Made by a program: the position numbers and the translations under genes | Shown here: piece by piece, positions 1 through 64,000 of the stretch | How the letters are laid out: every line of letters begins with the position of its first letter | How positions within the stretch are numbered: the first letter of the stretch is position 1 | The notes under the pieces: generated by a model | The model's database searches: none | Told to the model about the DNA's origin: nothing | The model's input: only the letters and a program-made list of their open reading frames with translations | Origin: Parcubacteria group bacterium | Lineage (GTDB): Bacteria > Patescibacteriota > Minisyncoccia > Moranbacterales > UBA2206 | DNA: 64,000 nucleotides | Direction of reading: 5' to 3' | Assembly: GCA_041664225.1 (NCBI GenBank) | Contig: JBAYLE010000002.1 | Location: 3,541-67,540 of the forward strand

Positions 1-259
1 TATTGGAGATGGTGCGAGATTTTCATTTGATAATATGATCATCACTTCTACGCACAGTCTGAAAGATTTTAAAAAAATTACAGCGAAACCGGTTTGGATT
101 GGAAAAAATGTATGGGTAACAAGCCGTTGCATCATTATGCCAGGCGTAAAAATAGGAGATAACTCCGTAATCAGCGCTGGTAGCATTGTTAGAGACGACA
201 TTCCGGCCAATTGCATTGCCGCAGGCAACCCGGCCAAGGTGGTCAAATATCTGGAATAA
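1..259 (+). CDS. C-terminal fragment of a hexapeptide-repeat (left-handed beta-helix) sugar O-acetyltransferase; the 5' end lies outside the window
   Basis: The open frame runs from the window edge. The translation ...WIGKNVWVTSRCIIMPGVKIGDNSVISAGSIV...AAGNPAKVV shows the [LIV]-G hexapeptide periodicity and the AGNPA(K/R) tail typical of Mac/LacA-type acetyltransferases. Confidence 0.6.
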   Translation, partial: IGDGARFSFDNMIITSTHSLKDFKKITAKPVWIGKNVWVTSRCIIMPGVKIGDNSVISAGSIVRDDIPANCIAAGNPAKVVKYLE

Positions 260-260
260 A

Positions 261-1130
261 ATGAAAATATCTAAAAGAATAATTTTTTATATCAAGATAA
301 CGCCTTTTAAAAAAATACCAAAGGAGGTGTTTTTTCGTTTTTTTCCCAACTTTGCCTGGAAGATTAACAAGTGGCAACTAAAAAAAATGATTCGCGAATT
401 GCAGAAAAAAAACAAGGAGTTCATCCTGGAAATAAGATTTGGGGGACTGGGCGACCATTTGATCTTCTCAGCTTTTCCAGAAATTTTTGCTAAAAAATTT
501 AATATTAAATTTTATTTGTCATCCCGCTCTGTTTTTGGTCATGAGGAAACAAGAAATATCGTATGGAGAGATAATCCGTATGTTAAATTTATCGATGCGC
601 CTGGAAAAGAATTGAGTTGCCCTAAAATAGATAAATACAAGAATTATAACGATGCTTTCGCAGACATTTTCGAGTTAGGAGAAGAAGAACAAAAGGTAAA
701 AATTTATTACAAGCCCAAAAAAATGGATGTAAACGAGGAAGATATTCTCTGTGATTTAACGTTTGGTCGAGCCGGAGGACATAATGGATACAAAGAAAAA
801 ATTTTTGAGGATAATGTAATAAAATATTTACGGAATAATTTTAGTGATAAAACTTTTATCTTATTGATGCCAGATGCTGAATATGCCGATAAATCATTGG
901 CGAATGCTGTTATGCGGAGCGGATTAAAATATAAAATTCAAACAGTAAAAAACATCCATCACTTAGCTGATTTTTTGTATTCCTACCCAACACGGATACT
1001 TTTGTATAGTGGTGCAGCAAGTCTGGCTGTAGCAATAAATTGTAAGGCAACTGTTCTTTGCAACAAACTTTCAAATCCTTATTTTCAATACGGCATTCAT
1101 AATTACGTGCGACTGGTAAAAAAAGATTAG
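261..1130 (+). CDS. Hypothetical protein, possibly a glycosyltransferase family 9 (heptosyltransferase-like) member
   Basis: The ORF-track frame is 186-1130, and the first ATG after the acetyltransferase stop is at 261 (MKISKRII...). The motif ILEIRFGGLGDHLIFSAFPE resembles the GT9 N-terminal (I/L)R-x3-LGD-x-(I/L)-x3-P signature. This is weak, unverified similarity. Confidence 0.45.
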   Translation: MKISKRIIFYIKITPFKKIPKEVFFRFFPNFAWKINKWQLKKMIRELQKKNKEFILEIRFGGLGDHLIFSAFPEIFAKKFNIKFYLSSRSVFGHEETRNIVWRDNPYVKFIDAPGKELSCPKIDKYKNYNDAFADIFELGEEEQKVKIYYKPKKMDVNEEDILCDLTFGRAGGHNGYKEKIFEDNVIKYLRNNFSDKTFILLMPDAEYADKSLANAVMRSGLKYKIQTVKNIHHLADFLYSYPTRILLYSGAASLAVAINCKATVLCNKLSNPYFQYGIHNYVRLVKKD

Positions 1131-1134
1131 ATAT

Positions 1135-2091
1135 ATGCCTGAAAAAGAATACAAAAACGCAATTTGTTCCCTATGCCGAAAAGAAGGCATCGAACTTTTT
1201 ATCGCTAAAGATAAAGTTCACAAAAAACCAGGGGTATTCCACGTCTTTCATTGTCAAAACTGTCAAGTCGATTTCATTGAATGCCCAGAAGATCTGACTG
1301 ACTATTACGATAACAATTATTTTTCTGACCTAATCAATGAAAAAAGTTTATTGTTCCGCATAAAATCGCATGTTATAGCTAATTTTTATGCGCCATCAGG
1401 ATTCATCAAGAAAAAAATATACGGTTTTCTCCTGGGCTTTATTGCCGCCTTACCCCAAGAAAAAGGGCGAATTTTGGATGTTGGTTGTGGCCCAGGTGAT
1501 ATCTTGTATTTGCTAAAAAAAGTAGGATTTGATGTGTATGGGCTGGATATTAGCCAATATGCGGTTGATGCAGCCCACAAAAACGGTCTAGAAAATGTTG
1601 CTTTAGGCATGGAAGACAAATTGGCCGAGTATTCCGATGAATTTTTTGATTGCATCCGCGGTTCACATGTTATTGAACATATGCCGGATCCAATCAAATT
1701 TCTAAATTTATGCCGGCGAAAATTAAAGAATGGTGGTTCGCTTATTCTTGCTACTCCAAATATCAACTCCTTTAATCGGGTTATTTTCGGCGAACACACT
1801 AAATGTTACCGCGACATCCCAAGACACATTATTTTGTTTTCAAACAAAGGGATTACTAAAATTTTGAAAAAAGCTGGGTTTGGGGATGCTAGGATAACTT
1901 ATAGAAATATGTTTAGTGATTTTTATGAGGGATTGTTTTGTTTTTTGGATGACAAATTTAAGATTTTAAATACGACTTTAGGAAAAAAGCTTTATAGAAA
2001 TATTTTTATCAATTTTATCTTTTTACCAATCGACTTTTTCGCTATAATGATTGGAGGTGGAGAAACAATGACGGTTAACATTAGAAAATAA
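1135..2091 (+). CDS. Class I SAM-dependent methyltransferase with an N-terminal zinc-ribbon (CxxC...CxxC)
   Basis: The N-terminus CSLC...CQNCQ forms a Cys4 ribbon. ILDVGCGPGDIL is SAM-binding motif I. A downstream acidic motif and ...CIRGSHVIEHM match the Methyltransf_11/12 pattern. Confidence 0.75.
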   Translation: MPEKEYKNAICSLCRKEGIELFIAKDKVHKKPGVFHVFHCQNCQVDFIECPEDLTDYYDNNYFSDLINEKSLLFRIKSHVIANFYAPSGFIKKKIYGFLLGFIAALPQEKGRILDVGCGPGDILYLLKKVGFDVYGLDISQYAVDAAHKNGLENVALGMEDKLAEYSDEFFDCIRGSHVIEHMPDPIKFLNLCRRKLKNGGSLILATPNINSFNRVIFGEHTKCYRDIPRHIILFSNKGITKILKKAGFGDARITYRNMFSDFYEGLFCFLDDKFKILNTTLGKKLYRNIFINFIFLPIDFFAIMIGGGETMTVNIRK

Positions 2092-2127
2092 TCCATCCTA
2101 ATAATATCAATAAAAAAAGCTACTTCC

Positions 2128-4344
2128 ATGACGTATATTTATAAAAAATTATCACAGATTATTTCCATTATAGAAAAAAATATTTTTGTGATTACTTTGG
2201 TTTTAATTTCAATGGTTACCTATAACCATTTTTTGCTTAATTTTAATAATTTGTTATTTGACGATTTTATATTTCGCTTCAATGAATCGCTAAAAGAACT
2301 CCCTCTCTATCCCCAGAGCTGGCTATCTAACACCAATATGGGTGTTATACACGGCCAACCCTTTCTTTATCCTCTACATTTATTTTGGGGAATTTTATCC
2401 AGATTAGGAATTGGATGGAATATAATTGAAAGAATCTTTTTTTTCTGGCCGCTTATAATAATAGCTCCTCTTGCATCGTTTTTATTATTCAAAAAGCTTT
2501 TAAAATCCAATTTGGGCGCGGCTATTGGAAGTATTTTATTTACCTACAATTCTTACTTTATGGTAGCGCTTAACTATGGGTTCTTTTTTATTATTATTTC
2601 GCAAATCCTGGCTCCTCTTTTTTTGCTCTTGCTTTTTAAAACCCTAGAAAACAAAAGGTTTGATTATTCCGTGATTACTGGAATAATAGGATTTCTGATA
2701 ACCTCTTACGATTTCAGGACGTTCTATATTGTTGGTTGTATAGCATTATTATACGTAATTTTTTCTTTGTTTATCGACAAGGAAAGCAAGCTCTCAATCA
2801 AAAATATTTTTCTTTTTTTCATGCCCTTCATAATCGTTTTATTATTAAACAGTTTTTGGCTCATTAAATTTGTAAATGGCAGTTCTGATTACGCCTCTAT
2901 TTTAGACAGAGGTTTTCAGACAGTTTGGTCTCATAATTTAATCAACTCTTTATCTTTACACCATCCATATTATGGCGCGGGTGAAACTCTACATGGAGGC
3001 ACCTTTGATTCTTTGGAAAATGTCAGATTTTACTTTTGGATCATACCTATAGCGGCCCTTCTAGGAATTATTTTAAATAAAAGAAATGCAAAAATTCTCA
3101 TCATTGGGGTGATGACACTCATTTTTATTTTAATAGCTAAACAACATGCCCCACCCTTTACTGGTCTGTATGAATGGCTATATTACAACATCCCCGGATT
3201 TAATGCTTTTCGCGAAGCAGGTAAATTTTATTTTGCCATAGCTATGGGGTATTCAATTTTGGTTGGCTCGTTTATCAAGTGGATTTGGGAAAACTGGACA
3301 AAAATCACGAGTAAAAAGATTTATTCAAAATATTTAATAATATCAGCAATTACCATTATTCTGTTGCTAAATACTATTCATTTATACCAAGGAAAGGATC
3401 CGATTTTTACCAATCCCAAAGAAATACCTCCCGATTATCAGATATTTAAAGATTTCTTTCTAAAACAGCCTGATTATTCTGGTGTCCTTTGGATTCCTAA
3501 CGCCTCAAAACAATGGGCAGCTACATATACTAATAATCATCCTTCATTGGGGCTAGAAAGTATGACATTAGATTGGGGCTGGAAAGATTTTGTTTCGCAT
3601 AATTATAAAAATGGTAACTATCCTTATGGCGATGAAATCACAGCACCTCTCAAGCAATCATACGCTAACACATTACTGGACGTTTCTTCTGTGAAATATA
3701 TCGCAATTCAGTTGAATGACGGACCAAATCTGACAGAGTCTTTTATTGATTTAGCACGAATGTATGGCGAACGCAATTTTTTCATTAGCGAATTAGATGA
3801 TCTTCAGTATTTAAAGAAAATTGACATTGGGACGAAAGACCTTGTTGTTTATGAAAACAAAAATTTTAAGCCGCTTTTGTATACCACAAACGAAAAAGAG
3901 ACTATCTATGACAGTATTCGTTTTCAACCAGTAAACTATAAATTCATTGATTCTACGGAATACAATATTTCTATTGAAAATATATCTCGCCCTATATATT
4001 TAAATTTTGCCCAAACTTATCATCCCGAATGGAAAATTAGAGCAGGGGACTTCATCTGGATAAAGACTCTAATGGGCGAAAAATATTTTTTACCAGACGA
4101 AAATCACTATAAGAATACGGCTAATTTGAATTCTTTTTATATCGATCCCAAAGAAACTTGCCAGTCAAGCGACTCTTGCCATCAAAATCCCGACGGCAGT
4201 TTTAATATTGAGTTGACCCTCTATTTCAAGCCCCAATCATATTTCTATCTTGGCTTGATTATTTCAGGCCTAATCCTCGCCGGACTCTTGGGCTATCTGG
4301 GATGGGACTTTGCGAAGCGTCACAGAAATAATAATCTTAAATAA
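2128..4344 (+). CDS. Large polytopic membrane protein (738 aa); putative GT-C-type glycosyltransferase or glycan polymerase
   Basis: The N-terminal 430 aa carry about 10 or more hydrophobic helices. A DD motif (LLFDDFIF) sits after the first TM. A C-terminal soluble domain of about 300 aa ends in a terminal TM anchor. This is the architecture of GT-C/YfhO-like enzymes. Confidence 0.55.
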   Translation: MTYIYKKLSQIISIIEKNIFVITLVLISMVTYNHFLLNFNNLLFDDFIFRFNESLKELPLYPQSWLSNTNMGVIHGQPFLYPLHLFWGILSRLGIGWNIIERIFFFWPLIIIAPLASFLLFKKLLKSNLGAAIGSILFTYNSYFMVALNYGFFFIIISQILAPLFLLLLFKTLENKRFDYSVITGIIGFLITSYDFRTFYIVGCIALLYVIFSLFIDKESKLSIKNIFLFFMPFIIVLLLNSFWLIKFVNGSSDYASILDRGFQTVWSHNLINSLSLHHPYYGAGETLHGGTFDSLENVRFYFWIIPIAALLGIILNKRNAKILIIGVMTLIFILIAKQHAPPFTGLYEWLYYNIPGFNAFREAGKFYFAIAMGYSILVGSFIKWIWENWTKITSKKIYSKYLIISAITIILLLNTIHLYQGKDPIFTNPKEIPPDYQIFKDFFLKQPDYSGVLWIPNASKQWAATYTNNHPSLGLESMTLDWGWKDFVSHNYKNGNYPYGDEITAPLKQSYANTLLDVSSVKYIAIQLNDGPNLTESFIDLARMYGERNFFISELDDLQYLKKIDIGTKDLVVYENKNFKPLLYTTNEKETIYDSIRFQPVNYKFIDSTEYNISIENISRPIYLNFAQTYHPEWKIRAGDFIWIKTLMGEKYFLPDENHYKNTANLNSFYIDPKETCQSSDSCHQNPDGSFNIELTLYFKPQSYFYLGLIISGLILAGLLGYLGWDFAKRHRNNNLK

Positions 4345-4438
4345 AAGTATTTTGGTTATTCATAGCAGCAAGGGAGTTTAATTGTAACAAAATGTTACAA
4401 TTGGAGTGCTAAAATGTTACAATAAAATTAAAGAAACT

Positions 4439-6055
4439 ATGGAAAAATATCTGAAAAAATATTATCGCCTTTTTTTTCTGGCTGTCGCCGTTCTGCTTTT
4501 GTATCCGACTTTGCAAAGGGGATATATTTTTCTTCTTGACTGGATGGTGGAACCGAATATTGCCTTTTCCGATATCAATCTTCTTTCTGATTCCATCGGG
4601 TGGATAACTTACAAATTTCTGGCTATTGTTTTTTCATTCGCCGTTTTTCAAAAAATTCTTCTCTTCGCCATTGTATATTTTTTGGGTCTGGCGGGTTTTC
4701 GGCTGGCAAAACGAACTAGGAATATCTATGCCCAATATTTCGCGGGACTCTTTTTCATTTTTAACCCGTTCATCTACGCACGATTAGTGGAGCAGATCAA
4801 TGTCATCGTTGGCAGCGTTTTGTTTTTATGGTTTTTGGTATATTTTCTGGAATATCTGGAAGAAGATGTTTTAAAAAAACTTGTCTGGTCTGCTATTTTA
4901 GCAGCGCTGGCTATTTCCTTTTTCCCGCATTGCGCTTTTTTAGTTGCTGCAACTTTTCTTGTCCTAGTTATCTCTAATTTTATCAGCAAAAAAGATTGGA
5001 AATTAATTTTTAAAACAGCCTTGATATTCGGGGCAATAGTTATATCTTTAAACAGTAATTGGCTTTTTTCTTTTTCCCAAAACCGAGGAGATTTGGCTGT
5101 GGTGGAAAATTTTTCCCAAGCTGATTGGAAATCATTCGAAACAAGCTCTATCGGAGGCGATTCGGTTTACACGACAGTCCTAGCCCTGCAGGGGTATTGG
5201 GGAGAATATCAAGATCGATTTGTTTCCATTAGGGAAAACCCGCTTTGGAGCCCCGCTTTTCTCTTGATTTTTGCCCTGTCAGTCTTCGGCGCAATCAAAT
5301 TGTGGAAAAAAGATCCTCATGCGAAACCGCTGATATTCCTGTTTTTTATCGCTTATATTCTGGCTATCGGCATATCGTCGCCGATTACTAAGCCTCTTTC
5401 CGTCTTTCTTTATAATTATCTGCCTTTTTATACCGGTTTACGTGAGCCGCAAAAATGGGTGATTGTTTTAGTTTTCGTCTATGCATATTTGGGCGGTTGG
5501 GGCATCAAATATCTCTTAGAAACTAAAAAATTTAAGGATTATCGCACAGAAATAGGAATCTTCTGCGCAATTCTCCCGATTATTTTTTCTTTTTCAGCCA
5601 TCCAGGGCATGCGCGAGCATTTCACGCCGCAAGAGTTTCCCGTAGAGTGGCAAGGGGCCAAAAATTTTCTCAAGGAAAATCCGACTGATGGTAAAATTTT
5701 GTTTTTACCCTGGCATTCGTATATGGAATTTAGTTTTGCCGGCAAAAATATTATAAACCCAGCACAGTCTTTTTTTGGGAAAAATATTATTGTGGGCAAC
5801 AACACCGAATTTGGGCCGGTCTATTCACACTATTCTGATCCGCGAACCCTGGCCATTGAAAAATATATGCCCAGAAAAAATAATCCTTCGGAAAAAATAA
5901 ACTATGCTGATTTTATTTCTGATATGGAAAAATTCAAAATTCAAAAAATAATTTTGGCCAAAGACGAAGATTGGCAAAAATATGCCTGGCTTGATACTAT
6001 ACAAACAACCAAGGTTTTGGAAAATAATAAGCTAAAAATATACGACCTCCAATGA
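4439..6055 (+). CDS. Polytopic membrane protein (hypothetical); probably glycosylation-related
   Basis: The ORF-track frame is 4406-6055 from a GTG. The ATG at 4439 (MEKYLKKYY...) is the more likely start. It has more than 10 predicted TM helices and its stop overlaps the next gene (ATGA). Confidence 0.55.
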   Translation: MEKYLKKYYRLFFLAVAVLLLYPTLQRGYIFLLDWMVEPNIAFSDINLLSDSIGWITYKFLAIVFSFAVFQKILLFAIVYFLGLAGFRLAKRTRNIYAQYFAGLFFIFNPFIYARLVEQINVIVGSVLFLWFLVYFLEYLEEDVLKKLVWSAILAALAISFFPHCAFLVAATFLVLVISNFISKKDWKLIFKTALIFGAIVISLNSNWLFSFSQNRGDLAVVENFSQADWKSFETSSIGGDSVYTTVLALQGYWGEYQDRFVSIRENPLWSPAFLLIFALSVFGAIKLWKKDPHAKPLIFLFFIAYILAIGISSPITKPLSVFLYNYLPFYTGLREPQKWVIVLVFVYAYLGGWGIKYLLETKKFKDYRTEIGIFCAILPIIFSFSAIQGMREHFTPQEFPVEWQGAKNFLKENPTDGKILFLPWHSYMEFSFAGKNIINPAQSFFGKNIIVGNNTEFGPVYSHYSDPRTLAIEKYMPRKNNPSEKINYADFISDMEKFKIQKIILAKDEDWQKYAWLDTIQTTKVLENNKLKIYDLQ

Positions 6056-6465
6056 AAGAAATCAATCTTGAAATTAAACTGCCTGCTTTTTGGGACACAT
6101 ACCTAGCCGGAAAGATAGCTAGAATCATTGTTTCGCTTGCCTGGCTATTTTTCACTGCCTACATCGGGACTGAACATCTTTTCACATTTATAGAAATGCT
6201 CGTTTTGGCGTATCTTGGCCTTTCTATAATCTGGAGACTTTCCAGCCGCGTCTCCGCCGTCATTGCTTTATTATTTCTTATTGCTGAGCCATTTTTACTC
6301 TATTTTAAAAATGACGCGCTGGCGGAGACTTTCGCCGTATATGCCTTCTATTTTCTAGTTATAACCGTCTTCCAAGAGGTTTTATGGCTTAAACATGAGC
6401 AAAAAACCTTGCCCGAACGCCCTGTGGATAACTCACCTGGACACCCCAAAAGAAAGATTGTATAA
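6052..6465 (+). CDS. Small integral membrane protein (137 aa), translationally coupled to the upstream gene
   Basis: ATGA overlap with 4439-6055. Four hydrophobic segments are visible. Confidence 0.45.
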   Translation: MKEINLEIKLPAFWDTYLAGKIARIIVSLAWLFFTAYIGTEHLFTFIEMLVLAYLGLSIIWRLSSRVSAVIALLFLIAEPFLLYFKNDALAETFAVYAFYFLVITVFQEVLWLKHEQKTLPERPVDNSPGHPKRKIV

Positions 6466-6547
6466 TAAAGATAATATTAACAAAATGTTTGGTCGATTGC
6501 ATTTTGCAACTAGCTAGTTGAGTTTAATTTGTCAAAAACAAAAAATA

Positions 6548-6907
6548 ATGAAAAGAATTCTAACATTATCCCTCTTGTTTGCTGTAAGCATCGCTATGGT
6601 CGCAGGTGTGGCTCTGGCCAATTATGGCGACAAAAACAGCCTTTCCGGTTATGTAAAAGAAAAGGGAACCTTAGCCGGCATTAAGGGTGCTAAAGTCAAA
6701 ATCTATACTCAGGGCGGCACCAAAAAGGGTTCTGACACGACCAATATAAAAGGAAAGTATTCGATCAAGAAATTGACCGAGAAGAAATATGTAGTTCGAG
6801 TGACAGCAAGCGGATGGCATGATCCGAAGAATGTCCAGAAGAACAAGATTTCCAGCACCGTCAAAGTGGATGGAAGCAAAAATAGAAACTTCTATTTTGT
6901 AAAATAA
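6548..6907 (+). CDS. Small secreted protein with a carboxypeptidase-regulatory-like / Ig-like beta-sandwich signature
   Basis: Start chosen at MKRILTLSLLFAVSIAMVAGVALA (signal peptide), and the ORF-track 6518 start is an upstream extension. GYVKEKGTLAGIKGAKVKIYTQGGTK...KYSIKKL...KYVVRVTASGW matches a CarboxypepD_reg-like fold. A rho-independent terminator follows. Confidence 0.5.
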   Translation: MKRILTLSLLFAVSIAMVAGVALANYGDKNSLSGYVKEKGTLAGIKGAKVKIYTQGGTKKGSDTTNIKGKYSIKKLTEKKYVVRVTASGWHDPKNVQKNKISSTVKVDGSKNRNFYFVK

Positions 6908-6926
6908 TTTTCTTATCCAATCCTTA

Positions 6927-6955
6927 CAAAAAACGTCCGCGCGGACGTTTTTTGA
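6927..6955 (+). terminator. Rho-independent terminator
   Basis: AAAAAACGTCCGC/GCGGACGTTTTTT is a perfect 9-bp GC-rich hairpin followed by a T-run. Confidence 0.8.
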
Positions 6956-6992
6956 TATTGACCAAAAAAATAAAAAGGGTCATAATAAGAAC

Positions 6993-7802
6993 ATGAACAA
7001 AAACAATAAACTGATCAAGCAAAAAGCCATAGTGTTTTCGATAATCATAATCTTGGTCGCGGGAGGATATTTTTTATATCAATATTATCAAAAAAAGACA
7101 GCGGCTGAATTTGCGGTTGAGGAAAAAATATCCGAGTTTGAGAATAAGATTCCATTGCAATGCGAAAATGGAGAATGGACTGAATTTCCGGATTACGCGC
7201 AAGCTGGAAACTTTCCAGAATTCAAAGGCAACGCAACCCTAAAAATGAAAGATGCCGAAAATTTTACTGACGCAGATGGCGCAGACTTCTTTACTACAGA
7301 TGAAAATTATTCGCTGGCTTTTTTCGCCGACAAAGCCGTCCGCATCGAGGGCTTGAATATCAGCTCAAGCAGCAAAAAAGAGATTTATGTCAAGCGGATC
7401 AAGTGCGTAGGTAAAGAAGCAGATCCGGAAATCCAATCACAAAGGCAAAACCTGATGAAATATTTGAGCGCCAACATCAACTCGCTGGCTCTCGAAAAAA
7501 GCGCCGTTGATGCGTGGCAAATCAATACTTTCTATTTTGTGAATGACAATGATATTTATGTGGAATATGAATCGCTGGGCTCTGTCGGCGGCGACGAACC
7601 CTATGACGGCCGTCTTTGGCTGATCCGGGCAACCAAACTGGAACGGACAATACCTGCCATCGAAACATTGGCCTATATACGAGAAGACGCGAAAGATCCA
7701 AGCAAAAACATCTTGAAACAGGGGACTGACTTATATAAAGACGCCACTGGCATGGCCGTTTATGAGCTTAATGACGATGCCACCAGATGGGTTATGCAAT
7801 AA
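6993..7802 (+). CDS. Secreted / membrane-anchored hypothetical protein (269 aa)
   Basis: It has an N-terminal signal-anchor (IVFSIIIILVAGGYFLY) and no recognised catalytic motif. Confidence 0.5.
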   Translation: MNKNNKLIKQKAIVFSIIIILVAGGYFLYQYYQKKTAAEFAVEEKISEFENKIPLQCENGEWTEFPDYAQAGNFPEFKGNATLKMKDAENFTDADGADFFTTDENYSLAFFADKAVRIEGLNISSSSKKEIYVKRIKCVGKEADPEIQSQRQNLMKYLSANINSLALEKSAVDAWQINTFYFVNDNDIYVEYESLGSVGGDEPYDGRLWLIRATKLERTIPAIETLAYIREDAKDPSKNILKQGTDLYKDATGMAVYELNDDATRWVMQ

Positions 7803-7819
7803 TAAATAAAAAAACACAT

Positions 7820-9652
7820 ATGCCTAATAAAACTGTCAAAGTTTCCATAAAACCGCTGAAGATATTCTTCATATTTTTGATCGCTGTTGTTGCTTCGGGA
7901 ATTGTTTATTTTACGAAATCAAATTTGAAAAAATCTTCTACGACCATCCGCAATGAGAACAAGATTGCGCAGGAACAGGAAATCGTCATGCCGTTAGAAA
8001 CCGGCGTGGCTGATTCTGGCCTTGAAAACACTTCTACTGTTGTTTCCGGACTGAACGCAAAGGTAATTTTCGACAGCTTTGAAGAAATTGACGGCAACAG
8101 CAGCCTAAAAGCAACTTTTCTGGAAAATCCATCTGCTTCAATAAAAATAAGCGACTATTTCAACAACATCGAGCCGGAAAAGTTCTATCGCTTGAGTTTT
8201 TTAGCAAAAACTTCCGCTAACAAAGAAATCGGTGTGTCTCTGCTGGGGGATGGCGATACCCAGAATTTGGGACAGCTAAAAATGCCGGGCAACAAAGGAG
8301 TGCGGTATTATGAGTTCAATTTTCAAGCGCAAAACAGCGCCCAAGATCTGGCACTGACATCCGGCGACAACACGCGAGCCGACATCTGGCTGGATGACTT
8401 TATGCTGGAATCATTGGATGTGAACTCCCCGGAAGAATTGCAAAATTTGAAACCGACGATTTTTGGCGATACCTCCTGGAAAAATACCGACCAATCACAA
8501 ACCGAAGATGAAAAGAATTCAGAAGATCTTTTGTCCAGAGCGGGAAACAAAATTGGACAAATTTTCCAACCATCCCAACCGCTTATTTCCGGTGCTGCCT
8601 TCAAAATTCAAAAAGTGGGAACTGGCGGAAAGGGAAACTATCAAATCCAATTGCGCGAATATGACCAAAATCTGGGAATAATTTCAGACAAAATACTAGC
8701 CTCGCGAAATATTTACGATGATTATCCACCCTCGATTGCTGATGAAATAAAAGAGAAGGAGCAAAACATTCGTGAAAATTTCGCAAAAAATGAGGATGAC
8801 ATCCGAAAAGGCAGAATTTCTGACGATTCAGCATCCGATCAGTACCCATCGAGTTTTACTCAAGAACAAATTGACGGTGCCAAGGCCCAAAAACGCCAAG
8901 AAAAAATGGAAATTGCCATTGAGGACATGAAAGAATCCTATAACCAGCCCTATGAATTGGAGATCCCGATTGCGGCTAAAATAGACACCAACAAAAAATA
9001 TTGGATCGGCATCGATACGGCTGGTGTTAAAGTTGACAAGAACAATTACATTAAAATTTTTTATAACAGCAAGCTTACTAGCGCGGAGGCTGAATCAAGC
9101 TTTATCAGCGACAAGGCAAGTACTTGGCAAGAATTTTACACATTGTGGTTTAAAACTTTTTATCCCGTGCACGCCCAAACACAAGGAGAGATTATTCTCA
9201 GCGGTGCCTCAATCTCAGATTTTGGCAATGGGAAACTTTTATATCGTTATCAATTTAATGACCAGGATTATGAATCCATTTCCGGGTTTCCCGACCGGAG
9301 AATTTATGACATGTATTCAGGGAATTTTGACAGCTCTGATACTTATGGAAACTATAGATTTTCCAAAGATAATGATTACGCGATATATAAGTTTAATACA
9401 CTGTACCCATCCGAAAAAATAATCATTCGAGAAGGATCTTTCCACCAGGGTCTCGCCATTGAATTTTCAACCGATGGCGAAAATTGGGAAGAGGTATATT
9501 CGGAAAATCCAGCGGAAAATAACCAAAAAATTAACCCGATTGCAATCTATCTTGAAAGTAAGAGCTCCTCATTTTATTTAAAAATAAGGCCGGCTGGAAA
9601 TAATTGTATTTTATTAGATCTTTCGCTAGAGGCAGAATTGGCCTCAAATTAA
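7820..9652 (+). CDS. Large secreted protein (about 610 aa) with a probable carbohydrate-binding (CBM/galactose-binding-like) beta-sandwich region
   Basis: Start at MPNKTVKV with an N-terminal TM anchor. The ORF-track start is 7787. The segment ...KATFLENPSASIKISDYF...YRLSFLAKTSANKEIGVSLLGDGDTQNLGQ...DIWLDDFMLE resembles CBM_4_9-type folds. The C-terminal half is Y/F/D/N-rich. Confidence 0.5.
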   Translation: MPNKTVKVSIKPLKIFFIFLIAVVASGIVYFTKSNLKKSSTTIRNENKIAQEQEIVMPLETGVADSGLENTSTVVSGLNAKVIFDSFEEIDGNSSLKATFLENPSASIKISDYFNNIEPEKFYRLSFLAKTSANKEIGVSLLGDGDTQNLGQLKMPGNKGVRYYEFNFQAQNSAQDLALTSGDNTRADIWLDDFMLESLDVNSPEELQNLKPTIFGDTSWKNTDQSQTEDEKNSEDLLSRAGNKIGQIFQPSQPLISGAAFKIQKVGTGGKGNYQIQLREYDQNLGIISDKILASRNIYDDYPPSIADEIKEKEQNIRENFAKNEDDIRKGRISDDSASDQYPSSFTQEQIDGAKAQKRQEKMEIAIEDMKESYNQPYELEIPIAAKIDTNKKYWIGIDTAGVKVDKNNYIKIFYNSKLTSAEAESSFISDKASTWQEFYTLWFKTFYPVHAQTQGEIILSGASISDFGNGKLLYRYQFNDQDYESISGFPDRRIYDMYSGNFDSSDTYGNYRFSKDNDYAIYKFNTLYPSEKIIIREGSFHQGLAIEFSTDGENWEEVYSENPAENNQKINPIAIYLESKSSSFYLKIRPAGNNCILLDLSLEAELASN

Positions 9653-9737
9653 GGAAATTTAGCCAGAATTAAATCTTTGACTATTTCGGCTAAATTTTAT
9701 AAAATAATAGGGTAATATCTTGAAGAATAATTTTCAC

Positions 9738-9869
9738 CCTGTTAAATAATCCGCCACAGCGGATTAAGATTTGAGAGAAAACAGGTGAATTTGCAGGGTT
9801 AATACTAACTATTAAAAAATAGGTTTGTTTCTACAAAAAAATAGAATCAAATCTTATTTAACAGGGTAA
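9738..9869 (+). promoter_or_regulatory. Structured 5' leader (nested long-range helices) immediately upstream of the GT2 start codon; riboswitch/attenuator-like
   Basis: CCCTGTTAAATAA (9738-9750) pairs perfectly with TTATTTAACAGGG (9855-9867), ending 2 nt before the ATG. Inside it, AAGATTTGA (9767-9775) pairs with TCAAATCTT (9847-9855). There are local hairpins TAATCCGC-CACA-GCGGATTA and CTATT-AAAA-AATAG. Confidence 0.45.
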
Positions 9870-10805
9870 ATGGAAAATAAGCCTTATCTTTCAATTGTGG
9901 TGCCAATTTATAACGAAGAGGGGAATGTCCGGGAATTGCACCGCCAAATCAAAGAAGCCTGCCAAAAAATCGGTAAGCCCTTCGAGATTGTTTTTGTGGA
10001 TGACGGCTCAAAAGACGCAACCGTCAAAAATTGCGAGGGTTTGAGCCCGCTTAAACTTATCAAATTCCGCAAAAATTTCGGACAGACAGCCGCTTTTGAC
10101 GCCGGCTTTAAAAACGCTACTGGCGAATTGATTGTCACTATGGACGGTGATCTGCAAAACGATCCGGCAGACATCCCTCTGCTTTTGGCCGAAATGCAGA
10201 AAGGTTTTGACATTGTCGCCGGTTGGCGCTGGAAAAGAAAAGACTCTTTCAACAAAAAATTCTTTTCCCGCACCGCTAATCTTTTGCGCAAATTTTTTAT
10301 CGCGGATACGATTCATGATTCCGGTTGCAGTTTGAAGGTTTTTAAAAGCGAATGTTTCGTCGATGTCGATCTTTTCGGCGAGATGCATCGCTTCATCCCA
10401 GCCATTTTGGAGTTACAGGGCTACAAAGTCGGCGAAGTAAAGGTCAGCCATCACCCCAGGATCCATGGCAAGACCAAATATAATTGGAAAAGATCCATTA
10501 AGGGCTTGGTGGACATGATTTCTATCTGGTTCTGGCGAAAATACGCCAACCGCCCGCTTCATCTTTTTGGGGGAACCGGTATTATCTTTTCATTATTAGG
10601 CGTAATCATTTTAGTCTGGATGATCATTGAAAAAATATTGGGCGCTTCCATCGCGGAAAAAATTTGGCCGTTGATCGGGGTGTTTTTGGTCCTGGTCGGC
10701 ATCCAGCTTTTTGTTTTTGGACTGCTCGCGGACATTATGATCAAAAATTATTACAAAAACAGGCATTCGATGAACTATTCAATCAAAGAAATTACAGAAT
10801 CGTAA
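9870..10805 (+). CDS. GT2-family polyprenyl-phosphate glycosyltransferase (dolichyl/undecaprenyl-phosphate mannose/glucose synthase-like, ArnC/GtrB type)
   Basis: LSIVVPIYNEEGNV...VFVDDGSKD...TMDGDLQNDP are GT-A DxD motifs. The C-terminal two TM helices are typical of DPM1/GtrB-like enzymes. Confidence 0.85.
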   Translation: MENKPYLSIVVPIYNEEGNVRELHRQIKEACQKIGKPFEIVFVDDGSKDATVKNCEGLSPLKLIKFRKNFGQTAAFDAGFKNATGELIVTMDGDLQNDPADIPLLLAEMQKGFDIVAGWRWKRKDSFNKKFFSRTANLLRKFFIADTIHDSGCSLKVFKSECFVDVDLFGEMHRFIPAILELQGYKVGEVKVSHHPRIHGKTKYNWKRSIKGLVDMISIWFWRKYANRPLHLFGGTGIIFSLLGVIILVWMIIEKILGASIAEKIWPLIGVFLVLVGIQLFVFGLLADIMIKNYYKNRHSMNYSIKEITES

Positions 10806-10975
10806 TAATAGGAGTTTATCCCGCATCCAATTCCAACAAAGTTTAGATGTTATGATTAACTTTGCTTGTGAAGTCGCCTGCGGCTAAGTTGTATCTAAAA
10901 ATTTAATTATAACAGCGAATTGGTGCGGGATGCTCATTTTTATTTCCACTCGCACAGCTCGCGGATAAAAATGGC

Positions 10976-12343
10976 ATGAAAATAGGAGTTATTGGGATTG
11001 GGTTTGTTGGCTTGCCTCTGGCAGCCGCTTTTGCCGATATGGGCAATACGATTTATTGTCTCGACACCGACGCAAAAAAAATAGAGGGGCTGAAAAACGG
11101 TATTATGCCTATCAACGAGCCTGGCCTGGAACCCTTGGTGAAAAAGGGCATGGAACATAAGTTGCTTCATTTCACAACTGATTATGACGAAACACTAGCG
11201 AATAGCGAGATTATTTTTATCGCTGTCGGCACGCCTCCGGGAGATGACGGCAGCGCGGATTTGAGCTACGTTAAGGCCGTCGCCAAAGAGATCGGCAGTC
11301 GCATGACAAAACCGCTGATTATCGCGGACAAATCAACGGTGCCGGTGGGAACCGCTGAAGTAGTCAAGGGAATTATCCAGGAAGAACTCACCAAACGAAA
11401 TCTCAATCTGGAATTTCATGTTGTCAGCAATCCGGAATTTATGGCCGAAGGCCGAGCTATGAAAGATATGCTGGAGCCCAGTCGAATCGTTGTCGGCACC
11501 GACAATGAAGAAGTGGCGGAAAAACTGCATAAATTATATAAACCCTTTATGATGCGCGAAGACCGGTTCCATAGCATGGGCGTACGCGACGCGGAACTGA
11601 CCAAATATACCGGCAATACCAATCTGGCGATGAAAATTTCTTTTATCAATACGATTGCCGGAATTTGCGACTTGATCGGCTCGGATGTGGAAAAAGTCGC
11701 CGAAGGAATCGGCAGTGACCCGCGCATCGGCACGAGCTTCTTGCATCCCAGTTGCGGATACGGCGGCAGTTGTTTTCCAAAAGATGTGAAGGCGCTGGTA
11801 GCTTTCGCCAAGAAAGTCGGTTTGCCTGCGCCCTATGTTCAACTTCTGAACGCTATCGAAGAGGTCAATAATTTTCAAAAAACCATTATTCCGAGAAAAA
11901 TTATCGCCAAATTTGGCAACGACTTATCTGGTATGAAATTTGCTCTCTGGGGTTTGGCTTTCAAAGCCAACACGAACGACATGCGCGAATCAGCCAGCAT
12001 CAAGATCGTCAACGAACTCACCAAAAGGGGTGCAACTGTTTTGGCTTATGATCCTTTGGCCGTTTCTGAATCACGAGAAGTTTATCTTAAAGACAATGAC
12101 AAAATAATTTATGAGGAACACGATAAATACAAAATTTTGGAAGGCTGCGGCGCGCTAATCATCGGCACTGAGACCAAAGAATACCGCGCGATTGATATTG
12201 AAAGAGCCAAATCAATACTTAAAAATCCGATTATCTTTGATGGCCGAAATCTTTTTGATATTGAAATGTTAAAAAGCGCCGGTTTTGAATATTACGGCAT
12301 CGGCAGGGGAGACAAGATCGAATATCAGAAAATTGAACTTTAA
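10976..12343 (+). CDS. ugd: UDP-glucose 6-dehydrogenase (UDP-glucose/GDP-mannose dehydrogenase family)
   Basis: MKIGVIGIGFVGLPLAAAF is an NAD Rossmann motif. The catalytic region GYGGSCFPKDV with Cys, and the overall 455-aa length, fit the family. Confidence 0.9.
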   Translation: MKIGVIGIGFVGLPLAAAFADMGNTIYCLDTDAKKIEGLKNGIMPINEPGLEPLVKKGMEHKLLHFTTDYDETLANSEIIFIAVGTPPGDDGSADLSYVKAVAKEIGSRMTKPLIIADKSTVPVGTAEVVKGIIQEELTKRNLNLEFHVVSNPEFMAEGRAMKDMLEPSRIVVGTDNEEVAEKLHKLYKPFMMREDRFHSMGVRDAELTKYTGNTNLAMKISFINTIAGICDLIGSDVEKVAEGIGSDPRIGTSFLHPSCGYGGSCFPKDVKALVAFAKKVGLPAPYVQLLNAIEEVNNFQKTIIPRKIIAKFGNDLSGMKFALWGLAFKANTNDMRESASIKIVNELTKRGATVLAYDPLAVSESREVYLKDNDKIIYEEHDKYKILEGCGALIIGTETKEYRAIDIERAKSILKNPIIFDGRNLFDIEMLKSAGFEYYGIGRGDKIEYQKIEL

Positions 12344-12353
12344 AAATGGCTGA

Positions 12354-12381
12354 AGAGAGCGGTTTTATCCGCTCTTTTTTC
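12354..12381 (+). terminator. Rho-independent terminator after ugd
   Basis: AGAGCGG-TTTTAT-CCGCTCT hairpin followed by TTTTTTC. Confidence 0.75.
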
Positions 12382-12416
12382 TTTTCATCCAGACAAAATT
12401 TTGCTATAATCAATCT

Positions 12417-13589
12417 ATGAAAGTCTTATTTCTCAATTATGAATACCCGCCAATCGGCTCGGGCGCGGCAAACGCGACTTTTTGTATTTTACACGAGTAT
12501 GCCCAAATACCCGAATTAGAAGTTGACTTAATCACATCTTCAGCTTCAGGAGAATACGTTCAGGAGGAACTTGGCAAAAACATCAAAATCCATCGTCTGC
12601 CAGTGGGCAAAAACGCGGATAATTTGCATTTGCAGACCAGAAAAAATTTGATTCTTTACTCGATAAAGTCATATTTTTTCGCCCGAAAATTGATCAAAAA
12701 AGCTAAGCAAAGCGGACAAGCGTATGAATTGACCCATTCTTTTTTCACAGTACCTTGTGGCTTCGTTTCTATGCTTTTAAAATTTGAATTTGGACTTCCG
12801 TATATTGTATCCCTCCGCGGTTCAGATGTGCCGGGCTACAGTGACCGCTTTGTTTTTATTTATAAATTTATCACGCCGATAATAAAACTTGTCTGGAAAA
12901 AATCTTCTTTTGTTATTGCAAACAGCCAGGGATTGAAAGATTTGGCACTAGAATCAAGAACAAAAAAGGAAATTGGTATAATTTTCAATGGCGTGGAAAT
13001 AGATCGATTTAAACCGGATGAAAATTTGAGAAATAAAGAAAAGTTTATTATCACCGTTGGCGCGTCACGCATCACTCATCGGAAGGGCTTCAACTATCTG
13101 ATTGAAGCGATTGCGATGTTATCGCCAAAATATCCAAATATCTATGCAAAAATAATGGGCGAGGGAAATGCCAAAGAAGAACTGGAGCAACTAGTGAAAA
13201 AACTTAAACTCGATGAAAAAATAGAATTTTTGGGCCGCATACCGCGTGAAAATCTCGCTCCATTTTACCAGGAAGCTGATCTTTTTGTTTTGCCCTCTCT
13301 CAACGAAGGCATGAGCAACGCCATGCTGGAAGCGTTATCTTCTGGCCTACCTTTGCTTTCGACAAACACCGGCGGCGCGGATGAATTGCTGAAAGATGGC
13401 TCTAATGGATTTATTATAAAAATGAAAGATGCCTCAGATATCGCCGAAAAAATTGAAAAAATAATCGCCAACAAAAATTTACAGGATTCCATGGGAAAAG
13501 CCAGCAGAGAATTAGCGGAAACTATGAGCTGGCAAAAAGTAGCGCAGCAATATTTCGATTTATATAAACAAACAATCAATCATGCATAA
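12417..13589 (+). CDS. GT4-family (GT-B) glycosyltransferase
   Basis: It carries the C-terminal EADLFVLPSLNEGMSNAMLEALSSGLPLLSTNTGG...GFII motif (E-x7-E) characteristic of Glycos_transf_1. It is preceded by an extended -10 (TGcTATAAT). Confidence 0.85.
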   Translation: MKVLFLNYEYPPIGSGAANATFCILHEYAQIPELEVDLITSSASGEYVQEELGKNIKIHRLPVGKNADNLHLQTRKNLILYSIKSYFFARKLIKKAKQSGQAYELTHSFFTVPCGFVSMLLKFEFGLPYIVSLRGSDVPGYSDRFVFIYKFITPIIKLVWKKSSFVIANSQGLKDLALESRTKKEIGIIFNGVEIDRFKPDENLRNKEKFIITVGASRITHRKGFNYLIEAIAMLSPKYPNIYAKIMGEGNAKEELEQLVKKLKLDEKIEFLGRIPRENLAPFYQEADLFVLPSLNEGMSNAMLEALSSGLPLLSTNTGGADELLKDGSNGFIIKMKDASDIAEKIEKIIANKNLQDSMGKASRELAETMSWQKVAQQYFDLYKQTINHA

Positions 13590-14508
13590 GTATTTGAAAT
13601 TTTTTCTGAAACTGGCCGTCAGCCTCGGCTTTGTTGCTTGGATAATTCTCAAGACCGACTGGGCCCAAGTTTTGCAATATCTGAGTGAAATTGATCTCTG
13701 GAAGCTGGTAGTGTATGTTCTGCTTATTGTTTTTGGAATTGCTATTTCGGCTCATAAATGGAGACTGCTGGCTAATTTCAAAAATATCTCCAGACATAGT
13801 TTTCGGGATTTTTACCAATTTTATCTTACGGGCACTTTTATTAATAATTTTATGCCCTCATTCATCGGCGGTGACACATTTCGTGCTTATCAAATCGGCC
13901 ACGCTGAAAAAAAATATATAGAGTCTGCTTCATCAGTCGTCGCTGACCGTATCACTGGCTTTGTCGCCATGACAATTTTGGCTTTGCTTTTCGGCCTTCT
14001 AAACCTTCAGCAAACACTCGACAATAAATTGCTTTTGCTTATTTATTCGATTCTGCTGCTTTCTTTTCTTTTGGATATCCTAATCGCCAAAACCAGAGAC
14101 TGGCGGTTGTGGAAAAAATTTCTAGCGCTTCTTCCACAAAAAATTGCGCGCTTCATAACAGAACTGCAGGACTATAGCCGGGACTCCGGAATTCTCACCA
14201 AAACTATTTTTTGGGGCATGATTTTTCAATTTGTCGGCGTGGCACTGGCTAATCTAGTGCTTTTTTGGGCGCTGGATATTCAAATTAGTCTTTTAAATTA
14301 TTTTTCCGTTATCTTTTTAATCAGTCTCATTTCTTCCATCCCGATCAGTATTAATAATATCGGCCTTAAGGAGTGGGCTTATGTCACTTTTTTTGGGATT
14401 TATGGGCTTGAAAGCTCAGCTTTGGTGACAATCGCCATCTTGAGCCGATTTATTCAGATGGTTATCAGTTTTTTGGCACTACCAGCCTATCTGAAAACAA
14501 AAAAATGA
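13582..14508 (+). CDS. Flippase-like membrane protein (lysylphosphatidylglycerol-synthase TM region / UPF0104 family)
   Basis: It has 8 TM helices. The first-helix motif ...WRLLANFKNI and the overall pattern match the LPG_synthase_TM family, which often partners with GT2/GT-C enzymes. It overlaps its neighbours on both sides. Confidence 0.65.
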   Translation: MHKYLKFFLKLAVSLGFVAWIILKTDWAQVLQYLSEIDLWKLVVYVLLIVFGIAISAHKWRLLANFKNISRHSFRDFYQFYLTGTFINNFMPSFIGGDTFRAYQIGHAEKKYIESASSVVADRITGFVAMTILALLFGLLNLQQTLDNKLLLLIYSILLLSFLLDILIAKTRDWRLWKKFLALLPQKIARFITELQDYSRDSGILTKTIFWGMIFQFVGVALANLVLFWALDIQISLLNYFSVIFLISLISSIPISINNIGLKEWAYVTFFGIYGLESSALVTIAILSRFIQMVISFLALPAYLKTKK

Positions 14509-16142
14509 ATTTATTTGGAATAATCCGTGAAAAAAAGAAAGTTTTTGTTCTGCTCCTGGCAATCATCGCGCTGGGAATTTTTTTGCGGACCTATCACTAC
14601 AGCGACTTGCTACGTTTCGGCAAAGATCAGGCGCGTGACGCATCCATCGTTCACAACATTATTGAAAAAAAAGAGCCCTTGCCGCTTCTGGGGCCAAAAG
14701 CTGGCGGCACTGATTTTCAAATGGGTCCCGTTTTTTATTATTTCCAGTACGCGTCCGCTTCAATTTTTGGCGCCACACCGGACAAAATGGCTTATCCAGA
14801 TTTGTTATTTTCCATCCTGACAATACCTCTATTGTTTCTGTTTTTGCGGAAATATCTAAACACTAATATCTCGCTTGCACTCACGGCCTTGTTTGCCGTC
14901 TCTTTTTTCGCCGTACAAAACGGACGCTTTGCCTGGAACCCAAATTCCTTGCCGTTTTTTTCCCTGCTTTTCTTGTATGCTTTTTTGCAGCTAGCTGAAA
15001 CCGCGAAAAACAAAAAATTATGGTGGTCTCTTATTTTGGGTTTTGCTCTGGGTATCGGCGCGCAACTGCATACGCTCTTTATTTTGATCGCCTCAGTTAT
15101 TTTTATTCTTTTTTGCGCCTACCTGATCCGCAAAAAAAATTTGAAAATAAAATGGGCTGTTTTAGTGATCGCCGTTGCGCTTTTGTTCAATATTCCTCAA
15201 ATTATTTCTGAAATCCAAACAAAAGGCTCCAATACAAAAGCTTTTTTCCAGGGCATCACTCAAAAAACAACCTTCAAGCATCCTTTTCCAAAAAACATCA
15301 TGTATGACGGCGCCTGGCATCTCCAGGCTAACACCTTATTTGTCGCTCCGATAGGCGACGATACTAGTCTGCATATTACAAGTCTAGCGGATTCTTTTAA
15401 GGACAACGAGAAGGGAATTGCGGGAATAACAAAATATTTGCCGGATTTACTGCGAATTGTTTTTGGTATCGCTTTAACTTTGGGCGGATATTTTTTACTT
15501 GGATTCTATCTAAAAAAAGAAAAGGATGTCTCAAAAAAAATGTTTTTGCAATTATTATCCTTGTATATCGCAGCTGCTTTTTTTGTTATGATCCCGCTTT
15601 CTTTTGTGCTTGAGCTCCGCTATTTTTTAATCGTTCAGTTTGTTCCGTTTTTGCTGCTGGGGCTACTGATAAAATTTTTCCGCGAAAAATACGGTCAAAC
15701 GGGGCTGCGTCTTTCATTAATAGTGATCTTGTTATTATGCGGATTGAATATTTATAAAGTCGCCAGCGAATTCAATTCTTTTTTAAACAGAGACGGCGAC
15801 GTCGGCATTGCCATCTGGAGCGAAGAAAAATTTGCTGGAGAATTTATCCTGGCGCATACGCAACCCGAGCAAGATGTGCACATGGTTTTTGAACCAGCCG
15901 AAGCGGATAAGTTCATCCGACCACTAGCCTATTTTGATGAAAATATTGACGCGCCTCTGGAACACAATGACGATACACCATTAGAAGACAGCAATGTCGC
16001 TTATTTTTCCCTTATTTTGGATGGACGGAAGGGGAAGGATACATTTAAACGCAACCTAAAAAAATCAGATTTATATATTATTTCGGATTCTGCCACCTAT
16101 GGACGATTGGCTATATACAAACTTGAATTGAAAGAAAAGTAA
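14505..16142 (+). CDS. GT-C glycosyltransferase of the ArnT/PMT (PMT_2) family
   Basis: The N-terminus RTYHYSDLLRFGKDQARDASIV sits in the first periplasmic loop after TM1. This is the position of the DE(x)RY-type catalytic motif in ArnT/PMT enzymes. It has about 11 TM helices plus a C-terminal soluble domain. Confidence 0.7.
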   Translation: MNLFGIIREKKKVFVLLLAIIALGIFLRTYHYSDLLRFGKDQARDASIVHNIIEKKEPLPLLGPKAGGTDFQMGPVFYYFQYASASIFGATPDKMAYPDLLFSILTIPLLFLFLRKYLNTNISLALTALFAVSFFAVQNGRFAWNPNSLPFFSLLFLYAFLQLAETAKNKKLWWSLILGFALGIGAQLHTLFILIASVIFILFCAYLIRKKNLKIKWAVLVIAVALLFNIPQIISEIQTKGSNTKAFFQGITQKTTFKHPFPKNIMYDGAWHLQANTLFVAPIGDDTSLHITSLADSFKDNEKGIAGITKYLPDLLRIVFGIALTLGGYFLLGFYLKKEKDVSKKMFLQLLSLYIAAAFFVMIPLSFVLELRYFLIVQFVPFLLLGLLIKFFREKYGQTGLRLSLIVILLLCGLNIYKVASEFNSFLNRDGDVGIAIWSEEKFAGEFILAHTQPEQDVHMVFEPAEADKFIRPLAYFDENIDAPLEHNDDTPLEDSNVAYFSLILDGRKGKDTFKRNLKKSDLYIISDSATYGRLAIYKLELKEK

Positions 16143-16150
16143 AAAATACT

Positions 16151-17560
16151 TTAGTAATTGATATTTTGGCTGTTACTGACAGAAAAGATTGGCGGTTTTT
16201 TTACGCCTTCAATTTCCATTTGGTCAAAATTGACATCCTGGGAATATTTGACCGAAATTCCTTTCTCGGCTGTGGCTGTGAGATTGGAAATATTTACGTT
16301 TGATATTAAGCTCGATTCTAGCCCCTCCAACTCTACAGCATACTTTGTTTTCCCGACCGAAATGCCGTCAAAATAAAAATTCTTAAATACCGGAGCTTTC
16401 CCGCCCTCTGAGTTCAGGGTAGAGGCTGGATAAGTTAGATCAAGCTTTAGGGCGGTATTTGTCACATCGCCCATCGTGATATTTTTTGCCCAAACATTTT
16501 CCACAAAACCTCCCCGATTTTTGACTGATTTGGCGCGTATGCCCTGATCAACGCCGTTGAGCCTTAAATTTTCCAAAAGAACATTACGTACCCCGCCCGA
16601 CATCTCACTGCCGATTGCGATAGCGCTGTGTCCGCCTTCAATAGCACAATTACGAATAACGATATTTTCCGATGGTCGATTAACTCGCCAGCCATCTTCA
16701 TTTAGGCCAGATTTGATGGAAATGGTATCATCACTGGACAATAGGCGGGAATTTTCAACCAAAATATTCTTGGAAGAATCAATCACTACGCCGTCGGAAT
16801 TGAAACCCAGCGTATCCACATCAAGATTACGCAAGACCACGTTTTCCGAATATATCAGATGGATCGTCCAGCGCGGGCTATTAGTTATGGAATATCCTTC
16901 CAGCCGGACATTTTTGCAGTTTACAAATTGGACAAATGATGGACGCAAAGCGTCTTCGGAAGTTCCAAAAATCCTTTTTTCAACCGGCAGATTATCTTTT
17001 ACCATTTTGTTCAACTTTTCCAACGCCGGTTTTTCTCCTTTTTTCCAAGTCTGCCAAAGTTGCCCCTGACCATTTAATTTGCCCCGTCCGGTAATAGCGA
17101 CATTTTCTGCGCCATTCGCGTAGATAAATGGGGAGTAATTGTACAATTCGATGCCTTCAATCCGCGTAAAGACTGCCGGCAAATAATCTTTGGGATTAGC
17201 GCTGAAAATTATCTCTGCGTCCTTGTCTAAATCCAAATCGATATTGCTCGCGAGATGGATTGCGCCAGTCAGCCATTTGCCGGCGGGAATAACAACCTTA
17301 CCGCCGCCCTTTTGAACGCAATCCTGGATGGATTTTTTGATTGCTTCAGTATTGGAAGTTATGCCATCGGAAATAGCTCCGTAGTCAGAGATATTGCAAA
17401 CATTAGGAGGAAAATCGAAATTTTGCATCTCACTCAAAACAAAAGGGATTGCTTTGCCAGCCAGCTGATTTTTTTTAGATTTGTGTAAAAGAAAAATGGC
17501 CGCCGAAATAAAGATCAGCAACAACAAAACTGCAACTAAATACTTGGCTATTTTCCCCAT
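16151..17560 (-). CDS. Membrane-anchored glycoside hydrolase family 28 (polygalacturonase-like, right-handed beta-helix)
   Basis: It has an N-terminal signal anchor. The GH28 signature blocks are present: GFNSDG (NTD-like), SSDDTISIKSG (DD), GGHSAIAIGSE (GHG) and GIRAKSV (RIK). Confidence 0.8.
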   Translation of the reverse strand: MGKIAKYLVAVLLLLIFISAAIFLLHKSKKNQLAGKAIPFVLSEMQNFDFPPNVCNISDYGAISDGITSNTEAIKKSIQDCVQKGGGKVVIPAGKWLTGAIHLASNIDLDLDKDAEIIFSANPKDYLPAVFTRIEGIELYNYSPFIYANGAENVAITGRGKLNGQGQLWQTWKKGEKPALEKLNKMVKDNLPVEKRIFGTSEDALRPSFVQFVNCKNVRLEGYSITNSPRWTIHLIYSENVVLRNLDVDTLGFNSDGVVIDSSKNILVENSRLLSSDDTISIKSGLNEDGWRVNRPSENIVIRNCAIEGGHSAIAIGSEMSGGVRNVLLENLRLNGVDQGIRAKSVKNRGGFVENVWAKNITMGDVTNTALKLDLTYPASTLNSEGGKAPVFKNFYFDGISVGKTKYAVELEGLESSLISNVNISNLTATAEKGISVKYSQDVNFDQMEIEGVKKPPIFSVSNSQNINY

Positions 17561-17613
17561 ATTTTAACTTATTATAGCTTTTTTTAGAGGATCAGAGAAG
17601 CGCCTATCTTTTA

Positions 17614-17642
17614 TTGCAAAAAGAGCTAAATTCGAGTATAAT
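17614..17642 (+). promoter_or_regulatory. Near-consensus sigma70-type promoter for the GT-C paralog operon
   Basis: TTGCAA (17614-17619), a 17-nt spacer, then TATAAT (17637-17642). The first ATG is at 17683. Confidence 0.55.
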
Positions 17643-17682
17643 AAAAGGCATTGGAATCCAAAAAATCACACTAATTATCGCC

Positions 17683-19791
17683 ATGATTTTACTAAAAAAT
17701 TGCCGCTTTCTTAATAATTTTTACCAAAAAATTGCCAAACGCAAAAATCTGTTGGTTGAATCTCTGCTTTGTTTTGCGCTTTTGATTTACTTTATTTTTG
17801 GATTTCACCATCTATCCAATTTTATTTCGGCCGATGAGCATTTTTGGCTGCCAAATTCTGGGACCGAGCGCATTGAGGATTATTGGACCGCCATCAAAAA
17901 AGGTGATTGGAAAGACACTCGCATCAACGACAAGCCCGGCATCACTCTGGCGTACACCTCGGGCATAGCCATGCTATTTGATGATGCTAAAGGCCAAATC
18001 ATAGACAGCGACGGAAACTTCAAGCGATATGATCCGGCTCGGACAAAAACGATAAATTTTTTGTATCGGTTACCAATTCTTCTCATCAGCGGCTTCTTCT
18101 CTTTTTTCTTTTTTTGGATCATCCGACGCATAACCGGGAACGAGTGGATCGCCTTATTTTCCGCCACCGGCATCCTGCTTTCACCTATTCTTTTAGGAAT
18201 TTCCCAGATCGTCAATCCTGATTCTCTCTTTTGGATTTTCGGATCAGCCTCGTTTTTTTCTTTTTATGCATTTTTGCAGACGCAAGAAAAAAAGTTTATT
18301 CTTCTTGCTTCTGTTTTTTTTGGTTTGGCAATGGCCAGTAAATATGTCAGCATAATTTTTATTCCCTTCTTTCTTTTCGCTATCTTCGCCTATTATTTTT
18401 TCGAATTTGAAAAATGGCAAAGCACTCCGCAAGAACTTAAAAAAATCGCCATCCGCATTGGCTTGGCGTATTTCGCTATCATTTTATCGGGCTTTTTGAT
18501 TTTTGCCCTTATGATGCCAGCTTCCTTCGTAGAACCGAAGATTTTTTATCTCGGAACGATTGGCTTCCCCGGCATGGAAATGATTTTTTGGCTGGCCATG
18601 GCTATAAACGCCCTTGTTCTTCTGGATGCGTGGATATTCAAAAGCCGCGGCCTTCATTTTTCGCTCAAAAAATTACAACCGCTGCAAAAAATCGCGCCGA
18701 AACTACTTTATTTAATCCTGCTTGGAACGTTCTTTTTTGTGCTGGTCAATTGGCTAACGCGCAACAGCTTTATTGATTTGTCCGACATATCTTTTGATAT
18801 GAAGCGCAAAGACGCATTCAGCGAGCTCGCATTTTACAAGCGCTATTTCATGGAATTTGTGCCTTTGGTTTTTTCCCTGACCCCGATCGCTCTTTGCACG
18901 CTTTTGTTTGGATGGATAAAAGCATTCTTTGCCAAAGGAAAAACCAACACTTTCGTTTTTACATTATCCGTGTTTTTTCTGATTTTTTATGCGGCTGTCA
19001 TCGAACAAGGACTCTTGGTCACAGTGCGTTATAGCATCATTCTTTTTCCACTAGCGCTGGTGCTTGGAGCAACCGCGCTAAATGATTTTTTTTCCGCCAA
19101 ATCACAAGAAGAAAATAAGAAAGCCTTTGTGGTTTTTATTTTTGCCTTTATCGGCATTACTGTTCTCTTCGCTTCGTCTACGATCCAGCAGAGTTATTTC
19201 ACCGGTGCCCTGAAAACTGTTTACCTTGACCGCGTTTATCAAAATTGGTATTTCATCCCGCTTTTCCTTTTGCTTGTGGGAGGATTGGCAAGGGCGGCTT
19301 ACGCTTATCTGCCATGGCAAAAAATTTTCCAAATTCCCAAAATTGGGATTTTTATCATATTGATCGCCCTAAATTCACTGAGTATTTTTCTGATATCTCC
19401 ATTTTATTTCAGCTACACTAATGACCTTTTACCAAAAAATTATATTATCAGCGGCGCTTGGGGCTATGGGGGATATGAAGCCGCCGAATATCTGAATGAT
19501 CTGCCGAATGCCCGGAATCTGACAATCTGGACCGATGTTTACGGAGTGTGTGAATTTTTTTCCGGTAAATGCATCCACAAATCCAAGATAAACACCAGCA
19601 AATACACGATTGATTATTATTTTCGGTCTTTGCAGGCGACTATTCCGCTGAATTTTCCGCATCCGATGGAAAAACATTCTATCTGGTCAATCTATATCGA
19701 TGACAGACCAGAAAGTTTTGTGAAATTATACAAAGCTAAACCGTTAAATTCATCGTCAACCGACGATAATAGTGATGGCACTTCTCAATGA
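17683..19791 (+). CDS. GT-C/PMT_2-family membrane glycosyltransferase, paralog 1 of a tandem array
   Basis: The ORF-track start at 17614 is a TTG inside the promoter, and the ATG at 17683 is the likely start. Blocks shared with the next two genes are SADEHFW, RINDKPGITLAY, LSPILLGISQI.NPDSLFW, SKYVSIIFIPFF, WGYGGYEAAEYLN and G.C.FF.GKC. Confidence 0.7.
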   Translation: MILLKNCRFLNNFYQKIAKRKNLLVESLLCFALLIYFIFGFHHLSNFISADEHFWLPNSGTERIEDYWTAIKKGDWKDTRINDKPGITLAYTSGIAMLFDDAKGQIIDSDGNFKRYDPARTKTINFLYRLPILLISGFFSFFFFWIIRRITGNEWIALFSATGILLSPILLGISQIVNPDSLFWIFGSASFFSFYAFLQTQEKKFILLASVFFGLAMASKYVSIIFIPFFLFAIFAYYFFEFEKWQSTPQELKKIAIRIGLAYFAIILSGFLIFALMMPASFVEPKIFYLGTIGFPGMEMIFWLAMAINALVLLDAWIFKSRGLHFSLKKLQPLQKIAPKLLYLILLGTFFFVLVNWLTRNSFIDLSDISFDMKRKDAFSELAFYKRYFMEFVPLVFSLTPIALCTLLFGWIKAFFAKGKTNTFVFTLSVFFLIFYAAVIEQGLLVTVRYSIILFPLALVLGATALNDFFSAKSQEENKKAFVVFIFAFIGITVLFASSTIQQSYFTGALKTVYLDRVYQNWYFIPLFLLLVGGLARAAYAYLPWQKIFQIPKIGIFIILIALNSLSIFLISPFYFSYTNDLLPKNYIISGAWGYGGYEAAEYLNDLPNARNLTIWTDVYGVCEFFSGKCIHKSKINTSKYTIDYYFRSLQATIPLNFPHPMEKHSIWSIYIDDRPESFVKLYKAKPLNSSSTDDNSDGTSQ

Positions 19792-21679
19792 CAATTTAAA
19801 ATCTCCCGAAGATTTTTTCAAGCGGAATAAATTTTGGGCGCTGCTGCTTTTGCCGCTGGCGATATATTTCTATTTTGGATTGCAACACCTCGCCCAATTC
19901 GAAACTGCCGACGAACACTATTGGATCTATAGCAACACCAATAATAATAATTACTGGGACAACAATAACGGGCGGATCGAACAATATTGGAGCGCGCTCG
20001 CTTCCGGCAACTGGAAAAAAACCCGCATCAATGACAAACCCGGCATAACTTTGGCGTATGTTTCCGGTATCGGTTCGTGGCTAAAGACAAATCTGGAGAA
20101 GGGGATTGTTTCTGGGGCCATCGCTCCGATGTCGAAAATCGACAAAGCGGAAAGGATAAATTTTTATTTTCGTTTTCCACTCTTGATTTTTAATGGACTT
20201 TTTTCGCTGGTTCTTTTCTTTTTAGTTAAAAAGCTGACAAAAAATGATTGGATCGCGCTTATAACCGCGACACTGATTTTGCTCTCTCCCATACTTCTGG
20301 GAATTTCGCAAATTATCAACCCGGATTCCTTATTGTGGGTATTCAGCTTCGCCGCAATTTTGACTTATCTTATCCATCTCAAAGAAAATAGCCTGCGATA
20401 TGCCTTATGGGCATCCCTGTTCTTGGGGTTATCTCTTCTCTCTAAATATTCTTCCATAATTTTATTTCCATTTTTCTTCGCCGTCATGCTGGCCTACCTC
20501 ATTGAAAATTTTAAATCTTGGGGCAAACAAACGATTGCTCGAAAAATTCGCCGCTACGCGTTCACATATTTTTTAATTATTGCCGGAGCCTTGTTTATTT
20601 ATGCTGTTTTGCTTCCCGATAATCTGGTAGAATTCCGCCATTTTATGAAGGGCAGTCTTGGCTTTAAGGGTATGCAGACTTTTTTTCTGGCATTGATTGG
20701 ATGTAATCTGCTTATTTTGCTCGACGCCCATTTTTTTCAGAGCAAGACCATGCGATGGGTCGCAAATACAATATCGCCCCTGGAAAAATACTTTAAGCTG
20801 GCTATTTTTACGATTTTGCCCATCCTTTTTATTGTTATTATTTTCAACACGCTTATCGAAAAAGACCAGCTCGGACTTTTCATAACGCCTTTTGACGCAT
20901 CTCTCAAGTCCATTTTTTCCCAGCTGCCTGACTGGAAAATCATTCTCAAGCAATTTTTGCCATTGATATTCTCTCTTTCGCCGATGGTCGTTTTATTTTT
21001 ACTGTATGCCTGGATCAGAAACTGGCGTAAAAGTGACGAATTCCAATGGATCATATTTGTCTTTTCATTTTTCATCCTTGTGCTCGTTGCTGCCTCTATG
21101 CAACAAAAAATAATGCTCATCGTGCGCTATAGTATCATGTTGTATCCTCTAGTTTTCACTATGGCGGCTATCGGGATTTATCAATTTTTTATGTTAGATA
21201 AAAAAAGCAATGCCTTTAAAACGGTTATTTTCACCGGGATAATTTTAATCAGTATCATAAGTCTTTGGCAAATCAAACCATTTTATTTTAACTACACCAG
21301 CAGATTGTTGCCCCAACAATATCTCACAACAGACGCCTGGGGCTACGGCGGATATGAGGCGGCTGAGTATTTGAATAGTTTGCCCGACGCCCAAAATATG
21401 CGTATTTGGTCTGATTACAACGGGGTTTGCCTTTTTTTCAACGGAAAATGCGAAGCAAATAATTTAACCATGAAAAACATCCGTAAAAAATCAGAATCAG
21501 CGCCGCGCTTCGATTATTTCGTTTCCGACCGCCGGGGCAGCATTTTGAGCCATAATTTATGGGAAAGCCTGCCCGAACAATATGGCAGCCAATTGATCCA
21601 AGAATCAAATATTGGCGGGCGGGCGGGAAATTTTATTCGAATTTATAAGAATAATTTAATCCAATCAAATGGAAACTAA
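19775..21679 (+). CDS. GT-C/PMT_2-family membrane glycosyltransferase, paralog 2
   Basis: Its start overlaps the end of paralog 1. The same conserved blocks are present (TADEHYW, RINDKPGITLAYVSGI, WGYGGYEAAEYLNSLPDAQN). Confidence 0.7.
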   Translation: MALLNDNLKSPEDFFKRNKFWALLLLPLAIYFYFGLQHLAQFETADEHYWIYSNTNNNNYWDNNNGRIEQYWSALASGNWKKTRINDKPGITLAYVSGIGSWLKTNLEKGIVSGAIAPMSKIDKAERINFYFRFPLLIFNGLFSLVLFFLVKKLTKNDWIALITATLILLSPILLGISQIINPDSLLWVFSFAAILTYLIHLKENSLRYALWASLFLGLSLLSKYSSIILFPFFFAVMLAYLIENFKSWGKQTIARKIRRYAFTYFLIIAGALFIYAVLLPDNLVEFRHFMKGSLGFKGMQTFFLALIGCNLLILLDAHFFQSKTMRWVANTISPLEKYFKLAIFTILPILFIVIIFNTLIEKDQLGLFITPFDASLKSIFSQLPDWKIILKQFLPLIFSLSPMVVLFLLYAWIRNWRKSDEFQWIIFVFSFFILVLVAASMQQKIMLIVRYSIMLYPLVFTMAAIGIYQFFMLDKKSNAFKTVIFTGIILISIISLWQIKPFYFNYTSRLLPQQYLTTDAWGYGGYEAAEYLNSLPDAQNMRIWSDYNGVCLFFNGKCEANNLTMKNIRKKSESAPRFDYFVSDRRGSILSHNLWESLPEQYGSQLIQESNIGGRAGNFIRIYKNNLIQSNGN

Positions 21680-23585
21680 AACAGAAGAAGCTAAAATGAA
21701 AGAAACCGAGCCGAAAGAAACCGAAAAGAAAAGGGCTGAAATAAAAAAAGACAAATCCTCTTGGTTTTTAGCCTTGCTTATCATCCCGCTAGTGCTTTAT
21801 TTCAATTTCGGTTTGCGGCATCTGACGCAATTTGAAACAGCGGATGAGCATTTGTGGATATCAGATTTATACACTGGACGGATTCAGAGCTATTGGAACG
21901 CCATGGCTTCCGAAAATTGGAAAGGCACCCGCATCAATGATAAACCCGGTATAACCTTAGCGTATGTTGCCGGCATCGGAACCTGGTTTGAAAACAATGT
22001 CCAGGACAAAATCGTCAAAAAAGCCAATTTGACCATAACCTATAATCCTGAGAAAACAACTGAAACCTTCTACATCTACCGCAAGCCCCAGGTCGTTTTC
22101 ACAGGCTTGATGGGAATTTTCTTCTGCTTAGCTTTATGGCGTCTAACTCGAAAAGTCTGGTTGGCCTTGGCCGGGGCCTCTCTGGTTTTGCTTTCTCCGA
22201 TCCTTATCGGCATCTCGCAAATCATTAACCCAGACGCAATGTTGTGGATCTTTTCTTCCGCCAGCCTGCTTTCTTTTTTCGTATTTTTGAAAGAAACAAG
22301 ATTTATTGATGCCTTTTTGGCCGCTTTTTTCCTCGGGTTATCACTTCTTTCAAAATACGTGGCACTCATATTTTTTCCATTTTTTCTAGTCATGCTTTTG
22401 GCCTATTTGCTGTTTTATTACACCGAATTGATCGAGCAGAAAACTTTGCTACGCAAAACAATTGAAATCACCTTGGGTTATATATTTATTATCGCCGGCA
22501 GCATCGGGCTGTTCGCGCTTGGCATGCCGGCAGCCATCGTCAATACCAGTATTATTTACAAATCGATTTTTGAATTCGGCGGCATGCAAAATATCCTTCT
22601 GATCTGTGCTGGAGTAAATCTCGTTCTTTTTTTGGACGCAGCGCTTTTGAAATCTTTTATCGCGAAATTTTTACTCAAATACCTCCAATTTCTAAAAATT
22701 GTCCTGCCAAAAATTTTGTATTTAGCTATGCTTGTTTTAGCCGCGGCCACTATCGCTAATTGGTCATTTATGAATAATTTTCTGCATACCCCAATTCTTG
22801 AGGTCGGCGGAGGTAAGCGGCCGATCATCCTCACTTTTCCTTTCTATCAGCAAATGGTTCTACAGGCTAAACCGTTGTTTTTTTCCATCACACCGATCGC
22901 TTTGTTTCTAATATTTTTTCTCTGGGCAAAATCAATCTTCCGCCGGAGCAGTTTTGATTATATTGTTTTTATCCTTTCACTTTTCTTTCTAGTCTTCTTT
23001 TACACGGTCACTCAGCAAGCCCTTTTGGTAAATGTCCGCTATTCCGTTGTTCTTTATCCTTTTGCGTTAACCTTGGCGGCCATCGGTTTTTATGAGATAA
23101 TTAAGAACCTCAAGCATTATTATTCACTAGCCTTGTTTTTGCTCCTGCTCGGCGCTAGCTATCTCAGTGTTTCCAAAATACAACCGTTCTACTTCAACTA
23201 CTCGAATGATTTACTGCCAAAGAATTCCATAATTACGACTGCCTGGGGCTATGGCGGATACGAGGCGATTAATTATATAAAGTCTCAAGGTGACCCCAAA
23301 AATATGAAGATTTGGGCAAACTATTATGGGGCCTGTCCGTTTTTTGCCGGTAAATGCGCCGTTGAGGGTTCAACCAAGTGGATGAAAGAGAGTGAAATTT
23401 TGAATATTGATTATGTAATTCTCAGCCAAGACGGACTTAGCAAAAACAAAAAAGGACTGCAGGCTATCAATGAGATATTTCCAACTGACAACCCGGTTTG
23501 GGAACTAGTTATCGACGGCCGACCGGACAATTTTGTCAAAGTATATAAAAATCCTTTAAAACAAACTACTTATGAAAACAATTGA
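21669..23585 (+). CDS. GT-C/PMT_2-family membrane glycosyltransferase, paralog 3 (K/E-rich N-terminal tail)
   Basis: It overlaps paralog 2 by 11 nt. Blocks TADEHLW, RINDKPGITLAYVAGIGTW and WGYGGYEAINYI are present. Confidence 0.7.
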   Translation: METKTEEAKMKETEPKETEKKRAEIKKDKSSWFLALLIIPLVLYFNFGLRHLTQFETADEHLWISDLYTGRIQSYWNAMASENWKGTRINDKPGITLAYVAGIGTWFENNVQDKIVKKANLTITYNPEKTTETFYIYRKPQVVFTGLMGIFFCLALWRLTRKVWLALAGASLVLLSPILIGISQIINPDAMLWIFSSASLLSFFVFLKETRFIDAFLAAFFLGLSLLSKYVALIFFPFFLVMLLAYLLFYYTELIEQKTLLRKTIEITLGYIFIIAGSIGLFALGMPAAIVNTSIIYKSIFEFGGMQNILLICAGVNLVLFLDAALLKSFIAKFLLKYLQFLKIVLPKILYLAMLVLAAATIANWSFMNNFLHTPILEVGGGKRPIILTFPFYQQMVLQAKPLFFSITPIALFLIFFLWAKSIFRRSSFDYIVFILSLFFLVFFYTVTQQALLVNVRYSVVLYPFALTLAAIGFYEIIKNLKHYYSLALFLLLLGASYLSVSKIQPFYFNYSNDLLPKNSIITTAWGYGGYEAINYIKSQGDPKNMKIWANYYGACPFFAGKCAVEGSTKWMKESEILNIDYVILSQDGLSKNKKGLQAINEIFPTDNPVWELVIDGRPDNFVKVYKNPLKQTTYENN

Positions 23586-25122
23586 TCTGCAAAAATTTTT
23601 AAATTGGTCCAAATCAAAAAACGTGGTTATCGTGATTCTGCTCATCATTGTTTTCTTGGGCGGCATTTTGCGCCTTTATCACCTGGGCGCCAATCCATTG
23701 GTAGCCGATGAATTTTTGGATATGAACTCGTCTTATGGTTATTTTAAAACTCATATCTGGCAAGCCTGGGATTTCAACATGGATGCTCCAAGTAATATCG
23801 ATGTTTATGCCGCCAGAGACGAACGGGCTTGGCCGTATAAATGGCAGGTGGCTCAGCTTTTTCGATTTTTTCCATCCACGGAAGCCGCCGCCCGCAGCTT
23901 GAGCGTCATCTGGGGGCTAATTTCTGTTTTTGCCGTGTATTGGGCGGCAAAATCTTTTACCAAAAAGAAATCCATCGGCCTCTTGGGCGCTTTTTTATTC
24001 GCGGTGAGCGCTACTGCCATTGCTTTTGACCGAAAACTGCGCATGTATGCGATGTTTTATCCCATGTTTCTCTTGATGTCTCTTTTTCTTTTCCAGTTTT
24101 TAGAAGCCGATTATCACGGCAAAATCAGACTGGTTAAGTTTTTTTATGATAAGTTCAAAATAAACGTTCTTTTCCTAGTCCCATTCTTGGTCACAGCGCT
24201 TATTGGCATTTCCATCCAGCTTTTAAGCGTAAATATTCTGCCGGTTTTTCTAGTATATATTTTGATTCAAGCCATAATTTCAGCGCGCCGGAAAGATTAC
24301 GTCAACAAATATTCAATAATCCTGGGTCTTTCAATTATCGCGGCAATCGCCGCTTTCATCACTGTTCCCCAGATAATTGTTTATTATTCCGGCGTTCTTA
24401 AATTTTTCATAAACAACCATGGCTATCTCACGGACATATTAAGAGACTACAGCAATTATCCGCTGGCGATTATTCTTTTGATCTCGGGAATTTATTTTTT
24501 GAGACAGCAAAAGTTATCCAGAGAATCATGGTGGCTTTCTCTTTCATTTTTTGTGCCGCTTTTAATGGCCGCCTTTATGTGGCAAAGGACGCAGGGCATC
24601 CAATATGTTTTTTTCTTGCAATCTTTTCTGATAATTTTAATCGCAACCGGTATTTATTTTTGGGCCCTATATTTGCGAAATCGCTTGGTTAAATTTCCTC
24701 AAAAAGCCTTCTATACAGTGATTATTTTGGCTTTGCTAATCCTGCCTGATTATGGTTATTTTTTCCGCAACGACACCACTTATCAGCGGGGCAATAACCA
24801 GATTGCTGATTATCGCAAAGTTTTTAAATACGTGAAGAAAAATCTGAAACCGGGCGATGTTCTTCTAACTAGAAATTTTAGAAATTATTATTTCAGCGGG
24901 GCAAAAGTCAAAGTTTTTGATTTTGGGGGAGAGAGAGCCACGCATGATTTATCCGTTGCTGACATCCAGCAAATACAAAATCAAAATCCGCACGGCTGGG
25001 TAGTGCTTTTTGACAATGACGAAGATTTTATAAATAAAGAAGCAATAAATTATATCAAACAAAACTTCACCCAGGTTGATAATTCCCAAGTCAGGGGAGC
25101 AAGCGACGCTTATACTTGGTAA
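23572..25122 (+). CDS. GT-C/PMT-like membrane glycosyltransferase (shorter, divergent fourth member)
   Basis: It overlaps paralog 3 by 14 nt. LYHLGANPLVADEFLDMNSSYGYF is a DE motif after TM1. It has more than 10 TM helices. Confidence 0.6.
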   Translation: MKTIDLQKFLNWSKSKNVVIVILLIIVFLGGILRLYHLGANPLVADEFLDMNSSYGYFKTHIWQAWDFNMDAPSNIDVYAARDERAWPYKWQVAQLFRFFPSTEAAARSLSVIWGLISVFAVYWAAKSFTKKKSIGLLGAFLFAVSATAIAFDRKLRMYAMFYPMFLLMSLFLFQFLEADYHGKIRLVKFFYDKFKINVLFLVPFLVTALIGISIQLLSVNILPVFLVYILIQAIISARRKDYVNKYSIILGLSIIAAIAAFITVPQIIVYYSGVLKFFINNHGYLTDILRDYSNYPLAIILLISGIYFLRQQKLSRESWWLSLSFFVPLLMAAFMWQRTQGIQYVFFLQSFLIILIATGIYFWALYLRNRLVKFPQKAFYTVIILALLILPDYGYFFRNDTTYQRGNNQIADYRKVFKYVKKNLKPGDVLLTRNFRNYYFSGAKVKVFDFGGERATHDLSVADIQQIQNQNPHGWVVLFDNDEDFINKEAINYIKQNFTQVDNSQVRGASDAYTW

Positions 25123-25140
25123 AAACAATATTATTTTAAA

Positions 25141-25166
25141 AAGGCCTGGTTACACCAGGTCTTTCT
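25141..25166. terminator. Bidirectional terminator between convergent genes
   Basis: CCTGGT-TAC-ACCAGG hairpin flanked by an A-run and a T-rich run. It overlaps the stop codon of the flippase gene. Confidence 0.6.
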
Positions 25167-26628
25167 TTTCTTTCATTCTAACAATGCTGCGGATGATATC
25201 AAGGTCGCTTTCCTTAATTTCTTTTAAAAGATAAAGAACGCAGAAATAAACCAGGATCAGAAGAGTACTCCAAGCGAAAAAGATTAGATTTTGTGAAGTT
25301 AGGTACAAAGACAAAATATAGATAAAAGATCCGGCTAGGGCCATTTTGAGAAGACTTATAGCGTTTAAAATGCCCTCAAAATAGCGATGGCTGTACGCAA
25401 CTGCAATCAACATCACAACTAAGGAAGTGATGGATGTAGCAATAGCTGAGCCCACGATGCCATATTTTTTAATTAAGATATAATTCAGAATTGCGTTCAA
25501 GAACATGCCCCCGCAAGCAATCCACATCGGAACTCTGTTTTTGCCAGCGCCATTGAGCGCAAAGCTCAAGATATAAAAAACGGTGAGGCATCCAATACCA
25601 AACGTCAAGATTTGCAAGGGGAGTGTAGCCTCCAGATATTTTGCGCCATAAATAAACTTGATCACGGAAGCCGAATAAGTGTTTAACAAAATTACAATCG
25701 GCACCAAAAACATAATCATGATGCGCAGTGACTGCGTTATGATGTTGCGAGTCTTCTCCTGATTATTTTGCGCGGTTGATTCAGAAACTGAAGGCAAGAG
25801 TATTATGGTCAAAGCATAGAAAAGGAAGTAGGGTATTTGTCCAATTAAAAAAGCACTATTATAAATTCCAGCCAAGTAGTCGCTGTGAGTAATGGCTTTC
25901 ACAAAATACATATCCAATGAAATTAAGACCTGGTAAAAAATCATGAAAAGTGTGACCGGCCAGGCGTATTTCAACATCTTGCGCCAATCGAAATGCAGTT
26001 TTTTCTGGATTTTGGGAAATTTTTTGGAAATCCAAAAGATATCCGCTGCCCAAGCCGTCAGAAAAACAAGAGTAGGTGCGAAAATATAAACCGAGATTGA
26101 CCCGTTTAATCCAAACATCCTTACTAAACTGACTATCAAAACTACACGAAAAAGAGAACGCAAAATTTTCAGCCCGGATTGTAAATTGAATTGGTGGATG
26201 CCGGACAGATAATAAAAGAAATATGAATCCAGCGCCCAAGCCGGTAAAATAAGCGTTGAAAGGCGAAAAAGGGGAGTCAGTGTCGGATCGCCTAGCATTT
26301 GTGAAATCAGGGGGGTAACTAAATAAAAAATCAAAGAGATTGCGCCAATAACAATCAGCTGCAAAATCAAGCCGGTTCTCTTGATGACGGGCACCATCTC
26401 CGGACGGGTAATATGTATTTCGCTTAAATATTTACCCATAGAAATAGGAATCCCGCTCCCTATGAGTGTGATGACCATAATGGTAAAAGACACGATCAGG
26501 CCATAACGCCCATAATCAGAGGGAGTCAAAAGCCTCCCGGCCACCGAATGAACGACGTAGCCAGAAAGATTGAATAAAACTTCAGCGATGACCAACCAAA
26601 CGAATGATTTAGCTAAATTTTTGGACAT
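25150..26628 (-). CDS. MOP-superfamily (Wzx-like) oligosaccharide/polysaccharide flippase
   Basis: It is 492 aa with 12-14 TM helices. The N-terminal LAKSFVWLVIAEVLFNLSGYVVHSVAGRLLTPSDYGRYG matches the Polysacc_synt family start. Confidence 0.8.
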   Translation of the reverse strand: MSKNLAKSFVWLVIAEVLFNLSGYVVHSVAGRLLTPSDYGRYGLIVSFTIMVITLIGSGIPISMGKYLSEIHITRPEMVPVIKRTGLILQLIVIGAISLIFYLVTPLISQMLGDPTLTPLFRLSTLILPAWALDSYFFYYLSGIHQFNLQSGLKILRSLFRVVLIVSLVRMFGLNGSISVYIFAPTLVFLTAWAADIFWISKKFPKIQKKLHFDWRKMLKYAWPVTLFMIFYQVLISLDMYFVKAITHSDYLAGIYNSAFLIGQIPYFLFYALTIILLPSVSESTAQNNQEKTRNIITQSLRIMIMFLVPIVILLNTYSASVIKFIYGAKYLEATLPLQILTFGIGCLTVFYILSFALNGAGKNRVPMWIACGGMFLNAILNYILIKKYGIVGSAIATSITSLVVMLIAVAYSHRYFEGILNAISLLKMALAGSFIYILSLYLTSQNLIFFAWSTLLILVYFCVLYLLKEIKESDLDIIRSIVRMKEKKDLV

Positions 26629-26704
26629 ATTTGGCTTATTTAAGCTATTATATTAAATCACAGAAGAAATTACCTTGACAAATTTTTTATTTCGATTATA
26701 TTGA

Positions 26705-27040
26705 TTTCAGGCCTTTGGTCTTGGATCGAGCGAGGTTTCCCACCTACGATGGATCCGCTCGACGTAATTTCGTTCTTTCAGTAAATAGGGATTCGTATCT
26801 CGGTTCACTCGCAGATGTTTGTTGAGTTTAGCGGCACCGTTGCGGTTTAATAACCAAGATACGATTATATAAGCCAGGGAGAATGGTAAAAGTTTTGATT
26901 CAGATTAGGCCTTTGAGCAATCTCGGTTCAAGTCGTTGCACAGGACAGGCAGTAACGTCCGGATACTCGACGAGCAACCGGTAGCCCAACATTTTGGATC
27001 ACAAAGGTCAAAACTTAAAGCCATCTCTCCCGGGCTTTTT
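26705..27040. ncRNA. Candidate structured non-coding RNA or foreign remnant: a GC-rich island of about 340 nt (50% GC or more) in a 420-nt gap lacking ORFs of 60 aa or more
   Basis: GGCCTTTG (26710-26717) pairs with CAAAGGTC (27002-27009), closing the element. Internal hairpins include TCGAGCG...CGCTCGA (26725-26760) and GGAC-N10-GTCC (26944-26961). A plus-strand TTGACA-16-TATATT (26675-26702) lies upstream and a weak AAGCC...GGCTT+T7 at 27017-27047 lies downstream. No RNase P, tmRNA or SRP hallmark sequences were recognised. Confidence 0.3.
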
Positions 27041-27047
27041 TTATTTT

Positions 27048-27419
27048 CTAATGAACGGGAATAATTTTATAAATTTCTTTTTTATCTGTTCCGCTAGCCA
27101 CATCAATCATGATTTTTCCACTAGCATTAACTTCTTGGTTGTTTAAATTTATATCAGTCACGTCGCCTTTTTGAATCGTGAGATCTCCTTCCTTGAGTTT
27201 TGTTTTACCGGCAGTGAAAACTGTCCAATGAAAAGAATCGCTATTGCTGTGATTTTCAATCGAAAAAGACAAGTCTGAATTTTTCGGATTCTCAAAAGAC
27301 AGCGCCCACCAATTTTTGTCCAAGTCTAAATCGGCTTGTTTTTTTTCTGTCCAGGATAGATAAACCGCGCTGACCAAGATCAGCAGTATTGTGACAATAA
27401 TTATTTTTCGATTGTTCAT
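27048..27419 (-). CDS. Small secreted hypothetical protein (123 aa)
   Basis: It has a signal anchor (IIIVTILLILVSAVYLSW) and lies 6 nt downstream of the large membrane protein gene on the same strand. Confidence 0.5.
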   Translation of the reverse strand: MNNRKIIIVTILLILVSAVYLSWTEKKQADLDLDKNWWALSFENPKNSDLSFSIENHSNSDSFHWTVFTAGKTKLKEGDLTIQKGDVTDINLNNQEVNASGKIMIDVASGTDKKEIYKIIPVH

Positions 27420-27425
27420 ATTTTT

Positions 27426-29408
27426 TTATTCAGATTGCGAACGATAAAAATTCCTTATCTCGCCATTATTATACACTTGCCAGAAATTATTATCTTTTTC
27501 AAATTGAGGCGCATCAGTTTTGTTAATCATCGCAAAGTTTATCCCGAGATCTTGGTAGCATTTCTGGCTGTCCGGACTGGACGGCGTAGAAATCATCCAG
27601 AGTGTGCAGGATTCTTTTTTATCTATGCCGTTGGCATAGCGGTCAAAATTAGCTCGGTAAAATGGAAAATTATAATCGCGCATAAAAAACAATTTAACCC
27701 ACGCATCCGCAGTCATAAAAACGTGGTCCTTGACGATCTGATCGCTTCCATCTGTTTTTTGCGCCAAATATCGCGAAGCGGCGAATGTCTGTACGGTTTT
27801 TTGCGCGTCAGCATTTTTAATTTGATTTTGTTTATTATCATAAAAACCCTGGGCCACCGCATAAGAAAAAATAAGCACCATCACGACCAAAAGCATTTTG
27901 GAGCTCAAAAACAATTGACTCGCGCCTTCTGGAGATTTAGCTTTGCTCTTCGCTATTCCGATGATTTCGATAATCGCCAAAGAAGCCAGGATGGAAAATG
28001 GGAAGCTGCCATAATTGCCGATCCGCGATGAGGGAACGTCGATTTTTATCCATTGCGGATAAAGGGAAATCAGCAAGATAACAAGAATCCAGGAAATCAT
28101 GAATATGGCTTGATAGCCAGAATCATTTTCGTCTTTACGCTTATATAAAAGGAGTAGGGCCAGTCCGGCGCCGACTAGCCCCAAAACTTCCCGCGGTTCG
28201 CCGATCGTAAATTTAAATTGGGAAAATATGAGCCCCTCATGGCCAGCCTTGGATGGCCCTCCAATTACGGTGTTCACCGCCGTATTTTTCAGATATGACG
28301 GCGTATAAACTCCCAAAACAAAAACCAGCGCGAAAATTAAAAATATGATGACCGGCCAGGAAAAAAATAACTTTGCCCATTGCCCAAGCATAGAGCGAGC
28401 TTGGCGAAAATTGAAAATTAAAAGCAACACGACAGAGAGCGCCAAAATGAAAATTAAAATAAATCCAGTCAAATGATGAGTATAAAAAAGACCCATGGTT
28501 GAAAAAAATGCCGCCATCGCGTGCGCCCGATTTTTCTCGGTCAGCGCCCGATAGAAGAAATAGAAAGAAACCGGAAGCAGGAGATTGCCCAAGATGTTAC
28601 CAATAACACCGCCAGCTACATATTTGGCTTCTGGTGGGGAAATGGCAAATAATGGACCAATGAAGAAAAGCGCCAGAATCGCGATATTTTTGGCCTGCGA
28701 GTGGTTCTTAAAAAAGCGCAAAGCTAAAATAAAAATTGCTAAAATACTAGCTAGATTAATTAAGAAAAGAGTTACAACAGGAAAGTATGAAATAAAATCC
28801 AACCCGCTCAAGATGGCAACGGCAGAAAAAATCAGATGTTCACCAATAATAAAATCGCTAATATTTTGCAATGGTCCGATCTGATACACTCCGTTTATCT
28901 GCTGAATATCCCGCTGAGCGTATTCCGGGATATGCCCCGAAACAGCAATCTCTTTGGCCCAATACATATGATGCCCAAGATCAGTGGCTTGCGGCAAAAT
29001 ATTATCCGCAAGATAGGCAACTTTTATAAAAATGGTTAAGAAAAGAATCGCGATTATCAGCGCTGTTTGTTTTTTGGAAAAATTAAACAACTTGTTGGTT
29101 TCCGCTTCGGCCTCAAAATCGCTTTGTCTTTTGACTAATTTATAAATCGCGAAGCAAATTACTGCGAACACCAAAATTGCAGCCAAAAGGGAAGCGCGCG
29201 TTATTGATATATCCAAGCGATTTAGGATCATCATCAGAAAATCAACGGAGATAATACTGAAAACAACCGCTATCACCAGTTTTTCAATGCCGGAAAATAT
29301 CTTTTTTTTGCCAAAAATTGCCAATAGCAAAAAATAGCCAGGCAGAAATAATACCAAGACCAACGAAACATAAAAAAGTATTTGATTTCCTAAAAAATTA
29401 AGCATCAA
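27426..29408 (-). CDS. Large polytopic membrane protein (660 aa), putative GT-C-like glycosyltransferase/polymerase
   Basis: It has about 13 TM helices and a C-terminal soluble domain. It overlaps the start of the downstream GT4 gene. Confidence 0.55.
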   Translation of the reverse strand: MMLNFLGNQILFYVSLVLVLFLPGYFLLLAIFGKKKIFSGIEKLVIAVVFSIISVDFLMMILNRLDISITRASLLAAILVFAVICFAIYKLVKRQSDFEAEAETNKLFNFSKKQTALIIAILFLTIFIKVAYLADNILPQATDLGHHMYWAKEIAVSGHIPEYAQRDIQQINGVYQIGPLQNISDFIIGEHLIFSAVAILSGLDFISYFPVVTLFLINLASILAIFILALRFFKNHSQAKNIAILALFFIGPLFAISPPEAKYVAGGVIGNILGNLLLPVSFYFFYRALTEKNRAHAMAAFFSTMGLFYTHHLTGFILIFILALSVVLLLIFNFRQARSMLGQWAKLFFSWPVIIFLIFALVFVLGVYTPSYLKNTAVNTVIGGPSKAGHEGLIFSQFKFTIGEPREVLGLVGAGLALLLLYKRKDENDSGYQAIFMISWILVILLISLYPQWIKIDVPSSRIGNYGSFPFSILASLAIIEIIGIAKSKAKSPEGASQLFLSSKMLLVVMVLIFSYAVAQGFYDNKQNQIKNADAQKTVQTFAASRYLAQKTDGSDQIVKDHVFMTADAWVKLFFMRDYNFPFYRANFDRYANGIDKKESCTLWMISTPSSPDSQKCYQDLGINFAMINKTDAPQFEKDNNFWQVYNNGEIRNFYRSQSE

Positions 29409-30513
29409 TTATTTTTTTAATTTCTTCTAAATATCGCAAAGCAATTTTGTCCCAAGTAAAATTATCTAGGACATATTGTCTCGCTTTTTGGCCAAACTCT
29501 GCCCGGAAATTGTCCTGGGTCAAAACTTCTTTAATTTTTGAAATCCAAGCCTCCGCGTTTTCATGTTCTACTGAAAATCCATTCTTTCCATCAATAATTG
29601 CATCTTTTAGCCCTTCAATATCTGAAGCCAAAACTACTCTTCCACAGGCCGCTCCTTCAATGGCGGTAATGCCAAAGCCCTCCATATAGCCGACAACTTT
29701 TACATTAGGTGAGATAAAAAGATCCGCACAATTGAGAAGAACCAACTTGCTTTTTTCATCAATGTCAGTAATCAGCCTGGCTCGATTTTCCAGGTCCAAT
29801 TCTCGGATGGCTTTCTCGCAAGCCGGGTATGTGTCTTTATTGCCAGCCGCCTTCGTTGAAACTCTGCCGCCCACCGCTACAAAAAAATAATCTTCCGGCA
29901 ACTTAGGCAAAACATTGCGCAAAAACCATTCGACTCCTTTATGCGGAACAAACCGCGCGATCCGTAAAATAACTTTTTTGCCAGCAATATCGATTCCCAG
30001 AACTTTAGTCATATCCTCGCGCAAACAAGAAATCGCCAACTCTTCCGGAATAATGCCGTTGGGAATAAAAACACAATGGTCACGACTGATTCCGATTTTT
30101 TCCGCCTCCTCAATAGTATGATTTCCAACCATAAACAGCTTGTCAATTTTTTTCATGGACGGAACATTCACGTATCTGTAAATTTTGGAAAGAATTCCAG
30201 TATTATGGACAAAAGTTATATCCAGACCATGCACGGTGCTAAAAAATTTTTTTCGCGGATAAATTATTTTCAAAACCGCTCCGATAGGGGACAGAACTCC
30301 GCTTCCCAAAAGGCACACGTCATACGACAGCATTAAAAAAAGAGACCGTAAAAACGTGACTGGCAAAAAAATTGGCAGCCATTTCTTTCCTTTTGTGTTG
30401 GCAATGATTTTGACCTCCGCGTGCTTTTTCAAGCCCCCCGACAAGTAATAGTTTTGTCTTTCCAGCCCGCCGAATGTCGGCGGAAAAGTATGAGAAATGT
30501 ATAAAATCTTCAT
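29398..30513 (-). CDS. GT4-family (GT-B) glycosyltransferase
   Basis: MKILYISHTFPPTFGGLERQ is a typical GT4 N-terminus. The C-terminal EGFGITAIEGAACGRVVLASDIEGL motif is present. Confidence 0.85.
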   Translation of the reverse strand: MKILYISHTFPPTFGGLERQNYYLSGGLKKHAEVKIIANTKGKKWLPIFLPVTFLRSLFLMLSYDVCLLGSGVLSPIGAVLKIIYPRKKFFSTVHGLDITFVHNTGILSKIYRYVNVPSMKKIDKLFMVGNHTIEEAEKIGISRDHCVFIPNGIIPEELAISCLREDMTKVLGIDIAGKKVILRIARFVPHKGVEWFLRNVLPKLPEDYFFVAVGGRVSTKAAGNKDTYPACEKAIRELDLENRARLITDIDEKSKLVLLNCADLFISPNVKVVGYMEGFGITAIEGAACGRVVLASDIEGLKDAIIDGKNGFSVEHENAEAWISKIKEVLTQDNFRAEFGQKARQYVLDNFTWDKIALRYLEEIKKIIDA

Positions 30514-30594
30514 AGGCCAAGTATACCTTAAATCGAACTATTTTTCAATACAAAAAGCCCCAGAATAAACCAGCGCTTTTTATCAAAAACATGC

Positions 30595-31575
30595 CTATTT
30601 TTTATACCTATCCTTCTTCCACTGATACATAAATTCCTCAGTGAGTTGTCGCGAGGATTTGACCATATCGGCAATAAGAGCAAAAACCACAAACTGCAAA
30701 CCAACCAGAAACAAAGCCACGCCGAAAATCAAGTAATTGCGATAAGGCGTGATTTTAAAATCTGGAAAATAATTATAGAGAAAAATAGCAAAGGAGATGA
30801 GCGATAAAAATATCAGAAACAGGCCCGGTACTCCAAAAAATTTCATCGGCCTAACATCGCGCACAGCTTTCAAAATAATTTTAGTTGAATTACTGACAAA
30901 TTTCCAGATAGATTTGGTCATTTTGGCTTCTCGGTCAGCATAGTAGGTGACCTCCACCGGAACCCATGCCAGTTTCAAGTTTTTGCCGATCGCGTCAATG
31001 ATCGTTTCTTGAGTATAGGTAAAATGAGTATTGGTAAGATTAAAACGAAGCATGGCTTCACGGCTATGCGCCCTAAAGCCACAGGTCAAATCATCCGTTT
31101 TGTAATTTAGAAAAAAGCCAATCAATCTCGCCGCGAACTTGTTTAAATTTTTCTTTATCCAAGGAATATCCTTCGCCTCAACACCGCCAAAACGATTAGC
31201 AATGACCATGTCTGATTTGCCATCCAAAATTGGCTCCAGAAGCTTGGGAATATCATATGGATTGAATTGTAAATCAGCATCAATATTTACCATCAAATCG
31301 GCTCCGTTTTCCAAGGCGCTTTCCACGTTTCTTTTGAAAGAATAGGCCAGGCGCCTATTGGGCTTGTAGGAAATGACGATATCCACACCGGCCTCGCGAG
31401 CATTTTGAACGGAATTATCCACAGATCCATCATCAACAATCTGAATAAGTTTTTCCGTTATAACAGAGCCTTTTTGCGAATAAAACGAATCATTAAAACT
31501 TTCTCTGATGGTTTTAATGGTTTTTCCGATATGCGCTTCTTCATTATATACTGGAATATTTACAATAAGTTTCAT
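30595..31575 (-). CDS. GT2-family polyprenyl-phosphate glycosyltransferase (DPM1/GtrB-like), second copy
   Basis: MKLIVNIPVYNEE...VDDGSVDNS...NIDADLQFNP are GT-A motifs, with two C-terminal TM helices. Confidence 0.85.
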   Translation of the reverse strand: MKLIVNIPVYNEEAHIGKTIKTIRESFNDSFYSQKGSVITEKLIQIVDDGSVDNSVQNAREAGVDIVISYKPNRRLAYSFKRNVESALENGADLMVNIDADLQFNPYDIPKLLEPILDGKSDMVIANRFGGVEAKDIPWIKKNLNKFAARLIGFFLNYKTDDLTCGFRAHSREAMLRFNLTNTHFTYTQETIIDAIGKNLKLAWVPVEVTYYADREAKMTKSIWKFVSNSTKIILKAVRDVRPMKFFGVPGLFLIFLSLISFAIFLYNYFPDFKITPYRNYLIFGVALFLVGLQFVVFALIADMVKSSRQLTEEFMYQWKKDRYKK

Positions 31576-31581
31576 GTTTTA

Positions 31582-31812
31582 TCATTTCTTTTTAATAATT
31601 AGGCCTGGGTCAGTACAATTAAAATCACACGTAGCATTTTTCGTACCCTGTTCAACAAGATTCTTAGCGCATTCATTCAACCTTTCCTGACATTTAGCCT
31701 TGCTTTCATCGAAATAATTACGATTAATTTCATAGCCAAAATAGTTCAACACAAAAAGCGCAACAACCACGAAACCAACAATCCAAATTATACCCTTGAT
31801 AATACTGAACAT
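31582..31812 (-). CDS. Small membrane-anchored Cys-rich protein (76 aa)
   Basis: It has an N-terminal TM helix and C-terminal C-x7-C...C-x3-C. It lies 6 nt upstream of GT2 on the same strand. Confidence 0.4.
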   Translation of the reverse strand: MFSIIKGIIWIVGFVVVALFVLNYFGYEINRNYFDESKAKCQERLNECAKNLVEQGTKNATCDFNCTDPGLIIKKK

Positions 31813-31857
31813 TTTTTATTTTGTTAATTTTTATCTTTTGTTTAAGCCTTTCTTAAA

Positions 31858-31892
31858 AAAACTAAGGGGTATAATACCATAAAAGCATTATA
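31858..31892 (-). terminator. Terminator-like hairpin downstream of the nucleotide-sugar dehydrogenase gene
   Basis: Minus strand: AAGGGTATAAT-gcttttatggt-ATTATACCCCTT followed by AGTTTTTTT. Confidence 0.5.
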
Positions 31893-31932
31893 CCCTTATT
31901 CAAATTTTCCGACAAGTTTCATTTTTCCCAAA

Positions 31933-33387
31933 TTAGCGGCCAATTCCAGCATAAACTATTCCGGCTGCGCGGATAGCTTTTTTATCCAAACAATTTCGAC
32001 CATCGATAATCACTTTAATGCCGTTTTTTACGAAATCTTCTACTGGAATATTTTTGAATACTTTGTGATCGGTTACAACAACCAGCGCCTCTGATCTTGA
32101 AAGAATCTCATCTAAATCTTTGGCAGTTGAAATTGACGGCATTGTTGCAATGTATGGATCAAATGCCATCAAGTCAGCGTCCATTTTTTTAATTTTATCA
32201 ATGATGCGGATCGCGGGACTTTCACGCAAATCCCCGACATCGGCTTTATAGGAAATTCCCAGAACGCCAACCTTTGTACCTTTAACCGCTTTTTCAACTT
32301 CATTCAGCTTGTTCTGTAGCATTTCCACTGTGTAGTCTGCCATTCCATCATTGATATGTCTGGCCGCAGAAAGAAACTTGTGCTCAAAACCATTCTCTTT
32401 GGCTTTTTCGATCATGTAATATGGATCGACTGGAATGCAATGTCCGCCGACGCCACAACCTGGTCGGTGAGGCATGAAAGCATACGGTTTTGAAGCTGCT
32501 CCCTTGATCACGTTGGTAATGTCAATTCCGAAGCGAGCATACGACATCGCCATTTCGTTTACAAAAGCGATATTGATGTCTCGGAAAGAATTCTCCAAAA
32601 TTTTCACCGCCTCCGCCTCTCGGATATTTTCCATCGGCACTATTTCGCCAGTGACAATTGTTTTATAAAATTCCAAAGATCGTCTCAGGCCTTCTTCATC
32701 CATCGAGCCAAGAACGCGGGGGAGATTGGAAACATTCCAACCCTTATATTCATCCCCGGGATTGATACGTTCCGGACAGTGAGAAATAAAAACATCTTTT
32801 CCAACAACATATCCAGCTTTTTCAAAAATCGGTGCCACAACATCTTCACTCACACCCGGGTTAACGGTTGATTCCAAAACAACCAGCACATCTTTTTTCA
32901 TGTTTTCAGCGATGGTCTTGCACGCGTTTATCACCGGATCCAAAATAGGATAATGTTTTTCGTTTACTGGCGTCGGTACGCAGATGATAAAAATGTCCAT
33001 CATCTTCATCAGACGCGGATCACTGAAGGTGTTTATCTTGACCCTTGGAAGCAATTCTTCCAGAAGTTCTTCACGAAGAAAGTTAACTTTTTGATCGATG
33101 AGTTTGAGTTTTTCCAAATCCGTATCAAAACCATAAACTTCATAGCCCTTACTAGCTGTCACTGCCGCCAGGGGATAACCAACATAGCCCATACCGACAA
33201 CACAAACGACCGGCTTCGCGGAAGTCGATTTGGTGTCGCCAGAAGATTTGATCACACTATTTTCCCGGAGCAATTGGTCCAGCTTAGCGTTGATTTCTTC
33301 TATTTCATTTTTCTCAATATTTGTTGACATAAGGCGTAAGTTTTTACATTCTACTATGTGTCGGATAGGGTAGTCAAATGTTTCCAA
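31933..33387 (-). CDS. Nucleotide-sugar dehydrogenase (UDP-N-acetyl-D-mannosamine/glucosamine dehydrogenase-like, WecC/WbpA type)
   Basis: VVCVVGMGYVGYPLA is a Rossmann motif. The catalytic Cys region GCGVGGHCIPVDP is present. The first ATG gives a 60-aa N-terminal extension, and an alternative start lies at the internal Met near 33327. Confidence 0.85.
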   Translation of the reverse strand: METFDYPIRHIVECKNLRLMSTNIEKNEIEEINAKLDQLLRENSVIKSSGDTKSTSAKPVVCVVGMGYVGYPLAAVTASKGYEVYGFDTDLEKLKLIDQKVNFLREELLEELLPRVKINTFSDPRLMKMMDIFIICVPTPVNEKHYPILDPVINACKTIAENMKKDVLVVLESTVNPGVSEDVVAPIFEKAGYVVGKDVFISHCPERINPGDEYKGWNVSNLPRVLGSMDEEGLRRSLEFYKTIVTGEIVPMENIREAEAVKILENSFRDINIAFVNEMAMSYARFGIDITNVIKGAASKPYAFMPHRPGCGVGGHCIPVDPYYMIEKAKENGFEHKFLSAARHINDGMADYTVEMLQNKLNEVEKAVKGTKVGVLGISYKADVGDLRESPAIRIIDKIKKMDADLMAFDPYIATMPSISTAKDLDEILSRSEALVVVTDHKVFKNIPVEDFVKNGIKVIIDGRNCLDKKAIRAAGIVYAGIGR

Positions 33388-33552
33388 ATGTTGCCATTTC
33401 TACCGAACAACATACCTTAGCAGGGATGTTAAATTTTGTCAAGAGTAAAGGCATATTTAGGCAGGTATTTTTTATAATTCAAATTTCTTGAAGTTTTTGA
33501 TTATGATCTAGGGCTTTATACAAGCCACTTCTACCAAGCCAAGGCCGAGCCA

Positions 33553-33581
33553 TTGACAAAACGCTAATTTAGGCATATAAT
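33553..33581 (+). promoter_or_regulatory. Consensus sigma70-type promoter driving the GC-rich oxidoreductase gene
   Basis: TTGACA (33553-33558), a 17-nt spacer, then TATAAT (33576-33581). A strong SD (GAGGAGGA) lies 6 nt before the ATG at 33675. Confidence 0.6.
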
Positions 33582-33674
33582 GAATGGTTCTGAATAAGGA
33601 AAGGTATTTGTCAACAAAATAACGAAACATTAAACCCAGCCGTATAGCTGGACATATCAGATGAGGAGGATCAC

Positions 33675-34784
33675 ATGAAGAAAGGAAAGATTTTACTTGT
33701 AGGAGCAGGAGGACAGATGGGCGGTTATTATATGAACGCTCTGCTCAATGACTTGGGAATACCCCCATGTCAGATCGTCGCAGTCGATATCGACCCCGAC
33801 AAGATCGCGAAGTTTCGGGAGAAATATCCGGATGTCACGATCATAAGCAACCTGGACGAAGAAGTTGATATCCACGAAGGATTTCTGGCGGTAAAGCCGG
33901 CATCAGGCATCAAGACGGCCATCGTCACGACCTACACGCCGTCGCATCACCTCGTGATCGTAGACCTTATCAAGCGGGGAGTGGAGAACATCTTCACGGA
34001 AAAACCGCTTGCGCTCGACAGCGACAAGGTGGCCTACATCAGGGCCAACATGAAGCCCAACACGAAAATTTACACCGCCTTCTTGATCAATTTTTCCGGC
34101 GGGGTAAAGTTCGTCGAGGATTTCATGATAAAGGAAGAGCTTTATCTTTCAGAGGCTTTTGTCAACTGGGGCAAAGACAGGACAGGTGACAATCGTCCGA
34201 CTCCTGGCGATCTCGAAGACGAGAGCGTGCACGGCATCGGGGTTGTGCATATTCTGTCAAGGATCAATCAAACCGTGAAAAACATCAGGATCATGGCAAA
34301 CCTCTCATATCTGGACTATGTCGATCCGATCGTTCAGGCCAAGGCTCATGGGATGGACGAATCTTTCCCGCTGCCGGCGGATGTGAACTCCAGTTCCTTC
34401 ATATCGGAAACGATTGAAACGAACAGGGGCACGATCTTAGCTGGGACGAGAAGTTCATACGTCAATATCCAGCAGGTGAGACAAATGAATCTCATTCTGA
34501 GCGGCATCGCATCAGGAAAGCCTGAGTATTTGATCGAGATCAACTTCGACACCAAAGAGGGCGATGTCCTTCTGGTGAAAAAGACCGGCGCGAAAGAAAT
34601 CGCAATACACGCTTTCGCTGGCAACAAGAAGATAACCGAGGAAACGCATGCATTCCTGAAAGTCGTTGCCGGGCAGGCACAGGATCCGCGGCTAACCGAC
34701 TTTGCTGCCGCTGAAACCGCTGTCGTGGTTTCTGACGCAGTAAAGAAAAGTCACCGCACAAACACAATGGTGACAGTCGTATAA
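33675..34784 (+). CDS. Gfo/Idh/MocA-family NAD(P)-dependent oxidoreductase (probable sugar / nucleotide-sugar dehydrogenase); compositionally foreign
   Basis: ILLVGAGGQMGGYY is a Rossmann motif, and the EKP hallmark (IFTEKPLAL) is present. The gene is about 52% GC versus about 36% in the flanks. Confidence 0.6.
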   Translation: MKKGKILLVGAGGQMGGYYMNALLNDLGIPPCQIVAVDIDPDKIAKFREKYPDVTIISNLDEEVDIHEGFLAVKPASGIKTAIVTTYTPSHHLVIVDLIKRGVENIFTEKPLALDSDKVAYIRANMKPNTKIYTAFLINFSGGVKFVEDFMIKEELYLSEAFVNWGKDRTGDNRPTPGDLEDESVHGIGVVHILSRINQTVKNIRIMANLSYLDYVDPIVQAKAHGMDESFPLPADVNSSSFISETIETNRGTILAGTRSSYVNIQQVRQMNLILSGIASGKPEYLIEINFDTKEGDVLLVKKTGAKEIAIHAFAGNKKITEETHAFLKVVAGQAQDPRLTDFAAAETAVVVSDAVKKSHRTNTMVTVV

Positions 34785-34798
34785 GTACGCTGTTATCG

Positions 34799-34850
34799 AA
34801 GGGATGGTTAGCTCAAGCTAGTTCTATGAGCGCCATCCCTTTTTTTATTT
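34799..34850 (+). terminator. Terminator of the GC-rich gene
   Basis: AGGGATGG...CCATCCCT, an 8-bp stem with a long loop, followed by TTTTTTTATTTTT. Confidence 0.55.
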
Positions 34851-34902
34851 TTATAAATTTGATATAATACAAATATAATGAACGTGCTAAAAACATTACG
34901 AA

Positions 34903-35643
34903 ATGGATAAAAATGAAAAAACTCGCTGGGAAACCAGAGGAATCATTAAAGGAAGAGTTCCTATGGCATACACCGAACAAGAAATTCCCGGAAAAATTTT
35001 GTATAGTGACGCGGAATCAGAAAATGTTAGTAGAAAGTCTTGTGATATGTTGAGTTGGATTAATCAAAGTATGTCTCCCGGTAAAAAATTACTGGATATT
35101 GGCTCCGGACCCGGTCACCTCGAGTATTGGAATATGAAAATAAATAAGCCGCCTTTTGATATTACTATCTATGATCAATCATCATACTTTTTAAACATTG
35201 CTCAAGAAAAAATTCCTAATCTAAAAGCAGTCAAGGCAGATTTACCACATCTTCCTTTTCCTGATAATCAATTTGATGGAGTTATTTGCATCGATATACT
35301 TGAACATATATATCCTGAAACCGCCCTTCAAACAGTATACGAATCATTCAGAATTTTAAAACCCGGAGGCTGGATATTTATTTCTATACCCAACAGGCAT
35401 ACTTGGACACGCGTCTACTTTAATGTTATAAGACATGTTTGGCTCGCCTCAAGAAAAGAGATAAGAGCATTATTGGAAACGGCTGGGTTTGACGAAAAAA
35501 CAATACACATAAAAACCAGGGGATTTCCAGGTGCAAATACCTATCACGAACTGACCCGGAAAGTAGCCGGAAAGGCAAGTGATTTTTATTTACCCTGTGG
35601 CGGATCCGTCATCCTCGCAAACGCACAAAAACCAACTAATTAA
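34903..35643 (+). CDS. Class I SAM-dependent methyltransferase
   Basis: LLDIGSGPGHL is motif I. FDGVICIDILEHI and ILKPGGWIFIS are motifs II and III. Confidence 0.75.
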   Translation: MDKNEKTRWETRGIIKGRVPMAYTEQEIPGKILYSDAESENVSRKSCDMLSWINQSMSPGKKLLDIGSGPGHLEYWNMKINKPPFDITIYDQSSYFLNIAQEKIPNLKAVKADLPHLPFPDNQFDGVICIDILEHIYPETALQTVYESFRILKPGGWIFISIPNRHTWTRVYFNVIRHVWLASRKEIRALLETAGFDEKTIHIKTRGFPGANTYHELTRKVAGKASDFYLPCGGSVILANAQKPTN

Positions 35644-35668
35644 ATTTAATTATATAATATAGAAAAAC

Positions 35669-36559
35669 ATGAAGAAAATTAATGCTCTAATTACGGGGGG
35701 AAGCGGATTCATTGGAAGTCATCTAACAGATACTCTTACGAAGTCCGGTTTTAATGTCACAATTTTTGATATTAAGAAACCTACCCAAAAAAATAATGCT
35801 AGAGTTAAATTTGTCCGTGGTGACATAACAAATAAAAATGCACTGATAAAGGCCCTTAAAAACCAGGATTATGTTTTTCATCTGGCGGCTCTTATGGGGA
35901 CCAGTGAGTTGCTTCAGTGTTCAGATAGAGCGGTGCACATAAACATTGAAGGCACTGTGAATGTACTTGAAGCATGCAAAAAACAAAGTGTTAAGGCTAT
36001 TATCTTATCGAAACCGCATGCATGGTTAAATACTTACACCATAACGAAGCAAGCCGCCGAAAAATTTGCTTGGATGTATAAAAATGAGTTTGGCATACAA
36101 GTAGCAATTGTAAAATTTTTTAATGTTTACGGGCCCAACGAGCCGGCCGGGAAGCGAGCTCCATACCGCAAGGCTGTACCTACTTTTATTTTAAATGGTT
36201 TAGCTGGAAAGAATATTGAAATTTATGGTGATGGAAAACAAACTGCTGATTTTGTCTATGTGACTGACGCTGTTCGAGCGCTTGCAATGGTTGCAAAAAA
36301 TTGGAATAAATGTGAAGGAAAAACACTCGAGGCTGGAAGTGGAATTAAAACTTCCGTAAACAACCTTGCCTCCATCATCCGTAAGCTTACTGGAAACAAA
36401 TCAGAAATAATTCATGTGCCAATGAGACCAGGAGAAATTTCTGGGACACACGTCTTAGCAAAATCTGGTCTTTTGAAAAAGATCACTGGTTGGAAATGCG
36501 AAGTTAGTTTTGAAGATGGATTAAAACAGACCATAGATTGGTACAAAAAGACTATTTAA
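35669..36559 (+). CDS. NAD-dependent epimerase/dehydratase (extended SDR; UDP-sugar 4-epimerase-like)
   Basis: ALITGGSGFIGSHL is the GxxGxxG motif. The catalytic YxxxK is in YTITKQAAEK. Confidence 0.85.
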   Translation: MKKINALITGGSGFIGSHLTDTLTKSGFNVTIFDIKKPTQKNNARVKFVRGDITNKNALIKALKNQDYVFHLAALMGTSELLQCSDRAVHINIEGTVNVLEACKKQSVKAIILSKPHAWLNTYTITKQAAEKFAWMYKNEFGIQVAIVKFFNVYGPNEPAGKRAPYRKAVPTFILNGLAGKNIEIYGDGKQTADFVYVTDAVRALAMVAKNWNKCEGKTLEAGSGIKTSVNNLASIIRKLTGNKSEIIHVPMRPGEISGTHVLAKSGLLKKITGWKCEVSFEDGLKQTIDWYKKTI

Positions 36560-36569
36560 ATTTAAAAAT

Positions 36570-37139
36570 TTGAATAAGAAAAAACCGTGGTCGACATTAT
36601 CATCTAAAATTATTCATAAAAATGAACGTTTTTATGTTTCCCATGAAAAATTTGCGCTACCCGGAGGGAAAACTGGAGACTATTATTTTTTCAATACTGT
36701 GCAAGGCACCAACAAATCCGTCCTAGTGATACCGATCATCAAGGATGAAATTTTGTTGATAAAACAATACCGCTATCTGACAAAAAATTGGTCACTGGAA
36801 ATTCCCGGCGGAGGCGTAAAAAAAGATTCGACATTTCTAAAAACCGCTCAAAAAGAATTGTGTGAAGAGGTTGGGTATAAAGCAAAAAAATTCCGCCTTA
36901 TCGGACGCTTCGACCCATACACGAGCAAATCAAAAGAAATTTGCTCGGTTTATTTGGCAACAGATTTATCTTTTGTCGGCCAGAAGCTAGATGACGAGGA
37001 ACACGGCTCAGAAGTCGTCAGAATAAAAATCAAGAAACTGTATCAGCTTGTTGATAAGGGAGAAATTACCTCCGGTCCGATTCTGGCCGCCTTAGCCTTG
37101 GCTAACAAAAAATTGTTGCAAGATTCAATTTTAAAATAG
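36570..37139 (+). CDS. NUDIX hydrolase (ADP-ribose / nucleotide-sugar pyrophosphatase-like)
   Basis: The Nudix box is GGGVKKDSTFLKTAQKELCEEVGY (G-x5-E-x7-REUxEExGU pattern). Confidence 0.8.
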   Translation: MNKKKPWSTLSSKIIHKNERFYVSHEKFALPGGKTGDYYFFNTVQGTNKSVLVIPIIKDEILLIKQYRYLTKNWSLEIPGGGVKKDSTFLKTAQKELCEEVGYKAKKFRLIGRFDPYTSKSKEICSVYLATDLSFVGQKLDDEEHGSEVVRIKIKKLYQLVDKGEITSGPILAALALANKKLLQDSILK

Positions 37140-37151
37140 TATACCTGTTCT

Positions 37152-38060
37152 ATGTGGATTTTGTATTCCTTAATTGGAGCGTTTTCACAGGCGCTAGGAG
37201 CAGCTTTCAAAAAGAAAGCTCTGCAAACACCTGGGATGAACAACGTCATTGGTTTCATATCGTTTGCATTTGCCGGAATAATATTTTGGCTGCTATATTT
37301 TTCGAACACTGAAACTTTTTGGATAGAAAATTTAAGCCATCGCTTTTGGGGGGCCATGTTTTGGTATGCCGGACTTAATATCATAGCTGCTTGGTTTTTG
37401 TATCGCGCCCTTGATTTGGCGGAATTCAACCATCTGATGCCGTTTATGACGCTAACCTCACTGACGCTTATTATCCCGCCCATATTTATTTTGGGCGAAG
37501 TACCGTCACTGGTAAGCATTCTCGGAATAATCCTTATCGTTTCTGGGGTGCTGTATATTAATTACAATCCGAGTAAGGTTGGCCAGCCAACGCAATCAGA
37601 CGATCAACGCAAAGCGAACCGCAAGGGCGTGTTGTATTTTTTGGTAACCGCCATTTGTTATACTATTACACCGACCGCTGCAAAAATAACCGTGCAAGAA
37701 AGTTCCGCGATGTTTGCCTCTGCAATTGTGCACCTTCTGGTTGGGCTTGGTTTTTTGGGAATGATTATTGCATTGCGTGAATTGCCAAGATTATCTGCGG
37801 TACTCCGACGGCCTACATATAGAAAACTGTTTCTGGCAATACTCGTGACGGGAATAATAATAGTTTTTGAAAATGGAAGTATTAATACCGCGCTAAGCAC
37901 CACATCAGTTGCTTATGTCTTCGCAATCAAACGACTGATGCCGTTCTTCGCTTTTTTGATCGGCTTGTTCTATTTTAAAGAGAAAACAGATCTCAAAAAG
38001 AAGATTTTGGCCACCGCGCTGATGGTCGCTGGAGCGGTTATCGTAACTTTATTCGGGTGA
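37152..38060 (+). CDS. EamA/DMT-family transporter (10 TM helices)
   Basis: It shows the two EamA repeats and the hydrophobic profile. Other members of this family transport sugar-nucleotide or lipid-linked-sugar substrates. Confidence 0.75.
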   Translation: MWILYSLIGAFSQALGAAFKKKALQTPGMNNVIGFISFAFAGIIFWLLYFSNTETFWIENLSHRFWGAMFWYAGLNIIAAWFLYRALDLAEFNHLMPFMTLTSLTLIIPPIFILGEVPSLVSILGIILIVSGVLYINYNPSKVGQPTQSDDQRKANRKGVLYFLVTAICYTITPTAAKITVQESSAMFASAIVHLLVGLGFLGMIIALRELPRLSAVLRRPTYRKLFLAILVTGIIIVFENGSINTALSTTSVAYVFAIKRLMPFFAFLIGLFYFKEKTDLKKKILATALMVAGAVIVTLFG

Positions 38061-38320
38061 GACCTTGCCAGACATGCCCTTAGAAAAAACTTATTTTATT
38101 GCAAATCCTTTAAAGATTTCAGGGGCTTTAAATAAGCCTTTTTTTATTTAACCGCTGGGTCTTGACAAACTAGTTTTTTTATGCAACAATAGACGGTTGC
38201 ACATTAACAATCTTTGCCTAGCGTTTAAAACGCTTGAAGTTATATAAAAAAAGGGCATCACGCTGATATATAGCGTAGTAATGATAATTATATCCAAGTA
38301 ATTCAAAGGAGGGATATACC

Positions 38321-38776
38321 GTGAAAAAGATTTATTTACTAGTAGTGTCAATGCTATTGGGGGGCTTATTAGGAGGGTTTATATTTGGAGTTTCAGAGAG
38401 CATATTGAACCACGTCTTTCATGTCAACGAGATATTTGCATCCATTATTAGTTTAATAGCCATTGCAGTAATCGTAATGTTGTTGTTAAAAAAATATGGA
38501 TATGAATATATTGAAGAAAAAACGATTGACATGTCTGTTATGAATGTAATCAATCAGTTTCCCCTAGAATCTACTCGCAAAGAGTTAATTCAAGGGATTA
38601 ACAGGATTGATCAAAAAGAGCTGAAAAGCTACGATGGCTCAGAGTCAGGACTTGCTTTGAGTAATTCGCTCAACATCCTTAAGCAAGTGCTCCAAAATGA
38701 AAAGACGCCTACTTCAGATGTTCTCGCTATAAAAAGCTTCATCGAGACGCTCGAAAAGTCATGTGACTTAATCTGA
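38321..38776 (+). CDS. Membrane-anchored hypothetical protein (151 aa), GTG start
   Basis: A strong SD (AAGGAGG) lies 7 nt upstream of the GTG. There are two N-terminal TM helices and a soluble C-terminus. A terminator follows. Confidence 0.5.
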   Translation: MKKIYLLVVSMLLGGLLGGFIFGVSESILNHVFHVNEIFASIISLIAIAVIVMLLLKKYGYEYIEEKTIDMSVMNVINQFPLESTRKELIQGINRIDQKELKSYDGSESGLALSNSLNILKQVLQNEKTPTSDVLAIKSFIETLEKSCDLI

Positions 38777-38786
38777 AAAAGGACCC

Positions 38787-38830
38787 ACCCGCGGCGGAGA
38801 GGTTTTCTCTCTTCCGCGGTTTTTATTTTG
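38787..38830 (+). terminator. Rho-independent terminator
   Basis: CCGCGGCGGAGAGG-tttt-CTCTCTTCCGCGG followed by TTTTTATTTTG. Confidence 0.75.
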
Positions 38831-38855
38831 TTTCAAAATAAAGTATAATTAAATC

Positions 38856-40040
38856 ATGAAAATTGGAATCAACGCGTCGTTTGCCAGAAAGCCGGCAAGT
38901 GGCACCGGGCAGGTAACGATTAATTTTTTAAAAAAATTAATCGAGTTAGAAAGTCAAAAGTCAAAAGTCAAAAGTGACCTTGAGTTTATTTTGTATTTGG
39001 AAGAAGATCTGCCAAGAGATTTCAAATTGCCGAAAAATTTCACGAAACATATTTTCTTGCCGCCCTGGAAACGCGATGATTTGCTGCGGAAAATTTGGTG
39101 GGAAAAATATTTACTGCCAAGAAAAATCCGAAAGGATAATCTGGATGTCTTTTTCAGTTTGTATCAGTCGGCAACCATTTTGCCTAATAAACTGAAGCAT
39201 ATTATGCTAGTCCATGATATTATCCCTAAATTATTCCCAGAATATCTTAACAATTCTCGCAAGAAAAAATATTGGAGTTTGGTTGAGGAAGCTATCCGAA
39301 AAGCGGACGGGATCATTGCCAATTCTCGGCGCACCGAAAAAGATCTAATCCGACATCTAGGCATCAACCCGGCAAAAATTACCGTAAATTATTTGGACGT
39401 TGATGAAATATACAAGAAAAAAGTTTCGTCTGAGAAAAACAAAAAGGTTTTAAAAAAATATAAATTAAAGCCGGGATACATTTACAACGGCGGAGGATTG
39501 GAAGTTAGAAAAAATGCGGAGGGAGTTATTCGCGCGTATAAATATTTATTAGATAGAAATAAAATTTTGCATTCTATCCATGAAATGCCGCAACTTATAA
39601 TCTCTGGGAGATTGCTGCCGCAGCTCGCACCCCTTGTCGTTGACGTGGAAAAATTAATCAAAGAATTAAACCTCACCAAACACGTCAGAATTCTGGGGTT
39701 TGTGCCACAGGAAAATTTACCGGCTATTTATGCCAACGCTCTGATGTTTATTTATCCATCGCGCTATGAGGGCTTCGGCATCCCGCCTTTGGAAGCCATG
39801 AATCAAGGCACGCCCGTAATTATTGCCAAAACCTCATCTTTGCCAGAGGTGGGTAGTGATTCCGTGCTGTATTGCAACCCCGAAGATCACAAAGACATTG
39901 CTATGGTCATGAAAAATGTAATGCTTAATAAAAATCTGCGTGCTACACTTTCCGAAAGAGGTAAGGAGAGAGCTAAGATTTTTTCTTGGAAAAAGTTTAC
40001 GGAAAAGTTTTTGAATATCATCAATGAACGAAATTTTTAA
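38856..40040 (+). CDS. GT4-family glycosyltransferase
   Basis: The C-terminal YANALMFIYPSRYEGFGIPPLEAMNQGTPVI motif is present. It contains an in-frame (AAAAGTC)x3 repeat encoding SQKSKVKS. Confidence 0.85.
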   Translation: MKIGINASFARKPASGTGQVTINFLKKLIELESQKSKVKSDLEFILYLEEDLPRDFKLPKNFTKHIFLPPWKRDDLLRKIWWEKYLLPRKIRKDNLDVFFSLYQSATILPNKLKHIMLVHDIIPKLFPEYLNNSRKKKYWSLVEEAIRKADGIIANSRRTEKDLIRHLGINPAKITVNYLDVDEIYKKKVSSEKNKKVLKKYKLKPGYIYNGGGLEVRKNAEGVIRAYKYLLDRNKILHSIHEMPQLIISGRLLPQLAPLVVDVEKLIKELNLTKHVRILGFVPQENLPAIYANALMFIYPSRYEGFGIPPLEAMNQGTPVIIAKTSSLPEVGSDSVLYCNPEDHKDIAMVMKNVMLNKNLRATLSERGKERAKIFSWKKFTEKFLNIINERNF

Positions 40041-41607
40041 CCAGTTTAATAAACCCCGTTTTTATTTGCTCTTCGCCAACATTCTTTTGGTTTTCTTTTT
40101 GATTTTGCTTTCAAATCTGGGGATTTTGCCGATTAAAAAATCTGGAGATTTTATTTTTTTTGCACTTGTCTATTTAGCTTTTGCGCTTTATCGTCCGGGT
40201 TGGAGTTTTTTGTTTCTCATTGGAACCATCGCGCTGGAAAACATTAGTTTGGCGCCTCAGGAGATTGGAATTTCGGTCCGGCCATATCAATTCATCGGGG
40301 GACTGACTATTTTGGCCGTACTGATTAAGTTGGCCGTTGGCAGACTGGGTTTCAGGCTTCCAAAATTCAACCGCTTTGATTTATTATTTCTGATTTTTGC
40401 CTTGGCAGGTTTTATCAGCACGATTGGAGCACTGGACAAGGGTGCCGCCCTGAAACAATCCATTATTGCATCATCCTTTATAGTCTTATATTTTTTGGCC
40501 AGGATATTTATCCAAGAGATCGCCGATCTCAAAAGAATCACGCCCTTTTTTTTGAGTTCTTCCATAATCGTCGTATTTTATGGCCTCTGGCAGAATTTTA
40601 GATTTATCCAAGGCTCCAACCCATTCGAAGTTATGCCCGGCCGGCCGAACGCCACTTTCACGGAGCCGGATTGGCTCGGAATTTTTTTGGTGATATTATT
40701 GGCAATCTTTTATACCCTTATCTATGACCTGAGAAGTTTTAAAAATATCGACGACCGCGAGATCAAAATTAAAAATTATAAACTGATTTATCTGCACGCA
40801 TGCCTAGTTTTGATTTTTTCCTTGATCATTATTAGTGTCTCTCGTTCCGCTTGGCTGGGCGCGTTTATTGTGACTTTTGCTTATTTATTTATTATCTGGA
40901 CGAATTTGAAAATTCATCCCAAAGAATGGCAATGGAGATTCGCTTTTTGGAACAAAGTTGGGATCCTAAGTTCTTTGCTTGCCGCCATTGCGTTGGTTTA
41001 TATTTTTCACCTGACAAATTTTCAATTATTCAACCGCGCCCAAAGCACTGCGTCAGGACTCCAGAAAATTACAATTTCTTGTACGCAAAACATAAATCTC
41101 CCTGAAAAAATAAGCAATGTTTCTGAATTAGTCCCGTATGGATGCCGACACATCAATTTGGAAGAAATAGAAACGGAAAAAGGAAAAGGCAATTTTGTCG
41201 GCGAAATTTTCCGTGATGATCCTAACATCAATATCCGTGGACGAATTTACCAAAGGTCTTGGGAACAAATCAAAACGCATCTGATCTTAGGAATCGGATG
41301 GGGCAACATTGGAAAAATTTTAGGAATTGACGAAGCCGGAAACAGTCTGAATTCCAGCAACATTTTTTTGGAAGTTTGGCTGGGCACGGGCTTGCTGGGG
41401 ATAATTACATTTGCCTTGATTTGGATTTGGACTATAATCAAATCAATCAGGCTGTTCGTTTTTGAAAATAATTCCGGGGGAAAGCTCTTGGGATTGTTTT
41501 TGTTTTTAGGAAGCATTGCGCTTCTGGTTCCCAATCTATTCAACGCGGGAATATTTCTAGGCGCAATGTGGTTGTTCTTTGGTTTTATGAATATCGGAAA
41601 AAAATAA
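40024..41607 (+). CDS. O-antigen ligase / O-antigen polymerase-like (Wzy_C domain) membrane protein
   Basis: It has about 12 TM helices. ...IISVSRSAWLGAFIV sits in the large periplasmic loop region characteristic of Wzy_C/WaaL proteins. Confidence 0.65.
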   Translation: MNEIFNQFNKPRFYLLFANILLVFFLILLSNLGILPIKKSGDFIFFALVYLAFALYRPGWSFLFLIGTIALENISLAPQEIGISVRPYQFIGGLTILAVLIKLAVGRLGFRLPKFNRFDLLFLIFALAGFISTIGALDKGAALKQSIIASSFIVLYFLARIFIQEIADLKRITPFFLSSSIIVVFYGLWQNFRFIQGSNPFEVMPGRPNATFTEPDWLGIFLVILLAIFYTLIYDLRSFKNIDDREIKIKNYKLIYLHACLVLIFSLIIISVSRSAWLGAFIVTFAYLFIIWTNLKIHPKEWQWRFAFWNKVGILSSLLAAIALVYIFHLTNFQLFNRAQSTASGLQKITISCTQNINLPEKISNVSELVPYGCRHINLEEIETEKGKGNFVGEIFRDDPNINIRGRIYQRSWEQIKTHLILGIGWGNIGKILGIDEAGNSLNSSNIFLEVWLGTGLLGIITFALIWIWTIIKSIRLFVFENNSGGKLLGLFLFLGSIALLVPNLFNAGIFLGAMWLFFGFMNIGKK

Positions 41608-41626
41608 AGAAAAAGGAGAGAAAGAC

Positions 41627-41872
41627 ATGTCATGTCAAGGAGAAAAACACAAAAGTTGTCTTATCTGCGCATTAGGTAAAGGCATAACCGGATCGGAAGC
41701 AGCTTCTCTAATCGAACAAGAAATCGGACCAGCTCTCGCAAAAAAAGCGGGCGTGACAGAAGAAACTGGACGCGCGTCTTTCTTCAGCTCATTGAAGTCA
41801 AGCGGATCCACGCTTCAACACAACCTGAGTAAGATTGAGGGACTGGTTTGCTTTATCCCTCCCCACTGGTAA
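41627..41872 (+). CDS. Small Cys-containing hypothetical protein (81 aa) with its own RBS and terminator
   Basis: An SD (AAAAGGAGAG) precedes it. The sequence is MSCQGEKHKSCLIC... (C3, C11, C14, C74) with a Ser/Thr-rich C-terminal half. Its GC content is higher than its neighbours. Confidence 0.5.
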   Translation: MSCQGEKHKSCLICALGKGITGSEAASLIEQEIGPALAKKAGVTEETGRASFFSSLKSSGSTLQHNLSKIEGLVCFIPPHW

Positions 41873-41909
41873 AAAATAACCAGGAAGGGAAGCGTGATAC
41901 ATTTCTCAA

Positions 41910-41940
41910 GCGGGAGCCTTCGGACTCCCTCTTTTTTTAT
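41910..41940 (+). terminator. Rho-independent terminator (UUCG-type loop)
   Basis: GGGAG-CCTTCGGA-CTCCC followed by TCTTTTTTTATT. Confidence 0.7.
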
Positions 41941-41964
41941 TCTTTTTTATGCTATTATAGATTT

Positions 41965-43149
41965 ATGAAAATCGGCATTGATATCAGAAATATAGGCAAA
42001 CATAGAACTGGCGATGAAGTGGTCTTTTTTAATTTAACTAAAAGCTTAGCTGACCTGGATCGCCAGAATAATTATTTTTTATGCACCGATATAACCGACC
42101 CGATCGTATTAGCTGATATAGCAGACCGATTAGGACTTCAAGACAAGCCTAATTTTGAAATTGTTTCCTTAAAAACCAAAAATAGATACACTTGGAATTT
42201 CTGGGCGCTGCCGCGTTATCTCCGCCAAAATCCAGTAGACATTTACCTGACTCAATATATCACGCCTTTTTTTGTGCCGAAGAAAATCAAAATTGCCACC
42301 GTTGTGCATGATGTGTCATTCAAGGTTTACCGTAAATTTATAAGATTCTCTGATTTATTTTTTTTGGATATTTTGATCCCGCTATCTTTCAAACGAGCTG
42401 ACAAAATCATCGGGGTTTCAAAATTCACTGCTGACGAAATCATCAAGTACTACAAAACAGCTCCCGAAAAAGTCAGTTGGATCCATAACGCAGTCGGTGA
42501 CAATTTCAAAGAAGCTGTATCTCCACAAGAAATTGATGCAGTTAGAAAAAAATATAATTTACCGGAAAAATTTATTTTGTATATCGGCACACTGCAACCG
42601 CGAAAAAATCTACCCGCACTGATTACGGCCTATTCCACCCTTGCCGAAGATACCCGCGCTAAAATCAAGCTGGTATTGGCAGGCGGCAAGGGGCATAATT
42701 ATGATCCCGGGATCGAAAAGTCCATCGCAGAATACTCTTTAGAAAAGGATGTATTTTTGCCGGGATTTATTGACGAAAAGGACAAGCCGGCGATTTTTAT
42801 GGCTTGTCATGTCTTCTGTAATCCCTCTTTTTATGAGGGTTTTGGTATAACCATTCTAGAGGCCATGACACTGGGAATTCCTGTTTTAGCCTCAATGATT
42901 CCGCCCCATCAAGAAGTTGCCGAAAATAGCGTTTCATATTTTAATCCGGAAGATACGGAGGAATTAACAAGATTGCTCGCCTCTGTCATCGCCGATGAAA
43001 ATTTGCGAAATGAACTGGCACACAAAGAGTTGATTCAGACCAAAAAATTTTCTTGGGAAACGACCTCGCAAAAATTGCTTGAGCTGTTCAACAATTTGAA
43101 TAATCCCGAAAAAAAACGAGCATTTTTTGGCCATAATCAGAGCGATTGA
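41965..43149 (+). CDS. GT4-family glycosyltransferase
   Basis: The likely start is MKIGIDIRNIGKH, and the ORF-track start at 41848 is an upstream extension through the terminator. The C-terminal EGFGITILEAMTLGIPVLAS motif is present. Confidence 0.85.
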   Translation: MKIGIDIRNIGKHRTGDEVVFFNLTKSLADLDRQNNYFLCTDITDPIVLADIADRLGLQDKPNFEIVSLKTKNRYTWNFWALPRYLRQNPVDIYLTQYITPFFVPKKIKIATVVHDVSFKVYRKFIRFSDLFFLDILIPLSFKRADKIIGVSKFTADEIIKYYKTAPEKVSWIHNAVGDNFKEAVSPQEIDAVRKKYNLPEKFILYIGTLQPRKNLPALITAYSTLAEDTRAKIKLVLAGGKGHNYDPGIEKSIAEYSLEKDVFLPGFIDEKDKPAIFMACHVFCNPSFYEGFGITILEAMTLGIPVLASMIPPHQEVAENSVSYFNPEDTEELTRLLASVIADENLRNELAHKELIQTKKFSWETTSQKLLELFNNLNNPEKKRAFFGHNQSD

Positions 43150-43240
43150 CAATCGGCATAAATAGGATAAAATATATACTATGTTGTTGAAATAGGAAAT
43201 TTTCACAATTTTTAACTCATTAATTACGATCAAAAAGAAC

Positions 43241-44455
43241 ATGGCTTATTTAAGAAGTAACGCAAACCCCGCTCAAAACAGTCAAACGACTGGCAAGACT
43301 AAATCAAAATTTTATACAAAAAAGTGGTTTAAAATAATATTAGTTGTTGTTATTTTATTTGTTTTGGTGGGCGGGACTTTCGCCTGGAAAGCGGGTAATA
43401 TTCTGAGCAAAATTTCCAATGGCAGCCTGATAAACAGCTTGGCGCATTCTTTGCCGGGCACAAATGACCAATTGAAGGGCGAGGCAGATGGTCGGATAAA
43501 TATTTTGCTCTTGGGCATGCGTGGAGCAAATTTACCGGGCGGAGGAACTTTGGCTGATACGATAATGGTAGCCAGCATCGCGCCCAAGGAAAATAAAATT
43601 GCTATGATTTCAATTCCGCGCGACCTTTATGTCACTACTCCGGGCACGGAAAGCAAAAACAAGATAAACGCAGTACACGCCTACGGCGAACAGAAGGGCG
43701 CCGGGCAAGGAATCGGGGATATGAAGACCATTGTCGATCAAGTTATCGGACTGCCGATTCATTACGCGGTCAGTATTGACTTCGCCGGCTTCAAACAATT
43801 GGTAGACGCGATTGGCGGAGTTGACATAACTCTCGCTGGCCCCTTTAATGAATCTGTCCAATTTAATGAACCTCATGTTTGCGACTCATTCTTTACCCAG
43901 CCGACCGGGAAATTTGAATATAAATATCACAGTTATTCAACCAGCCGCAAAATTGTTGCCCAATATCCCTTATGCACGGCACCAGCCAACGCTTTGGAAT
44001 GTGGCGGAAATTTTAACTTGCCAGCTGGGAAACAAACGCTCAGTGGCGAGCAAGCCTTGTGTTACGCCAGATCAAGGGCCACCTCCAGTGATTTTGAACG
44101 CGCCAAGAGACAACAGCAAATCATCCAATTGGTCAAAGCGAAGCTTTTAAGCGCCGGGACACTGACTGATTTTGGAAAGTTGAATGGGATTTTAAATAGT
44201 CTTGGTAATAATGTCAGAACCGACATGCAGCCTTGGGAAATGAAAAAACTTTACGATTTATACATAAGCATGCAAGACCCGCAAACCTACCAAAGAGTGC
44301 TGGAAAATTCCGAGGAGGGCTTGCTCTATACCCCCGTAGAAACTAAAGAAACCGGGTATATTTTGCTTCCGCGCGGGGACAATTACGACCAGATTCATAA
44401 CGTCGCACAGAACATCTTTACTATTGCGCCTCAGTCAGATATAGCTCCAAAATAA
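43241..44455 (+). CDS. LytR-CpsA-Psr (LCP) family cell-wall glycopolymer phosphotransferase
   Basis: It has an N-terminal TM helix. The LCP core is INILLLGMRGANLPGGGTLADTIMVASI...ISIPRDLYV. Confidence 0.85.
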   Translation: MAYLRSNANPAQNSQTTGKTKSKFYTKKWFKIILVVVILFVLVGGTFAWKAGNILSKISNGSLINSLAHSLPGTNDQLKGEADGRINILLLGMRGANLPGGGTLADTIMVASIAPKENKIAMISIPRDLYVTTPGTESKNKINAVHAYGEQKGAGQGIGDMKTIVDQVIGLPIHYAVSIDFAGFKQLVDAIGGVDITLAGPFNESVQFNEPHVCDSFFTQPTGKFEYKYHSYSTSRKIVAQYPLCTAPANALECGGNFNLPAGKQTLSGEQALCYARSRATSSDFERAKRQQQIIQLVKAKLLSAGTLTDFGKLNGILNSLGNNVRTDMQPWEMKKLYDLYISMQDPQTYQRVLENSEEGLLYTPVETKETGYILLPRGDNYDQIHNVAQNIFTIAPQSDIAPK

Positions 44456-44485
44456 TTACGCTACCAGACCTCGGACTTTAAAAAA

Positions 44486-44518
44486 TGCGGCATGATCTTT
44501 CGATGGTCATGCCGCATA
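44486..44518 (+). terminator. Perfect 11-bp inverted repeat hairpin between LCP and GT2 genes (terminator/attenuator-like)
   Basis: ATGCGGCATGA-tctttcgatgg-TCATGCCGCAT followed by a weak U-tract (ATTATTAAAA). Confidence 0.4.
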
Positions 44519-44529
44519 TTATTAAAACA

Positions 44530-45339
44530 ATGGAACTTTCAATAATCATTACGAGTTATAAAAATCCAGAGTTGCTTCAAGTCTGCATCGACTCAATCAA
44601 AAAAAATTACGCCAGTGATGACTGCGAAATAATTGTAGCCGACAGCGCGACCGAGGAAAAAACCGAAATAATGATGCGGGAGGATTATCCGGGAATAAAA
44701 TTCATTGCCTCAAGAAAAAATATTGGTTTCAGCGGCACGGTTAATAATGGATTTGCGGTTGCGCGGGGGAGATATCTGCTAATTTTGAACGGCGATATAA
44801 TTGTTAAAAAAGATGCGATCAAAAAACTTCTGGATTATATCAGCAATCATCCCGATGTTGGAATTGTCAGTCCGCAGCTTCTAAATTTTAATGAGACATT
44901 CCAACCATCAACATTTCGTTTTTATACGCCGCTCACGATTGTTTTTCGCCGGACTTTCCTTGGAAAATTTTCTTTTGCCAAGAAGCATCTGGATAGGTTC
45001 TTGATGAAAGACTTTGATCATAAAAGCATCCGTAATGTTGATTGGGTGATGGGTTCATCGCTTATGACAAGCCGGCAGGCCGTTGAAAAGGTTGGCGTGA
45101 TGGACCACCAATTCAAGTTATACTTTGAGGATACCGATTGGTGCCGCAGATTTTGGGAAAAAGGATATAGGGTGGTATACTTTCCGGAGGCGCAAATGTA
45201 CCATTATCATGGCCGGGGATCGGCCAGCGGAAGCGTTTTCCGAGCCTTGATCTCGAATAAGCTGACTTGGATGCATATCGCCAGCGCGATAAAATATTTT
45301 ATAAAATACGCCGGCAAACCCTTGCCTGAACATAATTAA
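44530..45339 (+). CDS. GT2-family (GT-A) glycosyltransferase
   Basis: Start at MELSIIITSYKNPELL. ...IVADSATEE...NGDIIV is a DxD motif. The ORF-track 44485 start runs through the hairpin. Confidence 0.8.
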   Translation: MELSIIITSYKNPELLQVCIDSIKKNYASDDCEIIVADSATEEKTEIMMREDYPGIKFIASRKNIGFSGTVNNGFAVARGRYLLILNGDIIVKKDAIKKLLDYISNHPDVGIVSPQLLNFNETFQPSTFRFYTPLTIVFRRTFLGKFSFAKKHLDRFLMKDFDHKSIRNVDWVMGSSLMTSRQAVEKVGVMDHQFKLYFEDTDWCRRFWEKGYRVVYFPEAQMYHYHGRGSASGSVFRALISNKLTWMHIASAIKYFIKYAGKPLPEHN

Positions 45340-45357
45340 TTCAACTACGCTTATCTT

Positions 45358-46635
45358 ATGGAAGAAACCAATATCCCAGCAAGTGAAATCAATTTGGATA
45401 AGAACAAAAGATTATTCCACCGATATCTAGCTTTTTTTGCTGTTGCTTTTTTAGTCATTGGCAGTTTTTGGCTCGGCTACGCAAGAGGCAAACAGGCGGA
45501 GCGTTTAGCTGACAAAAGTGTCCCACTCACACAATCAATTGTTGAAAACAAAAACCCGACCGATAGCCAAATCGTAGATTTTTCTTTGTTTTGGAAAGTT
45601 TGGGACTTACTGAAAGAAAAATACGTGAACAATAAAACCTTAGACGCGCAAAAAATGTTGTATGGCGCGATTGATGGCATGCTTAAATCGACAGACGATC
45701 CATACACAACATTTTTTGATCCAAAAGCCACCACCTCCTTCTCTCAGGACTTAGAAGGCAGTTTTGACGGCATCGGCGCCGAGTTGGGCATCAAGGATAG
45801 CATCCTCACCATCATTGCTCCATTAGAAGATTCTCCAGCCGCCAAATCAGGCTTGCGCGCTGGCGACAAAATAATCAAAATTGACGGAAAATCTTCTGCT
45901 GATGTGACCATTGACGGCGCTGTCGATCTCATCCGCGGCAAAAAGGGAACGACTGTTGTTTTGACTGTTCTGCATTCCGACGACCAGGAGACTAAAGATA
46001 TCACGGTTACGCGCGATACTATCACGGTCAAGAGCGTGAAATTAGAATTTAAGGACAACAATATTGCTCACTTGAAAATAACTAAATTCGGCGACACAAC
46101 TGATAAAGAATTCGACACGGCGATGAATCAAATAATCGCCAATGGTTCACGAGGAATTATTTTGGATTTACGCAATGATCCGGGCGGTTATCTGGACAAA
46201 GCGGTGGATGTCGCCAGCCGTATGATTCCTAAGGGCAAGGCTGTTGTGCTAGAAGAAGATAATACTGGAAAACGGGAAACATTGAATACCTTGGGCGGAG
46301 ACAAATTATCCGGCATTCCGACTGTCGTACTCATTAATGAAGGCAGTGCCAGTGCGTCAGAAATTTTGGCTGGAGCGCTCCGCGATAACCGCGCTGTCCA
46401 ACTCATCGGCAAAAAATCTTTCGGCAAGGGATCCGTGCAGGAACTTATCAATCTTCCGCAAGACACCAGCGTTAAAATTACCGTTGCCAAATGGCTCACG
46501 CCCAACGGAGACTATATTATGGAAAAAGGCATCAATCCTGACATTGAGGTTGAGCTGACTTTGGACGACTATGACAACAACCGCGACCCGCAACTGGACA
46601 AGGCGATGGAAGTGATGCAAGAGATAATTAAATAA
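45358..46635 (+). CDS. ctpA: Carboxyl-terminal processing protease (S41 family, PDZ domain)
   Basis: The PDZ region is GLRAGDKIIKIDG. The S41 catalytic region is LINEGSASASEILAGAL...KGSVQ. Confidence 0.9.
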   Translation: MEETNIPASEINLDKNKRLFHRYLAFFAVAFLVIGSFWLGYARGKQAERLADKSVPLTQSIVENKNPTDSQIVDFSLFWKVWDLLKEKYVNNKTLDAQKMLYGAIDGMLKSTDDPYTTFFDPKATTSFSQDLEGSFDGIGAELGIKDSILTIIAPLEDSPAAKSGLRAGDKIIKIDGKSSADVTIDGAVDLIRGKKGTTVVLTVLHSDDQETKDITVTRDTITVKSVKLEFKDNNIAHLKITKFGDTTDKEFDTAMNQIIANGSRGIILDLRNDPGGYLDKAVDVASRMIPKGKAVVLEEDNTGKRETLNTLGGDKLSGIPTVVLINEGSASASEILAGALRDNRAVQLIGKKSFGKGSVQELINLPQDTSVKITVAKWLTPNGDYIMEKGINPDIEVELTLDDYDNNRDPQLDKAMEVMQEIIK

Positions 46636-46645
46636 TCTGCAAAAT

Positions 46646-46674
46646 TTGTCATTTCTGTTTTCTTTTATTATAAT
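46646..46674 (+). promoter_or_regulatory. Near-consensus promoter for rplI
   Basis: TTGTCA, a 17-nt spacer, then TATAAT, 7 nt before the ATG region. Confidence 0.5.
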
Positions 46675-46680
46675 AGAGTT

Positions 46681-47124
46681 ATGAGAGTAATTTTACTTCA
46701 AGATGTAAATAATATCGGCAAGCAGGGAGACATCAAGGACGTATCTGACGGATACGCCAGGAATTTTTTGTTGCCCAAAAAATTGGCTGAAATTGCCACA
46801 CCTGAAACCATGAGAAAAGCTGAAATCATGAAGGCTAAGCAGGCTGAAGTTCAGCAAGCTGATTTGCAAAAAATTCAAGCCCTGGCCGAATCTCTGCAGG
46901 GACGCGAGGTTGTCATCCAAGCCAAAGAAAAAGACGGAAAACTTTTTGGATCAATCAATGCCAAGGCCATCGCCAAGGAAATGAAAAAAGATAATTTGGA
47001 TATTAATGACAAATCCATTATTCTTCCGGAACCCATCAAGGAAATAGGCGAGTACGAAGTAAAAATAAGCCTGGATCACGGCATTGAAGCTTCGCTTCTG
47101 GTTATTGTGGAAAGCGCCAGTTGA
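46681..47124 (+). CDS. rplI: 50S ribosomal protein L9
   Basis: MRVILLQDVNNIGKQGDIKDVSDGYARNFLLPKKLA is the canonical L9 N-domain. Confidence 0.9.
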   Translation: MRVILLQDVNNIGKQGDIKDVSDGYARNFLLPKKLAEIATPETMRKAEIMKAKQAEVQQADLQKIQALAESLQGREVVIQAKEKDGKLFGSINAKAIAKEMKKDNLDINDKSIILPEPIKEIGEYEVKISLDHGIEASLLVIVESAS

Positions 47125-47213
47125 TAACATTTTGAAAGTAGTGTAAAATTAAAAAAACAAAAGTCGCAGGGGAGGCGGCTTTTTCTCTTGAAAATAATTT
47201 TATTTTTTAAAAT

Positions 47214-48854
47214 ATGAAAAACAGAAAGTACATTTTTGTCGTTGGGGGAGTAATGAGCGGAGTCGGCAAGGGAATAACCACTTCATCAATCGGAGCGATT
47301 CTCAAAGCGCGCGGATTTAATGTCACTGCTTTGAAAATAGATCCGTATATCAACGTTGATGCCGGCACCATGAACCCCACGGAACATGGAGAAACTTTCG
47401 TGCTCGACTCGGGACTCGAAACTGATCAAGATATGGGGAATTACGAAAGATTTATGAATCTGACGCTTCCTCCCGAAAACTATATGACGACCGGAAGCGT
47501 CTATGAAACCGTAATCCACCGCGAAAGAAATCTGGAATACAACGGCAAATGCGTAGAGGTTGTGCCCCATATTCCGCTGGAGGTAATCCATCGCATCAAA
47601 AAAGCCTCCGAAAAAGCCAAGTCCGACATAACTATCATCGAAATTGGGGGAACAGTAGGCGAATATCAAAATATCCTTTTTCTGGAAGCCGCTCGTATGA
47701 TGAAAATAAAACATCCGGAAGACATCCTTTTTGTCATGGTCAGTTACTTGCCAATTCCTTCCAAGGTGGGCGAAATGAAAACCAAGCCGACCCAATACGC
47801 CGTGCGGACTCTGAATGGAGCCGGCATCCAGCCGGATGTGATCATTGCCAGGAGCGAAACTTTCTTGGATCAAAAGCGTAAGGAAAAAATTGCAATTTCC
47901 TGTAATGTTCCGGAGCGCTATGTAATTTCCGCTCCAGACATCGAAAGTATTTATGAAGTGCCGGTCAACTTTGAGCGCGATGACTTAAGCCGGTTGATTT
48001 TGAAAAAACTAGGATTAAAATACAAAAAAACCGACCTTAAAAACTGGTTTGATCTGGTTGAAAACATCAAGCATCCGGAAGGAAAAATAAAAATCGGCAT
48101 TGTCGGCAAATATTTCGGCACTGGAGATTTTGTTCTTTCTGATGCCTACATCAGCGTGATTGAGGCCATCAAACACGCCGCTTTCAAAAACAAGGTCAAA
48201 CCTCAGATTGACTGGATCAACAGTGAACTATTCGAAAAGGAACCGGAAAAACTGGAGGATCTAAAACAGTATAATGGCGTAGTTATCCCGGGCGGGTTTG
48301 GCTCCAGAGGAGTTGAAGGCAAAATAAAAGCTATTCAATTTTTACGCGAGAATAAAATTCCATATCTTGGCCTTTGTTACGGCATGCAGCTGGCGGTTAT
48401 CGAATTTGCGCGCAATGTGCTCGGGCTGAAAGATGCCAATACGACCGAAATTGACCGCGATACCAAAAATCCCGTCATCGACATCATGCCAGAGCAGAAG
48501 AAAAATTTGGAAGATAAAAATTTCGGCGCCACGATGCGCCTGGGGGCGTATCCAGCCAATGTTTCCAAAGGAACCCTAGCATACAAAGCCTATGGCAAAA
48601 CAAAAATTTCCGAACGGCACCGACACAGATGGGAAGTGAATCCTGAATATATTGATCGCCTCAAAAAAGCCGGTTTAGTTTTTTCCGCCAAGTCGCCCAA
48701 CAGCAAGCTGATGGAAATCGCGGAATTGCCGACTTCCGCGCACCCATTCTTTTTGGGTTCGCAGTTTCATCCGGAACTAAAATCCAAACCGCTCGATCCG
48801 CATCCGCTTTTTGTAGAATTCATCAAAGTAAGCGCTAAAAATACAAAGAAATAA
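47214..48854 (+). CDS. pyrG: CTP synthase
   Basis: KYIFVVGGVMSGVGKGI...DPYINVDAGTMNP is present. The C-terminal glutamine amidotransferase region GLCYGMQ carries the catalytic Cys. Confidence 0.95.
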   Translation: MKNRKYIFVVGGVMSGVGKGITTSSIGAILKARGFNVTALKIDPYINVDAGTMNPTEHGETFVLDSGLETDQDMGNYERFMNLTLPPENYMTTGSVYETVIHRERNLEYNGKCVEVVPHIPLEVIHRIKKASEKAKSDITIIEIGGTVGEYQNILFLEAARMMKIKHPEDILFVMVSYLPIPSKVGEMKTKPTQYAVRTLNGAGIQPDVIIARSETFLDQKRKEKIAISCNVPERYVISAPDIESIYEVPVNFERDDLSRLILKKLGLKYKKTDLKNWFDLVENIKHPEGKIKIGIVGKYFGTGDFVLSDAYISVIEAIKHAAFKNKVKPQIDWINSELFEKEPEKLEDLKQYNGVVIPGGFGSRGVEGKIKAIQFLRENKIPYLGLCYGMQLAVIEFARNVLGLKDANTTEIDRDTKNPVIDIMPEQKKNLEDKNFGATMRLGAYPANVSKGTLAYKAYGKTKISERHRHRWEVNPEYIDRLKKAGLVFSAKSPNSKLMEIAELPTSAHPFFLGSQFHPELKSKPLDPHPLFVEFIKVSAKNTKK

Positions 48855-48869
48855 TTCAAAACAAAACTT

Positions 48870-48892
48870 AAAAAGCCCATAAGGGCTTTTTA
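48870..48892. terminator. Bidirectional terminator between pyrG and rpmA
   Basis: AAAAGCCC-ATAA-GGGCTTTTT. Confidence 0.8.
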
Positions 48893-48914
48893 AGTTTATA
48901 GAAAACGGATCAAT

Positions 48915-49199
48915 TTATCTCTTAATCTCTTCCACTGAAACAAAACTCCTTTCTTGCAGTTTTCCGGTGAATAATCTAACCTTTTTGGCCACAAATTTTA
49001 CCAAGCCTTTTTTGAGCGCGAAAAGTGTATCATCTTCGCCTCTGCGGACGTTCTTCCCGACGCGGAATTTTGTGCCTCTTTGACGAACAATGATTTGGCC
49101 TGATTCGGCCCTCTGACCGCCAAAAATCTTTACGCCTAGTCTTTTAGAAATAGAATCCCTGCCTAGTTGGGTAGATCCGCCTGCTTTACGATGTGCCAT
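48915..49199 (-). CDS. rpmA: 50S ribosomal protein L27
   Basis: [29 protein letters not shown] matches the L27 N-terminus. No rplU is adjacent. Confidence 0.9.
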
Positions 49200-49307
49200 A
49201 TGTTTAAATGAGAAATTAAAAGCGCGTACCGCGCAAAATAACTTCTGAATTTACTTGTTTATTGCCTATAATGCATTATAAGCTTATTGTGATATAATGT
49301 CAATAAG

Positions 49308-49724
49308 ATGGAAAACAAGATAAAGGATTTTCTGAAGGCGAATGAGCCTAAAATCGCCCTATTTATCGGTTTCGTTTTAGTCGCCGGCATTTCTTTTGAA
49401 TTTGGGCTTATTCAAGGGAAAAAACAGCAGAATAAACCGCTTATTATTGAAAAGTCAATTCTGGGCCAAAATGTAGAATCACAGGTACCATCAGCAAGCC
49501 CCTCTCAAGCTCAAAATTTGGCCACAGAAGCAAAAATAACCCCTGACAGCACAAATACCCCGCCTCAATCTTGCACATTTGTGGGCAGTAAAAACTCCAA
49601 CAAATATCATCTGCCGACCTGTCATTTTGCCAAACTCATCAAACCTGAAAATCTCGTCTGTTTCAAATCGGCTGAAGACGCCCAGAGCAGGGGATACCAG
49701 CCAGACAAAAACTGTGTAAAATAA
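49308..49724 (+). CDS. Membrane-anchored protein with a C-terminal Ada-type zinc-binding-like domain
   Basis: It has an N-terminal TM helix. The C-terminus C-x12-YHLPTCHFAKLIKPENLVCFKSAEDAQSRGYQPDKNC matches the Ada_Zn_binding pattern (YHxxxC...N...F.S..EA...GYxPC..C). Confidence 0.5.
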   Translation: MENKIKDFLKANEPKIALFIGFVLVAGISFEFGLIQGKKQQNKPLIIEKSILGQNVESQVPSASPSQAQNLATEAKITPDSTNTPPQSCTFVGSKNSNKYHLPTCHFAKLIKPENLVCFKSAEDAQSRGYQPDKNCVK

Positions 49725-49739
49725 TTATTTTTAATACTT

Positions 49740-50435
49740 ATGCAAAATAAAAAAACCGTTATCATCTCCCTCGGGGGATCACTCATCGTACCGGACGAAA
49801 TCGATTGGAAGTTCGTCAAGGATTTCAAAAAGCTGATCGAAAAATACATCAAGAAAAAATGTAAATTTATTATCATTACCGGCGGAGGCAAGATCTGCCG
49901 AAAATACCAGGACGCCGCCTCAAAGATAACCCAGCTTACCGATGACGACCGCGACTGGTTGGGAATTCATACCACTCGACTGAACGCCCATTTCATCAGA
50001 ACGGTTTTTCGAAAATACGCCCATCCCCGCATAAACAAAAATCCGAACGACCTAGAAGACTTTTATAATTTCAAAGAATCTATCCTGGTTGCCGCCGGTT
50101 GGAAGCCCGGCTTTTCAACCGATTATGACGCAATACTTTTAGCCAAATATTTAGGCTTTACGACTGTCGTGAATTTTTCCAACATCGATTATGTTTATGA
50201 TAAAGATCCAAATAAATTTAAAAATGTTAAAAAAATAGAAAATATTTCCTGGAAAGACTACCGCAAGATGGTGGGGGATAAATGGGATCCGGGCATGAAC
50301 GCGCCCTTCGATCCAATCGCGTCCAAACTAGCGCAAGAAGAAAATATTGAAGTCGCCATTATGAACGGGATAAATTTGGAGAATCTGGAAAATTATCTGG
50401 AAGGCAGAAAATTCAAAGGCACGATTATCAAATAA
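49740..50435 (+). CDS. pyrH: Amino-acid-kinase-family protein, probable archaeal/CPR-type UMP kinase
   Basis: TVIISLGGSLIVPDE is the AAK fold N-motif. ...IIITGGG... is present. The length of 231 aa fits short UMP kinases. Confidence 0.65.
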   Translation: MQNKKTVIISLGGSLIVPDEIDWKFVKDFKKLIEKYIKKKCKFIIITGGGKICRKYQDAASKITQLTDDDRDWLGIHTTRLNAHFIRTVFRKYAHPRINKNPNDLEDFYNFKESILVAAGWKPGFSTDYDAILLAKYLGFTTVVNFSNIDYVYDKDPNKFKNVKKIENISWKDYRKMVGDKWDPGMNAPFDPIASKLAQEENIEVAIMNGINLENLENYLEGRKFKGTIIK

Positions 50436-50466
50436 CTTCTCTCGCGAATAATAAAAAGGCTCGGTT

Positions 50467-51528
50467 TTATTCCGAGCCTTGTGCCATTAGCGGTATTTTG
50501 ATGACAAACTGGGAGTGTCCATCCCATGTATATTCGTGCCAAACGTCTCCTCCGAGATTTTGGATCAGTTTTCTTATAAGGAAAAGACCCATGCCGCTTC
50601 CTTTCCCCGAGGTATAGCCTTGTTCAAATATCCTTTTTACAGTTTCTTCGGGAACAGGTGTCCCGCTGGTGTAAAAAATAATACGTACGTCGTTTTCATG
50701 TTTTTCTCGTCCAACTGCTATCGTGAAATTTTCCCCGCCATATCGCAAGCTATTTTCTGTAAAGTTACTTATAGCTGAAGAAATGACTGAAATTAAAACA
50801 TCGCTTGCCTCAATCTCAATTTCATCTTGAGGTATGCCACCTTGATCATTGTCTATACTGATGTTTTTTTCGATTAAATCATCGATGGATTCATCAAGAA
50901 CCGACTCAACCAAGTCAGCTAAATCAACAGTGATTGTTTTACTTGGCTTATCCCCAACTAAAACGCATCTCTTGACGATCTTTTCTACGCCCAAGATTTT
51001 CTTTTTGAGTTTTTGGAAGGCCAGTTCTGGGTTGGTATATCCCTTACCTTTTTTTGATGACAAGAGCCTGACAGTTAAACTCATGGCCATCGTTTTGTTT
51101 ATGAGGTCATGTTTTAACATTTTTGTAACTGCTATGTTGTGATTTTCAGCAATCTTTTGCGCGGTGACATCTCTTGAAACTCCGAAGATACCAATAACTT
51201 TCCCATTTTCATCTTGAATCAAATTTCTTGTGACAGATTTCCAATGCCTATTGCCATCAGCACGAGTTAACTCTTCAACTTCATCCTGAATAGGTACTCC
51301 AGTTTCAACGAGAACACTTTCGGATTCCCAAATCCGCTGGGCTTCATCATGGGGTAAAAAATCGAAATCAGTCTTCCCGACCATAGCTTCCGTGGTTGTG
51401 TTTGAGTTTTTGGCCTTTGCTTCGTTGACCCATAAAAAACGGCCAAATAAATCTTTGAGATACGCCGAATCAGGCAGGTATCTCATTGCAACAAAAAGCC
51501 ACGAATTAAGCTCTTTCTGCGTGATCAT
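50467..51528 (-). CDS. PAS-domain sensor histidine kinase (no adjacent response regulator)
   Basis: The start follows a strong SD (AAAGGAGGT). The ORF-track TTG start at 51594 lies in the promoter. The H-box is KHDLINKTMAMSL. The C-terminal HATPase_c region is GSGMGLFLIRKLIQNLGGDV. Confidence 0.75.
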   Translation of the reverse strand: MITQKELNSWLFVAMRYLPDSAYLKDLFGRFLWVNEAKAKNSNTTTEAMVGKTDFDFLPHDEAQRIWESESVLVETGVPIQDEVEELTRADGNRHWKSVTRNLIQDENGKVIGIFGVSRDVTAQKIAENHNIAVTKMLKHDLINKTMAMSLTVRLLSSKKGKGYTNPELAFQKLKKKILGVEKIVKRCVLVGDKPSKTITVDLADLVESVLDESIDDLIEKNISIDNDQGGIPQDEIEIEASDVLISVISSAISNFTENSLRYGGENFTIAVGREKHENDVRIIFYTSGTPVPEETVKRIFEQGYTSGKGSGMGLFLIRKLIQNLGGDVWHEYTWDGHSQFVIKIPLMAQGSE

Positions 51529-51610
51529 GATACCTCCTTTGATTCGGATTTTTTCAGTTTCGTTGTTTGTAAATGAGCTGCATTTATCTCTCAATCATAA
51601 CTGACCATAA

Positions 51611-51639
51611 ACTATACCAGTATTTTTTATTTTTGTAAA
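51611..51639 (-). promoter_or_regulatory. Consensus-like sigma70 promoter of the histidine-kinase gene
   Basis: Minus strand: TTTACA, a 17-nt spacer, then TATAGT. Confidence 0.55.
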
Positions 51640-51738
51640 CCCCCACACCGAAAAGCAACGTGAAAGCACTCTCTAGCCACTAAATTAATTTCAGAAGCCC
51701 AGGACTACTTTTGTACATAGGATATTTGGTGTGGGGGT
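51639..51738. other. Long-range perfect 11-bp inverted repeat (ACCCCCACACC / GGTGTGGGGGT) enclosing 78 nt; candidate small structured RNA or regulatory element
   Basis: The arms are at 51639-51649 and 51728-51738. It contains an internal GTG-AAAG-CAC hairpin and abuts the -35 of the HK promoter. Confidence 0.35.
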
Positions 51739-51770
51739 AAAGGGGTCCGCTAATACTACAAGCAGAGTAT

Positions 51771-51800
51771 CAAAAAAAAGCCCCTTGAGGCTTGTTTCTT
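51771..51800. terminator. Weak bidirectional terminator after the DUF2062-like gene
   Basis: A8-AAGCC-ccttga-GGCTT-gTTTCTTATTTTTTT. Confidence 0.45.
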
Positions 51801-52257
51801 ATTTTTTTCCGGAAAACTCAATTTTGTGATGCGTGAGCAAATATAACAATAAGATATAAGTTCCGGCGGCGATTGTACCCGCCACAATTATAAATCCAAC
51901 AACCAGCGGCAAGGCTACATCCAACAAAATAGCTTTGCTCAAAAAAAATTTAAATCCTAAATGATAAGTACGATCAAAGTCAGCAATTAAAGTATTTCCG
52001 TTGGTGCCGAATATAAAACCGCCAACCGCCGCAGAAAATGGCAACAGAGCAAGAGTGGCCCACATATTTGCAGCTAAAACTCCGGCTGTAGCAGCTAATC
52101 TATTCAAGCAGAACAAGGAAGCCAGCACCAGCGTTGTCAGTAAGCCTTCTCCAGGCACGATACCCAAAAAAACACCTAGTGCCGCCCCTCCGGCAATTTT
52201 GTGCGGAGTATCGTTCATCAGGAAAAACTGGCGAAAGAAAATTTTGATCTTTTCCAT
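51799..52257 (-). CDS. DUF2062-family small membrane protein
   Basis: The Gly/Ala-rich TM hairpins AGGAALGVFLGIVPGEGLLTTLVLASLF are typical of DUF2062. Confidence 0.55.
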   Translation of the reverse strand: MEKIKIFFRQFFLMNDTPHKIAGGAALGVFLGIVPGEGLLTTLVLASLFCLNRLAATAGVLAANMWATLALLPFSAAVGGFIFGTNGNTLIADFDRTYHLGFKFFLSKAILLDVALPLVVGFIIVAGTIAAGTYILLLYLLTHHKIEFSGKK

Positions 52258-53399
52258 TATTTTTTCTTGACTATAAGACTTTTGGTTTCTTTGTCGACTA
52301 CTTTGGCCTTTTCGGCATCTTTCCGTGCTTGAAGTGGCAAGACACCCAAAATATTTCTGAGAGCGATGCCATCAACTTTTAAAACATCCTCCCATTTGTC
52401 CAACGGCTCTAGGATCGAACGTAGTTTTTCTTCGTCGTATTTATATGTCTTGCGTAACGACCTTGCAATCACGCCTTGTTCACCGAAAACCCGTTCCACG
52501 CCCTCCTGATCCATATATTGCAAGATTGATTCCTGCAGTTTCGCCAATCGATCCTTGGTGATTGACACGGCTGATTTCAGTTCGATATATTCCATGATTG
52601 CTTGATTGACTTCTTCCGTATCAATTTTCCGCAAATCCTTAAATTTATGTTTCCACATCGGGCACAAATTCTGATAGCCGCACCAATCGCAAAGAGGCGA
52701 CATGGCCGGTTCAAATTTTCCCGACTCAATCAGTTTGATCGTATCCAAAAACAGTTGCTCGCTTTTTTGCAGCTGCTCCAAAGTTCTGGTCGAAGACAGT
52801 TTCACTCCATGCTTGAGATAATACAAACTAACTTTTATCTTATCCAGATTCTCAATTTCTTTCGGATAACGGGAAAGAAAGGCTTTAAGATAAACCGAAA
52901 GCTGAAGATCGTTGTCCACTTTTTCCTGAGTCGGCATCTTTTTCGTCGTCTTGTAATCGATAATTTCATAGCCATCTTCCGTTTTATCAATGCGATCAAT
53001 GATGCCAGAAACAATATGTTTCTCCTCTGTGCCACCAATTTCAATCTGAAAGCGGGACTCCAAATCGATGATATTGAAATCTTGCGGACGATTTTTTTGG
53101 TAATAATTCTGGATAATCCTGATGCCTTGCGAAAAAGCGGCCCGTTCTTCATCCGGTCCGTCAAAGACGGCCGGATTCCAGGAATTTCCAAAATGCTCCA
53201 TTGCCTGATCCAAGGTGGGGGAGAGAATGCCTGGCGTGTGGATAAATTTCATGGTTTCGTGGATCGTCGAACCAAAAACCGCCTCCTTGGATTTGGGAGT
53301 CTTGATTCTGTCGATTTCCTGGAATTTATATTTCAACGGACAGCTTTGGTAGGTGTCCATCGAAGAATATGAGATACGCATACAGTTATTATACAGCAA
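52257..53399 (-). CDS. PD-(D/E)XK superfamily nuclease (Cas4/RecB-like, probable Fe-S)
   Basis: The N-terminal ISYSSMDTYQSCPLKYKF fits the family. The core is IIDYKT. The C-terminal Cys cluster is CDWCGYQNLC. Confidence 0.65.
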   Translation of the reverse strand: MLYNNCMRISYSSMDTYQSCPLKYKFQEIDRIKTPKSKEAVFGSTIHETMKFIHTPGILSPTLDQAMEHFGNSWNPAVFDGPDEERAAFSQGIRIIQNYYQKNRPQDFNIIDLESRFQIEIGGTEEKHIVSGIIDRIDKTEDGYEIIDYKTTKKMPTQEKVDNDLQLSVYLKAFLSRYPKEIENLDKIKVSLYYLKHGVKLSSTRTLEQLQKSEQLFLDTIKLIESGKFEPAMSPLCDWCGYQNLCPMWKHKFKDLRKIDTEEVNQAIMEYIELKSAVSITKDRLAKLQESILQYMDQEGVERVFGEQGVIARSLRKTYKYDEEKLRSILEPLDKWEDVLKVDGIALRNILGVLPLQARKDAEKAKVVDKETKSLIVKKK

Positions 53400-53464
53400 T
53401 TTGACAGGATATAAAAACTTGCTATAATCGCATTACATACTAATTTGGTAGGCTTTAATTATTT

Positions 53465-53851
53465 ATGAAGTTTTCTACTAAAGCTGAATACGGGTTGAAG
53501 GCTATAGTCAACTTGGCTGGCGTTTTTCCTATGCAAAAAAATTTGAAATCCATCGCCAAAGAAGAAGGGATTTCATTAAAATACCTGGAACAAATGATCG
53601 CTAATTTGAGAAGACATGGTCTAGTCACAAGCTCAAAAGGAAAAAGCGGGGGATATACGCTATCGAAAAATCCAAAAAATATACGCGTAAGTGAAATAAT
53701 CGAAGTTTTGGAGGGCTCCATCGCGCCCATGAAGTGTTTCGACAAAATATGCGCGCTCAAAAAAAAGTGCCCATCAAGTATTGTTTGGGATAAGGTTGGT
53801 ATACAAATAAAAAAAACATTGTATGATATAAAATTAAGCGAATTAATTTAA
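53465..53851 (+). CDS. iscR: Rrf2-family transcriptional regulator (IscR-like)
   Basis: The wHTH is AEYGLKAIVNLA...SIAKEEGISLKYLEQMIANLRRHGLV. There are three Cys (C-x7-C-x5-C) for the cluster. It lies upstream of iscS and iscU. Confidence 0.85.
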   Translation: MKFSTKAEYGLKAIVNLAGVFPMQKNLKSIAKEEGISLKYLEQMIANLRRHGLVTSSKGKSGGYTLSKNPKNIRVSEIIEVLEGSIAPMKCFDKICALKKKCPSSIVWDKVGIQIKKTLYDIKLSELI

Positions 53852-53857
53852 AAAGTC

Positions 53858-55132
53858 ATGGCAAAAAATAAAAAAATATATTTGGATCATGCCGCGACCA
53901 CTCCGGTTGACCAGGCAGTTTTGAAAGAAATGCTCCCATATTTTTCCGAAAAATATGGCAATGCGATGTCTGTGCATTCTTTCGGCCAAGAAGCACTAAA
54001 AGCGGTAGACACAGCTCGAACTCAAGTCGCTCAATTTTTTGGCGCAAAGCCAAGTGAAATAATTTTTACCAGCGGAGCCACTGAATCAAACAATTTATCC
54101 ATTAATGGTGTTTTAAAATCATATTATTCAAAATTTCACCCTGTTAAATCCGCTAAGGACGGTGTGAAGCAATTTAATGGGGTAAAAATAAAACCACATA
54201 TTATCACTACCGCGTTTGAACATCATTGTGTTTTGGACGCGTGTAGGGCTTCAGAAAGAGATGGCTTGGCCGAAGTTACTTTTTTAAAACCAGACAGGGA
54301 CGGTTTGATAAGCGTGAAAGAAGTTGAAAAATCAATTAAATCAAATACGATCTTGATTTCCATCATGTACGTGAACAATGAAATTGGAACCATACAACCC
54401 ATTGAAAAGATAGGCAAGATGATCAAAAAGAAAAATGCTGAGCGCAATGATTTTTCTTCTTTCCCTATCATATTTCACACTGATGCGACACAGGCTATTA
54501 ATTATTTCGATTGCAATATTGGCAAATTAAATGTCGACCTGTTATCGATGTCAGCGCATAAGATATATGGACCCAAAGGAATCGGCGTCCTTTTCATAAA
54601 AAATGGCACACCGATAAAAAAAATCCAGGACGGGGGAGATCAGGAATATAAAATGAGAGCCGGTACACATAACGTCCCCGGCATCGTCGGATTGGGTAAA
54701 GCAATAGAGGAAGTCAAAAGTCAAAAGTCAAAAGTCGAAAACATTGTCTCGCTTCGCGACTATTTAATTAAAAGAGTTTTAAAAGAAATTCCCAAAACTA
54801 TTCTAAACGGATCAAAACACAAACGTTCTCCGAATAACGCTAACTTTAGTTTCGCGGACGTGGAGGGGGAGGGCTTGCTGCTTTCTCTGGATATGGAAGG
54901 AATAGCCTGTTCAACCGGATCAGCTTGCTCTTCGGGCGCCCTTTCACCGTCGCACGTTTTGCTCGCAATCGGCCTAAAACCTGAACAGGCGCATGGATCG
55001 CTCCGAATCACCCTCGGTAAGCATACGACCAAACAAGAGATTGACGTGGCTATAAGCAAGATAAAATCAGTGGTTGAAAGACTCCGAAAAATTTCTGGTA
55101 ATGTCCTCAAAGATTTTTATACTAAAAAATAA
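53858..55132 (+). CDS. iscS: Cysteine desulfurase (IscS/NifS class)
   Basis: The PLP-Lys region is SMSAHKIYGPKGIG. The catalytic Cys loop is STGSACSSG. It contains an in-frame (AAAAGTC)n repeat at 54711-54736. Confidence 0.95.
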   Translation: MAKNKKIYLDHAATTPVDQAVLKEMLPYFSEKYGNAMSVHSFGQEALKAVDTARTQVAQFFGAKPSEIIFTSGATESNNLSINGVLKSYYSKFHPVKSAKDGVKQFNGVKIKPHIITTAFEHHCVLDACRASERDGLAEVTFLKPDRDGLISVKEVEKSIKSNTILISIMYVNNEIGTIQPIEKIGKMIKKKNAERNDFSSFPIIFHTDATQAINYFDCNIGKLNVDLLSMSAHKIYGPKGIGVLFIKNGTPIKKIQDGGDQEYKMRAGTHNVPGIVGLGKAIEEVKSQKSKVENIVSLRDYLIKRVLKEIPKTILNGSKHKRSPNNANFSFADVEGEGLLLSLDMEGIACSTGSACSSGALSPSHVLLAIGLKPEQAHGSLRITLGKHTTKQEIDVAISKIKSVVERLRKISGNVLKDFYTKK

Positions 55133-55144
55133 GCTCAAACTATT

Positions 55145-55537
55145 ATGCAATACTCAAAAAAAGTAATTGAACATTTCACGCGCCCGCATAATCAAGGCGT
55201 CATAAAAAATCCTTCCGGTACCGGAATAGTTGGCAATCCGGTCTGTGGTGATCTGATGAAAATATACATCAAAGTGAATAAAAATAAACAGGGGGAAGAG
55301 TTTATCAAGGATATAAAATTTGAAACATTGGGATGCGCCTCCGCAATTGCCACTTCTTCCATGATCACCGAGCTGGCTAAAGGTAATAGCCTGAAGGAAG
55401 CGATGAAAATTACCCGCAATGATGTGGCTGATGCGCTAGAAGGATTGCCGGCAATCAAGATACATTGTTCGAATTTGGCGGATGACGGATTGCACGAAGC
55501 AATCAAGGATTATTTCAATAAGCAGAAGAAAAAATAA
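55145..55537 (+). CDS. iscU: Fe-S cluster assembly scaffold IscU/NifU
   Basis: The three conserved Cys are in GNPVCGD, LGCASA and IHCSNLA. Confidence 0.9.
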   Translation: MQYSKKVIEHFTRPHNQGVIKNPSGTGIVGNPVCGDLMKIYIKVNKNKQGEEFIKDIKFETLGCASAIATSSMITELAKGNSLKEAMKITRNDVADALEGLPAIKIHCSNLADDGLHEAIKDYFNKQKKK

Positions 55538-55542
55538 TTTCA

Positions 55543-56102
55543 TGGCATATAGAAATACACCTATTTTGAATTTTCCAATTGGAAATTTTAAAAAAATTTC
55601 TCTAGATTTCAGGCGGCCCAGCGTGTATGACGAAAAATTTTGGGGCACACATTTGGGCGTGGATATAGATATCCCAGCAGATACGAAAGTTTTTTCTATC
55701 GGCCGAGGAGTGGTTGTTTATTCCAAGCTTCACGCCGGTGAATTTTCCCCCAACGGTAAAATCAACCAAAGAAATTGGGGCGGTATAATAGTCATCGCGC
55801 ATAAAAATCCAAACACTAAAAAAGTTTTTTATTCCCTGTATGGCCACCTGGGCAAACGCTATCTCAAAAAAGGGGATATGGTTGAAATGGGCGACCTGAT
55901 CGGATCTGTCGGCAGGGCGATGAGCGAGTCAAATGGAATCTGGGAAAATGAACATTTACATTTTGCAATTTATTTGGGAATATTCAAGGGACAGGTGCTG
56001 CCAGGCTATTACCGAGAAGATGAGCAACGAACCCGACTGGAGGATTGGGAAGAACCAATAACTTTTATAAATAACTATTCGATTAAGAAAGCGATCACTT
56101 AA
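55543..56102 (+). CDS. M23-family (LytM-like) metallopeptidase
   Basis: Start at MAYRNTPIL. The ORF-track 55482 start overlaps iscU. The M23 motifs are HLGVDIDIPADTKV and ...NEHLHFAI. Confidence 0.8.
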
Positions 56103-56128
56103 AAACCGCTAGGGAATAGCGGTTTTAA
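56100..56128 (+). terminator. Rho-independent terminator
   Basis: AAAACCGCTA-gggaa-TAGCGGTTTT, a perfect 10-bp stem. Confidence 0.8.
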
Positions 56129-56315
56129 AGATATTGAGAGTGTCGCACAATGTATCTTATGCGACACTGTATGTTATTATAACTTGCGAACTTGGCTTCC
56201 TTACGGGATACATGCATGTGTGTCCAACCCTATCCGATATTGCTAAAGATATAGGTATACAACAAGCCCAAAGCAAATTTATGTTCAGTTTTATTTTTTA
56301 TAACAAACTGTTTTT

Positions 56316-57662
56316 TTATTTGTAAATAATCATCTGATCAATCTTGGTTCCACTATCCGCGCCGAGTTTTCCAACCAGAGACCGCGAAGTACCTAGATAA
56401 AGATTTGACCCAAAATATGGATCATGGACTATATAGTCCTTCTTGTCCTTATTGTGAATGACCACATAGTGCCCTCCCCTACCGTTGGTTTTTTTGATAT
56501 ACACAATCACCAGGTGATCCTTAGAAATTTCTGAATCTATGGTTTTCCAATTAATGTTTCCGTGATTGATCGAGGAAATCAACTCAATATCTGGAGGTGA
56601 CCAATCATTGGGCCATTTTATAAGATCATAGTAATATATTTTTTGTTTCGCCATTTTTCCGGGATCGATACTGGCGCCATAATATTTAAAGGTCATCGAG
56701 ACAGATGTCAGCGCGCATCCATAATCTTCGATCGTAGAACTGGAATTTCCGATTCTTTTGCTGCCCCATCGCGGATCCTTTTGCGAAAAATACCAACTCG
56801 TGGAAGCCAGATGGTCCGTCGGTTTTGGATAACTGCTGACGCTCGCATCGACATCCGCCAAATTTCCCGCGGAACTAAAATTAAAAAGCTCTGTTTTCTG
56901 CTGTTCAACCCTAGCCAGAAGTTGCTGATATTTTTGTTCTTCACCCTGAGTTTGAGAAAGCAGGGTTTGTTTTTGTATCTCAGTGGCTTGCAAGCTGTAG
57001 CTTTTGCTTTGCAGGTCTTTTTTTAATTGTTCACTCGCTTGTTTTTTCTTCTGAATATCATCGTATTCGTTTTGCAAGTCAATCTTGGCCTGTCTGATCG
57101 TATTTAAAACTTCACTTACACGGCTGCTTGACTGCTCTATATAGTCTGCTTTATTGAAGATTTCGGAAAAATCTTTATTGATCAAAACGATATTCAACAC
57201 TCCTGCTTGGTAATCTTCGTAGTATGACTGAAGAAGGCCAGTTAAGATCAACTGCTGATATTTTACCAGATCTTCTTTGTAATTTATTTCTTGTTGCAGA
57301 TCCTCTATTTGCTGGTTTAGCTGATCAGCCTGAGATTGAGTCTGTTGTAATTGTGTTTTGTTACGCGTTTGTTCCGCGTCAATAAGCGCCATCTGATCTT
57401 TTAGCGTGTGCTGTTGCTTGTTTTTTATATCAATCAAGTCCTGGTATGCCTTGGCCTTTTTTTCCAAAATTTCACATTTGTCCTTGTCATCTCCCGTCAA
57501 TTGGTCACAATCATCACTATCCGCCCTGCTTCTGGTAAAATTAAAAAGCAGCAAACAAAAAATCGCCGCCGCTAAAAAAAGAAACTTAAAACGACCTAAA
57601 TTTGCTTTGGTTTTTATTTCAAATCTATTCACAGCTATATTATAGCACAAAAAACACCGCAT
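56316..57662 (-). CDS. Secreted coiled-coil protein with a C-terminal papain-like (Peptidase_C39_2/CHAP-like) cysteine peptidase domain
   Basis: It has a signal anchor and about 250 aa of Q/E/K/L heptad-rich sequence. The C-terminus FSQKDPRWGSKRIG...DYGCALTSVSM...HYVVIH...HDPY has Cys and His consistent with a C39-like peptidoglycan hydrolase. Confidence 0.6.
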   Translation of the reverse strand: MRCFLCYNIAVNRFEIKTKANLGRFKFLFLAAAIFCLLLFNFTRSRADSDDCDQLTGDDKDKCEILEKKAKAYQDLIDIKNKQQHTLKDQMALIDAEQTRNKTQLQQTQSQADQLNQQIEDLQQEINYKEDLVKYQQLILTGLLQSYYEDYQAGVLNIVLINKDFSEIFNKADYIEQSSSRVSEVLNTIRQAKIDLQNEYDDIQKKKQASEQLKKDLQSKSYSLQATEIQKQTLLSQTQGEEQKYQQLLARVEQQKTELFNFSSAGNLADVDASVSSYPKPTDHLASTSWYFSQKDPRWGSKRIGNSSSTIEDYGCALTSVSMTFKYYGASIDPGKMAKQKIYYYDLIKWPNDWSPPDIELISSINHGNINWKTIDSEISKDHLVIVYIKKTNGRGGHYVVIHNKDKKDYIVHDPYFGSNLYLGTSRSLVGKLGADSGTKIDQMIIYK

Positions 57663-57692
57663 TAAAACCGGCCTCGAGATCTAAAAAAGAAT

Positions 57693-59177
57693 TTATAGCT
57701 TATTTAGGGCCATTTTCACTCTTTCAAGACTTTCGTATTTCCCTAAGACCCACGCCACTTCAAAGGGTGGGGGTGATTTTTGTTCCCCTGTGAGCGCTAC
57801 GCGCAACGGCCACAATAAATCACCGCGCCGATCTCCCGCAACTTCTAAAAGATTTTTTTCTAAGTTTTCTTTGGTCCAATCCGCATCTACCATATTTTCC
57901 AAAACCTGAACAGATTTTTCCAAATTATTTTTCAAATCTTCATCACTCATTTTTTTCCAGCGCAATAATTCTTTGTCGTAATTTACATCCTGGAAAAAGA
58001 ATTTGCTACTGTCCCCTACCCCGAAAAAGTTCGCGAGTCTTTCCTGCTCAATAGCCAAAACTTTTTTTATATATTCCTCCGTTTTTTTGTCATCGCTTGC
58101 GTTTTTAAAAAAATCTTTTTGCTCCAAAAATTCTTTGGCTTTTTCATAAAGTTCATCCACGGACAATTTTTTAATATATTGCGCGTTCAGCCAGTCCAGT
58201 TTTTTGAGATCAAAAATGGCCCCAGCTTTGTGAACATGCGCGAGATCAAATTTTTTAACCAACTCTTCCGTGGAAAAAATTTCCTGAGTGCTCCCTTCTC
58301 CAGGATTCCAACCTAAGAGCGCGACAAAATTTATAATGGCCTCTTTCAAATATCCTTTTTGAATATAATCTTCCACACTGACATCCCCCTGTCTTTTGGA
58401 AAGCTTGGTCTTGTCCGGATTTAAGAGCAGCGGCAAATGAGCAAACTCCGGCACTTCCCAGCCAAAACCTTGATATAGTTGGATGTATTTCGGTGTGCTG
58501 GAAATATATTCCTCACCGCGGAGCACGTGGTTAATTTGCATCAGATGATCATCGACCACGTTAGCAAAATTATACGTCGGATAACCATCCGACTTCATCA
58601 GAATCTGATCATCTAAAAGATCGTTTTTTATTTTTACTTTTCCACGTACCATGTCATCATATTCCGTAAATCCTTCTGTGCTTATTTTTTGGCGGATGAC
58701 AAATTTTTCTCCGGCTTCTATCCTGGTTTTGATTTCATCCGCTGCTAATTTGAGACAACTCCGATTATACATCGGCGCTTGCTTTTTCTCCGCCTGTCCG
58801 GCCCGCATTTTTTCTAGGCACTCTGGCGTGCAAAAACAATAATAAGCCTGGCCCTTTTCAATAAGCTCTTCCGCATATTTTTTGTAAATATCCAGCCGTT
58901 CGGATTGAATATACGGCCCATATTCGCCTTTTTGAGTAACTTTTCCACTTTCGATGTAAACGCCTTCGGAATATTCAAGACCGGCCCAATTCATTATTTG
59001 GACCAATTTTTCCAAGGCGTCCTGCACATATCTTTTTTGATCCGTGTCTTCAACGCGCAAAATAAAGGTTCCTTGATGCTTTTTGGCAAAAAGAAATGTA
59101 TACAACGCCGTCCGAAAATTTCCGACATGCATATAGCCCGTCGGCGATGGCGCAAATCTGACACGAATTTTATTCAT
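57693..59177 (-). CDS. gltX: Glutamate--tRNA ligase
   Basis: Start at MNKIRVRFAPSPTGYMHVGN, which contains the HIGH motif. KLSKRQ is the KMSKS-type motif. The ORF-track start is 10 codons upstream. Confidence 0.95.
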   Translation of the reverse strand: MNKIRVRFAPSPTGYMHVGNFRTALYTFLFAKKHQGTFILRVEDTDQKRYVQDALEKLVQIMNWAGLEYSEGVYIESGKVTQKGEYGPYIQSERLDIYKKYAEELIEKGQAYYCFCTPECLEKMRAGQAEKKQAPMYNRSCLKLAADEIKTRIEAGEKFVIRQKISTEGFTEYDDMVRGKVKIKNDLLDDQILMKSDGYPTYNFANVVDDHLMQINHVLRGEEYISSTPKYIQLYQGFGWEVPEFAHLPLLLNPDKTKLSKRQGDVSVEDYIQKGYLKEAIINFVALLGWNPGEGSTQEIFSTEELVKKFDLAHVHKAGAIFDLKKLDWLNAQYIKKLSVDELYEKAKEFLEQKDFFKNASDDKKTEEYIKKVLAIEQERLANFFGVGDSSKFFFQDVNYDKELLRWKKMSDEDLKNNLEKSVQVLENMVDADWTKENLEKNLLEVAGDRRGDLLWPLRVALTGEQKSPPPFEVAWVLGKYESLERVKMALNKL

Positions 59178-59272
59178 AAATTTATTCTTTGTCCTTGCTG
59201 AAAACAACGGCTAGCGAAGCAATCACAAATATCAATATAACTATACCGATTATAATAACCATATTGGGCATA

Positions 59273-59683
59273 TTATTTCTCGTCTGTTTCCTTTTCTTCC
59301 TTTTCTTTTCTTATCAATTTCCAGTGAACCAAAAGTATCGGCAAGGCAATGATGACCATCGTCAGCGCGTCGATGATTTTGTTCTGCCGGGCTGGATTGA
59401 TGCATTTGTCCCCTGACTGGTTTTCTTTCCAGTTTTCATAGTCCTTGAGCAATGCGTCAATTTGAGTTTTTTGAACTTCTGTTGCGCCCTCCTTTGAAAT
59501 AACAGATGCTACGGGTGGCGGATTATTGCATTCATAGTAGCTCTTTTTTTCCGCTTCTGGGAATATTGCATATTTTAGCCCGGTATTGAGCAGTGTCCCG
59601 GTCCCAATCGCCACAAACAGCAAACTCACTGCCGCGATGAGATAGAGATAGATAGTTTTGATTAACTTCGCTTTGGTTGTCAT
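59273..59683 (-). CDS. Small membrane-anchored hypothetical protein (136 aa)
   Basis: It has an N-terminal TM helix and a C-terminal TM helix. The C-terminal tail is K/E-rich. Confidence 0.5.
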   Translation of the reverse strand: MTTKAKLIKTIYLYLIAAVSLLFVAIGTGTLLNTGLKYAIFPEAEKKSYYECNNPPPVASVISKEGATEVQKTQIDALLKDYENWKENQSGDKCINPARQNKIIDALTMVIIALPILLVHWKLIRKEKEEKETDEK

Positions 59684-59705
59684 AGTTTTTTGTTAATTAT
59701 TTATT

Positions 59706-60437
59706 TCAGCCAGAGGCTGATCCGCCTTTGGCGGAAAAAATTATTTTTATTGGAAAAATTATTACAGCATTAAAAATTTTCTTTATTCTGTATCTGGGTT
59801 CTTGCAGCAGCCGAAAAAGCCATTCAAGTCCGATTTGGCGCATCCGTCTGGGTGCTCTTTTCACCTTCCCCGTGAGATAATCAAAACTACCGCCCACACC
59901 TATCGCTAGCTTAATTTTAGCACTTTCCTGGCTTTTCAGCGAGTGCAAAAATTTCTCCTGAAAAGGTGCGCCGAAAGAGCAAAGGATGATTGAATAATCT
60001 ATAATCGGCAATTTATAACCGGTGATGTTACTACTCAAATTCGCGCCACTAACTTGCAGTTTTGGATATTTTTTCAAAATTGCTTCGCGCGTTTCTTCCC
60101 AGGTGCTCAATCCCCCACCATTGGCAACGAGAAAAATTTTGATATTATCTTTTTCCGCGATTTTCAAAATATCTTCCGTTAGATCTACTCCGACAATTCT
60201 GGTTTTTAATTTTTGGCCATATCTCCAAAAAGCAAACTTTATTCCCACTCCATCAGCCACATTTAGATCACAGCTATTTAATATTTTTTTAAACTCCTCG
60301 TCTTTTTGCGCTTTTAAAATAAACTCTGGATTGACCGTGGCGATCTGATGGATCTTTTCTTCACGCAAAAACTCGTTCACTTTTTCAAGTACTTCGGTTT
60401 TTGTTAAATTATCAACTCTAATCCCCAAAATATTCAT
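59706..60437 (-). CDS. WecB/TagA/CpsF-family (GT26) glycosyltransferase
   Basis: MNILGIRVDNLTKTEVLEKV...VNPEFI... matches the GT26 WecG/TagA pattern. The length is 243 aa. Confidence 0.85.
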   Translation of the reverse strand: MNILGIRVDNLTKTEVLEKVNEFLREEKIHQIATVNPEFILKAQKDEEFKKILNSCDLNVADGVGIKFAFWRYGQKLKTRIVGVDLTEDILKIAEKDNIKIFLVANGGGLSTWEETREAILKKYPKLQVSGANLSSNITGYKLPIIDYSIILCSFGAPFQEKFLHSLKSQESAKIKLAIGVGGSFDYLTGKVKRAPRRMRQIGLEWLFRLLQEPRYRIKKIFNAVIIFPIKIIFSAKGGSASG

Positions 60438-60468
60438 TTACCAAAAACTAAAAACTACAAACCAAAAA

Positions 60469-61011
60469 CTATTTGAGCGGACAACTTTGGATAATTGTAT
60501 ATTCCATGCCATCGCCTTCAAATTCACTAGCCATAATATCCACACTCTCCGCTGTGATTGTCAGTGGAAAATTTTTATTAATTATTGGCAATTCAGCCAG
60601 TGCCTGCCATTTATGTTGTCTGATTTTTCCTAGCGTTATATGCGGACGAAAAGATTTCTTGCTGGTGGAAAAAATATCCAGAGCTTTCTCTATTTTTTCC
60701 CGTAAATTTTTCAATTCTTCATTGGCATTGCCCGCAAGCCAAATCATGCGCGGTTCTGCCTCGGACGGCCCCAGGCAGATTTTTTCAAATTCCAGGTCAA
60801 AAATTTCGGTATTTACAACAGCCTCACAGACGTTTGCGCAAATTTCTGGGATAAAGTCATCCACTACATGGCCCAAAAATTCTAGTGTTATGTGCAAATT
60901 TGGCTCTTTTACCCATTTTACAGGCAAATCCTGCCACTCCTCAGTGGCTCGACAAAGGCTTTTTTTGGTTTTTGCGAGCAAATTTATACTGATGAATATT
61001 TTACGCTTCAT
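60469..61011 (-). CDS. ligT: RNA 2',3'-cyclic phosphodiesterase / 2'-5' RNA ligase (2H phosphoesterase, LigT/ThpR)
   Basis: There are two H-x-T-x motifs, LHITLEFLG and RPHITLGKI. Confidence 0.8.
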   Translation of the reverse strand: MKRKIFISINLLAKTKKSLCRATEEWQDLPVKWVKEPNLHITLEFLGHVVDDFIPEICANVCEAVVNTEIFDLEFEKICLGPSEAEPRMIWLAGNANEELKNLREKIEKALDIFSTSKKSFRPHITLGKIRQHKWQALAELPIINKNFPLTITAESVDIMASEFEGDGMEYTIIQSCPLK

Positions 61012-61094
61012 ACTCTCAGATTAGCCGAAAATGGTCTTTTTAGCAAGATAATATCGACTTTTATTTTTACCTTGAAAAATGCTATCCTTATGCC

Positions 61095-63095
61095 ATGGAA
61101 CCAGCTCAAAAAAATATAACGGATGTTGTGCCAATGACGCGCATACCCTTGACAAAAAATCAGTCTTTTTCTTATTTATGCGATCAAAAGTTGACTGCGG
61201 GAACGTTGGTCAGTATCCCGCTGTTTCGTAGGAACGTATTGGGAATCGTGACCGGCAATCGCCCTGATTTTGAAAGACTCGGAAATATTGAATTAAAGAA
61301 GATAGAAAAAATTATAGAGGAATCATTCTTGACAGAGTGTCAACTAAAACTTGCCTCATTTATTTCGGACTACTATTTATCCCCTCTTGGAATTGTTTTA
61401 AAGTCTTTTCTTCCAAAACGGGTGAAGATTCGTAACCCAAAACCTGAAACCCAAAACCTGAAACACAATGACATCAAACTAACCAAAGGACAACAAAAGG
61501 CAGTCGATGAAATTACTAAAAACCAAAAACTAAAAACTAAAAACTATCTTTTGTTTGGTCCCGCCTCTTCCGGAAAAACAGAAGTCTATATCCACTCGAT
61601 TTTAAAATTAAAAAAAAGGAATCCAGCCGCACAGTTTTTGGTCTTGTTGCCGGAACTGACTCTGACGCCCCAAGCGCTTGAAAGATATGGAGAATATTTC
61701 AAATCGGAAGAAATTGCCGTTTTGCATAGCAAAATTTCCAAGGGCCAATTTTATTCCAATTGGCAGAAAATAAAGTCTGGCAAAGCCAAAATTATCATCG
61801 GTTCCCGCATGGCTGTTTTTGCGCCATTTAAAAATTTAGCCTTGATCGCAGTGGACGAAGAACAGGACATATCTTTCAAACAATGGGAAATGAACCCGCG
61901 CTATGATGTACGCACCACGGCAGAAAAATTAGCCCAGATACATGAGGCCTTAATTGTTTTTGGTTCAGCGACACCCAGAATTGAATCTTTTTATAAAGCC
62001 CAAAAGAAAGAATACCGGCTGCTTGAATTGCCGCCTTTGAGATTAGCTGGCCTGGAATTGTTGGACTCCAATATTGAATTGATAGATATGAAAAAAGAAC
62101 GCTGGATCAAAAATTATTCATCCATCAGCAAAAAATTGCAATCCGAAATCGCTTACGCGCTGAAAAATAAGCTACAAAGCATCTTGCTTATTAATCGCCA
62201 AGGCATGAGCACTTTTTCAATCTGCGCAGAGTGCAAAACAGTTCTGCGCTGCCCAAAATGCGAACGCGCGCTGATTTATGACAATTCAGGAGTATATAAA
62301 TGCGTCCATTGCGCCTACAAAACATCTATTACGCCTGAGTGTTCTAAATGCAAGGGGCTGTCTTTTGCCAACATCGGTTTAGGAACCCAAAAAGTTGAGC
62401 GCGAAATCAAAAACCTATTCCCTAGCGCCAAAGTTGCCAGGGCAGATAGCCAAAGCATGAAAGCTCATGATGCCCAAGATGTTTTATATAAAAATTTTAA
62501 GCAAGGATCGATAGATATTTTGGTCGGAACCCAGATGATTTCAAAGGGCTGGGATTTGCCAAATATGGCCCTGATTGGTATTATTGATGGAGACGCAATG
62601 CTCTCAATGCCTGATTTTTCAACCGAGGAAAGGGCTTATCAAAATATAATTCAGGCCGCCGGACGCGTGAGCAGGCTTGGAGCAAAATTTCCAGGCCGAG
62701 TTTTTCTTCAAACATTTAATCCGGAACAAAAGATTTTTAAAACTATCGCTGATAAAGATTTTTCAGTTTTCTGCGAAAAAGAAATTAAAGAAAGAAAGAG
62801 CCTTGATCTTCCGCCTTTTGGAAAATTAATCAAACTGATTTTTCAGGATTTCGATCCTCAAAAGGCTGGTTTAGAAACAAATCGCGTCTTCGATATCCTA
62901 GAAGAAAAAGCCGACAAAAATGTAAAAGTATTTGAACCGCAAAACGCCTTCCTGTCTAATATTCGTGGGCGTTTCAGAAAGCAAATTATTATTAAAATCA
63001 AAAAAGGGCCGGAGATACCGGAAAAGATAAGAAAAATCTTACTTTCCTTGTCTCGCGGCTGGATAATAGACATCGATCCAATTTCAATTATATAA
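61095..63095 (+). CDS. priA: Primosomal protein N' (PriA helicase)
   Basis: The Walker A is LLFGPASSGKTEVY. VDEEQD is the DEAD-like motif. The zinc ribbon is CAECKTVLRCPKCERAL...CVHC. Confidence 0.9.
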   Translation: MEPAQKNITDVVPMTRIPLTKNQSFSYLCDQKLTAGTLVSIPLFRRNVLGIVTGNRPDFERLGNIELKKIEKIIEESFLTECQLKLASFISDYYLSPLGIVLKSFLPKRVKIRNPKPETQNLKHNDIKLTKGQQKAVDEITKNQKLKTKNYLLFGPASSGKTEVYIHSILKLKKRNPAAQFLVLLPELTLTPQALERYGEYFKSEEIAVLHSKISKGQFYSNWQKIKSGKAKIIIGSRMAVFAPFKNLALIAVDEEQDISFKQWEMNPRYDVRTTAEKLAQIHEALIVFGSATPRIESFYKAQKKEYRLLELPPLRLAGLELLDSNIELIDMKKERWIKNYSSISKKLQSEIAYALKNKLQSILLINRQGMSTFSICAECKTVLRCPKCERALIYDNSGVYKCVHCAYKTSITPECSKCKGLSFANIGLGTQKVEREIKNLFPSAKVARADSQSMKAHDAQDVLYKNFKQGSIDILVGTQMISKGWDLPNMALIGIIDGDAMLSMPDFSTEERAYQNIIQAAGRVSRLGAKFPGRVFLQTFNPEQKIFKTIADKDFSVFCEKEIKERKSLDLPPFGKLIKLIFQDFDPQKAGLETNRVFDILEEKADKNVKVFEPQNAFLSNIRGRFRKQIIIKIKKGPEIPEKIRKILLSLSRGWIIDIDPISII

Positions 63096-63097
63096 AA

Positions 63098-63559
63098 ATG
63101 GCCCAATTGCAAATCATTACTTATCCAAATCCCATTCTTCAGAAAAAAACCACGAAGATAAAGGATGCCAAAAGTCCGGAAATAAAGGAACTTATTTTGG
63201 ATATGCTCGAAACCTTGGAACAAAACAGCGGGGTCGGCCTAGCGGCTCCTCAGGTCGGAAAATCATTGAAGCTGTGTGTCATTAAGCTTGCTGGCCGGAC
63301 GCACATACTCATCAACCCGGAAATCAAGTCGAAATCTTGGCGCAAAACCATCGAAGAAGAAGGCTGTCTTTCCTTTCCAGGTCAATTCATTCCCGTAAAA
63401 AGATCATCTACGGTTAAAGTTAAGGCTGAAAACAGAGCTGGAAAAGCAGTAACCCTTTCCGCTGAAGGCTTATTTTCAAGGGCGTTACAACACGAAATAG
63501 ACCATTTAAACGGCATCCTTTTCATAGACAGAAAAGCGAAAAAAGCAAGAAAAAAATAA
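63098..63559 (+). CDS. def: Peptide deformylase
   Basis: The motifs are GVGLAAPQVG, EGCLSFPG and HEIDHLNG. Confidence 0.95.
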   Translation: MAQLQIITYPNPILQKKTTKIKDAKSPEIKELILDMLETLEQNSGVGLAAPQVGKSLKLCVIKLAGRTHILINPEIKSKSWRKTIEEEGCLSFPGQFIPVKRSSTVKVKAENRAGKAVTLSAEGLFSRALQHEIDHLNGILFIDRKAKKARKK

Positions 63560-63616
63560 AGAACTTTTTAGACGCTTTTCAAACAACCCATAATTAGCGA
63601 GTAACACAACTAAAAA

Positions 63617-64000
63617 TGAAAACAAATAAAAGCGCAATCAAACTCAGGACTATTTTTATGGGAACATCTTCTTTCGCTGAAAATATCCTGTCCGCGCTTC
63701 TTACTAGCCAATATAACATCATTTCTGTATATACTCAGCCAGATAAAAAGGTCGGCCGCACCCAAGAATTGCAAAAGAGTGCGGTAAAATTGACTGCGGA
63801 AAAAAACAACATTCCTGTTTATGGTCCTGCAAGAATCGACGAATCGGTTTTTCAGGAATTGAAAAATCAGAAGCCCGATCTGATCGTCGTGGCCGCTTAC
63901 GGCAGAATATTGCCAGAAAATGTCTTGGCTCTTCCCGGGTTTGGGGCACTGAATGTGCATGCCTCCTTGCTGCCCAAATACCGCGGGCCATCCCCTATCC
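63617..64000 (+). CDS. fmt: Methionyl-tRNA formyltransferase, N-terminal part (continues beyond the window)
   Basis: MKTNKSAIKLRTIFMGTSSFA...NVHASLLPKYRGPSPI is present. There is no stop before the window end. def-fmt are in operon order. Confidence 0.85.

Follow-up and report, generated by a model that had tools for sequence, protein, structure and literature searches.

A GC-rich oxidoreductase gene in a hypervariable slot of a Patescibacteria surface-glycan cluster

Introduction

In O-antigen, capsule and cell-wall-polysaccharide loci, the variable regions determine the serotype; horizontal transfer reshuffles them, and their GC content is atypical, usually on the AT-rich side. In mosaic operons, resident genes are reportedly displaced in situ by unrelated ones. 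The oxidoreductase gene studied here (OX) lies in a comparable cluster of a Parcubacteria-group genome (Patescibacteria), within a 64-kb stretch of DNA that was analysed as a whole (the window). As in O-antigen and capsule loci, conserved flippase, Wzy_C-type, LCP and GT4/GT2 genes surround variable sugar-modifying genes, close relatives differ in a mosaic fashion, and the composition of the variable genes is atypical. Unlike in those loci, the host belongs to the Patescibacteria, the slot genes deviate in both GC directions, with OX on the GC-rich side, and the exchanged unit appears to be a single CDS between retained expression signals. In-situ gene displacement resembles the present case in that an unrelated gene occupies the same position of a conserved arrangement (OX here, a GT2 gene in the related locus L030). 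Here, however, the break points can be placed to within a few nucleotides, and the conserved regulatory flanks are visible at the nucleotide level.

Integron cassettes offer a third comparison. They share with OX an exchangeable unit the size of an ORF, a resident upstream promoter and an imperfect hairpin at the 3' side. In contrast to integrons, there is no integrase here, the hairpin, with the U-run after it, acts as a terminator, and the identical hairpin trails different CDSs, whereas attC travels with its cassette. As neither an integrase nor border repeats were found and one hairpin serves different cassettes, we rejected the model of an integron or other site-specific cassette. Our literature search on glycan hypervariability in Patescibacteria found nothing specific. 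Gene transfers detected in this phylum have occurred mostly within it (PMC12455944).

Results

Composition of the oxidoreductase gene

The features of the slot and its left flank are listed here, with L030 as the main reference among related loci.

31933..33330, minus strand: nucleotide-sugar 6-dehydrogenase (UDP-HexNAc type), conserved core gene and left homology anchor, divergent from the slot; TIGR03026, 387 bits
33331..33674, no strand: spacer between the divergent genes, AT-rich (36% GC), with the L030 intergenic region as its orthologue in the nucleotide alignment
33553..33581, plus strand: slot promoter TTGACA-17-TATAAT, 12/12 match, boxes at 33553-33558 and 33576-33581
33636..33651, plus strand: leader stem-loop CCAGC-CGUAUA-GCUGG, conserved slot-leader element ~11 nt upstream of the Shine-Dalgarno sequence
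33663..33670, plus strand: Shine-Dalgarno sequence GAGGAGGA, 4 nt before the ATG, in the conserved slot leader AGGAGGA-N-CAC-ATG-AA
33675..34784, plus strand: oxidoreductase (OX) CDS, the putative exchanged cassette, 369 aa, predicted Gfo/Idh/MocA fold, GC-rich
34798..34855, plus strand: resident intrinsic terminator, hairpin 34798-34842 followed by a U-run; -23.4 kcal/mol, z = -3.8
34799..34879, plus strand: 81-bp linker (terminator and next promoter-like site), a homology island between two non-homologous cassettes

The OX CDS has a GC content of 50.1% and a GC3 of 62.4%, as compared with means of 40.3 +/- 2.9% and 42.9 +/- 5.6% for the 55 window ORFs of at least 100 aa. It is the top outlier of the window in both measures and its most GC-rich 1.1-kb stretch. 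The rise is restricted to the CDS (~33690-34790) and ends at its borders; the intergenic flanks have 36% (33388-33674) and 32% GC (34785-34902), and the interval 33553-34850 as a whole has 48.4%. An earlier note on this DNA had reported a GC-rich island of about 52% against 36%. The outlier is real and is the strongest in the window, but the contrast is smaller, ~50% versus 40%. Against the core genes of the cluster, the GC3 of OX is higher by 18.9 points (z = +7.9).

Most of this excess is synonymous. Native codon usage would give OX a GC content of 43.3%, as compared with the observed 50.3%, and only ~3 of its 10 extra GC points come from amino-acid content. The fraction C/(C+T) in two-fold codons is 0.59 (0.31 +/- 0.07 in the other 41 genes, maximum 0.48), and G/(A+G) in Lys, Glu and Gln codons is 0.58 (0.25 +/- 0.05, maximum 0.35). 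None of the 41 other genes tested reaches this synonymous signature, which bears out the earlier claim that the third positions are G/C-rich unlike those of the neighbours; the codon and GC3 statistics that had been proposed as a check rank OX first. Its codons fit Patescibacteria backgrounds of 51-55% GC best (-1.14 per codon versus -1.24 for its own host), while native genes in the same comparison fit their own host best. The codon usage of OX is non-native and foreign-looking.

Comparison with relatives and variability of the slot

In the three closest relatives of the locus (L030, L031 and L032), OX is absent at this junction, a check that the earlier note had suggested. Their dehydrogenases are 87%, 85% and 81% identical to that of the window, respectively, and the flanking proteins of L030 are 82-89% identical. 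The window dehydrogenase carries three UDPG_MGDP_dh Pfam domains; among equivalog models it comes closest to UDP-ManNAc and UDP-GlcNAc dehydrogenases, with every score under the cut-off. Nucleotide homology between the window and L030 spans 31512-33332 and stops at the dehydrogenase start codon. It resumes in the promoter, leader, Shine-Dalgarno sequence and ATG. A second island of homology is the 81-bp terminator linker, which is 86% identical to L030 8776-8698 and has non-homologous DNA on either side. The OX interval (33675..34784) has neither nucleotide nor protein homology to L030, whose slot holds an unrelated GT2 gene with DUF218 and PIG-L genes; L031 and L032 have other genes there. 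One break point can be placed to a few nucleotides from the start codon, the other to ~15 nt past the stop codon. The difference between the window and L030 is CDS-sized, with conserved flanks, and the slot genes form a patchwork in composition.

The variable region of the window continues downstream of OX with the following features.

34903..37139, plus strand: second variable slot segment, AT-rich, the opposite of OX (Pfam annotation)
34903-35643, plus strand: SAM methyltransferase (Pfam), AT-rich outlier
35669-36559, plus strand: NAD-dependent epimerase/dehydratase (Pfam), AT-rich outlier
36570-37139, plus strand: NUDIX hydrolase (Pfam)
37152..38060, plus strand: EamA-family transporter (Pfam), where the variable region ends on the right; 49% identity to the L030 protein

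The methyltransferase and epimerase genes have a GC3 of 0.30 and 0.32 (z ~ -5 versus the cluster core), and the segment has no nucleotide-level homologue in any fetched locus. At its position, L030 has the DUF218 and PIG-L genes and lacks the methyltransferase and the epimerase. The EamA genes of the window and L030 share nucleotide homology near the 3' end only. Across 15 relatives, the core genes are conserved and the content of the slot differs in nearly every one, from nothing (L035) to four genes. The occupants include OX, GT2, DUF218, PIG-L, WbqC-like, HD, epimerase and unknown proteins, and in L033 a 670-bp non-coding stretch without an Rfam match lies 3' of OX. Compared with the core genes of their own loci, 18 of the 28 slot genes are compositional outliers (13 GC-rich and 5 AT-rich).

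Profile annotation confirmed that the neighbours are glycan-synthesis genes, as had been claimed: the window cluster encodes a flippase, a DUF6541 membrane protein, GT4, GT2, the UDP-HexNAc-type 6-dehydrogenase, EamA, Wzy_C and LCP. This matches the layout of a variable surface-polysaccharide region, in which sugar-modifying genes that differ between related genomes sit among conserved processing genes and flanks. By these alignments and annotations, OX is one of the genes that fill a hypervariable slot in this conserved surface-glycan cluster of Patescibacteria.

Expression signals around the gene

The promoter of the slot matches the consensus perfectly, and only one other 12/12 promoter is found in the window, that of ribosomal protein L27. 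With up to one mismatch allowed, there are 5 matches versus 0.55 expected. The unrelated GT2 gene of L030 is preceded by identical promoter boxes, with 13/17 spacer bases alike, and in most relatives the first slot gene is preceded by a 10-12/12 promoter. The slot leader is 90 nt long. Its hairpin is kept ahead of different CDSs in L030 (CCGGCCGUAUGGCUGG) and L034 (CCGGCCGUCAGGCUAG), and comparable small GC hairpins occur in L004, L005, L010, L031 and L036. The stem-loop possibly stabilises the mRNA. A regulatory RNA in the 5' leader of OX was considered and rejected, with no Rfam family and a fold energy that is not significant (z = -0.37); an Rfam search of the entire window returned no match, the leader stem-loop included.

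At the 3' side, the terminator hairpin is 42/43 identical to the hairpin that follows the unrelated GT2 gene in L030. A simple terminator scan missed it because the loop of the hairpin is long. The linker also contains a promoter-like site (TTTATA-18-TATAAT, 34850-34879). Outside L030, neither the terminator linker nor the leader was found again in the window or the fetched loci. Since the promoter, leader hairpin, Shine-Dalgarno sequence, start-codon context and terminator are common to L030, where they surround a GT2 gene, they belong to the locus. Likewise, the region 33331..33674 is orthologous to the L030 intergenic region and is therefore resident DNA, not imported. The expression signals are thus a property of the position and not of the OX gene.

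Discussion

Horizontal exchange as the preferred explanation

We consider it probable that OX reached the slot by horizontal exchange from Patescibacteria of higher GC content and that its enzyme modifies a sugar intermediate of the surface glycan. The CDS may have entered by in-situ gene displacement, most likely through recombination with a Patescibacteria genome of like cluster architecture and ~50-55% GC. The exchange could mean a gain of OX here or its loss in the relative. The resident consensus sigma-70 promoter, leader, Shine-Dalgarno sequence and terminator would serve whichever CDS fills the slot. Taken this way, OX illustrates a rather ordinary event, the exchange of a gene within a surface-polysaccharide locus.

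The search for a source yielded no donor above 49% identity among 5.8 billion proteins, so that the protein search proposed in the earlier note did not deliver a donor lineage. The best non-self match (49%) lies in a 52%-GC genome and looks native there (GC3 0.70 versus 0.64-0.74 in its neighbours). As to a phage vehicle, no member of the OX family is present in 2.9 million viral contigs. Of the marks of a mobile genomic island, OX has atypical composition and absence from close relatives, and it lacks an integrase or transposase, tRNA-adjacent integration and flanking repeats. Pfam scans of the window ORFs found no recombinase, integrase or transposase; there is no tRNA in the window, and the OX borders show only short repeats at chance level and no recombination sites. 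The earlier note had called the transfer recent. Horizontal exchange stands as the best explanation, but its recency finds no support, given the lack of a donor above 49% and the presence of homologues in distant Patescibacteria.

Like the lack of a donor and of recombination sites, border repeats or a recombinase, a further observation runs against horizontal exchange as described: an ORF-precise replacement between retained signals is not expected from a single random recombination event.

Alternative explanations

At least 8 further lineages, distant Patescibacteria included, carry OX homologues in this slot, and these co-diverge with the cluster genes: between L004 and L005 OX is 73% and GT2 91% identical, and between L007 and L009 OX is 67% and the dehydrogenase 82% identical. 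The distance matrices of OX and its neighbours agree for close pairs, although the strongly mosaic make-up of the cluster blurs this comparison. OX may therefore be an old occupant, inherited vertically here and replaced in relatives such as L030, L031 and L032. Its GC-richness would then be an intrinsic, maintained trait, the product of mRNA or codon selection, or of a recombination hot spot with GC-biased gene conversion. Members of the OX family exceed the rest of their locus in GC content in 21 of 23 cases (mean +6.1 points), and the slope of OX GC against host GC is 0.71, as compared with 0.94 for the dehydrogenase control. In addition, the orthologues in L004 and L005 (78% amino-acid identity over the alignment) both keep ~+15 GC3 points despite largely diverged fourfold sites, and the locus is visibly recombinogenic. 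Because the excess recurs across the family, composition alone cannot date the event.

Several points weigh against such a history. The GC3 excess ranges from +2-4 points in the L003 clade to ~+19-20 in the window, the largest among loci with at least 3 comparison ORFs, and this spread suits differing ages of arrival better than a constant force. The fourfold sites of L004 and L005 are not saturated (identity 0.485 versus 0.27 at saturation), and partial amelioration from a donor with a GC4 of ~0.7 fits numerically. AT-rich outlier genes share the slot with OX, which argues that no regional force raises GC there, and the closest homologue is native-like in its GC-rich host. On balance, an old vertical occupant is possible but unlikely.

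A more unusual possibility is that Patescibacteria surface-glycan loci contain a dedicated expression slot, in which unrelated cassettes of ORF size would be exchanged to nearly the exact codon and without an integrase, with the short conserved leader and terminator as recombination handles. As an alternative or additional part of this reading, the GC excess of the family could be actively maintained via GC-biased conversion or selection at the RNA level. We regard this as distinctly unlikely. If true, it would add a way of exchanging cassettes that has not been described so far.

The earlier note had taken OX for a single-gene foreign cassette, an autonomous expression unit inserted between glycan genes together with its own promoter, Shine-Dalgarno sequence and terminator. 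All three signals exist as it described them, at the positions given above, and OX does look monocistronic, complete, compositionally foreign and absent from the closest relatives. The same signals, down to the leader and the ATG context, however have orthologues around another gene in L030, share the AT-rich composition of the host, and include a promoter of a kind that is native to the genome (L27). The site is a replacement slot, variable in almost every relative, and not an insertion point, and the adjacent AT-rich methyltransferase and epimerase genes contradict a foreign region of one gene. The arrival of such a self-contained unit is thus very unlikely. The case holds a caution for similar scans: a gene of odd composition that is framed by a perfect promoter, a strong Shine-Dalgarno sequence and a terminator need not have brought these signals along.

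The same strong signals could be thought to explain the high GC3 of OX by expression-linked codon selection, and C-ending codons are indeed favoured in its two-fold pyrimidine boxes, with GC-rich first-slot genes frequent in other families as well. This was ruled out by two controls, L27, which has the same 12/12 promoter, and L9, both of ordinary codon usage without a shift. Moreover, OX over-uses AGG, ACG, CCG and GGG and prefers AAG, GAG and CAG, a pattern of overall GC enrichment rather than of optimal-codon choice, and the first-slot gene of L031 shows no GC enrichment. Translational selection is an extremely improbable cause. Finally, a chimera in which a GC-rich fragment of another organism was mis-joined has next to no probability: the source is a metagenome assembly, and the two assemblies with the window sequence are so similar (100% and 99.995% identical to the window) that they may not be independent, but the composition shifts exactly at the start codon matched to the Shine-Dalgarno sequence and at the stop codon trailed by the terminator, and the gene-in-slot arrangement recurs in ~8 independent genomes.

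With horizontal exchange as the preferred reading, the OX slot provides an example, resolved to a few nucleotides, of how surface glycans may diversify in small-genome Patescibacteria, where single CDSs would be swapped within a conserved slot of strong expression while the rest of the cluster stays stable.

Predicted function of the enzyme

The OX protein is predicted to be a divergent but complete Gfo/Idh/MocA oxidoreductase, in agreement with the family named in the earlier note. Residues 5-119 match PF01408 (30.6 bits, cut-off 24), the N-terminal Rossmann NAD(P)-binding domain. In the family alignment, G10, G13 and G16 of the GxGxxG motif are invariant, as is D182-x3-H186, the likely equivalent of the catalytic Asp/His pair; E109-K110-P111 (EKP), the motif with the catalytic or cofactor lysine, is invariant in 19 sequences. 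The AF2 model has a pLDDT of 90.8, and in Foldseek it matches 3db2, 4koa, 5yap, 6a3j and 1h6d (E ~1e-19, TM 0.70-0.80). Both the model and these matches indicate the two-domain fold with a C-terminal alpha/beta domain for substrate binding and dimerisation. The best PDB profile matches of the family are IolG-type inositol dehydrogenases (60 listed of 63, E <= 0.01), and the family profile aligns to IolG as far as position 183.

Among described enzymes, IolG (3mz0), 1,5-anhydro-D-fructose reductase (4koa/2glx) and scyllo-inositol dehydrogenase (5yap) have the same two-domain fold (TM 0.7-0.8) and the GxGxxG, EKP and D-x3-H motifs; levoglucosan dehydrogenase (6a3j), glucuronide 3-dehydrogenase (8tdi) and DgpA (7xr9) likewise share fold and motifs with OX. 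The sequence identity of OX to these enzymes is however only 10-17%, and OX belongs to a distinct subfamily. A profile search of a library without taxonomy places ~126 clusters at 50% identity in this subfamily, which has the specific invariant motif WGK-R-x4-RPTPGDLEDExVH. The subfamily is uncharacterised, occurs mostly in Patescibacteria (CPR) and is usually linked to a UDP-HexNAc dehydrogenase. It deserves attention for the GC excess over the host genome that it shows in most loci.

Fold and context point to a putative NAD(P)-dependent sugar oxidoreductase. OX would act, by oxidation or reduction, on a sugar hydroxyl or keto group in a nucleotide-sugar or glycan intermediate that stems from the product of the neighbouring dehydrogenase, and a change of slot occupant would thereby change the surface glycan. 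WbpB/WlbA, the UDP-GlcNAcA 3-dehydrogenase that is the partner of the WbpA 6-dehydrogenase, is similar in that a Gfo/Idh/MocA gene adjoins a UDP-HexNAc 6-dehydrogenase in a glycan cluster. It differs in its partner genes, since OX has no sugar aminotransferase (WbpE-type) or N-acetyltransferase (WbpD-type) nearby, and Pfam scans found neither type among the window ORFs. With these partners absent and no specific similarity, the assignment of OX to WbpB/WlbA was rejected; none of the 60 listed of 63 PDB profile matches (E <= 0.01) is an entry named WbpB or WlbA. The sole aminotransferase of the window is of the class-V NifS/IscS type and is encoded beside NifU (53858-55537).

Gene content of the slot

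Envelope-glycan genes dominate the window and are followed by housekeeping genes. Two assemblies contain the contig that carries it, one with 100% and the other with 99.995% identity to the window. No tRNA gene, integrase, transposase or recombinase was found in the 64 kb.

Features of the glycan cluster
GT2, UDP-glucose dehydrogenase, GT4
Four PMT-like GT-C proteins in tandem, and GH28
Flippase, DUF6541 membrane protein, GT4, GT2
31933-33330, minus strand: UDP-HexNAc-type nucleotide-sugar 6-dehydrogenase (DH)
33553-33581: promoter TTGACA-17-TATAAT, 12/12 match
4 nt upstream of the oxidoreductase ATG: Shine-Dalgarno (SD) sequence GAGGAGGA
33675-34784, plus strand: oxidoreductase (OX), 369 aa
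34798-34842: terminator hairpin, -23.4 kcal/mol, z = -3.8, U-run next
After OX: methyltransferase, epimerase/dehydratase, NUDIX hydrolase
After the NUDIX hydrolase: EamA, GT4, Wzy_C, GT4, LCP, GT2

DH has far closer relatives than OX has. In L030, one of the nearest related loci, the flippase, DUF6541, DH, GT4, Wzy_C and GT4 proteins are 82-89% identical to those of the window, and the interval between DH and EamA holds GT2, DUF218 and PIG-L genes where the window has OX, methyltransferase, epimerase and NUDIX. Two further near relatives, L031 (DH 85% identical) and L032 (DH 81%), carry still other genes there, so the check that the earlier note had proposed, whether relatives lack OX at this junction, comes out positive in all three. 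These comparisons show that OX occupies a hypervariable slot in a conserved cluster.

Slot content in further related loci
L034: 108-aa and 294-aa proteins
L035: empty (2861-3047); DH directly faces GT4b
L036: 271-aa protein
L037: DUF218 and a DH fragment (5344-5751, 135 aa)

The L037 fragment matches only the C-terminal domain of UDP-sugar dehydrogenase and looks like a recombination remnant. Mosaicism also occurs beyond the slot (window 27426-31575). GT4a (29398-30513) is 47% identical to its L030 counterpart and 84% to that of L031, DUF6541 (27426-29408) is 88% and 43% identical, respectively, and GT2 (30595-31575) is only ~55% identical to both.

At the nucleotide level, homology between the window and L030 spans DH, ends at its start codon (33332) and resumes in two places, 33553-33674 and an 81-bp stretch at 34799-34879. 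In an explicit alignment, the -35 and -10 boxes are the same in the two, as are 13 of the 17 spacer bases. Both have the leader hairpin (CCAGCCGUAUAGCUGG in the window, CCGGCCGUAUGGCUGG in L030), CAUAUCAGA, the SD and CAC-AUG-AA, and 42 of 43 bases of the downstream terminator hairpin are the same. The coding sequences between these signals, OX and the L030 GT2, are unrelated. The difference is therefore ORF-sized, reaching from a few nt from the start codon to ~15 nt past the stop codon. Since the promoter, leader, SD and terminator are shared around an unrelated coding sequence, they are resident features of the slot.

Origin of the oxidoreductase cassette

These data are, with moderate confidence, best explained by horizontal exchange of cassettes at a variable slot in a surface-glycan locus. 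In the simplest reading, homologous recombination with relatives of the same slot architecture would swap the ORF. Searches for repeats or recombination sites for ORF-precise replacement, and for viral copies of OX, found none. The slot is of the same kind as the variable regions of polysaccharide loci and as in-situ gene displacement, and its junctions are unusually well resolved. In published work, the majority of the transfers that can be detected in Patescibacteria are between members of the phylum (PMC12455944).

The earlier note, made from the sequence alone, had described a recently acquired, autonomous expression unit inserted between glycan-synthesis genes. The features on which it drew (ORF, outlier composition, consensus promoter, SD and terminator) are all found in the sequence, and horizontal exchange remains the preferred explanation. 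Autonomy is contradicted by the signals shared with L030 around an unrelated gene, by the same architecture in most relatives and by an equally perfect promoter at the gene for ribosomal protein L27. The data indicate replacement in a hypervariable slot rather than insertion. Recency is not borne out: the flanks of the window and L030 are only 47-60% identical at fourfold sites, so their split is not recent, and no donor more than 49% identical to OX is known. The donor search by blastp that the note had suggested leads as far as the closest homologue, P0002 (49% identity), which belongs to a genome of 52% GC, stands in a housekeeping context and has a native-like GC3.

Alternatively, OX could be an older occupant of the slot that was retained here and replaced in L030-type lineages. 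The OX protein is annotated, residue for residue, in a Parcubacteria-group MAG, and homologues with 34-46% identity occur in 17 metagenome contigs and 10 genomes of GTDB. The conserved cluster around OX, usually with the same DH in divergent orientation, recurs in at least eight independent lineages, among them Moraniibacteriota, other Patescibacteria, and MAGs with the labels Bdellovibrionales and Fimivivens. Pairs of loci that are close in OX are also close in neighbouring genes (L004-L005: OX 73%, DH 73%, GT2 91%; L007-L009: OX 67%, DH 82%). Because of this recurrence, and because neighbours are close where OX is close, OX is an old associate of the glycan cluster and not a one-off arrival.

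A gene-specific force could also underlie the GC excess of the family, as OX is GC-richer than the rest of its locus in 21 of 23 non-redundant loci (mean excess +6.1 points, Wilcoxon p = 2e-6). However, the GC3 excess is uneven between loci, from +2-4 to ~+20 points, which favours different ages of arrival; where three or more comparison ORFs are available, the window shows the greatest excess. OX GC rises with host GC at a slope of 0.71, and the DH control at 0.94 (excess +1.3 points). Between L004 and L005, fourfold-site identity in OX is 0.485, where 0.27 is saturation, a value compatible with partial amelioration from a donor of GC4 ~0.7.

Composition of the oxidoreductase and other slot genes

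OX is the top compositional outlier in the window, with 50.1% GC and 62.4% GC3 against means of 40.3 +/- 2.9% and 42.9 +/- 5.6% (55 window ORFs of at least 100 aa), and the richest 1.1-kb GC stretch in the whole 64 kb. The earlier figure of 52% vs 36% thus identified a genuine outlier but overstated the contrast, which is ~50% vs 40%. The rise is limited to the coding sequence; the intergenic regions upstream (33388-33674) and downstream (34785-34902) have 36% and 32% GC. Against the core genes of the cluster, OX deviates by +18.9 GC3 points (z = +7.9).

Amino-acid content accounts for about 3 of the 10 extra GC points. At two-fold codons, C/(C+T) is 0.59 and G/(A+G) 0.58, values that none of the 41 other genes reaches (maxima 0.48 and 0.35). 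Codon bias linked to expression is rejected, as ribosomal L27 and L9 show ordinary two-fold codon choices and GC3 of 0.40 and 0.44. The codons favoured in OX (AGG, ACG, CCG, AAG, CAG) reflect a general GC shift, not an optimal-codon set. The backgrounds that best predict the codon usage of OX are those of Patescibacteria with 51-55% GC, whereas native genes are best predicted by their own host. The GC-rich L030 GT2 in the slot follows the pattern of OX.

Relative to their own core genes, 18 of 28 slot genes are outliers (|z| > 2), 13 GC-rich and 5 AT-rich. Since they deviate both ways, this patchwork speaks for cassettes that differ in origin and against a regional force. The window methyltransferase and epimerase fall -13.2 and -11.9 GC3 points from the core (z ~ -5), and the conserved 81-bp linker parts them from OX. 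This AT-rich pair (34903-36559, directly 3' of OX; GC3 0.30 and 0.32), which has no counterpart in any fetched relative, forms a second cassette, probably of different origin than OX. Several other slot genes in relatives match OX in GC enrichment, for example GT2 (+10 points) and PIG-L (+9.7) in L030 (7288-9625), an NmrA-like gene in L032 (3968-9812; +11.9) and the 271-aa protein of L036 (5772-6587; +12.8, GC3 z = +13). It seems common for AT-rich Patescibacteria glycan slots to take in GC-rich genes.

Expression signals

The window holds two perfect consensus promoters, and sites that differ from the consensus at no more than one position are over-represented (5 seen, 0.55 expected). In most relatives the first slot gene, whatever its identity, is preceded by a 10-12/12 promoter and a 70-110-nt leader, with a small GC hairpin directly before a strong SD. 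The CACAUGAA start context turns up again in distant loci. Hairpins directly 5' of the OX SD in L004 (~9960-9975), L005 (~9965-9980) and L010 (~9965-9980) have UNCG-type tetraloops (CCGGC-UACG-GCC, CCGGC-UUCG-GCC); those of the window, L030 and L034 have a related stem and a longer loop.

The second perfect TTGACA-17-TATAAT lies at 49303-49275 on the minus strand (region 48915-49303), ahead of a 94-aa ORF encoding L27 (PF01016, 106 bits), whose leader carries a small GC hairpin (GCGCGGUACGCGC). Because L27 has both, consensus promoter plus leader hairpin looks like the native arrangement for genes that this genome expresses strongly.

Predicted function of the oxidoreductase

The Gfo/Idh/MocA-type assignment was right. 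Pfam gives only a weak N-terminal GFO_IDH_MocA match (30.6 bits, cut-off 24), but a full-length alignment of 19 homologues shows G10/G13/G16, E109-K110-P111 and D182-x3-H186 to be invariant, and it yields a confident AlphaFold model (pLDDT 90.8). The model fits the two-domain sugar oxidoreductase fold in its entirety (E ~1e-19, TM 0.70-0.80) at 10-17% sequence identity; matches include the putative oxidoreductase 3db2, 1,5-anhydrofructose reductase, scyllo-inositol dehydrogenase, levoglucosan dehydrogenase and GFOR. Among solved structures, IolG-type inositol 2-dehydrogenases and sugar C-3 dehydrogenases come closest in the profile comparison, and the catalytic Lys/Asp/His set of inositol-dehydrogenase-type enzymes is kept. 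The subfamily is small: of 1.84 billion representatives searched, ~126 clusters at 50% identity belong to it (E <= 1e-30).

The usual genomic partner of OX is a UDP-HexNAc 6-dehydrogenase, and slot companions elsewhere are DUF218, PIG-L deacetylase, WbqC-like and HD proteins. Most likely, OX oxidises or reduces, with NAD(P) as cofactor, a ring hydroxyl or keto group on a nucleotide-sugar or lipid-linked glycan intermediate, which would change the surface polymer. Orthology to WbpB/WlbA is not demonstrable: unlike those enzymes, OX has no aminotransferase or acetyltransferase partner in the window, specific similarity is lacking, and neither name occurs among the listed profile matches of the family.

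Other observations

In L033, a 670-bp non-coding stretch (6652-7324) 3' of the closest OX homologue carries a promoter-like site (TTGACA...TATACT) and GC-rich, structured-looking sequence; Rfam gives no match to it at E <= 0.01, and it may encode an ncRNA not described before. In the window, the PMT/PMT_2-like (GT-C) tandem (14505-25122) comprises genes at 14505-16142, 17614-19791, 19772-21679 and 21669-23585, with a 516-aa ORF without Pfam match behind them (23572-25122); the GH28 gene (16151-17560), on the opposite strand, breaks the series. Between DH and GT2, a 76-aa ORF without Pfam match (31582-31812, minus strand) has equal-sized counterparts (76-78 aa) at this position in L030, L032, L034, L036 and L037, and probably encodes a genuine small protein conserved in the cluster. 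At the start of the window, the first three ORFs (186-4344), two of them without Pfam match, are markedly AT-rich (GC 33-35%, GC3 0.33) and may form another compositionally distinct segment.
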